A stretch of DNA of 46,468 nt, from positions 10,912,001-10,958,468 of the forward strand of contig NC_135910.1 in NCBI RefSeq assembly GCF_964194155.1, in the 5' to 3' direction. Positions within the stretch are counted from its first letter, which is position 1. Each line of letters starts with the position of its first letter. The notes under the pieces were generated by a model. That model was not told where the DNA came from and ran no database searches. It saw nothing but the letters and a program-made list of their open reading frames with translations. The position numbers were made by a program, and so were the translations under genes. Below are positions 1-46,468 of the stretch, in pieces. This DNA comes from Cetorhinus maximus. Lineage: Eukaryota.

Positions 1-549
1 AACTAGACATTCTGGCGTTGCAAGTTAATTTCTTAAGCTGCATTGGAATTTATAGTTGAAAAAGTTGATGGGATTTGCTTGCCGTTTTAAGATTTTAATA
101 TATCGCAGATTAAGGTGGTCTGTGATCTGAAGGGCTGGCTGAACAGGTGCTTTACACTGAAGGGAGAGGCAAGGAGAGGGAGCTTTCTACAGCAGTCGGC
201 ACGAGGTCATTGCCCTGTTTCTTCCCTTGACTCTGGTCAAGCTCTGTGCTCAGTGATGGGCTAGGTCTGTTTTTTCCGTCTCTCCCATTCCTCTTGATTA
301 ATGCATTAAGCTGTGATCGATGTTGGAAGTGGCCAGAGAAAGCAGTGACTGAAGTGTTGATGGGTTGGAGCAGATGGGATAGGGATGGGGAATGCTGCTC
401 TGTCACAATAGGGACACTACTTTCTCTGCACAGAGTGGAATCAGCTGCAAGAAATGTACAAGGAGAAGGGTATGCCTTCTCCATGGCAAGAGAGGAAAGG
501 AGATATCCCTACAAATCAGTGACTTAATGAATTGGGCGTCCTTGGGGCA

Positions 550-1056
550 ATGAACTGTACTCTCCTCCAGCACCTGCCATCTGCCCTAACTCTGTAACCT
601 CCTCCAGCGCCTGCCATCCTCCCCAACTCTGTACCCTCCTCCAGTACCTGCCATCTTCCCCAACTCTGTACCCTCCTGCAGTGCCTGCCATCTTCCCCAA
701 CTCTGTACCCTCCTCCAGCGCCTGCCATCCTCCCCAACTCTGTAACCTCTTCCAGCGCCTGCCATCTTCCCCAACTCTGTACCCTCCTCCAGCATCTGCC
801 ATCTTCCCCAACTCTGTAACCTCCTCCAGTGCCTGCCATCCTCCCCAACTCTGTACCCTCCCCCAGCGCCTGCCATCCTCTCCAACTCTGTACCCTCCCC
901 CAGCGCCTGCCATCCTCCCCAACTCTGTACCCTCCCCCAGCACCTGCCATCTTCCCCAACTCTGTACCCTCCTCCAGCACCTGCCATCTTCCCCAACTTT
1001 GTAACCTCCTCCAGTGCCTGCCATCCTTCCCTACTCTGTAACCTCCTCCAGCACCT
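550..1056. repeat. 37-bp minisatellite, about 13-14 copies (CCTGCCATCYTCCCCAACTCTGTAMCCTCCTCCAGCG)
   Basis: Period of 37 read directly (e.g. 721 to 758). It explains the repetitive ORFs at 516-1041. Confidence 0.95.
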
Positions 1057-1080
1057 GCTGTCCAGCCTATCTATGTTCAG

Positions 1081-1581
1081 TTTTTGCCCCGTTACCTAAG
1101 GAAGGATATACTTGTCATAGAGGAATTGCAATGGAGGTTCACCAGACTAATTCCTGGGATGGTGGGAATGGCTTGAGAGATTGAGGAGACTGGGTCTGTA
1201 TTCTCTAGAGTTCAGAAGAACGAAAGGTTACCTCATTGAAAGGTACAAAATGCTTAAGGGGTTAGACTGGGCAGACGCAGAAAGTATGTTTCTCTTGGGT
1301 GGAGGGGGGGTAAGTCTAGAGCCAGTGAGGGACAAGCCATATAGGACTGAGATGAGGAGGGATTTCTTCACTAAGTGGGTGGTGAATCTTTGGAATTCTC
1401 TACCCCAGGAGGCTGTGGAAGCTCAATCATTGTGCATGTCCAAGACAGAAATCAATAGATTTCTAGATACTAATGACATTAAGGGATATGGGAATAGCGT
1501 AGGAAAATGGCATTGAGCTAGACGTGGTCTTACTGAATAGCAGAGCAGGCTCAAGGGGCTGAATGGCCTACTCGTGCTCCT
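1081..1581 (+). mobile_element. CR1-type LINE 3' fragment
   Basis: ORF 1181-1516 (LGLYSLEFRR...VVNLWNSLP) is a CR1 ORF2 C-terminus, followed by the GGGGCTGAATGGCCTACTC-type 3' tail. Confidence 0.9.
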
Positions 1582-2475
1582 CTGTAACATTGTACTGCGC
1601 TGTAAGAGGTCAGTTAGTTAAAGTCCAGCAGTATCCTAGCATAAAATTGGCAGACCCTAACTGTTTCCTCTTCCAGCCTATGCCCCGAGCTCCCTCGACT
1701 TGGGGACATCAGGGTTGGTCCCTACAGAAAGCCGACAGCTAACAAATTCTTACTCCTTTCTCTTGACTCCTCTCTTCAATGGTGTTTAAACAGTTGGAGC
1801 AAAAGCCCTAGTTCCTGCTAACAGCTCACAAGTGCCATCCTGTGACAGAGTGGGAGTACTACAGTGAACAGATATCATTTCAGCCTCCCAGAATAGTTGC
1901 AATACTATCACAGCGATCTCCAATTGCAGGGGAGAGACCACCATTGCCGTTTGCAACAGTAGTCTGCAATAAAATATCTCTGGACCAAGAGGCTTTATTT
2001 GGCACATCTGCTGTAATTTATTGAAGTGCAGAGTTTACTTTTGAGAGGGGTCAACAATGAGGATGGACACACCTAGCGGGGAAGCTGACTGTTTCTTACA
2101 GTGCTCATTCAGCACCCAGTGTTGGTCAAGCTGTAGGTAGAGCACAACAGCACAGAAAATGCTGCTGAGACCTTGGAGCAATACCCTCCAGGTGGTTCCC
2201 ACTGGGATTATGGTCCGATACTCCCAGGGAATTCTTGCTTGGCGTAAGAGGAAAATGTGAGACAGAGCGTACCTCCCACTTCCTCTCCAGGAAATCTCGG
2301 CGCCATGGGGCACCAGACACAATAGTCACTGCATTCCCTGCAATCTGAAGCGTTTTGAGATGTTTGGGACACCGGACGAGGTGCTCCATAAATACCTCTT
2401 GCCTGTCAGGCACTGAAAGTGTAAACGAGAGAAATATTAAATAAGGACATGAGCAGCCCAGCGGTTCTAATCCTA

Positions 2476-2481
2476 TTTATT
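2476..2481 (-). promoter_or_regulatory. Candidate MIA polyadenylation signal AATAAA
   Basis: TTTATT on plus, about 130 nt past the MIA stop codon. Confidence 0.55.
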
Positions 2482-2613
2482 TAAACAATTGTTACCAGTC
2501 ACTGGCAACACAGCTTACAGCGTATTCTAGTCATAACTCAATACAATGATTCCATGGCGTTAGCTGGTCTTCTGCTGTTCGGAGCACGAGTCCACTCTTA
2601 TCCTCTTCTTTCA

Positions 2614-2634
2614 CTAACAGTAGAAATCCCAGTC
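2614..2634 (-). CDS. MIA: MIA last coding exon (DWDFYC*)
   Basis: tgtttgtag|GACTGGGATTTCTACTGTTAG on minus. Confidence 0.9.
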   Translation of the reverse strand, partial: DWDFYC

Positions 2635-5600
2635 CTACAAACACAGGAGTTCATTGTCAGTCTGTAATAAACTCGTCTTTTTGACCACTACATTTCCCAC
2701 ATCACCCCCTCCCCCACCAGTCCCAAACCCCCAATGAAGACAGTGATTCCCACTGGGGAACGCCTTGCATAGGTATCAGTTACCCTCTTGCTCTCTCACC
2801 CAAGTGATCGTGCTTCATGTCTGATCCCAGACTTGGCATGACATCAGCCTATTGAAATGTAGGCTTCGTCACTCAAACTCATCATACAATAGGGGTTTCA
2901 CTGGACAGTGATCAAGATCAGGAACCCTGGCTGATCTGATCTCTCTCTCCAGCCTTCATTTTCTCCCTGTCCAAAGACTGAAGCCGGTTGTTTGCCACTT
3001 ATTACTGCCCTAACCGGGATCAGCTTGGACTGGAGGCAAGTCTGGTGTCTTCCTTCTCCCTATAGCCTGGTCCCACAGTGGGTGCAGCGTTAGTGAAGCA
3101 AGAACAGACCATGCTGGAAGCCTACAGCAGGAGGAAGGCCATTAAGACTGTAACACTAACTTGCCCATTCTGTGCTGGCACCGAATGACTTGCTGAGTGT
3201 TTGCAGCATTTTCCATTCTTGTTTCAGGTTCCCAGCATCAGCAGTTTTCCTGCTTATTCGTGGCAGGAGGGAGAGCTAAGAGAGGGACCAGGTTTCTACT
3301 GTGTAAACAGTATTGCACAATCTTCTGAGAGCTCCACGGTGACACCCATTGCCCCAATGTGCCATTTAGTGCCCCAGTATGCCAGCAGACATGAATAAGC
3401 AATAAAGATAAAAGAAATAAGCGTAATGAAGTTAAATGCTCTTACTACTGTTGGCATTTCCACAAGCTCAGTCCCCAGATATTGGATCTCTTTCACAATC
3501 GACTTTGGGAAAAATCCAAGAGTTGTTGACTGCTCCCCGAAATAATCACCTTGAACCTAAATACAGACACTGGTTAGTCTCACAGGCACTGGTCAGTCTC
3601 ACAGGCACAGTCTCACAGGCACTGGTCAGTCTCACAGGCACTGGTCAGTCTCACAGGCACTGGTCAGTCTCACAGGCACTGGTCAGTCTCACAGGCACTG
3701 GTCAGTCTCACAGGCACTGGTCAGTCTCACAGACACTGGTCAGTCTCACAGACACTGGTCAGTCTCACACAAGCACAAGTCAATCTCACACACACTAGTC
3801 TGACTCATAGACTGGTCAGTCTCATATATACTGGTCAGTCTCACAGACACAGTCTCACTGACAGTCTCACAGACATTGGTCAGTCTCACAGGCACAGGTC
3901 AGTCACAAACATCAGTCTCACACAAGCACTGCTCAGCCTCAGAGACACTCATCAGTCACAGACAATCATCAATCATCAATCAGAGACATTGTCAGTATCA
4001 CCCTGGTCAATCTCAAGGAAACCAGTCAGTTTCACACAGGCGCTGGTCAGTAACGTAGACACTGTCTCACAGAGACGTTGGTCAGTCTCACACAGATACT
4101 GGTCAGTTACATAGACATTGGTCTGATACAGACGCTGGTCAGTGTCACAAACTGGTCTGTCTCACAGTAACAGATAGGGAGGCGATAGCATAGTTGTATT
4201 GTTGCTGGACTAGTAATCCAGAGACCCACGGTAATGGTCCGAGGACCCGGGTTCGAATCCCACCATGGCAATCCAATAAAAATCTGGAATTAAAAGTCTA
4301 TTGATGACCATGGAACCCATCTGGTTCACTAAAGGAAATCTGTCATCCTCACCAATGTGGTTGACTCTGAAACGACTCAGCTGTATCAAACCACTACAAC
4401 GTTGCAAAACCTTTCATTCTTCTGAACTCTAGAGAACACAGGCCCAGTCTCCTCACTCACCACCCTGACTTGGAAATACATCACTGTTCCTTCACTGTTG
4501 CTGGGTCAAAATCCTGGAACTCCCTGTCTAACAGCACTGTGGGTGGGTGTACATGGACTGCAGTGACCACCTTCTCAAAAGCAGGGATGGGCAATAAATG
4601 CTGGCCTAGCCAGCGATGCCCCACATCCTGTGAAAGAATTAAAAACGAATGTGGTTCTAAGTCAGGATGGTGAGTGGCGGCTTGGAGAGGAACTTCCAAG
4701 TGCTGGTGTTCCCATGTGTCTGTTGCCCTTGTCCTTCTAGGTGGTAGAGGTTGTGGGTGAAGGAGCCTTGGTTGCTGCAGTGCATCTTGCAGATGGTACA
4801 TACACTGCTCCCACTGTGTGTCAGTGGCGGAGGAGTGAATGTTTAAGATGGTGGATGGGGTGCCAATCAAGTGGGCTGCTTTGTCCTGGATGGTGTTGTG
4901 GGAGCTGCACTCATCCAGGCAAGTGAGGAGTATTCCATCACACTCCTGACTTGTGCCTTGTAGATGGTGGGCAGGCTTTGGGGAGTCAGGAGGTGAGTTA
5001 CTCTCTGCAGATTTCCCAGCCTCTGACCTGCTCTTGTAGCCGCAGTATTTATATGGCTAGTCCAGTTCAGTTTCTGGTCAATGGTAACTCTCAGGATGTT
5101 GATAATGGGGGATTCAGCAATGGTAATGCCATTGAACGTCAAGGGAAGATGGTTAGATTCTGTCTTGTTGGAAATGGTCATTGTCTAGCACTGGTGTGGT
5201 ACGAATGTTACTTGCCTCTTATCAGCCCAAGACTCAATGTTGTTCCGGTTTTGCTGCATTTGGACATGGACTGCTTTAGAATCTGAGTCGTCGCGAATTG
5301 TGCTGAGCATTGTGCAATCATCAGTGAACATCCCCACTTCTGACCTTATGATGGAAGGAAGGTCATTGATGAAGCAACTGAAGATGGTTGGGCTGAGGAT
5401 ACTACCCTGAGGAACATCTACAGTGATGTCCTGGGACTAAGATGATTGACCTCCAACAACCACAACCATCTTCCTTTGTGCTAGGAATGACTCCAACCAG
5501 GGGAGAGTTTTCCCCCTGATTCCCATTGACTCCAGTTTTGCTGGGGCTCCTTGATGCCCCACTCGGTCAAATACTGCCTTGATGTCAAGGGCAGTCACTC

Positions 5601-7909
5601 TCACCTCACCTCAGGAGTTCAGCTCTTTTATCCAGTCTCACAGACACTGGTCGGTCTCACGCAGACACTGGTCGGTCTCACGCAGACACTGGTCGGTCTC
5701 ACGCAGACACTGGTCGGTCTCACGCAGACACTGGTCGGTCTCACGCAGACACTGGTCGGTCTCACGCAGACACTGGTCGGTCTCACGCAGACACTGGTCG
5801 GTCTCACGCAGACACTGGTCGGTCTCACGCAGACACTGGTCGGTCTCACGCAGACACTGGTCGGTCTCACGCAGACACTGGTCGGTCTCACGCAGACACT
5901 GGTCGGTCTCACGCAGACACTGGTCGGTCTCACGCAGACACTGGTCGGTCTCACGCAGACACTGGTCGGTCTCACGCAGACACTGGTCGGTCTCACGCAG
6001 ACACTGGTCGGTCTCACGCAGACACTGGTCGGTCTCACGCAGACACTGGTCGGTCTCACGCAGACACTGGTCGGTCTCACGCAGACACTGGTCGGTCTCT
6101 CAGACGCAGAGTCAATCTTACACAGACACGGTTTAATCTCACAGGCAATGGTCAGCCTCACACCAAAACCAGACAGACGCCCAGTCCAAACACTGGCAGT
6201 GGACCCCCCCCAGCGTTGTGCCGCGGTGAGTGCCAGGACCAGGGCTGAGCGAGGAGCCAGTGATCAGTCTCAGCAGCGAAGACCTAGAACAAACTTTAGT
6301 GGAGACTCTGGTCTCAGACTCACAGTCCCTTGCCAGAAGTTGCGTCCTTTTCCTTTGAGTTTTCCGTAAATATAGACGATCTGCCCCTGGCGAATGTTGA
6401 TAAACCTGCAGTCGGGACCCGTGTAATCGGTCAGCGCTCGAGCCATTGAAATGGGATCTACAAGGGAACAGAGGGTACAGTGTCCAGACTGGGGCACCTT
6501 GAGTTCACAATAACCCGGGCATCACTTATCCACGCTATTGGAGGGGGATGAAACCCCACAACCGTCCATGCTCCTGTTCCCTATCCAAGGCACGCACTTG
6601 GATGCTGGGGGGAGGGGGAGGGAACATATCTTTAAAGAGAACAAGTCTACCAACATCCCCCTGTCTGGAAAAACTCAGCAGGTCTGGCAGCATCGGCGGA
6701 GAAGAAAAGAGTCGACATTTCGAGTCCTTATGACCCTTCAACAGAACTGAGTGATATTAGGAGAGGGGTGAAATAGGTGAAATATTTCACCCCTCTCCTA
6801 ACTATACTTCAGTTCTGTTGAAGGGTCATGAGGACTCGAAGCGTCGACTCTTTTCTTCTCCGCCGATGCTGCCAGACCTGCTGAGTTTTTCCAGGTAATT
6901 CTATTTTTGTTTTGAAATTCCAGCATCGGCAGTAGTTTTTTTTGTTTTTATCCCCTTGTCTGGGCCCACACACACACATCAAGAAAGCTTAGGGCAGGCA
7001 TCAAGCTAGCAGAGAAATAAGGAGCCAGTGATGGACAGACACCGTCTAGCAAAGCCCCTGAACAGACTGGGAGACTGGGGGGGGGGGGGGGGGAATACCC
7101 AGCAAGGATTTTCACAGCGAAATATCAGCTTCTGTTTCTGTTCATTACCCCCCACCCACCCACTGCGGTTCATACTTAAATAAGGTGGGACTTTATTTAA
7201 CACTCTTCAAAATTATGAAGGGTTTTGACAGAATAAATCAGGAGAAACTGTTCCTGTTGGGAGGAGGGGGGGTTGGTAAGGAGAGAATTGGCAATGAAAT
7301 AAAAGATGGGTAACTCTTTCGAGTTATCAACAGATCGCACGTAACTCTTTCGAGTACATTCACAGTTCTTGGTTTCCGGGAAACGCTTTCGAGTTTTCAA
7401 CAGTTACAGATTGCAACTCTTTCGAGTACAATCACAGTTCTTGGTTTCTGGGAGTGGGACATGAACCCACAACCCTCTGATTCAAAGGCGAGGGTGCTAT
7501 GAACTGAGCCACAGCTGACGTTGGTGGGGGGGCGGGGGGGGAAGAGGCGAGGTTTGGATAAGGACTTCTATTTACCCAGCAAGATCTGACTGTCTTAAAG
7601 AGTGGGGGATTCACTAGTAATCATCAAAAGGGAACTTCTTCAAAACTCTTCGGGTTTAAACCAAGACACACCCAGGGGAGGGTGAGCACTCGAGGCGATT
7701 ATTGCAGCTGCATTGACTTTGTCTCTGTCTCTCTCTCCCCCTCTGAGGTTTGTTTACTCACGGCTGCATTCTTCGTCCGCACACAGCTTCCTCTCGGCCA
7801 GTCTGTGCCTCACTTCGCCCCGAGCGGACCAGGCGCCACCGGCGCTGAGAACAATCAGGCAGAAGGTCCAGGTCCAGGTCCAGACTGCCCGGGACACCTC
7901 CCGCTGCAT
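2614..7909 (-). CDS. MIA: Melanoma inhibitory activity / CD-RAP, secreted SH3-like protein, 137 aa; complement(join(2614..2634,3446..3556,6324..6457,7762..7909))
   Basis: Spliced product: signal peptide, then KLCADEECSHPISMARALTDYTGPDCRFINIRQGQIVYIYGKLKGKGRNFWQGTVQGDYFGEQSTTLGFFPKSIVKEIQYLGTELVEMPTVDWDFYC*. All introns are GT-AG, phases agree, total 414 nt. Four MIA cysteines present. Position next to SNRPA matches human. Confidence 0.93.
3446..3556 (-). CDS. MIA: MIA coding exon 3
   Basis: tatttag|GTTCAAGGT...ACAGTA|gtaaga; 111 nt, VQGDYFGE...EMPTV. Confidence 0.92.
3565..4167. repeat. 19-bp minisatellite (CACTGGTCAGTCTCACAGG), decaying rightwards
   Basis: Period of 19 at 3621/3640/3659; degenerate copies continue to about 4165. 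Confidence 0.9.
4177..4410 (+). mobile_element. tRNA-derived SINE
   Basis: tRNA-like head with B-box GGTTCGAATCC near 4251; similar to the SINE at 23476. Confidence 0.75.
4455..5630 (-). mobile_element. CR1/L2-clade LINE 3' region (minus 4655-5630; its 3' tail lies on plus at 4455-4650)
   Basis: ORF 4867-5181 (LRVTIDQKLNWTSHI...IYKAQVRSVMEYS) is an RT C-terminal region. Matches the copy at 27670-28300. Confidence 0.85.
5633..6105. repeat. Perfect 21-bp minisatellite (CAGACACTGGTCGGTCTCACG), about 22 copies
   Basis: Identical units read directly; source of the QTLVGLT / RRHWSVS ORFs. Confidence 0.97.
6324..6457 (-). CDS. MIA: MIA coding exon 2
   Basis: cttgtag|ATCCC...GGGACT|gtgagt; 134 nt. 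Confidence 0.93.
6669..6949. mobile_element. Fold-back Penelope-derived insertion (inverted terminal segments, two hammerhead-like motifs)
   Basis: About 6666-6775 is nearly the reverse complement of about 6784-6895. Flanked by ATCCCC(C/T)TGTCTGG at 6655-6668 and 6950-6963. Confidence 0.8.
7440..7517 (-). mobile_element. tRNA-derived SINE head fragment
   Basis: On minus, AGCTGTGGCTCAG...GGGTTCATGTCCCACTCC, similar to the head at 39745. Confidence 0.6.
7762..7909 (-). CDS. MIA: MIA coding exon 1 (signal peptide plus KLCADEECS)
   Basis: ATG at 7909 (in-frame upstream ATGs at 7921 and 7990 are possible); donor AGCC|gtgagt. Confidence 0.85.
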
Positions 7910-8355
7910 CTTGCCTCCCATCCAGCGCCAGAAGTCCACAACCCCTCGGAGTCCGGGGCGAGAGTGGAGGCAGGCTGGGTGAAAATGCACAGTCTGTGCA
8001 CCCCACCACCAGGAGCTGGTTTTTCTTTAATGAGCCAACAAATCTGTGGAATGTTCTTCCTGTCAGGAACTGGCTCCAATCAAAACAAAATAAATAAATC
8101 GCAACAACTGCCTTTTTTTTTTAAACAAAAAGCTAACTCTAAAGCACCCTCTGGGCACGGAATAAACATTTTTTCCCTAATTCTGATGTTTGAGTTGGAT
8201 TGAGTTTCTGATTGGAATGGTTTCGTTTTAACAAGTGCTCTCTCTCTTCTCGACAGCGTATTAGAATGAACCAGACTGATAATACCCCTCACACCCGACA
8301 GTCCCTTTCATACCTTGTGCTGGGGATGGTACACAATGTGTCGGTGTTATGCAAT

Positions 8356-9595
8356 CCCAGGACAGGTACAGCACGGGGTTAGATACAGAGTAAAGCTCCC
8401 TCTACACTGTCCCCATCAAACACTCCCAGGACAGGTACAGCACGGGGTTAGATACAGAGTAAAGCTCCCTCTACACTGTCCCCATCAAACACTCCCAGGG
8501 CAGGTACAGCACGGGGTTAGATACAGAGTAAAGCTCCCTCTACACTGTCCCCATCAAACACTCCCAGGACAGGTACAGCATGGGGTTAGATACAGAGTAA
8601 AGCTCCCTCTACACTGTCCCCATCAAACACTCCCAGGACAGGTACAGCACAGGGTTAGATACAGAGTAAAGCTCCCTCTACACTGTCCCCATCAAACACT
8701 CCCAGGGCAGGTACAGCACGAGGTTAGATACAGAGTAAAGCTCCCTCTACACTGTCCCCATCAAACACTCCCAGGGCAGGTACAGCACGGGGTTAGATAC
8801 AGAGTAAAGCTCCCTCTACACTGTCCCCATCAAACACTCCCAGGACAGGTACAGCATGGGGTTAGATACAGAGTAAAGCTCCCTCTACACTGTCCCCATC
8901 AAACACTCCCAGGACAGGTACAGCACAGGGTTAGATACAGAGTAAAGCTCCCTCTACACCGTCCCCATCAAACACTCCCAGGGCAGGTACAGCACGAGGT
9001 TAGATACAGAGTAAAGCTCCCTCTACACTGTCCCCATCAAACACTCCCAGGGCAGGTACAGCACAGGGTTAGATACAGAGTAAAGCTCCCTCTACACTGT
9101 CCCCATCAAACACTCCCAGGACAGGTACAGCACGGGGTTAGATACAGAGTAAAGCTCCCTCTACACTGTCCCCATCAAACACTCCCAGGACAGGTACAGC
9201 ACGGGGTTAGATACAGAGTAAAGCTCCCTCTACACTGTCCCCATCAAACACTCCCAGGACAGGTACAGCACGGGGTTATATACAGAGTAAAGCTCCCTCT
9301 ACACTGTCCCCATCAAACACTCCCAGGGCAGGTACAGCACGGGGTTAGATACAGAGTAAAGCTCCCTCTACACTGTCCCCAAACACTCCCAGGGCAGGTA
9401 CAGCACGGGGTTAGATACAGAGTAAAGCTCCCTCTACACTGTCCCCAAATACTCCCAGGGCAGGTACAGCACGGGGTTAGATACAGAGTAAAGCTCCCTC
9501 TACACTGTCCCCAAATACTCCCAGGGCAGGTACAGCACGGGGTTAGATACAGAGTAAAGCTCCCTCTACACTGTCCCCAAATACTCCCTGGGCAG
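8356..9595. repeat. 69-bp tandem repeat, about 18 copies (last four are 66 bp)
   Basis: Unit CCCAGGACAGGTACAGCACGGGGTTAGATACAGAGTAAAGCTCCCTCTACACTGTCCCCATCAAACACT; explains the 431-aa ORF. Confidence 0.97.
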
Positions 9596-9892
9596 GAGCA
9601 GCCAGGTTAGCTACAAAGTACAGCTCTCCTTCCCTATTACACCAATGTAATACACTGTTGCCAGACTAGCAGTCCCATGGCTGCTTTAAGTGCCAATTTC
9701 CAGCTGTTGGCTGGAGCTGCAGACCTGCCCACTCAGCAGGTTAAGTCCCATAAATCAGACAACCAGGCAAAGCTGTTTATGAACCCCGCTCTCAGATCCC
9801 CACATCCATCAGCACCAACTGGCAGCATTAACTCTGTAGAACCAAGCGCCAGAAATAAAGAGCAGTGAGGGAGGAGGCACTAAATGCAGGAA

Positions 9893-10300
9893 GTTTGAGG
9901 ACTCTGGGTCTATACTCGATGGAGTTTAGAAGGATGAGGGGGGATCTGATTGAAACTTACAGAATACTGAAAGGCCTGGATAGAGCGGACGTGGGGAAGA
10001 CTAGGACCCGAGGGCACAACCTCAGAGTAAAGGGAAGACCTTTTAGAACAGAGATGAGGAGAAACTTCTTTAGCCAGAGAGTGGTGAATCTATGGAATTC
10101 ATTGCCACAGAAGGCTGTGGAGGCCAGGTCATTGAGTATATTTAAGACGGAGGTAGATAGGTTCTTGATTGGTAAGGGGATCAAAGGTTACGGGGAGAAG
10201 GCGGGAGAATGGGGTTGAGAAACTGATCAGCAATGATTGAATGGCGGAGCAGACTCGATGGGCCGAATGGCCTAATTTCTGCTCCTACATCTTATGGTCT
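9893..10300 (+). mobile_element. CR1-type LINE 3' fragment
   Basis: ORF 9865-10218 (LGLYSMEFRRMRGDLIETY...VVNLWNSLP) and CGATGGGCCGAATGGCCT tail. Confidence 0.92.
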
Positions 10301-12341
10301 AAACACCCCAGTGTTTCTGCTGATACTGAAGTAAACAATCAGCAACTCAATGCAGTGAAGCTGCTGCTCTGGGGCATCCTGCACTGCCTGGTGTATTCAG
10401 CAAACAAGATCTCACCTTGCACACACCCTCGGAGGCTCAGGATTTATTAAAACGGCATTGGGAAAAGTAGCAAGACTACATTTGATGCACATCTTGCAGA
10501 TTTAGAGCTACAGACACATGTTTCTTGGTGCCTTTTCCTAACTTGATCCCACAATCTTGAAGCTTACTGCCTGTTATGCTAAGCGCTCTGTTCAAAGTAC
10601 CATTTGAACGGAGGCTGCAACAGCAAACATCTTACACCAAAAGAAAAGTGAAACTGCAGACTATGCTGGAAAGAATCGGGGGATGGTGGTGAACGGTTGG
10701 TGCTGCACTCAAACCCCAGCAGCTTTCACAGGCTGTACACCCACCCACTCACTCTTTCCTCCCCTTACTTATGGTGCATCGTTCCAGTTCCCCCTCAGGC
10801 CCAACCCAAGGCCCCACTGTTGCTATGGCACAACGAATAGTAAATGCTGAACTGCTCAAATCCCAGAGGAAACTTTAAAACAGTTGCCACAACTGTTTTG
10901 CAATTTGTATTTTATTTCGAGATGTGTGCCTTGAATTCGGTAGCAACTCCACTCAGACTTAGATTTTTTTTAAAAAACAAAATAAACTCAACATTCAATT
11001 CATGAAAGAGATTTTAAGCACATACATAGGTCTACGAATTACTACCATAATTCCTAAAACCCCTAATTAATCTGGCTCCCAGTTACACCTCCATTAAGGG
11101 GACAGTAAAACAAAATGGATTTAAACAGACCCAGGCAAAGCACACAGTACCCTGGACAGTGATATTCAAAGTGAGTCTTCTTAGCTTCGGTTCCTGTAGA
11201 CAGCAACTTAAGACAGAGCCTGGAAGCTTTCCACATGTTAGACCTTAGAATGCCTTCTCCCTTACACATAACCTCATCTCCTTTATCGGTTTCTCCTTTA
11301 ATGCAGACTCCATTGCTCCCATATGCTTTTGTGACTTTACTTTTCTCATGATGAGTACCATGAAAGACCCAACCTTTGGGAAAAATAAACACTTCTTTGG
11401 CTTAGCTTCTCTTAGCTAGGTGTAACATCTTACCATCTCTGAAATTCAAACTACTGAATCTAAAAATGCATATTTTCACCACCTCATTTTAAAACTTCAG
11501 CCATGTTTATGTATTTAACATTTCAAACCTAGCTCCCCTTTTGATATCTCAAAAGCTCCAGACCAGCTGTCTCCAATCAAATTAAATCCCCCCCCCACCA
11601 CACACACACACATCTACACAGAGCAACTAATCCAAACCCCACTATTAACCTACCTTTACAACAATATTATGAAAATTATATATTTTCATGACAACTGTTC
11701 AAGAGCCCAGCAGACCAATGTGAATTTCTGGTAGTTTCCCTCAGTCCCAATATTCTGCCAAAGCAGTATGAATCTCCGCTCTGTCACCTCCTGTATCTGT
11801 ACAGTACACAGCAAGTAAAAGCACTCCCACCGGAGACCCATGGGTTGGATTGTGTCAGCTACTGGGAGCTTTTTTCCCTCTCTAGGGAAAAAAAAACTGG
11901 GAAGGTGACCCAATAAATGTTTCATTATAAAAGGGTAGATAGGAAACGTTTCCACTTGTAAGGGGGGGGGGGGGGGGTGGAGAACAATCAAATCAGTCAC
12001 CAATAAATCCAATAGGGAATCAGGAGAACCTTCAGCTAGGAGAGCAGTTAGAATGCAGAATTCCACAGAGGAGTGCGGCAAAGAACAGGTGTCTTTATAA
12101 GGGGAAGTTAAGTAAAAAAAAAGTGAGAAAGGAGGTTATGTTGAAGAGGGCTGGAAGCAGCTTGTGTGGAGAATAAACACCAGCATGGACCAATTAGGCT
12201 GAACAGCTTGTTCTGTGTATCGCACTCGCATATCCTGTGTTGTGAAGGCCAAGCAGCCAAGCTCTATTCGCCTGCAAGTTAAGAGAGCTCAGTGATAAAT
12301 AAACACGTTCAACAGGGTGGTTATTTAAAAAAAAAAATCTT

Positions 12342-12347
12342 TTTATT
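12342..12347 (-). promoter_or_regulatory. SNRPA polyadenylation signal AATAAA
   Basis: About 22 nt downstream of the PIE hairpin and followed by a U-rich tract on minus. Confidence 0.75.
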
Positions 12348-12369
12348 CATCGGTTCATTCAGTAAGTTT

Positions 12370-12416
12370 GAAAGCTCCAGGTGCAATGTCACTGAGACTC
12401 TGGGTGAACAGCTTTC
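12370..12416 (-). promoter_or_regulatory. U1A polyadenylation inhibition element (PIE) in the SNRPA 3' UTR
   Basis: Minus-strand RNA GAAAGC UGUUCAC CCAG A GUC UCAGU GAC AUUGCAC CUGG A GCUUUC: three stems and two 7+1 internal loops, one with the perfect U1A box AUUGCAC. Same layout as the human PIE. Confidence 0.88.
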
Positions 12417-12908
12417 TTATGGTGTGATTAAGCCAAACTGTTGCTTGCCTCAGCCAGTCAGACACATTCATTCAAAAATATGGCCAAACGGGGGCAACCA
12501 AATCTAAAATAATGCCATGAGTGCAGATTTAAAGTCCATCCAATTTCTTCAGTCAGGATATGGCTGCTCCTGGATTATCATTCAAAAAAAAAAAGGGAGG
12601 GGGAATTATTTAATTTGATGGACCCAGGGTGGAGTAGAGCAAGGCGACGGTGAAACACCCACACCGCAATCCGAACAGCCTTCAGACCACAGGAAGCTCG
12701 CCTTAGCAGCATCTCTCAGAGACTCACCCGGGTCTGAACAATCATCCGATGGGCAGGGCAAAGCTGAGGAGCCTCCTCGTTCAACACTTACCTGAAGCAT
12801 CAGAACTTTTAAATCTAATACAGACCAGTTACTGCACAATTTAAAAAAATGAAAACAACAGCTTTGGAAAACAAAGCCGGAATTAACCAGTTTGATCCTC
12901 CCGACCCC

Positions 12909-17866
<4,958 letters not shown>

Positions 17867-18021
17867 TCAACTTCAAAGTCGTGAGTTCATACCCAACCAC
17901 GGCAAGTTCTGAAATTCAATAAATCTGAAAAGGTTTTTGGTTGAGACCAAGGGAAGAAGTGACCAGAAGTTCATCAGCAAAATTCAACTAGTTCACCATG
18001 TTCTTCAGGAAAGGAGCCCCT

Positions 18022-18665
18022 GAACCACACTGGGCTCAAATACCCAGATACCCCCCCCTCCGAACCACACTGGGCTCAAATACCCAGATACCCAACCCCC
18101 GAACCACACTGGGCTCAAATACCCAGATACCCTCCCTCCGAACCACACTGGGCTCAAATACCCAGATACCCTCCCTCCGAACCACACTGGGCTCAAATAC
18201 CCAGATACCCTCCCTCCGAACCACACTGGGCTCAAATACCCAGATACCCTCCCTCCGAACCACACTGGGCTCAAATACCCGGATACCCCCCCCTCCGAAC
18301 CACACTGGGCTCAAATACCCGGATACCCACCCCCCGAACCACACTGGGCTCAAATACCCACCCCCCGAACCACACTGGACTCAAATAACCAGATACCCAC
18401 CCCCCGAACCACACTGGACTCAAATAACCAGATACCCACCCCCCGAACCACACTGGGCCCAAATACCCACTCCCCCCGAACCACACTGGGCTCAAATACC
18501 CAGATACCCACCCCCCGAACCACACTGGGCTCAAATAACCAGATACCCACCCCCCGAACCACACTGGGCTCAAATACCCAGATACCCCCCCCGCCGAACC
18601 ACACCGGGCTCAAATAACCAGATACCCACCCCCCGAACCACACTGGGCTCAAATACCCAGATACC
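18022..18665. repeat. About 39-bp minisatellite (CGAACCACACTGGGCTCAAATACCCAGATACCCWCCCYC), about 17 copies
   Basis: Period of 39 (18101 to 18140) with some shortened units. Confidence 0.93.
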
Positions 18666-18809
18666 ACCGCCCCCCCCCCCCCCCAATAGACAGGTCAGTC
18701 CCCAAACTTCCCCCACAGTCGGGTCAATCCCCAATTATCCCCCCCCAAACAGGTCAGACCCCAATCCCCCCCCCAAAAAACAGGTCAGACAATCCCCAAT
18801 TCTCCCCCC

Positions 18810-19610
18810 CAAACCCCCGGACGTGAACCGGAAGCTGCCGCCCGGCGGCGGGACCTTTAACCCCTGCCCCCCCATCCCACCCCACCCCCTACCAGCCGCC
18901 AGAAGCCTGCTCCGTGTAAAATCGGTAAGCTCGGTCGGCGCTTTCCGGGAAGGGACGGGGGGGGGGCGCGGTACCAGCCGCCACACACGGGGCGGGTCGG
19001 ATTAAGGCGGCCCCGCGGGGTCTCGGCCGCCGATGGCGCCGGGAGACTGACCGATGGACGCGGATTGTGTCCCGGATTCCAACCGCCAAAAGCCGTCCGC
19101 TCGGCTCGAAGCCTGACCGGAAATCCCGCCCCCTCCTCGTTGATTGGTCAGCTCTGCCTACAGCCCGCTTTCTGATTGGCTAGGGAGTCCTGTCAATCAG
19201 TGAGGCGGGCTCAAAGCCGCCGGTTGACGGAGAAGGAAGGACGGGACGAGACGAGACCGGCCGACCGACCGACCGACCGACCGACCGACCCCGCCCCTCA
19301 CCCACCGGCTGAATCCCTCCCGAATCCCCGCCCGTCTCCCTCCGGCGGAAAAACGGCGGTCGCTCGCACGCTCCGGTTTTCAAATCGTCTCATTCCCGCC
19401 CCACCCCCTCTCCCTTTAAGGGGTCTGGGCTGATTGGATGAGGCGAACCGAAGGAGCCGAGCTGATTGGCGGGTTAGGACCCCCCCCCACCCCCCCACGT
19501 GGGGGCGCAGCCTCCGGGCCAATCACAGGAGGGCTCCGACCGCCTAATGTTCCAGCGCTGCCCGCCGGATTTTAACGGCCATTCAGCCCGTCGTGTCCGC
19601 ACCGGCTCTC
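18810..19610. promoter_or_regulatory. CpG island / shared promoter region of divergent SNRPA and ACTMAP
   Basis: Very CpG-dense. CCAAT boxes near 19143, 19175, 19433, 19465 and 19519; ETS CCGGAA near 18828 and 19117; GC boxes; YY1-like GATGGCG at 19032. Confidence 0.85.
19259..19290. repeat. (CCGA)n microsatellite, about 7-8 units
   Basis: Read directly. Confidence 0.9.
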
Positions 19611-19718
19611 TGAATGAGCATCATGACCTTAGTGCCATGGCCCTACCCTTTCCCCCTACCCCTTGCCCGTTGTTTCTATTCAAATAATCTCCCGATGCCC
19701 TCGCGACTGTCCAGGCAG

Positions 19719-20037
19719 CCCCCTCACCCAGTCAGGCCAGCACGGTAACAGGCCCTTCGGCCCATCACCCAGTCAGGCCAGCACGGTAACAGGCCCTTCG
19801 GCCCATCGCGGCCTCACCCCTCACCCAGTCAGGCCAGCACGGTAACAGGCCCTCTGGCCCATCGCGGCCTCGCCCCTCACCCAGTCAGGCCAGCACGGTA
19901 ACAGGCCCTTCGGCCCATCGCGGCCTCGCCCCTCACCCAGTCAGGCCAGCACGGTAACAGGCCCTTCGGCCCATCGCGGCCTCGCCCCTCACCCAGTCAG
20001 GACAGCACGGTAACAGGCCCTTCGGCCCATCGTGGCC
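19719..20037. repeat. 56-bp minisatellite, about 6 copies
   Basis: Unit CCCCTCACCCAGTCAGGCCAGCACGGTAACAGGCCCTTCGGCCCATCGCGGCCTCG (19871 to 19927). Confidence 0.92.
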
Positions 20038-20700
20038 TATCTATTCCAATCCCATTTTCCAGCGCTTGGCCCGTAGCCCCGCACGCTATGGCGCTTCAAG
20101 GGCTCATCTAAATGCTTCTTAAATGTTCACGTGTTGTGTGGGAAAAGCTTTTTCTCACGTCGCACTCGCTTCTCTTGCAAACCGCTTTAAATCTGTGCCC
20201 TCTCGTTCTTGGTCCTTTTTACAAGCGGGAACAGCTTCACTTTGTCTAGCCCCCTCATGATTTTGAGCATCTCTATCAAATCGCCTCTCAGCCTTCTTCT
20301 TTCCAAGGAGATCAGTCCCAGCCTCTCCAATCTATCCTCATAGCTGAAGTTTCTCATCCCTGGAACCATTCTTGTAAATCTGTTCTGCACTCTCTCCAAT
20401 GTGTTCACATCCTTCCTGTAATATGGTGCCTAGAACTGTACACAATATTCCAGCTGAGATCTAATGAGTGTCTTATATAAATTCAGCATAACCTCCATGC
20501 TCTTGTACTGTATGCCCCTATTAATAAAGCCCAGGATACAATATGCTTTATTAACTGCTCTCTCCACTTGTCCTGCCACCTTCAATGATCTACGCACATA
20601 TATACCCAAGTCTTTCTGCTCCTGTACCCCCTTCAAAATTTCACCACTTATTGTCTGCCCATGTTCTTCCTACCAAAATGCATCACCTCACACTCCTCTA
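20014..20700 (-). mobile_element. CR1-type LINE 3' fragment
   Basis: ORFs 20187-20408 (LERRRLRGDLIE) and 20430-20636 (LYKTLIRSQLEYCVQF). Confidence 0.9.
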
Positions 20701-21520
20701 CATTGGGAGCCCAAACGCAGACTGGGTGACCGCTGTGTGGAACACCTTCGGTCTGTCTGCAAGCAGACCTTCCTGTCGCTTGCCATTTCACAACATATCA
20801 ACCTGCTCTCATGCCCACATGTCCGTCCTTGGCCTGCTGCAATGTTTTAGTGAAGCCCAACGCAAACTGGAGGAACAGCACCTCATCTCCCGATTAGGCA
20901 CTTTACAGCCTTCCAGACTTAACATTGAGTTCAACAACTTCAGACCACGAACTCTCTCCTCTATTTTCACCCCTTTTTTAATCCCCTTTTTTCAAAATTC
21001 TTTTTTTAAATTTTTTATCCACTTATTTTTATTTATTTTTGTTTTTATTCATTATTTTATCAATTTTTATCCCCTTTTTTTTCATTTTCTACCCTTTTCC
21101 CCACCACCGCCCCCTCCCCCACACCCACAAGGGCCATCTGTCACTTTTTCTATGTTGTTCTTTCACAGAGCACTGACCCTTGTTCTGCTATTAACACATT
21201 CTGCTCTCTTACCTTTATGCCACTATCAGTACCTTCTTTATTCCTTACCACTTTGTCCTTTTGCCCATGACATCTTTGTCAATCTGTCCTTAGCCCCCAC
21301 CTATCGCTGACCTTCTATCCAGCTTCACCTGCACCACCCCCCCTTAAACAATATAAATTTTGTCACATTTCTACTTCTCTTTAGCTCTGAAGAAGGGTCA
21401 TATGGACTCGAAACATTATCTCTGTTTCTCTCTCCACAGATGCTGTCTGACCTGCTGGGTTTTTCCAGCATTTTCTGTTTTTGTTTCAGATTTCCAACAT
21501 CCGCAGTATTTTGCTTTTAT
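20700..21520 (+). mobile_element. 5'-truncated Penelope-like element (GIY-YIG C-terminus, 3' UTR, hammerhead-like motif near 21382-21422)
   Basis: EAQRKLEEQHLISRLGTLQPSRLNIEFNNFR, nearly the same as the ORF end at 34135. Confidence 0.88.
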
Positions 21521-21529
21521 CCAGTGACC

Positions 21530-22230
21530 CCATGACCTCAAGCCCAACCCTAAACCCCCTCCTTCATCCTCATCCCTCCCCCACTCCATTCCCCAACCCA
21601 AACCCTTCCCCAACCACCCCACCCCCTCCTTCATCCTCATCACCCTCCCCCACTTCCCAATCTAAACCCTCCCCTACTAAATTCCCCAACCTAAACCCTC
21701 CCCCAATCCACCCCTCAACTACTCCATCCCACACTCAACCTACCCCCACTCCATTCCCCTCCTCAACACCCAAACCCCTTTCTAGACCATCCCCCTCCCC
21801 CACTCCAACCCAACCCACACAATCTCCACCCCTTTCCCCATCTACCCCCAACCTACCCTATCCCTACCCCTCCCCTCCCACCTCTCCCCATCCACTCATA
21901 ACCACCTCATCACCCTCCCTTCCCACTTCGTGCAGTCCCACCCCATTTCCACCCCTCCCCCAACCCACTCCTTCCCTACCACTCCCCACCCCATCTACCC
22001 TCAAATCTATCCCTCCAACCCTCTCCACCTCCCCCCCATCAATCCATCTCCAGCTTACCCCATCCAGCCCCAATCTAGCCTTTTCCCCACCCCTATCCAG
22101 CTCACTCCTTTCCACACCCATCCCCTCCCTCCCCAACCAACCCTGTCCCCCAACCCTTCTCCAACCACACCCCCAACTACCCCTTTCTCCACCCCCCCTT
22201 CATCTCCACCCCTCACCCCAGCCTTCCCAT
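21530..22230. repeat. C-rich low-complexity tract, almost no G on plus
   Basis: Runs of CCC/CCCC separated by A/T; source of the Pro/Ser/Thr ORF 21481-22275. Confidence 0.85.
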
Positions 22231-22809
22231 CAACACAAAGGAATAGGAGGAGGCCATTCAGTCTCTCATGGCTGATTGGCGACCTATCTCAACATACCAA
22301 CCTTTGCCTCATATCCCTTCATACCTCTGGTTAACCAAAATCTATTAGTTCTGCTTTAAAATTAACAATTAATTTGACATCGGTTGCCGTTTGCAGGAGA
22401 GAGTTCCAAACTTCTACCACCCTTTACATGTACAAGTGTTTCAACTCTTCTCATATCTCGTCTAATCCTTATAGAACCATAGAAAAGTTACAGCGCGGAA
22501 AGAGGCCATTCAGCCCATCGTGTCTGTGCCAGCCAATAAGGAGAAAGAAGACACTAGCCTCCCACTCCACCTCCTCAATCTACCATAACTTCCTCGTAAA
22601 AGATGCAGGACAAGTTTTTGGAGTTATAAGCGAGACTGATTTACTCTTGTTTTTTTTTCCCGCCTGCAAGTGTCATAACTCAGTGTCTTTGATCTTCGAT
22701 CATTGAGGGAACTGACCAGCGAAAAGAGCTGCAATCGAGGGGTGGTCAAATTTATTAGACCGAGGCCCAAAGGTTTTGAATGGAGGATTGATGGAGGCCA
22801 GCTCCCGGC

Positions 22810-23051
22810 ATGAGCAACCTCCTACACATCGAAACGGCACAGGAGCTGGGGGGAAATCCCAGCCAGGACAAGTCTGACGGTTCAGAATGGGCGCGAATGC
22901 CTCCTCCTCCTCCGCCCCCACCTCCGCCGTTTCTGGCCCCTACTTCTGTACCATCGAAAAAGAAACTGTACCAGCTTCTTGCTGGTCAGCGGTTGCCAGT
23001 GATTGGAGACCGGGAGGAGGTGAAGATACTGCTCCAGAACAGGCCTGACAG
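22810..23051 (+). CDS. ACTMAP: ACTMAP coding exon 1
   Basis: First ATG after in-frame TGA at 22789; donor GACAG|gtatac; candidate acceptor at 22670. Confidence 0.8.
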
Positions 23052-26000
23052 GTATACGATCCGAGAGAGTGTGAGCCATGTTCATCACGGCTGCTGGTCC
23101 CTCACTGCTTCCCTCGGTCAGGTTCCCGGCGCAGAGCGATCGCAGGGTGAGACCCTGACACTGACCCACGTGTAACCCACGTTTCATTAACCCCAACATT
23201 CACGACTGATCCGAGACCCAACTCCATTTACTCCCCTTTGCCCCATATCCCAAAGGTATTGAGGGACATGGGGGGAAAGCAGGGTTTATGGAGTTAGGTT
23301 GCAGATCAGCCATGATCGCCTTGTGTGGTGGAACGTGCTAAATATCCACTCCTGTTCCTATTTTCCTCCCCGTGCATGCTGCTTTCAGCCTCCCCTCCTC
23401 CGCAGCTCAGTGACCCAGGTGTGTGTGTTATCAGAGACTCAAAGCTCTCCCCATGTGTGTTAGTACAGGTTTAAGGGTGTAGTGGTAAAGTCATTGGGCT
23501 AGTAATTCCAGAGACCCAGGCTAATGCCCCGGGGACATGGGTTCAAATCCCACCACAGCAGCTGGTGGAATTTAAATTCGGTCTCAGTAATGCCGACCGT
23601 GACAACCATCATTGGTTGTTGTAAAACACCCATCTGGTTGACTTATGGCCCTTTAGGGAAGGAAATATGCCATCCTTACCTGGACTCCAGACCCACAGCA
23701 ATATGGTCCACTCTTAACTGCCCTCTGAAATGGCCGAGCAAGCCACTCAGTTTGAGGGCAATTAGGGATGGGCAACAAGTGCTGGCCTTGCCAGCGATGC
23801 CCACATCTCATGAAAGAATTTTTAAAAATAACAGCACCGTGCCATGCGTTCTTAGGTTCACAGTGTATCCCTGTATGCTTTTACAGGTTAACAGCATATT
23901 CCCCTTTGTGATATGGGGAGGTTAACAGATTTGCCTGGTAACTGTGCTATTACAAGTAAAACCGTGCATCCCTGTGTGTGATTGCAGGGTTAGCAGTGTA
24001 CCCTGTGTGCTATTGTGGATTAACGTCAGAACCTAGCCTGCTATAAAGTGATCGTTTTTTTTCTCCAATGACTGAGATTTTTTTTTTGAATATCTTTTTT
24101 TTTTCAGTTTCAGTAAAGAACTGAATTGGCTCCTTATTAATAAATATGTCCCCTCGCTCATCCAGGATGGTCCACAGTGAGTATCCAATTCTGATTTTTC
24201 TACATCAGTGCATACTGTCAAAAAACAGAACACGCTGTAAATATGCAGCAGGTCTGGCAGCATCTGTGGTGAAACAGAGTTAACATTTCTGAACACGGGT
24301 CTCCGTCCTGGTAAAGTTAGCTCTTTTTCTCTCTCCGCAGATGCTGCCTGATCTGCCGAGCGAGGGCTCTTTCACCAGTGTTCTGGCAGCTATTCAGCCT
24401 TCAACCAATTCCCAAAGCAGACAGACTGCCCATTCACTCCATTTCTGTAGATGGGATTGCACTGTGCACAAAATTGTCATTGCCCTCACCGACTTAACAA
24501 TATTGGCTGCCTTCAGAATAATTCATTTCACACAGAGCGCTTTGAACTGCGACAAGGCTTTCCCTAAAGACAAACCTTTCTTTCTAAATGTAATCCAAAT
24601 GGACACGTTTCCCAGATTTCCCACTCACTCCTCTTGGTGAAATTTCAACACGCGGCGTCTCTCTGATGGAATAATGGCTCCATTTCCCACTTGGACTCCA
24701 GCCCGACTGTGGACCCCACTCCCGTCTGCACTAGGGCCCACTGCACCCTTCCTTCCGAGGGCACTTTCTGCTATTTGTTGTGTTTTCTTGTCCTTCAGGT
24801 GTGGCCTGGTTGCTCTGTGGATGGCTGGACATTTGCTGAAAACGTGTGAGGTGAGGGATCTGGAGGAGATTGTTGGATGTGCAAAGGCCAGAGGCTACAC
24901 TGTTCAAGGAGAGATGTTCTCAGGTATCTTCCAACACACAACTGCAGGATATCTCCTGACTCTGCAGCTCCTGTTGCTCCATGTTCTTTTCCCTATTGCT
25001 TGTTCCGATCTTACTTTCTGTGTCTGCTTGTGACTCAATGGGTAACACTTACACTTGAGTCAGAAGGTCGGGGGTTCAAGTCCTGCACCAGGGACTTGAG
25101 CGCAAAATCTAGGCTGACCTTTCAGTGCGGTACTGAGGGAGTGCCGCACTGTCTGAGGTAGTCTTTCCTTCGAGGCTTCAAGCCAATGACCTGACTGCTC
25201 TCTCAGGTGGACGTAAAAGATCCCATGGCATTACTCGATGAAGAGTCTGGGAGTTCTACCTAGCATCCTGGCCAGTGCTCACCTGTCAACCAATATCACA
25301 AAAACGGACGATCTGGGCGATATCATATTGCTGTTTGTGGGCCTTGCTGTGTTCAAATTGGTTGCTGCGTTTCCTACATTACAATAGTGACTACTTCAAG
25401 AATATTTAATTTGGGCTGTAAATCAGTTTGCAATGTTCCTGAGGTTGTGAAATAAATAAATACAAGTTCTTTTTTCTACTGATTCCAGGTGCGAATATGG
25501 TGAAACTGGCTGAGGAAGTTTTTCTATGTCACGGTGAACTCCTCAATGGAGGCTTAATGGGAAGGAACAAAGCCAGAATATTGCACCACCTCCTCGCTGG
25601 TTATCCTGTGTTAATACCGTATCCTTACAACAATTAGTCACGTTGACATTCAAGATAGCCACTTCCTATACAGCTCCAGGCTGTAGATCAGTGACTGATG
25701 CTGGATGCAAGCTCAGGTTTCCAGAATTGGCCTCCACTTCCAAGGAAGACGAGGGGCTGGGTACAGTTCCAGGGGCTGGCTGTCCTCCCATACCCCCGCA
25801 CAGTGGCCACTGTACATGTAGTCTCCTCTATTGCGAGTGAGTGTGATCCTGGCCTTACCCATTACCCATAGCCGCGCACTTTCTAACTTGGGCAGTGAAC
25901 AGGAACTGGAACCCTGGATGATTTGCCCTTTCTCTTACCCAGGGGTCACTGGGTAGTGATCAGGGGCCAGAACTCTGGCTGATATACCCTCTCTCATCCA

Positions 26001-29000
26001 AGGATCATTGGATAGTGATCAGAGGCAGGAACCCTAGGTAATTTACCCTTTTCTAGCCGAGAGTTCACTCACTGGGCAGGAGATCAGGATTCTGGTGGAT
26101 ATCCCCACTTCATAAGGCAGGCCAACTGTAAAAATCCCTAATAGTGCTTGAGCTAGAACCCAGGACCATCCTGATCTGTATGATTCAGTCCCACACCTGC
26201 CAGCTCCCCTGATGGTTTAATGGGAAAGCCAGCTCCACTGAAAAGCTCAGCCCACTGAGTCAAACAGGCTGCACAGCTCAAGGTTAAATCACTGATCTGT
26301 GCTGAATTACCTGAGGCAGCAGTTGATGTGCTGTGGCCGGCCTTGGCAAGAGGGAGCACATTGCAAACGCCTGGTAAATTGGGGCACATGATAAACTGGG
26401 GCAATTCCTTAACTACAGGAAGGTACGATGAAGATTTCAACCATGAGCCCTGCTTGCGGAAAGGGCACAAAGCTCACTGGGCAGTTGTTTCAGGTGGGGG
26501 CTGAATACTAAGTGGATCTTTGTCCATAGAGGCTGTGTCACTGTCAGCATATTAGTACCCCACCCCCACTCATATTACAGACAATTATAAAAGTGTGCAA
26601 CCCCGCCCTGCCATAACTTAGCTTTCCTTTATATAAAGACCGTGTCAATGGCTGTCCATTGAACTCACTCATGCTAAGTCACGACACACTATGTTACATG
26701 GTCGGTCACACCATGTATTACCCTCCTGCGAAGGCGTGTTCGTACATTATGCAGCCTTTAAGGACACAAGATCTCACTTCTGTGTCTTCCAGAGGTTGAA
26801 GTTCAGTAAAAACCGTTAAGAAGAGACTGGCTTTCTTCCTATGTCTGAATCCCTTCATGGCCTCACTTGTTATCCCTCTAACCTAACAGGCCACGTTACT
26901 TTTATACTCCAGCCCCTTTGCAATAAAGGCCAACATTCCATTTGCCATCCTAATTACTTTCTGTACCTGCATGCTAACGTTTTGTAATTCATCTATAAGG
27001 ACAGCAAGATCCCTCTGTATCTCAATATTCTGTTGTCTCGCTCCATTTAAATAATATTCTGCTTTTTTATTCTTCATACTGAAGTGGACAACCTCATATT
27101 TCCTCATATACTCCCATCTGCCAAATATTTGCCCACTCACTTTAATCTATCCACATACCTTGACTCTCTCAGTGTCCAGCTCACAACTTGCCATCCTACC
27201 TAGAAAACAATAGTGCCATGAATCCTAGACAAGACAACTGGGTGGCAAGGCCACCATGTTTTTTTTCATAGCTTGTCATTGGATAGCTGATAGGGAACAG
27301 AGCATGGGAAGCTATGCTAGGCCTGGTTTAGGTGGGCACACATTCACCAAGTACAGAGATTTGTACAGGTTCTACATATTGCATTGACTGATGCATCAGT
27401 GCCTGGGGCATGACCAGGGAGTATTTCTGTGAAGGTTGTGCTTCTACCTAGAATGTAATAGTTATGCTGTTGCACTTTTATATTACTGCTCAGACATTAG
27501 CATGTGTCAGGTCTTACTTATACTAAATAAAATATAACCACTGTCACCAATAAGGATTATCACTTTAAATAATTTTGGAACTTGAGAAAAGGGCTGAAAG
27601 GGTTAATTAACCCCGAATTCTAACACCACCTTTTCCCCACCATTTTTAAAAATTTAAAAAAAAACTTTTACAGGATGTGGATTTCGCTGGCTGGGCCAAC
27701 ATTTATTGCCCATCCCTAGTTGCCCTTGAGAAGGTGGTGGTGAGCTGCCTTCTTGAACTGCTGCAGTCCATGTGGTGTAGGTACACCCACAGTGCTGTTA
27801 GGGAGGGAGATCCAGGATTTTGACTCAGCGACAGTCAAGGAACAGCAATATAGTTCCAAGTCAGGATGGTGAGTGGCTTGGAGAGGAACTTCCAGGTGGT
27901 GGTGTTCCCATCTATCTGCTGCCCCTGTCCTTCCAGATGGTAGTGGTCGTGGGTTTAGAGGGTGCTGTCAAAGGAGCCTTGGTGCATTCCTGAAGTGCAT
28001 CTTATAGATGGTACTCACTGCTGCCACTGTGTGTCGGTGGTGGAGGGAGTGAATGTTTGTGGATGGGGTACCAATCAAGTGGGCTGCTTTGTCCTGGATG
28101 GTGTCGAGCTTCTTGAGTGTTCTGGGAGCTGCACTCATCCAGGCAAGTGGGGAGTATTCCATCACACTCCTGACTTGTGCCTTGTAGATGGTGGACAGGC
28201 TTTGGGGAGTCAGGAGGTGAGTTACTCACCGCAGGATTCCCAGCCTCTGACCTGCTCTTGTAGCCACAGTATTTATATGGCTAGTCCAGTTCAGTTTCTG
28301 GATCCGACACTCTGGAATTCCCTCGCTAAATGCTTGTGCCTCTGCACCTCCCTCAAGACCGTCCTTAAAACTCACCTCATTAGTTAAGCTTTTGTTCACG
28401 CCTCCCCTTCCCTGTTTTATCCTTTGGTTCGGCCTCCATTTTACGATTGTTCTTCAGTGAACCATTTTGGGATGCCTTCCCTTCGTTAACATGCTTTGTA
28501 AATGTCAGGTGTCATTGTTTAAAGAGTTTGCATGTACAGAAAAGTTTTCACAGCTAAAAAAGTATAGCTGCTATTATAACATCAGCAAAACCATCCCAGA
28601 TGCTAAAAATCTGAAATTAAAAAACAGAAAATGGTGGAAATATCCAGCAGGTCAGGCAGCATCGGTGGAGAGCAAAACAGAGTTAATGTTTCAGGTCCCA
28701 GAACTGTACTGTCAAAACCATCTAAAACAGTAAAGCTGTTTCTCCCTCCACAACCTGCTAATATTACCAGCCATTATTATAATGTTGGCGTTTACAGCAG
28801 CCAACATGCATACACAGTAGTTCCATAAACCATGAAACCAAAGGCTTCATGATCTAATTGAATGGCGGAGCAGGCTTGATGGGCAGAATGGCCTACTCCT
28901 CTGTTCCCACATTCCGAAACAGCAACCAGATAATTGACCAGATCATACGCTGTGACGCTGTTGGTTAAGGGATAAATATTAACCAGGGCACCAGGGAGAA

Positions 29001-30735
29001 CTCCCCCTGCTCTTCCTCCAGTAGTATCACGGGATCTTCAATACCCACCTGAGAGGACCTGTTTTGTGTCTCATCTGAAAGACGACACCTCTGACCGTGC
29101 AGCACTCCACTTGTCTCTGGCGTGCAATTTGAACTGAGCCACAGCTGAAGTAGAAGTTTCATATGTTGAATTGTGAGGGATGTGTCTCAAAACATTTAAT
29201 ATCTTTAGCAGATCCCCTGAAGCAATTATAAAACGAATAATTCTCAGGATGTGGGCATCATTGGCAAGGCCAGCATTTATTGCTCATCCCATGTTCCTCT
29301 GTGTTAATCATACATTGTGTTTAATCATATGTAGATGGAGGGTTTTAACTCACTTGAACACATTGGAGACACTTATTGAAACTGGTAGTGTTGAGTTTGG
29401 AGATGTATGCTTATAATGATTCACTTCGAAAGTAAACATAAGACTTCAGCTCTAAAGAAGAGTCATACAGACTCGAAACGTTAACTGTTTCTCCACCGAT
29501 GCTGTCAGACCTGCTGAGTTTTTCCAGCGTTTTCTGTTTTTACTTTATATTATAGAAGACTAAGTATAGATTGGCTTCAGTACTATCTTCACCAAGTGGC
29601 TTTTTGGAGTAAAACATTCTGGAGTAGTAATTTAAAACATCTGTGTGACTGAAAGATTGTTAATGTCCTGAGATTGGAGTCAACCATTGGTCAGACTGAG
29701 TAAGACTGCAGATTAAGGAAGGAATTAATGAACCAGTTGGGGTTTTAATTCCAGATCTTTTTTCATAAATATATTTCAAATTCCTAAACTGCCATGGTAA
29801 GATTAATTAGTTCTAGTTAACATAACCACTACATTACATACGAACTAGGAGCAGGAGTAGGCTACTTGGCCCCTTCAAGCCTGCTCCGCTATTTAATAAG
29901 ATCATGGCTGATCTGGATGTGGCCTCAACTCCACGCTCCACCTATCCCTGATAACCTTTGACTCCCTTGTTAGTCAAGAATCTCCCCTTACCATACCTTG
30001 TTGCAATTTTCTTGGCAAACCCAGCCTGTTGCTTTAAGATCAATGTTCAGTTACTATCCCTATGTAAAGATGATCTAAATAGGCCCCAAGGTTAATTGTT
30101 GTTTGGTGAGTTTACAGATTGCTTTCAGAAAAGGACATTGTAAAAGTAGCTTTGGCACTTATTGACAATAGACACACTCAAGATGTTAAAAGCAAAGAAC
30201 TGCGGATGCTGGAAATCCAAAACAAAAAACAAAAATACCTGGAAAAACTCAGCAGGTCTGGCAGCATCGGTGGAGAAGAGCACAGTTGACGTTTTGAGTC
30301 CTCATGACCCTTCAACAGATGTTTATGTGAATAGGTTGATTCAGTGCTTGCTGGCTGTTTAGCAGCTTATATATTGCTTCTGATTGCTGTGCAGGAGTGC
30401 TGCTGGGACTGAAGTGTGGCCTGCCAGAAGATTTCTACGAAGATGATCCTGATATTCCTGGGCTTTTCCATCGGCGTGCGAACATGCCTGGAGCCGGCTA
30501 CCCTGAGGACTGTGTTGTCGAGACACACCTGCTTGCCAAGCAAGGGAAGAGTCTGAAGTACCAGTTGTGGCAGTACGAGCAAGTACATCAGAGTAACATG
30601 CAGCTGACAGAGTTCAGCCCAAAGCGAGAGGGTGACGGAACTGCCTACGTGGTCCCTGACGGGGGTGTGGAGTCAGGATTGTGTGGGGCTGTGATTCTTC
30701 TCCAACCTTTGTCTCAGGAACAAAACAAAAGTTAG
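22810..30735 (+). CDS. ACTMAP: Actin maturation protease (C19orf54 / UPF0692), 325 aa; join(22810..23051,24108..24176,24799..24923,25489..25618,26423..26493,30395..30735)
   Basis: Poly-Pro N-terminus; PSLIQDGPQCGLVALWMA (catalytic Cys motif); GYTVQGEMFS; VLIPYDEDFNHEPCLRKGHKAHWAV; AKQGKS. Phases consistent, 978 nt. Head-to-head with SNRPA as in human. Confidence 0.92.
23476..23825 (+). mobile_element. tRNA-derived SINE with LINE-derived 3' tail
   Basis: B-box GGTTCAAATCC; the tail GGGATGGGCAA...GCCAGCGATGCCCACATC is shared with the LINE 3' end at 4584-4640. Confidence 0.8.
24108..24176 (+). CDS. ACTMAP: ACTMAP coding exon 2
   Basis: ttttcag|TTTCAGT...CCACA|gtgagt; FSKELNWLLINKYVPSLIQDGPQ. 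Confidence 0.9.
24799..24923 (+). CDS. ACTMAP: ACTMAP coding exon 3
   Basis: ccttcag|GTGTGGC...TCTCAG|gtatct; CGLVALWMAG...GEMFS. Confidence 0.92.
25030..25470 (+). mobile_element. Deu-domain-type tRNA SINE (SacSINE1/AmnSINE-like)
   Basis: tRNA head plus GTGGACGTAAAAGATCCCATGGCA core. Related copies at 28915-29130 (-), 30780-31120 (-) and 39745-40225 (+). Family name is from memory. Confidence 0.7.
25489..25618 (+). CDS. ACTMAP: ACTMAP coding exon 4
   Basis: attccag|GTGCG...ATACC|gtatcctt; ANMVKLAEEVF...GYPVLIP. Confidence 0.9.
25619..26422 (+). other. U12-type (minor spliceosome) GT-AG intron of ACTMAP
   Basis: 5' site GTATCCTT; branch site TTCCTTAAC at 26405-26413; no polypyrimidine tract; the in-frame AG is 10 nt after the branch A. 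Confidence 0.9.
26423..26493 (+). CDS. ACTMAP: ACTMAP coding exon 5
   Basis: YDEDFNHEPCLRKGHKAHWAVVS; donor CAG|gtgggg. Confidence 0.92.
26885..27195 (-). mobile_element. CR1 fragment
   Basis: ORF 26883-27140 (QVQKVIRMANGMLAFIAKGLEYKS). Confidence 0.8.
27670..28300 (-). mobile_element. CR1/L2-clade LINE 3' end
   Basis: MEYSPLAWMSAAPRTLKKLDTIQDKAA; same family as 4455-5630. Confidence 0.85.
29445..29545 (+). mobile_element. Penelope terminal fragment with decayed hammerhead-like motif
   Basis: CTAAAGA A GAGTC ATACA GACTC GAAACGTT AACTG, followed by GATGCTGTCAGACCTGCTGAGTTTTTCCAG. Confidence 0.75.
30188..30318 (-). mobile_element. Penelope terminal fragment
   Basis: Same terminal sequence as 6669 and 33661; AGATGTT on both sides (30181, 30317) may be a TSD. 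Confidence 0.75.
30395..30735 (+). CDS. ACTMAP: ACTMAP last coding exon
   Basis: gtgcag|GAGTGCTG; LLAKQGKSLKYQLW...GGVESGLCGAVILL...*. Confidence 0.92.
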
Positions 30736-32059
30736 CCGCTTCCAAGAGCACTGACTTCGTAAAAGAGCTTTGATTAACTAGCACCTTTCAAGAACTCAGG
30801 ACATCCCAAAGTGCTTCATAAAAGTACAATAGTTTCTAATTGTTGTAATGTAGGAAATGTGTTAATCATTTTGTTTGCAAAAGCTCTGGCAAACAGTAAA
30901 TGAGATGGTGACCAGGTCATCTGTTTGAGTCATATTGTTGACAGGTAAATATTGACCAGGACACCTGGGACAACTCCCCTATTCATCAAAATACTGGCAT
31001 GGGATCTTTTATGCCCATCTGAATGTGTAGACTGTTTAATGTCACATCTGAAAGATGATAGTGAAGCACTCCCCCAGTACTGCACTGGAATGCCAGCCAG
31101 CCTTGATCATGTGCTCAAGTAGAGCTGGCAAACCACCGATTTAACTGGCTCCCTCCGAGGGAGCTATACATTTAGAATTGAATTTGCCTTAACCTGTGCA
31201 CAGGCTCCATACTTGGAAGAAATGGCAACATGGTGCTGCATTTTTAAGGAGATCTTGCCGATTGTTTAGCATGTCAAACTGTTCCTGTGTGACCTGGCTG
31301 CTGCGTAAGTCAGCACCACATGGGTGCCTTTGATCCAGTTCAGAGCCACTTACACCAATAAAACAGTTGAAATAAGGCAGTGACAGGCTTCTCCTGATTT
31401 GCTCTCACTCACTCCCTGTGGTTCATTCAGCTCCACATGAAAATCCGCTTCACATATTGCTGGTACAGCCTTTTGATCATTTACTCCACTTAAATATTTA
31501 GTGACAGGTTGTAGAAATAATTAGGTTAAATGTTTTGCTTGTCTGTCACAGAGCAAGGGAGGGGAAATGGGGCTTGACACTTCTGCCAGTGTAACATAGG
31601 TATTCTCTTGTTGACTGCCCAACTAGTGCCATCGGGCCTTTGGTGTTCTGGCCTAAGATCAATGCAGATCAGCTGGTGATGTTAATTATGAAAAGCAGTT
31701 AGCAATTTGCCAAGTTTCTCTCCGATCGATATGGTCTTGGTTTCTGCTACAGGGCCTCAATGCCTCCGACCAGCTGGAAGATGCAGGTATTTAGACTTCA
31801 GGATTTACTGTGGCTGTAAATTCCTCCATGGTTAAGTAAGTCTAATGATGTGCACACTATTCAGGATCGGGAGTGAAGAATGCCAATTGGGAGAGGTACT
31901 CAAGGGGGATCAGACACTGTAGAAATGTACCTTTTTCTACGTTAGCACCTCGCTGGGGGGGGGGCAAGGACAAAATTAACAGTGAAAACATTATCACTCC
32001 CAGTCAGGTTAGTAATCTATTCTAATCAATTAACTGAACAGACTGTGAATAAATCCTGA

Positions 32060-32800
32060 CATCTCCAGGAACAGAGGCACAGGCATAGGCCAATTAGTCC
32101 CCTGAGCTTGCTCTGCTATTCACTGCAGAAGAGTTCCGAACCTCTACCACCTTTTGTGTGTAGAAAATAGGAATTAGCAGGAGCAGGCCATTCGGCCCCT
32201 CGAGCCTGCTCCACCATTCAATGATGAGTGGCCTCAACGCCACATTCCCATCTACCCCTGGTAGCCTTTGACTCCCTTGTTAGTCAAGAATCTCTGCCTT
32301 AAAAATATTCAATAACCCTTCCTCTACCACTCTCTGAAGAGTCGCAAAGACTCACAACCCTGAGAAAAAATATTCTCGTCTTGTCTTAAATGGGAGCCCC
32401 CTATTTTTAAAATGGTGTCCCCAGGTTCTAGTCTCTCCCAAAAGGAGAAACATCCTTGCAGCATCCACCCTGTCAAGCCCCCTCAGGATCTTATGTGTTG
32501 CAATAAAATCACTTCTCATTCTTCTAAACTCCATTGGATACAGGCCCAACCTGTCCAACCTTTCCTCACAGGATAACCCCTTCATCCCAGGTATCAGTTG
32601 AGTGAACCTAATTTTAATTTTAACCTAATTCCCTAACTTAACCCCTGAAAGATCTGACTCTAAATTTTAGTCTATGCCCCCTAGTCCCAGTCTCTCTAAC
32701 CAGCAGAAATAGTTTCTATCTACCCCAGCTGTTCCCTTTAATGTTTTGAAACTTCCAATTAAATCATCCCTTAACCTTCTAAATTCCAGAGATTACAGCC
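32060..32800 (-). mobile_element. CR1 3' fragments
   Basis: ORF 32352-32585 (LGLYPMEFRRMRSDFI) and GGCCATTCGGCCCCTCGAGCCTGCTCC tail. Confidence 0.8.
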
Positions 32801-33124
32801 CTGGTTCTCATTTGTGTGGCTTAGCAGAAGCTTCCAGTGTTTGATTACAGAGATGTCTGTGCTGCATCTGGTCTCTGCTGTTCTACTTTAAAGTTTTATA
32901 CATCAGAACTGACTGTTACAGGAAACCTGGGAGCAGATACTTTGGAAAGTTTGTCTGCCAGCTGCAGCATTACATCCAGTTTTGGGCCACAGAATCACAG
33001 AGAGCAGAAGAGGCCCTTCGGCCCATCGAGTCTGCACTGACATGTGAGAAACACCTGACCTACCTACCTAATCCCATTTACTAGCACTTGGCCCATAGCT
33101 TTGAATGTTATGATGTGCCAAGCA

Positions 33125-33414
33125 CTCCTCCTCTTCCCTCAGGTACCATGCCCTAAGAGGGCATTGGCAACCTTGGACTGGGTCGATGATTAAGCTGGGC
33201 AAAGTACTGTAGTGGTTTGCCATTGCCTTCTGCGGTATGGCAGACCAGAAATATCTCCACCTATCATCAGGCAAGGATTTACAGGCTGACAATCAACCTG
33301 TTTGACCACATTATAAACACACCTTCCGTGGCCATCATGTCCTGAAGGTGGGACTTGAACCCGGAGCTTCTGGCCCACAGATAGGGACATTGCGACTGCG
33401 CCACAAGACCTCCC
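33125..33414 (-). mobile_element. tRNA-derived SINE with RTE/Bov-A-like segment
   Basis: Minus: GTGGCGCAGT...GGGTTCAAGTCCC head, then GAAGGCAATGGCAAACCACTACAGTACTTTGCC. Confidence 0.6.
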
Positions 33415-33660
33415 TCCTATTCTGGACACCCCACTTTGGAGAAGAACGTGATGGCATTGTAACAGGTACAAGAGAAATTTACCAGAATGGTTTCAGAACT
33501 GAAGAAATACAGCCATGTAGAAGATTCGAGAAGCTGGGATTATTATTAGAGAAGGTTAAGAGGAGATTTGATAGAGATGCTTAAAATCATGAAGGGCTTA
33601 AATGGCGTAAATAAAGAGATATTGCTTCCAAAAGGTCAAAAACAGAGGGCACATAATTAA

Positions 33661-35201
33661 AAACAAAAACAGAATTACCTGGAAAAACTCAGCAAGTCTG
33701 GCAGCATCGGCGGAGAAGAAATCAGTTAACGTTTCGAGCCTTCATGGCCCTTCGGCAGAACTGGAGCATAGTTAGAAGAAGGGAGAAATATAAATTGGTT
33801 TAAGGTGGGTGGGGGGGGGGGGGGGGGGGAGTGACACATTGAGGGTGTGGTGTGGTGATTGTGGAGATGAGCAGATAATCAAAAGATGTCACAGACAAAA
33901 GGGTCAAAGAGGTGTTGAAGGTGGTGGTATTTGTCTGAGAAAAGTGCTAATTAAGAATGGAAGACAGGATATTCAAAGTACAGCTCTAGTGGGGGTGGGG
34001 TGGAAAGACTAAAGGTTTTAGTTTTAGATTTAAAAATAATGGAAATAGGTGGGGAAAGAAGAATCTATATAAATTATTGAAAAAAAAAGCGGGGCGGGGG
34101 GGGGATGAAACGGGGTGGGGATGGGGGAGGGAGTTTAAGATCTAAAGTTGTTGAATTCAATATTCAGCCCGGAGGGCTGTAAAGTGCCTAGTCGGAAGAT
34201 GAGGTGCTGTTCCTCCAGTTTGCGTTGGGCTTCACTGGAACAATGCAGCAAGCCAAGGACAGACATGTTGGCAAGAGAACAGGGTGGAGTGTTAAAATGG
34301 CAAGCGACAGGGAGGTTTGGGTCTTTCTTGTGGACAGACCGCAGGTGTTCCGCAAAACGGTCGCCCAGTTTGCGTTTGGTCTCTCCAATGTAGAGGAGAC
34401 CGCATTGGGAGCAACGAATGCAGTAGACTAAGTTAGGGGAAATGCAAGTGAAATGCTGCTTCATTTGAAAGGAGTGTTTGGGCCCTTGGACGGTGAGGAG
34501 AGAGGAAGTGAAGGGGCAGGTGTTGCATCTTCTGCGTGGGCATGGGGAGGTGCCATAAGTGGGGGTTGAGGAGTAGGGGGTGATGGAGGAGTGGACCAGG
34601 GTGTCCCGGAGGGAACGATCCCTACGGAATGCCGTCAGGGGGGGTGAAGGGAAGATGTGTTTGGTGGTGGCATCATGCTGGAGTTGGCGGAGGATGATCC
34701 TTTGAATGCGGAGGCTGGTGGGGTGATAAGTGAGGACAAGGGGGACCCTATCATGTTTCTGGGAAGGAGGAGAAGGCGTGAGGGAGGATGCGCGGGATAT
34801 GGGCCGGACACGGTTGAGGGCCCTGTCAACGACCGTGGATGGAAAACCTCGGTTAAGGAAGAAGGAGGACATGTCAGAGGAGCTGTTTTTGAAGGTAGCG
34901 TCATCAGAACAGATGCGACGGAGGCGAAGGAACTGAGAGAATGGGATGGAGTCTTTACAGGAAGCGGGGTGTGAGGAGCTGTAGTCGAGGTAGCTGTGGG
35001 AGTCGGTAGGCTTGTAATGGATATTGGTGGACAGTCTATCATCAGAAATTGAGACAGAGAGGTCAAGGAAGGGAAGAGAAGTGTCAGAGATGGACCATGT
35101 GAAGATGATGGAGGGGTGGAGATTGGAAGCAAAATTAATAAATTTTTCCAGGTCCCGACGAGAGCATGAAGCAGCACCGAAGTAATCATCGATGTACCGG
35201 A
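33661..35201 (-). mobile_element. Young 5'-truncated Penelope-like retroelement (RT C-terminal half plus GIY-YIG endonuclease)
   Basis: Stop-free frame 35199 to 34135: RYIDDYFG...LPFLDL...YKPTDSHSYLDYSSSHP...NLVYCIRCSQCGLLYIGETKRKLGDRFAEH. 11-bp TSD CACATAATTAA at 33650-33660 and 35202-35212. Confidence 0.93.
33723..33763 (-). ncRNA. Minimal type I hammerhead-ribozyme-like motif (variant core)
   Basis: CAGUU CUGCCGA A GGGCC AUGAA GGCUC GAAA C GUU AACUG: 5-bp stem I, 5-bp stem II, palindromic ACGU in place of stem III. Confidence 0.6.
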
Positions 35202-35899
35202 CACATAATTAAGTTGATTGTCAAAGAACTTGAGGCAACATGAGGAATTTTAAAAATGTGTAATGAGTGGTTAGGATTTGGAATGCACTGCCTGATAGGG
35301 TGGATAGATTTGACTGTAGCCTTCCAATTTCCTTTTGATAACTACTTAAGAAAAAATTTCAGGAATATGGGAAGGATTGGGGAGTGAGACCAGCTGAATT
35401 GCTCTTTGAAAGAGATGATGTAAACTCAATGGGCAGAATGACCTCCTTCTGTGCCATACTATCCTATGACATTGGGAGTACAAACAGGGGACGACAGCAG
35501 TACTCTCCTTACAATGCGGGAGGCCATTCGGCCTATTGTGCCTGTGCTGACTCTATCTAATTAATCCCACCCCTATGCTCTTTCCCCTTAGTCCTGCAAA
35601 CTTCTCCTAAGTATTTATCCAATTTCTTCTCAGAAGTTAATCAATCTGCTTCCACCAGCCTTTCAGGCCAGTGCATTCCAGATCACGGTCACATGTTGCG
35701 CAAGAACATTTTTCATTTCCCCGTTGGCTCCTTGCCGATTATCTTAATCCTACATCATCTGGCTACTGATCCATCTATCAACAGGTTTCATAGAACTTGT
35801 ACAAGGCAATTGCTACCGACTGTTTCCCCTCTGCCTCCACCTAGCAGTTCAGAGAGGAGTAACTGAAAAACAACACTAGGAGTACAAGAGTCTTATTGG

Positions 35900-37010
35900 G
35901 AGCTTATAGTTAGATGGAAATGTAAGCTGTGAGGAGGACACAAAAGCAGCTGCAAAGAGATAGAGACAGGTTGAGTGGGCAATAAGGTGACATGTGGGTA
36001 AGTGTGAGGTTATTCACCTTGGCAGTACAGTACTAGCAGATTTTTTTTTTTAAAAAGGCAAGAAACTTTTAAATATTGATCTTCACAGGGGCCTGGGTGT
36101 ACCGCACTCATACAGGGAACAGAAAGTTAGCATGCAGGTATAGCAAGCAATTAGGAAGGCAAACGGCATGTTGGCCTTTATTACAAGGGGATTAGAGCAC
36201 AAGAATAAGGAACAAAAACAGAAATTACCTGGAAAAACTCAGCAGGTCCGGCAGCATCGGCGGAGAAGAAAAGAGTTGACGTTTCAAGTCCTCATGACCC
36301 TTCGGCAGAACAGGTCATGAGGACTCGAAACGTCAACTCTTTTCTTCTCCGCCGATGCTGCCGGACCTGCTGAGTTTTTCCAGGTAATTCTGTTTTTGTT
36401 TTGGATTTCCAGCATCCGCAGTAGTTTTTTGTTTTTATCACAAGAATAAGGAAGTCTTGCTACAAACGTACAAGGCTTTGATGAGACCACACCTGAATAC
36501 TGTGCACAGTTTTGGTCTCCATTTTTAAGACAGGATATACTTGCTCTGGAAGCGGCACAGTGAAGGTTCACTAGGTTGGCTCCCAGGATGAGAGGGTTGT
36601 CCTGTGATGACAGGCCGAGTAAATTGGGCCTACACTCCCTGGAGTTTAGAAGAATGAGAGGCGATCCCATTGAAGTACACAAGATTCTGAAAGGGCCTGA
36701 CAGGGTCGATACTGAGAGGTTGTTTCCCCTGGCTGGGGAATCTAGAACACGGGGGCAGGATCTCAGCAATAAGGGGCTTGTCCTTTAGGACTGAGATGAG
36801 GAGAAATTTCTTCACTCAAAGGGTTATAAATCTTTGGACTTCTCTACCCCAGGGGGTTGTGCATGCTTGAGTATATCAACGGATATCAAGGAGGGAAAAT
36901 CAAGGGATTTGGGGAGTTGACGTGAAATGGGAGTAGAGGCCGAAGTTTAGCATGATTGTATTGAATGGCGGAACAGGCTCGAGGAGCTGTCTGCTCTACT
37001 CCTGCTCCTA
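35900..37010 (+). mobile_element. CR1 3' fragment interrupted at 36213-36438
   Basis: LGLHSLEFRRMRGDPIEVHKILKG; TTGAATGGCGGAACAGGCTCGAGG tail. Confidence 0.88.
36213..36438. mobile_element. Fold-back Penelope-derived insertion
   Basis: About 36211-36299 pairs with about 36313-36401. Perfect 15-bp TSD CACAAGAATAAGGAA at 36198-36212 and 36439-36453. Confidence 0.88.
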
Positions 37011-37141
37011 TCAGAGATACTGGTCAATGCAGTAGATTTCTCCCGTATTAACAAACTGACACAGAGCCCCCCCCCCCACCCACTGTCGTGCAACACAAGT
37101 ATTCTTTCTGTATAAAGGCTAATTGTACAATTAAATATATA

Positions 37142-37147
37142 TTTATT
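37142..37147 (-). promoter_or_regulatory. Candidate YIF1B polyadenylation signal (another at 37806-37811)
   Basis: TTTATT on plus in AT-rich context, downstream of the YIF1B stop. Confidence 0.45.
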
Positions 37148-38423
37148 TTTTTAAACTTAACATGAAACCTATTGCTGGTGCTGAGCAACAAATTCTGTCA
37201 AGACCTGGAGGTAATTCAACAAGCACATGGTCAATGTTCAGCCTGACTCGACTTTGGAGGCCATCACAGAGATTGATAAGAGTGTTGCCTAGTTGGTTAG
37301 ACTGTTTCCGAAAGTTGGTAGTTATACTGAAGTTAAAGTGTCATTGGAGGCAGCACAGCTACAGGGCTGATGGGACCTATGCTATTTGATGGCTGTACCA
37401 GCTCTCAACAAGGCCAAGTACAACTACTGAAACTAGATACCATCTCCTTGACCACAGAGTGGACCGATGACCATGAGCCTCTGGGACCAAGCAGCAGTTT
37501 TCGGTTTCCCACGTCCAATGCGGAGCCAGGGCTGGGGAACTAAAGAGTGACTGTGCTGGCGACGATCGATGATTTGGGTCCGGAAGGTAAAACATTGTTA
37601 CCTACGGGGATCTCCATTAAAACAACTTTAGATCGTTGCACGATGGAGACAGGAGTTACTGGTGGAGCCCTTGAAACCATCTTATTCACCCCTAGGGGGC
37701 TGCAGACTCCTGGTCGATAGCTCCTACAGTAGAAGGCACTTTCCCCTTTAAGTAATTCTGCTGAAACAATCCCAATAATTGCACAAGATATTATACTTTC
37801 CATATTTTATTTTCCCAACTTCAATGTTTATAAATAGATATTTAAAAAATTCCCACTGTGCGGACAGTAGAAAGTCAACATGCAGCAGAAATGTCCACTG
37901 GCCTGTTATTTCCGATCAGGTTAATTATCTGGGTCAGACACACCAAACAATGAACTTGTTGCGTTTCAGATTATACAGGCAGCCCAGCAGAAAAAGCTCG
38001 ATATCCACGCAGGGAGGGGACACAGCCCAGTGCACCTCGGGGAGATGGACCCGTCCTGCGCGTCCTCCCTCCCCACACACAAGGAAATCATTTTGCGTCC
38101 CCCTCCCACCCTCCCCTTTGGGTAGATGGACACATCTCCTGCGCCACCCTCCCACACGTGGAGATAGTATTGCACCCCCCACCATTCGGGGAGTTGGACC
38201 CCTCCTCTCAGCGAGATGTGTCCTTCCGCATCGCCACGGGAGACAGCCAACCCCTCGGGGCAACATATCTGTCCTGCACTCACACCCACCCACCCCACCC
38301 CCCCATCAACCTCTGGGATTTAGATTCCCCCAACTGTGTTCTCCCCTCAGCCCTGCATTGGGGGAGATGGACACACCTCCGATCCCCATCCCCAGGGAAC
38401 ACAGAGGTACCCCCCCAGCTTTC

Positions 38424-38579
38424 CTATCTGACCAAGTGGAACGTGAGCCAGTACATGAAGATTGGTTGCACGGCGGCGATCGCCATGGTCAGGTACATGC
38501 GTAGCTGATTCCTCGTTCCTCGCACCAGAACGCCCTCAGCTGCAGCTTCGGACAGAATCTTCAGTCTCAACGTTCGAAT
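38424..38579 (-). CDS. YIF1B: YIF1B last exon
   Basis: ttttcag|ATTCGAACG...GTCAGATAG. Confidence 0.93.
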
Positions 38580-41500
38580 CTGAAAAAGCATTTGGGTAGA
38601 AGTTAAGAGGCCTCTGGGATGGCACAACGCTGAATGCACTATCCAACGATACCGAGCTGTACAGATCAAGGTGGTCAGTGCCAAGCTAACTGATCTCAGT
38701 CGGGGCGGGGTAGCAATAGTTATGAGCTGATCTGCCTTCGGGAAAGGAACTCAGCCATGATTTCTGCTGCAGGAAAGTGAATACGTGGATGTCTGACAAG
38801 GTCAGAATTGGTGGAACAGACCCTCATAGCTGAATGTGTAAGCTCACTTACAGAGGGCAAACAGACACAAGGCAGAAGGTAGCCACAAGGGGGGGATATG
38901 TACCCTAGAGTAGGTATCCTTGGACCTGTACCCCAGGGAGAGAGTCAGCATCCATGGAACCACATCCCCGAGAGAATCAGTACCCCAAGGCAGGTCGTGG
39001 TGAAAAGATATTGATGGGTAAATGTTAAGTTGTAAAGTGAACAAGGAAATAAGTTAAATAACTAAACCCACCATGAACACCACAATTGAGATGCAGCACC
39101 AGCCCAGAGCAACGTAATATCCCGTTCTCCCAAACATCAGCCCAGCCATGACTCCAGTGATCATCCTGCGGGTAAGAAATCAGACATTTTACATACAACC
39201 CCACACCCGCTTAACTGTGAAGACATCGGCGACCACAGACCCGCCCGACTCCATCGCTCACAAACCCACCCGACATACTTGTACCCAGCAAAAGCAACAA
39301 GGTCGATGGTGGTTAAGTCTGTGTTCACCGTGACCAGGTAGAGGCTGAGCAGGATGGCGAGCACCTCAATGACCAGCCAGATTAATGCTGAGCTGGCCTG
39401 CATCCCCAACACCTCTGGAGAGAACCTGTAGGAGAGGAAATAAGCTAGTGAATGCTGGGCGTGCATAAGCATCTGCCTGGAAACCCACGGCACAACAAAG
39501 CACTGGAGATCAAGATACTGTCGTGCAGTGACAATGCAGGTTTGAACACTTGGCCAATTCTAGTCACTTTGGGATGGAATTACTTCTGAACCGAATCCTC
39601 TCTCATACACTCCCCAGTAGCCAGCTACAAAGGTCCTGATATGGCACTTGTTTTGGGGTGGGAGAATGAACATAAGTAATTAAGCACAATAAAGAATGAC
39701 AAAATAGAGGAAGTGCTTGAAGCTTGAAACAAGACAATGTTCCTCAGCTGTGGCTCAGTGGGTAACACTCTCACCACCGAGTCAGAAGACTGTGGGTTCA
39801 AATCCCACTCCAGAGACTAGAGCCAGATACAAAATCCTGGCTGACATCCCAGTGCAGCACCAAGGGAATGTGGCAGTGTTGGAGGTTGTTGATAATTTTA
39901 AAACCAATAATTTGGGGATTTATTGCAAACGAGTTGTACCTCAAATCGAATTTAACAAGGTGCTGTCTTTTGGATGAGATTTTGAACTGAGACCCTAACT
40001 GCCCTATCAGGTGGGTGTAAAAGATCCCATGGCACTATTTCGAGGGGGGGGAACTTTTCCCTGACCAATATTTCTCCCTCAACCAACATCATTAAAAAAA
40101 AACAGATTGTCTGGTTGCTATTGTGGGAGCTTGCTGTGTGCAAATTGGCTTCCGCGTTTCCTACGTTACAATATTTCAAAGGTACTTCATTGACCGCAAA
40201 GCATTTTGAGATGTCCTAAAGGTCACGCAAGTTCTTTCTTAGTGCCAATACCCCATCCCACATATGAAGCATAAAATTTAAAAAAACGTAAATGATGCTG
40301 AATCCCAAAGGCCATTCTACTTAAACACACAACAACACTCCTGGCTAGAATAGAAAGCAGGATGCGTGATCGTGTGACTATTGCGACAAGAGGATTCTCA
40401 CCTGCTTTGAGTTCCAAGAGCAAACCCAGCTACCAATAAATATGTGATAAACGCCATTGCTGGAGAGAGAGAGAGAGAGAGAGAAATGGCCATAAGACAA
40501 GAGTGTGGACAGTGAGATACAGCACATCAGCCCATTAAACCAGCTTGTGACGTTATTACTGCAAATTCAAGAGTATTTAATGACCTTCTTTCACAAGGTA
40601 GTAATCACCAACCAATCGAAATGTGTAGTCACACAAATACAACGAGCCTTACTTAAGCATAATTTAAATCTCTGAACCCTCGGAACTTGGGAGGGGGCAG
40701 TGAGCAAATGCACGTGACCGAGCTGTACAGATCCACTTTCCACTTCTGGTTTGAGACTTGTTAACGGATTTGACCCAGGATGGAAATAATTGTCAGGAAG
40801 ATATAATAATTTTTATAATGCTATTGGAATAGTAATAGTGGGGTCTATGCCTGTGTGTGACTTAATTGAATTAAAGGCAGCTGGTCCGATGGCTTTGATG
40901 TATCAGAAGGTAAAGTAGGTTTGAAATGTTAAGTAGGTAAACATAGGTATTAAGGGAACACTTGAATTTTTAAATAAACCAGAGTAGATTGATTTCAAAA
41001 GAGAGAGTGAAATATTACACTTAGCCAGCTAAGAAACAGTGTGTTTATTTTTCCCCAAAGCTTACTGGTAAAATTGGTACTATGAGAGATTTTTATTATT
41101 AGAAGGGTAAAGTCCAAAGACATAGTGAAACAATGGGAATTTGCATTCAAAGGGGAAAATATGTATAAAGGAGAGAAGGTTGTGTGTAAGGTCAGGCATT
41201 GTAAGATCTAACAAGTGTGAAATCCTCCAGCATGTAAGCCTCAGGCTGCTGTCTACAAAGAACTGAAGTTAAGAAACCTCGCTTTGAATTGGATTGTTCA
41301 GGGTATCATGTTTCTTTGCCTGGGTCTTTTAAAATCTGTGTGTCTCACTGTTGCCTTAACAAAAGTGTAACTGGGAGTTAGATTAATTAGGAGATTTAGA
41401 AATTATCGTAGTAATAATTTGTAGATCAATGTGTGTGCTTAAAATCATTTCTTCTATTAATAAAGGTGTAATTTAGTTTTGTAAGAAACCTGTAAGACTT

Positions 41501-43861
41501 GGTGGTCTTATTACTGAATTCACGGCACACATGTCAACGTTTATACAAATTACAAAACAGTTGTGGCAGTTGTTTCAAGCTTCCCTTTGAGATTTGAGCA
41601 GCTCAGCATTTATCATCAGCTGTGCCATAACATATTAAAATTCAGTGTGAGTGAACAAAACGGTGAGAGTTCCCGTTCCTGATTGCTTCCGTATACCCTG
41701 TTGGAAACTGCATGCGTGGATAGGGAGGTGGGAAAGGAATTGGGCTCATCTACAATGTTGTACATGGTTAACTAACCCGTTGACACTCACAGACATGAAG
41801 ACATCAGAGGGCAGCCAGTGCATGAGGAGCTGTAGCTCTAAGACTCGTTTACAAATTGAAATGAAGATCTCTGGAAATCTTGCTGGCAATTTTGTAAATT
41901 CTATAGGTCAAGACAAAGCCAATTTCAGTTTTTGGAGACAGACCTTCCCTATACTGCTCAGAGCGAAACCTCTCCATAACTAGGAAGTGATTCACGATTC
42001 ACTCTCTCTAAAGCGTATAGGTAAAAATCACCCTGCAATAGCAGGAGTTTCCATCACTCTTGTGTGTATTGAACCTCACAATATATGTTGATTACAATAA
42101 ATACAAAAGGAAGATACTGCAGATGCTGGAATTCTGAAGTAAAAATAAGAAAATGCTAGAAATACTCAGCAGGTCTGGCAGCACCTGTGCAAACGGACTT
42201 AGAGTTAGCGTTTCAGGTCTGTTACCTTTCATCATATCGGAGTTGATTAGAGTGTCAGCCCCCTTGCCCACCCAGTCCAGAAACACTTCCCAGAATGGTT
42301 AATACTATAGATAGTACTGATAGCATAGAGGTAGCACCTACCTGGAATATATAAATCAGGAGCATTCACTTCAACCCGAGGGGCCACGGGGCTGTCCTGC
42401 TGGTATCGTACTTCCCAATTCTGTCAACATCAACAATCAGTCTGATGACAATCAGTGCATAACCAACACGGGCTGAACCTGTCACTTCAGGAGAAAGTAT
42501 GTCGATCTCCAGCCCATCAACCAGCTGATCTCCTGAAGTGTTGTTCATGGTACAAATGCATTAAAAATAACGATCTGAGAGAATTTCCAGGCACCAGACC
42601 TCAGGAAGGACATATTGGCCTTGGAGGGAGGGCAGTGTAGATTTACCAGAATGAGACCCGCACTTCAAGGAGTTGAGATTACAAAAACTAGGGTTGCACT
42701 CTGTGGAATTTAGAAGGTTGAGATTTCATCAAAGTATTCAAAATGTTAAGGGGAACAGATAAAGAAGATTTGGAGGAACTATTTTTGATGGCTGGGGAGT
42801 CTAAAACTAGGGGAAATGGTCCACAAATTATAGCCAGGATTTTCAGGAGGGAAATTAGGCAATAGTTCTACACGCAGAGTGGTGGTTTGAACTCTCCTCT
42901 GCAAATGGTGACTGACGTGAGATCATTTTAAACTATGACTGATAGACTTTTGTTATCAGAAAGTGTTAAGGGCCATGGAGCAAAGTTGGGTATATGGGGT
43001 TAGGCTGCAGATCAGCCATGATCTCAGAATAGTGGAACAGCCCTGAGGGGCTACATGGCCACCTCCTGTTCCTGTACAATTGACTCTTGCTTCTCCCCTG
43101 TAAATTTCCACCTGTCCCTCAGTTTGGAATGTTGACATCCCTCTAGCTTGTCTTCCGCCCCCTCCCCAAACTGTTACTGCAGTCCCACACCATGTGGTTG
43201 ATTTTTAATGCCTTCTGGGTGATTTGGGATGGGCTTTACCGGTGCAAAGAACACCACTAAAACAAAAAAATCCCTCCACACAAACCAGCAACAGATACCA
43301 AATACCAAGAACAGTCCTGGAGCTCTACAAACGAGGCAGTGCATGTGCCTCCAAAAGTGGTTCCATTTTCCTGCCGCTAAGTGCAAAACACCCCCAGCAA
43401 TCAAGGTAAATGGTTGCTTGCCACCGGAAACCTCATTTAACAAAGAGATTGTGCAACGTGAAGGGCCATGTTTTACAACACGCCCCCAAGGGCGGTCCTC
43501 AATCGAACTGCAGATCTGTATTTGAGAACTGATCTAGCCAGTGAACCTATTCGCAGCGTCTCCCACTGACCACTGACTGACAAGTGCAACGCCGTGCCTC
43601 TCCCCCAGCAACTCAACGAAGATTTGAGAAGCCCTTCACCCGTGGAAGGCCCAGTGAGTTTCAAGGCTACAGCACAACTCGCTTCTTAACCGTGGTGTTA
43701 CCTGCTACAGCTTTGCTTCCCTGACTAATGCTCTTTAAGCTGAATCACCAGCTTACCTGGTGCATGTAGGGAAAGATGAGAAGTCCCAGCTTCTTTCCGA
43801 CATAAATGGTGTCCACAGCAAAATAGTATTTCAATTTGCTCACTGGAATAAATCGATCAAT
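38424..43861 (-). CDS. YIF1B: Yip1-interacting factor homolog B, 3' part (5' exons outside the window); complement(join(38424..38579,39072..39165,39270..39425,40402..40459,42342..42420,43757..43861))
   Basis: [28 protein letters not shown]...[14 protein letters not shown]...[22 protein letters not shown]...[29 protein letters not shown]. Segments such as [13 protein letters not shown] and [11 protein letters not shown] match YIF1B rather than YIF1A as I recall them. Confidence 0.92.
39072..39165 (-). CDS. YIF1B: YIF1B exon
   Basis: [31 protein letters not shown]; ccgcag acceptor, gtgggt donor. Confidence 0.92.
39270..39425 (-). CDS. YIF1B: YIF1B exon
   Basis: [14 protein letters not shown]...GYKYVG; ctacag acceptor, gtgggt donor. 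Confidence 0.92.
39745..40225 (+). mobile_element. Deu-domain-type tRNA SINE
   Basis: AGCTGTGGCTCAGTGG...GGTTCAAATCCC head and GTAAAAGATCCCATGGCACTATTTCG core. Confidence 0.72.
40402..40459 (-). CDS. YIF1B: YIF1B exon
   Basis: [20 protein letters not shown]; the acceptor tract is a (TC)n microsatellite (40462-40484). Confidence 0.92.
40791..41632 (+). mobile_element. Possible solo LTR
   Basis: TG...CA ends (TGTCA / TAACA), TATA-like GTATAA near 41163, AATAAA near 41459, imperfect flanks TAAT/TATT. Confidence 0.3.
42342..42420 (-). CDS. YIF1B: YIF1B exon
   Basis: [26 protein letters not shown]; tgacag acceptor, gtaggt donor. Confidence 0.93.
42575..43075 (+). mobile_element. Degenerate CR1 3' fragment
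   Basis: GGAATTTAGAAGGTTGAG...GCAGATCAGCCATGATCT...CCTCCTGTTCCT. Confidence 0.75.
43757..43861 (-). CDS. YIF1B: YIF1B exon
   Basis: [35 protein letters not shown]; ctgtag acceptor, gtaagc donor. Confidence 0.93.
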
Positions 43862-44744
43862 CTACAGAAGTCAAGGGAAAAGGTTCAATCACTCTCCTCG
43901 ATATGGATATCAGGGCTTAAGAAGTAAAATGCTGAATGAAAGGTACCCAATGACTAAAATGTTTTAATGCCAATGTGTACAATACTGCTGCTGAGGGATT
44001 GAACACAATGTCATGCTAAAATGGTCCCTCAGCCAGGAGCGAGCCTGGGCCTCAAGATTTCTGAGTCCAGACACCAAAGATCAGAGTTAATGAGGGTCCA
44101 GTGTCAAAGGAAGCATACATGCTCCTGTACTGTGGGACATCAGGTAGTCACATCCCTCCCCAGACCTATAGCCTAGTGCCCCAATGAGGACTGGCAAGGT
44201 GTGGTGTGACTGGGGATACACGACTAGCCAGTTCACTTACATTGGGGTCTCCCATGGGTATGGTTGCCTATTCCTCAGTTAGAGGGCTGCTGTGTTTCAG
44301 TACACTGTACCTGGGCTGATCCACAGGAGGTAGGTTGGTGAAGCTAGCGAGTACTGGCCTCAGAGCTACAATCTCACCAGGGTACATTCCAGGACACTCG
44401 TCAGCACTACTTGGGCAGAAGCCGAATGTTCCTACTGATGGGGGATGTTACCAGTGCTTTATCACTGCTGTTACACGTTTAGGAGTATGTCTGATGCCTT
44501 TGACCCTGGATCCTTCATTCGCTATCTCTACCTTCTGGTGTTTTCTGTTATTTGCCTGTAGGCCCATCAGTAGAAGCAGCTACCTGTATGCCCCCACCTT
44601 TGGTTTGGAATCTCAAGAAAGCAGCTCTTCCTTTTCTTAAAAAGAATGGGGACAATCCTGAAGAATCTTGAGATGAATCAACTAACTCACTAGCTCAGGG
44701 TGAAGTAAGACATGACACACCATAAACTGGTTAAACCAGAACCA

Positions 44745-45572
44745 GTATCATTGAGAAAAGAGACATGTCGAAGACTTTTGTCTTGCATGCATCAGGACAC
44801 TTTGCAAGAATACCAATATAAGGGGAAAACAATTTATACTCCATGAAAAAAAGTGTGCCGATTGGTTGGAAAATGAACTGTGATTGGTAGAGGCCTTGCC
44901 ATGAATAATGCACCGATTGATGGTGACTGACAGTTAACTGCCAAGCATTGTTTGAAATTTAAACCAGGCAACTTGACCCTGATTGGTCAAGGGATTGCCC
45001 TGAGGAATGAGTCAGCAAATGGCTTTCACTTATTTTGTTTAGCTGAAACAGGCGCAGTGTGTGTACGTGTTCCGCCTGTCTGCAAAGAACAGGGCCCTGT
45101 GTGTTAATATATGTAGCTTCCAGCACACGCAAATGCACCACACTGCCAGCCCGACTGACAATCTTAAATTGGTTTCAGCGTAATTCTTAGCACACTGAGG
45201 ATTATTGAGCAAATGTTGTCCAATCACAGAATCACATCTAATGTCGGACACTGATATGAGTTTTGCAAGCACGGGCTGGTTGGGGTAGGGTCTGTACCTT
45301 GCCCGTTGCGAACAGCGGCTGGGACATGCTGTTTGATATGATCCACCAGTCTTTGGGACGTACAGCTTACATACCTAGCATCACACTGTCACTGAAATTC
45401 ATATACCATGTTACTCATTTGTCTGATAGGCAGGACGTCTTTTTGGCTTGACGGCAGCTTCCTGTTAGTGGTGAATACCACTCGTGTTGCTACTGCATAG
45501 TAGTTCTGATGAGTGCAAGACGAAAAACTTCGACACATCTCTTTTTTCAGCAATACCCAAGTTCTGTACTAA
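44745..45572 (-). mobile_element. Decayed Penelope-like element of a second family (GIY-YIG remnant) with an inverted terminal segment
   Basis: Minus frames: KDVLPIRQMSNMVYEFQ*QCDARYVSCTSQRLVDHIKQHVP...SVIGQHLLNNPQC...LRVLEATYINTQGPVLCRQ. Terminal segments at about 44750-44800 (-) and 45500-45570 (+) are inverted copies. Confidence 0.8.
45503..45534 (+). ncRNA. Minimal hammerhead-ribozyme-like motif with canonical core
   Basis: GUU CUGAUGA GU GCAAG AC GAAA AAC UUC GAC. Confidence 0.55.
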
Positions 45573-45894
45573 CAAACGACTACTTGTACAAACAGCTTTT
45601 GATTTAAAGTGCGTCACTCAATCGTAACTCATTTTTGAAACCTTTCTGTGGAAAAATGGTTAATAAATCGTTAGACATCTCTCTCTCCATTCAAACTGCA
45701 GCACAAATGGTTCTGTCAATTCTCTCTCTCTCTTTGCTCTCTCTCTCCCCCTTCCCCAGGTTCACCAGTTTTCTTTCAAAGTCAACAGTCTATCCACAGG
45801 TAGAATTCTAATGCCACCCATTCTCTCCTAGGGTCATTGGAATTTACCAGACTGAAGGGGACCTGTACCCATCTTGCACCCTGCATAAATTTTA

Positions 45895-46345
45895 GCTTAT
45901 CCAAAACCCTGCTGCCCACCTCCTAACTTGTACTGTCCCATTCATCTATTGCCCCAGCTCTTGCTTATCTACACTGGCTCAATTTAAAACCTCATCCTGG
46001 TTTTCAAATCCTTCCATGGCTTCACCCTTCTCTATCTTTGTAACCCCCTCCAGCCCTACAATGTTCAAGAACTGTGTGCTCCTCTCATTCTGGCCTCTTG
46101 CACATCCCCAATTTCTATCTCACCACCGTTGGTGGCCGTGTGTTCAGCTGCCTGGGCCCTAAGCTCTAGAATTCCCTTCATAAACCTGTGCATCTCTCTA
46201 CCTCTCTCTCCTTGTTCAAGATGCTGCTCAACACCCAACTCTTTGGCCAAGCTTTTGGTCACCTGTCCTAATATCTAGTGTGGCTCAGTATCAAATTTGG
46301 TTTGATAATTGTTCCTGTGAAGTGCATTGGGATATTTTACCAGCT
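45895..46345 (+). mobile_element. L2-like LINE 3' fragment
   Basis: GCCGTGTGTTCAGCTG...CTCTAGAATTCCCT...CTCTTTGGCCAAGCTTTTGG...CCTGTGAAGTGCATTGGGA, resembling L2 3' ends. Confidence 0.6.
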
Positions 46346-46468
46346 GTTGGACGCAGCTCCATGAATTGAAGGCATGACCAAGATAAGGAATGACAAGCTG
46401 TCAACTGGGGATGAACAAACCCAGGGTCAGACGTGGAGCCGGCTGTTGAGGTCGGTTATCAGCACTGG

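Follow-up and report, generated by a model that had tools for sequence, protein, structure and literature searches.

The SNRPA locus

The window, by which we mean the whole 46,468-nucleotide stretch of Cetorhinus maximus DNA analysed in this work, contains the SNRPA (U1A) gene in six exons on the minus strand, with a coding span running from 17734 to 12909. Coding exon 1 (17662..17734, 73 nt), which begins with the start codon at 17734, was delimited by its translation and its GT donor. Exon 2 (16550..16722) encodes the core of RRM1 with its RNA-binding surface. When compared with human U1A in PDB, 56 of its 57 residues are identical, S48N being the sole change, and its bit score to U1A is 110.7 as against 84.6 to U2B''. 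Exon 3 (15431..15598), which was compared with human and sawshark U1A, encodes helix C and the dimerisation and PAP-inhibitory segment (human residues 93-119). Residues 83-112 match human U1A apart from two substitutions, and the nearest named relative of this exon is sawshark U1A, with 88% over all 56 aa. The remaining exons were assigned to a Met/Pro-rich linker (exon 4, 14276..14449, from its translation and AG/GT ends), the start of RRM2 (exon 5, 13649..13737), and the end of RRM2 (coding part of exon 6, 12909..13068; Pfam RRM_1, E 5.3e-7). The TGA stop codon at 12911-12909 is followed by a 3' UTR of 590 nt.

An exon of a YIF1-family gene (39559-39164, minus strand; Pfam YIF1, E 3.4e-17) was found upstream of SNRPA, and downstream an exon (7918-7757, minus strand) that probably begins a MIA-like gene. 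The top PDB match of the latter exon is melanoma-derived growth regulatory protein (E 0.12), and it has no match in Pfam. We take the human gene order to be SNRPA followed by MIA. Long tandem-repeat arrays at 531-1096, 5530-6366, 8270-9607 and 17992-19002 give rise to spurious open frames, and fragments that are presumably CR1-type and other retroelements occur near 1151-1513, 9859-10215 and 34138-35208.

The PIE and its two boxes

An element resembling the U1A PIE lies about 500 nt into the SNRPA 3' UTR, within the last exon. The mammalian PIE carries the boxes AUUGUAC and AUUGCAC, binds two U1A molecules cooperatively to inhibit poly(A) polymerase, and is followed by a weaker AUUAAA; in the textbook account, this switch requires both U1A molecules. 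On inspection of the minus strand, every PIE segment named in the original prediction proved to be where it had been placed. Read from the 5' side, these are the 5' strand GAAAGC of the outer stem (12411..12416, pair probabilities 0.93-1.0) and box 1 in the degenerate form UGUUCAC (12404..12410), which was assessed by sequence, Rfam alignment, a read contig and the predicted fold. The next part (12388..12403) comprises CCAG (12403-12400), a lone A (12399) and the inner hairpin GUC-UCAGU-GAC, in which GUC (12398-12396) and GAC (12390-12388) enclose a 5-nt loop, and it agrees with the Rfam consensus except in this apical loop. Box 2 in its canonical form AUUGCAC (12381..12387) stands opposite A12399. 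The element is completed (12370..12380; Rfam and fold) by CUGG (12380-12377), a lone A (12376) and the 3' strand GCUUUC of the outer stem (12375-12370). Box 2 is the single perfect box within the 3' UTR; no intact replacement box was found elsewhere in this UTR, in which matches of 6/7 at 12840 and 12742 each lack A6.

Comparison with Rfam, which the original prediction had proposed, was made with 851 bases against 4227 families and returned RF00460 (U1A_PIE) over the full model length at 36.1 bits (E 5.2e-6). This score is below the gathering threshold of 50 bits, and the window contains no Rfam match at gathering level. A search of the whole genome (4.0 Gb) with the same model gave three matches, of which the SNRPA element is the top one (E 0.0058) and the remaining two both fall in tandem-repeat DNA. 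We consider the PIE match to be beyond chance because of its Rfam E-value, its rank as the best of three matches genome-wide and its position in the last exon of SNRPA; by its sequence and its place in the SNRPA 3' UTR, it is the shark orthologue of the U1A PIE.

Several observations accompany these searches. One tandem repeat (L011:1300-1700; G000:C6, ~77.685 Mb) reaches 31.9 bits with the U1A_PIE model; its unit contains CATTGTAC followed by CCAG or CTGG, and the many box-1-like heptamers within the array probably arose by chance. The second Rfam match of the query, ST7-OT3_1 (E 5.2), was dismissed as a chance match. A PIE motif scan of metagenomes gave 30 matches, none of which (0/30) had the box-1/outer-stem context on inspection, and a PIE motif scan of viral contigs gave no matches. 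Just upstream of the PIE, a hairpin at 12456-12425 on the minus strand has a folding energy of -10.4 kcal/mol with a z-score of -2.65 (2/200 shuffles), the stretch having been picked after its fold was seen; it contains no U1A box.

Conservation within the element is uneven. With box 1 and the apical loop set aside, all 29 core positions are identical to the Rfam consensus, whereas box 1 mismatches AUUGYAC at three of seven positions (Fisher p 0.005). Relative to AUUGCAC, the changes in box 1 are A1>U, U2>G and G4>U; U3, CAC and the 7-nt length are kept. The scaffold and box 2 are thus conserved at the sequence level and box 1 is not, in agreement with the original prediction that a single canonical box is left. 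The possibility of a sequencing error in UGUUCAC, which that prediction had raised, was examined with an independent 275-nt read contig from the same species (depth 13.5), which spans 12319-12592 and shows no substitutions and one extra homopolymer base. This contig derives from one read set, possibly obtained from the assembled animal or in the study of it. An assembly error is therefore unlikely. The contig ends at the predicted cleavage base (12319), with positions 12266-12318 and 13080-13800 uncovered; contigs cannot reveal an RNA end, and this stop was given no weight.

The fold was originally described as intact, with its geometry kept, and in this respect folding gave a different picture. 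The first base of box 1 (U12410) is predicted to pair with A12376 with a probability of 0.93-0.98 in all three contexts, so that no open 7-nt loop is left, as compared with 0.0 in a two-box control in which box 1 was swapped in silico for the box-2 heptamer. When box 2 was held open as a stand-in for bound U1A, the minimum free energy structure of the two-box control was the canonical 7x1/1x7 arrangement, whereas that of the real sequence was not, with a probability of 0.35 for CCAG/CUGG. Unconstrained folding with ViennaRNA fails to reproduce the established PIE fold, as it assigned 0.08-0.11 to CCAG/CUGG in real and control sequences alike, and because of this agreement the low value is, from the modelling, best read as a limit of the model and no evidence against the PIE fold. 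All pairs of the three-helix scaffold are possible and identical to the consensus; the outer and inner helices are predicted (0.88-0.92 for the inner helix), and the middle one has a probability of 0.08 without constraint, rising to 0.35 when box 2 is kept open. The folding z-score is -1.42 for the whole element and -0.43 with flanks. In the model, CCAG/CUGG, which closes box 2, is thus disfavoured by the real sequence, and box 2 could be weakened in this way as well.

Whether U1A would still read UGUUCAC can be judged from hairpin assays, in which A1G costs 5.0 and G4A 6.4 kcal/mol out of ~13 (PMC2203988, excerpt), values obtained in the context of the U1 hairpin and with replacement bases other than those in UGUUCAC. 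Of the three purines on which U1A depends most, box 1 has lost two, A1 and G4 (PMC2203988, excerpt). Because these key purines are lost while the RRM1 exon is 56/57 identical to human, the binding of a second U1A at box 1 appears unlikely, and we infer one U1A per RNA; a single U1A is reported, in an excerpted source, to be too little for efficient inhibition. Co-evolution of U1A or U1 snRNA towards UGUUCAC was rejected, as RRM1 is near-human and stem-loop II of U1 snRNA is canonical, with AUUGCAC in 18 of 20 copies as scored; of the other two, one is a variant and one was scored in the wrong orientation. These 20 copies (L043-L062) were examined out of at least 42 U1 snRNA-like copies above the Rfam cut-off; in the loop of stem-loop II, most of them follow AUUGCAC with UU instead of UC, and L058 has GUUGCAC.

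The upstream U1 site, poly(A) signals and retrocopies

A feature absent from the original prediction is a U1 snRNP site, or 5' splice-site motif, CAG/GUAAGUGU (12784..12794, minus strand), in which 10 of 11 positions equal the consensus and the eleventh would form a G-U pair with U1 snRNA. The complementary U1 5' end ATACTTACCTG is present in 19 of the 20 U1 copies, the twentieth having been scored in the wrong orientation. Over both strands of the whole 46-kb window together, the sequence CAGGTAAGT occurs a single time, with 0.002 occurrences expected in the 590-nt UTR. This site lies 117 nt past the stop codon and 367 nt ahead of the PIE in the same exon. In human, the U1 site is within some tens of bases of the PIE, and in Guan et al. 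2007 it is reportedly repressed via base pairing with a neighbouring strand. The shark site is predicted to be paired in all three local folds; the hairpin involved is no better than shuffles (z -0.69).

Other candidate processing signals lie between this site and the PIE. An AUUAAA (12609..12614) with a U-rich run after it is a possible alternative poly(A) signal, and a pyrimidine run with CAG (12570..12606, 20/27 pyrimidines overall) is a weak candidate 3' splice site for a donor at 12791. The donor motif is stronger than all five real SNRPA donors. Next to its AG, the candidate acceptor (12572-12570) has 4 pyrimidines in 11 positions as compared with 8-10 of 11 in the five real acceptors of the gene. 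The read contig shares just 23 bases with this acceptor region, too few for bridging.

Downstream of the PIE, the AAUAAA that the original prediction placed about 22 nt away was recovered at 12342..12347, 22 nt after the element; it is followed 23 nt on by a CA and then by a GU/U-rich stretch. The predicted cleavage CA (12319-12318) and the downstream element (12314-12295; together 12295..12319) were recognised from the sequence and their use is putative. This distal poly(A) site appears well formed, with all three textbook parts. An AAUGAA at 12359-12354 (minus strand) lies 10 nt past the PIE stem, approximately where the Rfam model has AUUAAA, and may be a decayed older signal, AAUAAA being 12 nt further on.

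The genome also contains seven dispersed copies of the SNRPA mRNA end (L002-L008; G000 C4, C8, C10, C11, C12 and C18), which are 82-95% identical to it. In two of them (L003 and L004) exon 5 is joined to exon 6. All seven end within 22 nt of the parent (12821-12800), have unrelated flanks and reach neither the U1 site nor the PIE. An AU-rich hairpin in the proximal 3' UTR (12808..12845, minus strand) has a folding energy of -10.1 kcal/mol and a z-score of -3.04 (1/200 shuffles), for a stretch selected after its fold was seen. Six of the seven ends (12821-12810) fall in the 3' arm of this hairpin and the seventh (12800) just past it. Two differences from the present parent are common to the copies, which therefore record an earlier state of the UTR.

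None of the seven retrocopies has an A tail or an upstream AAUAAA. For comparison, we used control retrocopies of RPL21 (three), RPS3A (two) and TPT1 (two), leaving out the 3' end of RPL21 fragment L067 and the parent-gene loci; a run of at least five A just after an AAUAAA-type hexamer was found in 6/7 controls and in 0/7 SNRPA copies (Fisher p 0.005). On these grounds, the idea that the retrocopies end at a proximal poly(A) site was set aside. Mimicry of a CR1-type LINE tail by the end region is not significant, as scores at least as good were reached by 69 of 500 shuffles and by 131 of the 478 background windows; the best single alignment in this test (40) exceeds that of the eight top UTR windows listed. 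The SNRPA retrocopies outnumber those of RPL21, RPS3A and TPT1 (2-3 each), the latter having been found by a different, protein-family search.

Tailless retropseudogenes with clustered ends have been attributed to internal priming (PMC5322556, excerpt). The SNRPA copies are likewise 3'-truncated at one cluster and have no oligo(A) tail. In contrast, those of the excerpt are described for therian L1 with ends in single-stranded regions, whereas the SNRPA ends lie mostly in the 3' arm of a hairpin. More speculatively, the fact that no tailed copy derives from the distal site would be in keeping with SNRPA RNA having existed as an unpolyadenylated pool.

Interpretation and comparison with known systems

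Our best reading, to which we assign a probability of about 0.45, is an attenuated one-box PIE that works with the upstream U1 snRNP site. It is based on the degenerate box 1, the canonical box 2, the conserved stems, the unchanged U1A and U1 stem-loop II, and the near-perfect U1 site. The low chance expectation for this site (0.002), the depletion of such motifs close to stop codons in human 3' UTRs (PMC4380460, excerpt) and the lack of any further intact U1A box in the UTR also speak for it. Surplus U1A would bind box 2 as a single molecule, and box 1 would stay empty at physiological U1A levels. A lone U1A would present one PAP-inhibitory motif, so that the PIE by itself would restrain polyadenylation at the AAUAAA only weakly. 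The missing strength would be provided by U1 snRNP, which through U1-70K could act at the upstream site in a manner similar to the mammalian synergy between U1 site and PIE. The net outcome would be a milder negative feedback on U1A mRNA, requiring both free U1A and U1 snRNP. Several points weigh against this reading. The U1 site is 367 nt from the PIE, farther than in human, and is predicted to be base-paired in all three folds, though in a hairpin no better than shuffles; the motif at 12794 could also serve as a genuine splice donor. That box 1 keeps CAC and its length of 7 nt is as compatible with residual binding as with a recent change. The substitution costs come from the U1 hairpin and from other replacement bases, and the poor prediction for CCAG/CUGG could mean a weakened box 2. 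Moreover, about 6% of human 3' UTRs carry a consensus 5' splice-site motif anyway (PMC4380460, excerpt).

The alternative that survives best, though we consider it unlikely, is a recent and near-neutral decay, in which box 1 was lately mutated in this lineage, relatives keep AUUGYAC and the weakened PIE has little consequence. The surroundings of box 1 would then be expected to look as they do, still at consensus and including the outer stem, which is needed by a two-box element alone, and the three changes within four bases could be a single event. That all three are transversions while the U1A protein barely changed, and that one of them creates a new Watson-Crick pair, speaks against such decay, neither being a strong argument. 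If the change did occur recently in a single lineage, the shark copy would simply extend the range of a known element.

The original prediction had suggested a one-site or cooperativity-dependent variant of the switch. Its one-site part agrees with our best reading; the cooperative part is rather improbable. It would have a second U1A load on box 1 through protein contact with the box-2 U1A, giving a steeper switch with a higher threshold. The retained length, U3 and CAC of box 1 and the conserved dimerisation segment are consistent with such loading, and binding to the PIE is described as cooperative (PMC2874999, excerpt). However, box 1 has lost A1 and G4, at 5-6 kcal/mol each of ~13, and U2 in addition, its position 1 is predicted to be paired, and the unchanged RNA-binding surface of RRM1 shows no compensating change.

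It is quite improbable that control has moved upstream, with 12791 serving as the donor of a 3' UTR intron and/or transcripts ending at the AUUAAA at 12614, in which case the PIE would act on no more than a minor, longer isoform and box 1 would have been free to decay. An isoform with this intron would be a candidate for nonsense-mediated decay, as its junction lies 117 nt after the stop codon. The strength of the donor motif relative to the five real donors, the candidate acceptor at 12572-12570, the AUUAAA with its U-rich run and the failure of all seven retrocopies to extend to the PIE are all compatible with such a shift. Nevertheless, the acceptor is poor beside its AG (4/11 pyrimidines), the tailless retrocopies stop at neither of the candidate sites, in keeping with internal priming, none of the three textbook parts is missing from the distal site, and box 2 and the stems are fully conserved.

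With a similarly low probability, sharks in general might have a selected one-box design, in which U1A on box 2 and U1 snRNP form a joint PAP-inhibitory complex that senses free U1A and assembled U1 snRNP; the tailless retrocopies would then be a germ-line trace of unpolyadenylated SNRPA RNA, and the two-box human form would perhaps be derived or reinforced. We regard it as very improbable that UGUUCAC results from an assembly error or represents a private allele, given the contig over 12319-12592 with no substitutions at depth 13.5 and the improbability of three adjacent substitutions as a sequencing error, even if the single overlaid read set possibly comes from the assembled animal.

Compared with the U1A PIE of Rfam RF00460 and the human PIE (PDB 1DZ5 complex), the shark element is found in the same gene and at the same place, and the consensus is matched by its AGC/GCU, CCAG/CUGG and GUC/GAC segments, its two lone nucleotides and box 2. 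Its layout is also that of a published two-box U1A aptamer (PMC7102939, excerpt). In contrast, box 1 is AUUGUAC in RF00460 and the human PIE and UGUUCAC in the shark, with its first base predicted to be paired, and the RF00460 model has an AUUAAA ~10 nt away where the shark has an AAUAAA 22 nt away. The shark element thus shares the gene context and box 2 with RF00460, and differs in its score below the cut-off and in lacking two open boxes. Automated annotation misses the shark PIE as a consequence of the sub-threshold score. The shark element is homologous to the U1A PIE and probably functions as a weakened form of it.

In mammals, the PIE is preceded by a conserved 11-nt site resembling a 5' splice site, to which U1 snRNP binds and which works jointly with the PIE (Guan et al. 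2007, as cited in an excerpt of PMC3157836). The shark likewise has an 11-nt site of this kind ahead of the PIE, within the terminal exon and predicted to be paired. However, its distance from the PIE is 367 nt, it is a putative counterpart of the mammalian site, and the predicted sequestering stem is without statistical support. The late 3' UTRs of papillomaviruses also share with the shark gene a terminal exon in which a site similar to a 5' splice site precedes a poly(A) signal; there, U1 snRNP inhibits PAP via U1-70K (PMC5071671 and PMC2874999, excerpts). In the shark, such a site would be combined with a U1A box in a cellular autoregulatory gene.

No report of a chondrichthyan PIE or of a natural one-box PIE was found in the literature searched, the primary PIE papers lying outside that search, and PMC4114683 mentions neither the PIE nor sharks. 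A natural one-box PIE that is otherwise intact would illustrate a retuning of the loop or its rebalancing towards U1 snRNP. The original prediction that the feedback loop is old in jawed vertebrates gains a shark orthologue; this is not the first sign of such age, as a PIE is already annotated in killifish, a teleost (PMC5584509, excerpt). The shark copy extends the range of the PIE to cartilaginous fish and places this element in the jawed-vertebrate ancestor, in which the partner U1 site was probably present too.

What the first reader, a model, noticed from the sequence alone, without database searches (positions are those of the whole stretch)
33723..33763. Penelope hammerhead-like motifs with a recurrent non-canonical core (CUGCCGA / CUGUUGA) and covarying stem II
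Seen: one motif recurs at 6710-6749 (-), 6810-6850 (+), 21382-21422 (+), 29447-29487 (+), 30283-30318 (-), 33723-33763 (-) and 36274-36311 (-), and decayed at about 42202-42235 (-). Layout: stem I, CUGNNGA, extra A, 5-bp stem II, GAAA-C-GUY, stem I'. Stem II varies compatibly (GGGUC/GACUC, GAGUC/GACUC, GGGCC/GGCUC). Stem III is only the palindrome ACGU. Known: Penelope-like elements carry minimal hammerheads that cleave as dimers through a palindromic stem III, and A6 of CUGANGA is normally conserved. Here copies that look young (clear TSDs, one with an open ORF) read CUGCCGA (2 copies) or CUGUUGA (3 copies). Inference: the A6 change was in the source elements, so this is either an active atypical core or a family that retrotransposes without self-cleavage.
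Basis: partly seen in the sequence, partly recalled or inferred. Interest (0 to 1): 0.75.

Follow-up and report, generated by a model that had tools for sequence, protein, structure and literature searches.

The report
Penelope hammerheads that lost A6
In this shark-like genome, four in five intact copies of a jumping gene's self-cutting RNA motif lack a letter that is normally essential, and the youngest copies are among them, so the element likely spreads from mostly uncut RNA while keeping a weakened cutter.

Summary
The motif is real, and the A6 loss arose in the source elements.

Of 61,990 exact motif copies in the genome, position 6 is U in 44.9%, C in 34.4%, A in 19.7% and G in 1.0%. 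Random decay is about 0.9% per site. Tree and divergence give the order A6, U6, C6, oldest to youngest. Full-length tandem elements with an open 917-aa ORF carry C6 in both repeats.

The other 14 core positions stayed fixed and stem II changed compatibly. This is significant against flanking positions (p 0.0003-0.03) but not against silent ORF sites (P 0.17).

New here: 5' ends of short copies pile up at the first bases of stem I (20 of 51), not at the predicted cut (1 of 51). Most insertions therefore likely came from uncut RNA.

Best reading: a weakened, still-selected hammerhead (0.5). Cleavage is untested. A6C was known from one phage ribozyme. I found no earlier scan note on this (8 of 415 notes seen).

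The parts
33723..33763 (-). Intact minimal hammerhead-fold motif with C6-C7 core (CUGCCGA); position 6 is window 33755; predicted cut between 33728 and 33727
   Evidence: commonest motif type in the sample, 20 copies; monomer fold with stems I and II is within 0.2 kcal/mol of the minimum
33661..35201 (-). 5'-truncated Penelope-like insertion: RT thumb, Cys linker, GIY-YIG, 3' UTR, hammerhead, tail
   Evidence: bounded by 11-bp duplications at 33650-33660 and 35202-35212
34135..35201 (-). Stop-free ORF remnant from the YIDD motif to the stop codon
   Evidence: GIY-YIG E 3.5e-4, below the Pfam cut-off; tree sister of other C6 copies
33661..33722 (-). Tail downstream of the motif; likely the region where reverse transcription starts
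   Evidence: shared 3' end of copies; role inferred from PMC11167929
6665..6949 (.). Head-to-head pair of short U6 copies (motifs 6710-6749 on -, 6810-6850 on +); longer tail on the + copy only
36213..36438 (.). Head-to-head pair: C6 copy 36274-36311 (-) and a + copy cut off inside stem II; 15-bp target duplication
30219..30319 (-). Short U6 copy whose 5' end lies at the edge of stem I (-32), with G12 decayed
20693..21528 (+). Older A6 copy (motif 21382-21422) with an endonuclease remnant
29447..29553 (+). Older short A6 copy with G5 decayed to A
42138..42236 (-). Decayed copy of the older family with stem II AGGU/ACCU
   Evidence: family counted

Best explanation
This is the minimal hammerhead of a very abundant Penelope-like retroelement lineage whose source elements changed core position 6 from A to U and then to C, likely leaving a slow ribozyme that is still selected while most new copies are likely made from uncut RNA. 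Shown: the motif sits in both terminal repeats of full-length elements; the A6, U6, C6 series runs from old to young; the other core letters and stem II pairing were kept; 5' ends of short copies cluster at the first bases of stem I and not at the cut site. Inferred: that cluster marks the transcription start (an initiator-like YYAGTT); reverse transcription starts in the tail 65-105 nt past the cut site, so cutting the downstream hammerhead would part the priming site from the template, and slower cutting would favour copying. Untested: the remaining activity would need two motifs paired through ACGU and probably the element's own protein, and would matter only in a rarer step such as making circles or new tandem source elements.
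For: Counts: A6 12,190, U6 27,816, C6 21,351, G6 633, against 0.86% decay at G5 (201 per 23,327 intact). Root: the older family has A6 in 91 of the first 100 listed of 353 (counted by eye). Order: a tree on the endonuclease region alone puts nearly all C6 copies in one 28-row clade (100/97); within-family fourfold divergence falls from 0.146 (AA) through 0.080 (AU), 0.064-0.073 (UU), 0.034 and 0.025 (CC) to 0.013 (youngest CU). Full-length C6 tandems L101 and L102 have a 3,291-nt unit and an open 917-aa ORF; their internal repeats show 0 mismatches over 711 nt (one 25-nt gap) and 316 nt. Constraint: 0 of 14 core columns vary against 20 of 38 flanking columns in 114 non-A6 copies (p 0.0003). 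Stem II is paired in 100% of cells over 16 types, with 2 pairs changed on both sides; 7 of 8 stem changes keep pairing (my count; p 0.009 if 0.4 would by chance). Position 17 is only U or C. Breakpoints: 20 of 51 short copies start at -36..-31 and 1 at -3..+2; 936 of 23,327 copies have a purine in place of the element's pyrimidine at -36, and 29 of 30 inspected are true junctions. Literature: natural A6C still cleaves slowly in Mg2+ and well in Mn2+ (PMC3088659 passages; PMC7151607 parts 1-2). A lizard Penelope hammerhead cuts only with its protein, and uncut RNA is the main substrate (PMC11167929 passages and section 3 part 2).
Against: No cleavage data exist. Against silent ORF sites the constraint is not significant: 1.76 changes expected at 14 sites, 0 seen, P 0.17. 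In the 44 copies retrieved without using the core, the four CpG core sites pass the 7% threshold (4 of 14 against 24 of 38, p 0.033; 0 of 14 against 18 of 38 at 15%, p 0.0009). The loop G control is as invariant as G5 in the young frame (202 against 201), so that test does not separate core from loop. No change accompanies A6U: position 6 is the only column fixed differently between 18 AU and 30 UU copies. Mutations in the CUGA turn gave low activity in a deep scan (PMC9901934 passages), and A6C cut a fast ribozyme to 3.55e-6 per min at 0.3 mM Mg2+ (PMC7151607). With 30 nt of flank on each side, predicted stem I probability is 0.00-0.19 in all 7 copies folded, the A6 copy included. The predicted dimer (-19.5 kcal/mol) is 5 kcal/mol above the best dimer fold. 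The stem I pile-up also appears in older A6 families, so uncut templates are not special to the variant. One CU family (n=4, 0.104) breaks the age order. The covariation rows are related and were picked for stem II pairing.
Confidence: 0.5

Rival explanations
1. The motif no longer cuts. Its letters are held by another job in the same 40 bases: a core promoter (initiator at stem I, downstream element near ACGT) and an RNA fold bound by the element's protein.
For: 5' ends cluster at the A of YYAGTT, which would put the whole motif at +1 to +35 of the transcript. The Drosophila Penelope promoter is internal and has a downstream element RGACGTGY (PMC2377424 passages). Naiad elements reach high copy numbers without canonical hammerheads (PMC8557442 passages). 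No breakpoints gather at the cut site.
Against: A DNA promoter does not explain paired changes in stem II, A-to-G changes only opposite U, or position 17 limited to U and C. GAAAC at +28..+32 does not fit the usual DPE consensus (consensus recalled). The transcription start is only inferred.
Confidence: 0.3
2. The ribozyme died with A6U and is a neutral relic; too little time has passed for the other core letters to change.
For: Only about 0.10 changes per fourfold site separate the first U6 family from the youngest C6 families, so zero changes at 14 sites has P 0.17. Position 6 changed twice and position 7 repeatedly, as free sites would.
Against: Neighbouring positions changed far more (14 of 38 on the same path, p 0.011). 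Both core CpGs survive in every subfamily although they decay at about 5% in copies. Stem changes keep pairing.
Confidence: 0.12
3. U6 and C6 cores are fully active in this architecture, because the dimer, the bound protein or another metal ion replaces the contacts of A6.
For: A6C hammerheads cleave at 0.18-0.31 per min in Mn2+ (PMC7151607). Penelope hammerhead cleavage can be protein-assisted (PMC11167929). The non-A6 lineage is the more numerous.
Against: No compensating change near the motif. An efficient cutter should leave copies that start at the cut site, and 1 of 51 does.
Confidence: 0.08

Closest known systems
Minimal hammerheads of metazoan Penelope-like elements (Cervera and de la Pena 2014, PMC4209133, parts 1-2 of 4 read; Lunse, Weinberg and Breaker 2017, not held, recalled only)
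   Same: Place in the terminal repeat, 4-5 bp stem I, extra base between 9 and 10.1, G10.1-C11.1, palindromic 15.2-16.2 with no loop III, many families per genome, head-to-head pairs.
   Different: Position 6 is U or C in 80% of exact copies and in the youngest source elements. The only core variant in the text I read is U3-A8 in Schistosoma. A search that requires CUGANGA, as stated in PMC8557442, would miss these copies.
Bcep176 phage hammerhead with natural A6C (Perreault 2011, PMC3088659; Naghdi 2020, PMC7151607)
   Same: C at position 6 in an otherwise standard core; reported slow in Mg2+ and active in Mn2+.
   Different: A single bacteriophage example. Here there are 21,351 C6 and 27,816 U6 copies, in a helix-III-less vertebrate retroelement motif, reached stepwise through U6.
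Poseidon element PAc of Anolis (Frangieh 2024, PMC11167929)
   Same: Internal start of reverse transcription at the tail, hammerhead upstream of it, no trace of RNA ends at the cut site, uncut RNA as main substrate.
   Different: PAc is Poseidon clade and its ORF starts inside the hammerhead. Here the ORF starts about 150 nt downstream and carries the Cys linker; the evidence for uncut templates is genomic breakpoints.
Neptune/Nematis-type endonuclease-bearing Penelope-like elements (as defined in PMC8557442 passages)
   Same: One ORF with RT, DKG motif, CX4CxxC linker and C-terminal GIY-YIG with CCHH; partial tandems; inverted truncated partner; tail at one end.
   Different: Clade was not placed on a tree with named references. 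The 69% and 65% relatives found are unnamed Chiloscyllium proteins.

Membership tests
Endonuclease-bearing Penelope-like element | Single ORF with RT and C-terminal GIY-YIG | tested here: met
   917-aa ORF in L101; RVT_1 E 2e-6 and GIY-YIG E 4.5e-4, both just under Pfam cut-offs; 853 homologs, top hits with PF00078
Endonuclease-bearing Penelope-like element | Partial tandem forming pseudo-LTRs, inverted truncated partner, tail at one end | tested here: met
   L101 and L102; window pairs at 6.7 kb and 36.3 kb
Neptune/Nematis type | CX2-5CxxC linker and CCHH motif, DKG motif | tested here: met
   CPRRRCNTC, two Cys before YIG with later His residues, and DKG read in the translation
Neptune clade | RT phylogeny with named clade references | not tested
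Minimal hammerhead of Penelope-like elements | Location in the pseudo-LTR | tested here: met
   both repeats of L101 and L102
Minimal hammerhead of Penelope-like elements | Extra base after A9, G10.1-C11.1, palindromic 15.2-16.2 | tested here: met
   113, 113/106 and 108/107 of 114 non-A6 copies; the older family has A10.1-U11.1 instead
Minimal hammerhead of Penelope-like elements | Stems I and II supported by covariation | tested here: met
   95.6% of cells paired, 2 stem II pairs changed on both sides; the terminal stem I pair is broken in 7 of 16 rows; rows are related and pre-selected
Canonical hammerhead ribozyme | Core CUGANGA with A6 | tested here: not met
   49,800 of 61,990 exact copies are non-A6, the given copy included
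Canonical hammerhead ribozyme | GAAA, A15.1-U16.1 and H17 | tested here: met
   fixed in all subfamilies; position 17 is U in 74 and C in 40 of 114
Canonical hammerhead ribozyme | Match to an Rfam hammerhead model | tested here: not met
   no hammerhead family among 7 matches at E up to 5 in the window, A6 copies included
Canonical hammerhead ribozyme | Site-specific self-cleavage | not testable with these tools
   needs an assay; genomic 5' ends show no cluster at the cut site

The most novel reading that the evidence does not exclude
A vertebrate retroelement has tuned its own ribozyme: stepwise A6 to U6 to C6 changes gave a natural pyrimidine-6 hammerhead class of about 49,000 copies that cuts slowly and only when paired and bound by the element's protein or another metal ion. 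It sits at the very start of the transcript, so most RNA stays whole for copying while a small cut fraction seeds new tandem source elements.
Probability: 0.35. Interest if true: 0.82.

Novelty: new variant of a known kind. Interest (0 to 1): 0.63.

Why it matters
Whether Penelope-like elements need their hammerheads is open: the motifs are near-universal, barely cut in vitro, and were dispensable in the one reconstituted system. This lineage offers a dated natural series (A6, U6, C6) in otherwise matched, recently active elements, so the question can be tested directly. It gives genomic evidence that most templates are uncut. It also shows that searches requiring CUGANGA would miss four fifths of the copies here, so elements called hammerhead-less may hold relaxed cores.

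Tried and rejected
Random decay as the origin of U6 and C6: rejected.

A subfamily with a broken ACGU palindrome: three ACCU copies in my sample suggested one. Genome-wide, 1,179 copies of that frame lack G16.2, and the first 100 listed are 92 A (CpG decay), 6 T and 2 C (by eye). Rejected.

Footprint of cleavage at 5' ends: none in young copies or in 122 older ones.

Untemplated cap G at -36: 42 G to 58 A in the first 100 listed (by eye); 7 G to 3 A among 10 non-inverted junctions, some templated by target or partner. Inconclusive.

G5 against loop G as a test of selection: 201 against 202, no power.

Coding constraint: the loop ATG is absent from A6 and early U6 families and reads GTG in some C6 copies. 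Rejected.

Compensating change beside A6U: none found.

Expression: no RNA holder listed; runs were contigs only, so ends could not be read.

DNA search of the genome with the repeat found nothing because common words are skipped. The metagenome scan gave 2 matches, both A6 and without this element's tail; uninformative on other sharks.

Rows dropped or flawed: 2 of 61 tree rows (L132_6980, L151_6346) picked up a neighbour's ORF; 28 of 89 copies with endonuclease sequence were too short for the tree; 8 of 165 copies could not be placed.

Literature: searches showed no report of A6U or of non-A6 cores in Penelope hammerheads or in sharks. Lunse 2017 was not held, and one of three supplement files of PMC4209133 could not be searched; either could list such variants.

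Full report
Observation. All eight sites are present as described. Only the copy at 33723-33763 is wholly intact; the others carry CpG decay, a single core change or a 5' truncation. That copy ends a 5'-truncated Penelope-like insertion between 11-bp target duplications, whose stop-free frame runs from the RT YIDD motif through a GIY-YIG domain. The pairs at 6.7 and 36.3 kb are head-to-head short copies with their own target duplications. Rfam reports no hammerhead in the window, which is expected for motifs without helix III.

The element. Loci L101 and L102 hold full-length partial tandems with a 3,291-nt unit, an inverted partner and an open 917-aa ORF. The ORF has RT and GIY-YIG matches just under the Pfam cut-offs, a DKG motif, a CX4CxxC linker and the CCHH motif, the Neptune/Nematis pattern in PMC8557442 (passages read). 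I did not place it on a tree with named clades. The relatives with the highest identity among the 120 listed are Chiloscyllium proteins at 69% and 65%, so the host is likely a shark (inference). Both hammerheads of each tandem read CUGCUGA.

Position 6 across the genome. One exact pattern with position 6 varied gave 12,190 A, 21,351 C, 633 G and, by subtraction from 49,800 non-A, 27,816 U; reversed controls gave 0. G6 falls mostly on A6-type backgrounds and behaves as decay, about 5% of A6. In the young frame, G5 is changed in 201 copies against 23,327 intact and a loop G in 202, about 0.9% per site. U6 and C6 therefore came from the source elements. These counts cover only copies with this stem II frame and an otherwise intact core.

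Order of events. An older family with a different stem II keeps A6 in 91 of the first 100 listed. A tree of 61 rows built on the endonuclease region alone runs as a ladder from AA through AU and UU to one supported 28-row clade that holds nearly all C6 copies and three UU copies (100/97). Two rows were mis-assigned and one CU copy lies outside the clade; most backbone forks are weak. Within-family fourfold divergence falls from 0.146 (AA, n=8) to 0.080 (AU, 7), 0.064-0.073 (UU, 15, 5 and 3), 0.034 and 0.025 (CC, 4 and 10) and 0.013 (youngest CU, 10); one CU family (n=4) gives 0.104 and breaks the order. A6U arose with no other fixed change nearby.

Is the rest still selected? In 114 non-A6 copies, 0 of 14 other core columns vary at 7% or more, against 20 of 38 flanking columns (p 0.0003). 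In the 44 copies retrieved without using the core, the four CpG core sites cross 7% (4 of 14 against 24 of 38, p 0.033) and none crosses 15% (p 0.0009). The G16.2 changes are scattered decay. Stem II is paired in all 16 types aligned, with two pairs changed on both sides; stem I changes A to G opposite U, and its outer pair is broken in 7 of 16 rows. The rows are related and were chosen with stem II pairing, so the shuffle result is not a probability. Position 17 is only U or C. The weak point is the yardstick: silent ORF sites changed at 16 of 167 non-CpG and 2 of 10 CpG sites on the same path, which predicts 1.76 core changes, so seeing none has P 0.17. Selection on the fold is likely but not proven.

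What the breakpoints say. If the downstream hammerhead cut the template often, copies should start at the cut. Of 157 placed young copies, 51 are short; 20 start at -36..-31 and 1 at -3..+2. A second method finds the same cluster among non-inverted copies, also in older A6 families, where poor upstream references may inflate it. Genome-wide, 936 of 23,327 young copies have a purine in place of the element's pyrimidine at -36, and 29 of 30 inspected are junctions, 19 of them inversions. The cluster is the A of YYAGTT, which resembles an initiator (consensus recalled). I read it as the transcription start; a stall of reverse transcription after stem I is the alternative. Either way these copies were made from RNA that was whole across the cut site. 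A cap-derived G was not shown.

Mechanism. The transcript likely starts at stem I, runs through the ORF and past the second hammerhead, and is primed in the tail, as shown for the Anolis element (PMC11167929, passages and section 3 part 2). Cutting would part the priming site from the template, so a slower ribozyme would give more copies, which fits the larger numbers of U6 and C6. A residual, paired and probably protein-assisted cut could still be needed to make new tandem sources, for example through circles as proposed in PMC4209133; that step is untested. Natural A6C is slow in Mg2+ and active in Mn2+ (PMC3088659 passages; PMC7151607 parts 1-2 of 4), while a deep scan found low activity for CUGA-turn mutants (PMC9901934 passages). 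Folding gives no strong support: the motif folds alone, but flanks disrupt stem I in all 7 copies tried, and the target dimer is 5 kcal/mol above the best fold.

Known and new. The layout is that of the minimal Penelope hammerhead (PMC4209133, parts 1-2 of 4). It fails the canonical test at A6, so I file it as a variant of that fold and not as a shown ribozyme. Eight library searches showed no A6U example and no non-A6 Penelope hammerhead. Lunse 2017 was not held and one supplement file of PMC4209133 was not searchable, so prior mention cannot be excluded. I also read part 1 and passages of preprint 10.64898/2026.07.22.740005 and passages of PMC6155905, PMC6765202, PMC10085705 and PMC2377424. 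Earlier scan notes gave nothing on this genome or sequence; the 8 of 415 Penelope-hammerhead notes shown concern other features.

Verdict. Real, source-level and large in scale; a new variant of a known kind. Weakened but selected ribozyme 0.5; non-catalytic role 0.3; neutral relic 0.12; fully active new core 0.08. Interest 0.63.

Noticed in passing
G000-wide; window 30319 and 33762: 5' ends of short copies, inverted partners included, cluster at the A of an initiator-like YYAGTT at the edge of stem I, in both A6 and non-A6 families. It is likely the transcription start, or a site where reverse transcription stalls.
   Followed up: yes
L101 and related copies, positions -60 to +18 around the cut site: Non-core positions of the terminal repeat changed at 14 of 38 sites on a path where fourfold ORF sites changed at about 0.10: fast turnover of the repeat, unexplained.
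   Followed up: partly
window 33640-33800 laid on run X5: Contigs of a differently coded organism show the CUGUUGA core (one contig at depth 7.75; a loose-end line of 19 records at 0.63 agreement). A weak hint that U6 is shared with another species.
   Followed up: partly
L171-L185: The older family has A10.1-U11.1 and G10.2-C11.2 where the younger lineage has G-C and A-U or G-U: stem II base pairs swapped between families.
   Followed up: partly
L106:3262-7500 (-): An open 1,412-codon frame that begins and ends like the 917-aa ORF, probably with an in-frame internal duplication, in a C6 element.
   Followed up: no
window 12349-12419 (-) and 12880-13049 (-): Weak Rfam match to the U1A polyadenylation inhibition element (36 bits, gathering 50) just downstream of an exon that translates like the U1A C-terminus (likeness recalled). 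Likely the host SNRPA 3' end.
   Followed up: partly
window 39164-39559 (-): Exon of a YIF1-family host gene (Pfam E 3.4e-17).
   Followed up: partly
window 444-1146, 5531-6202, 8214-9643: Long near-perfect tandem arrays with 37-, 21- and 69/66-nt units.
   Followed up: no
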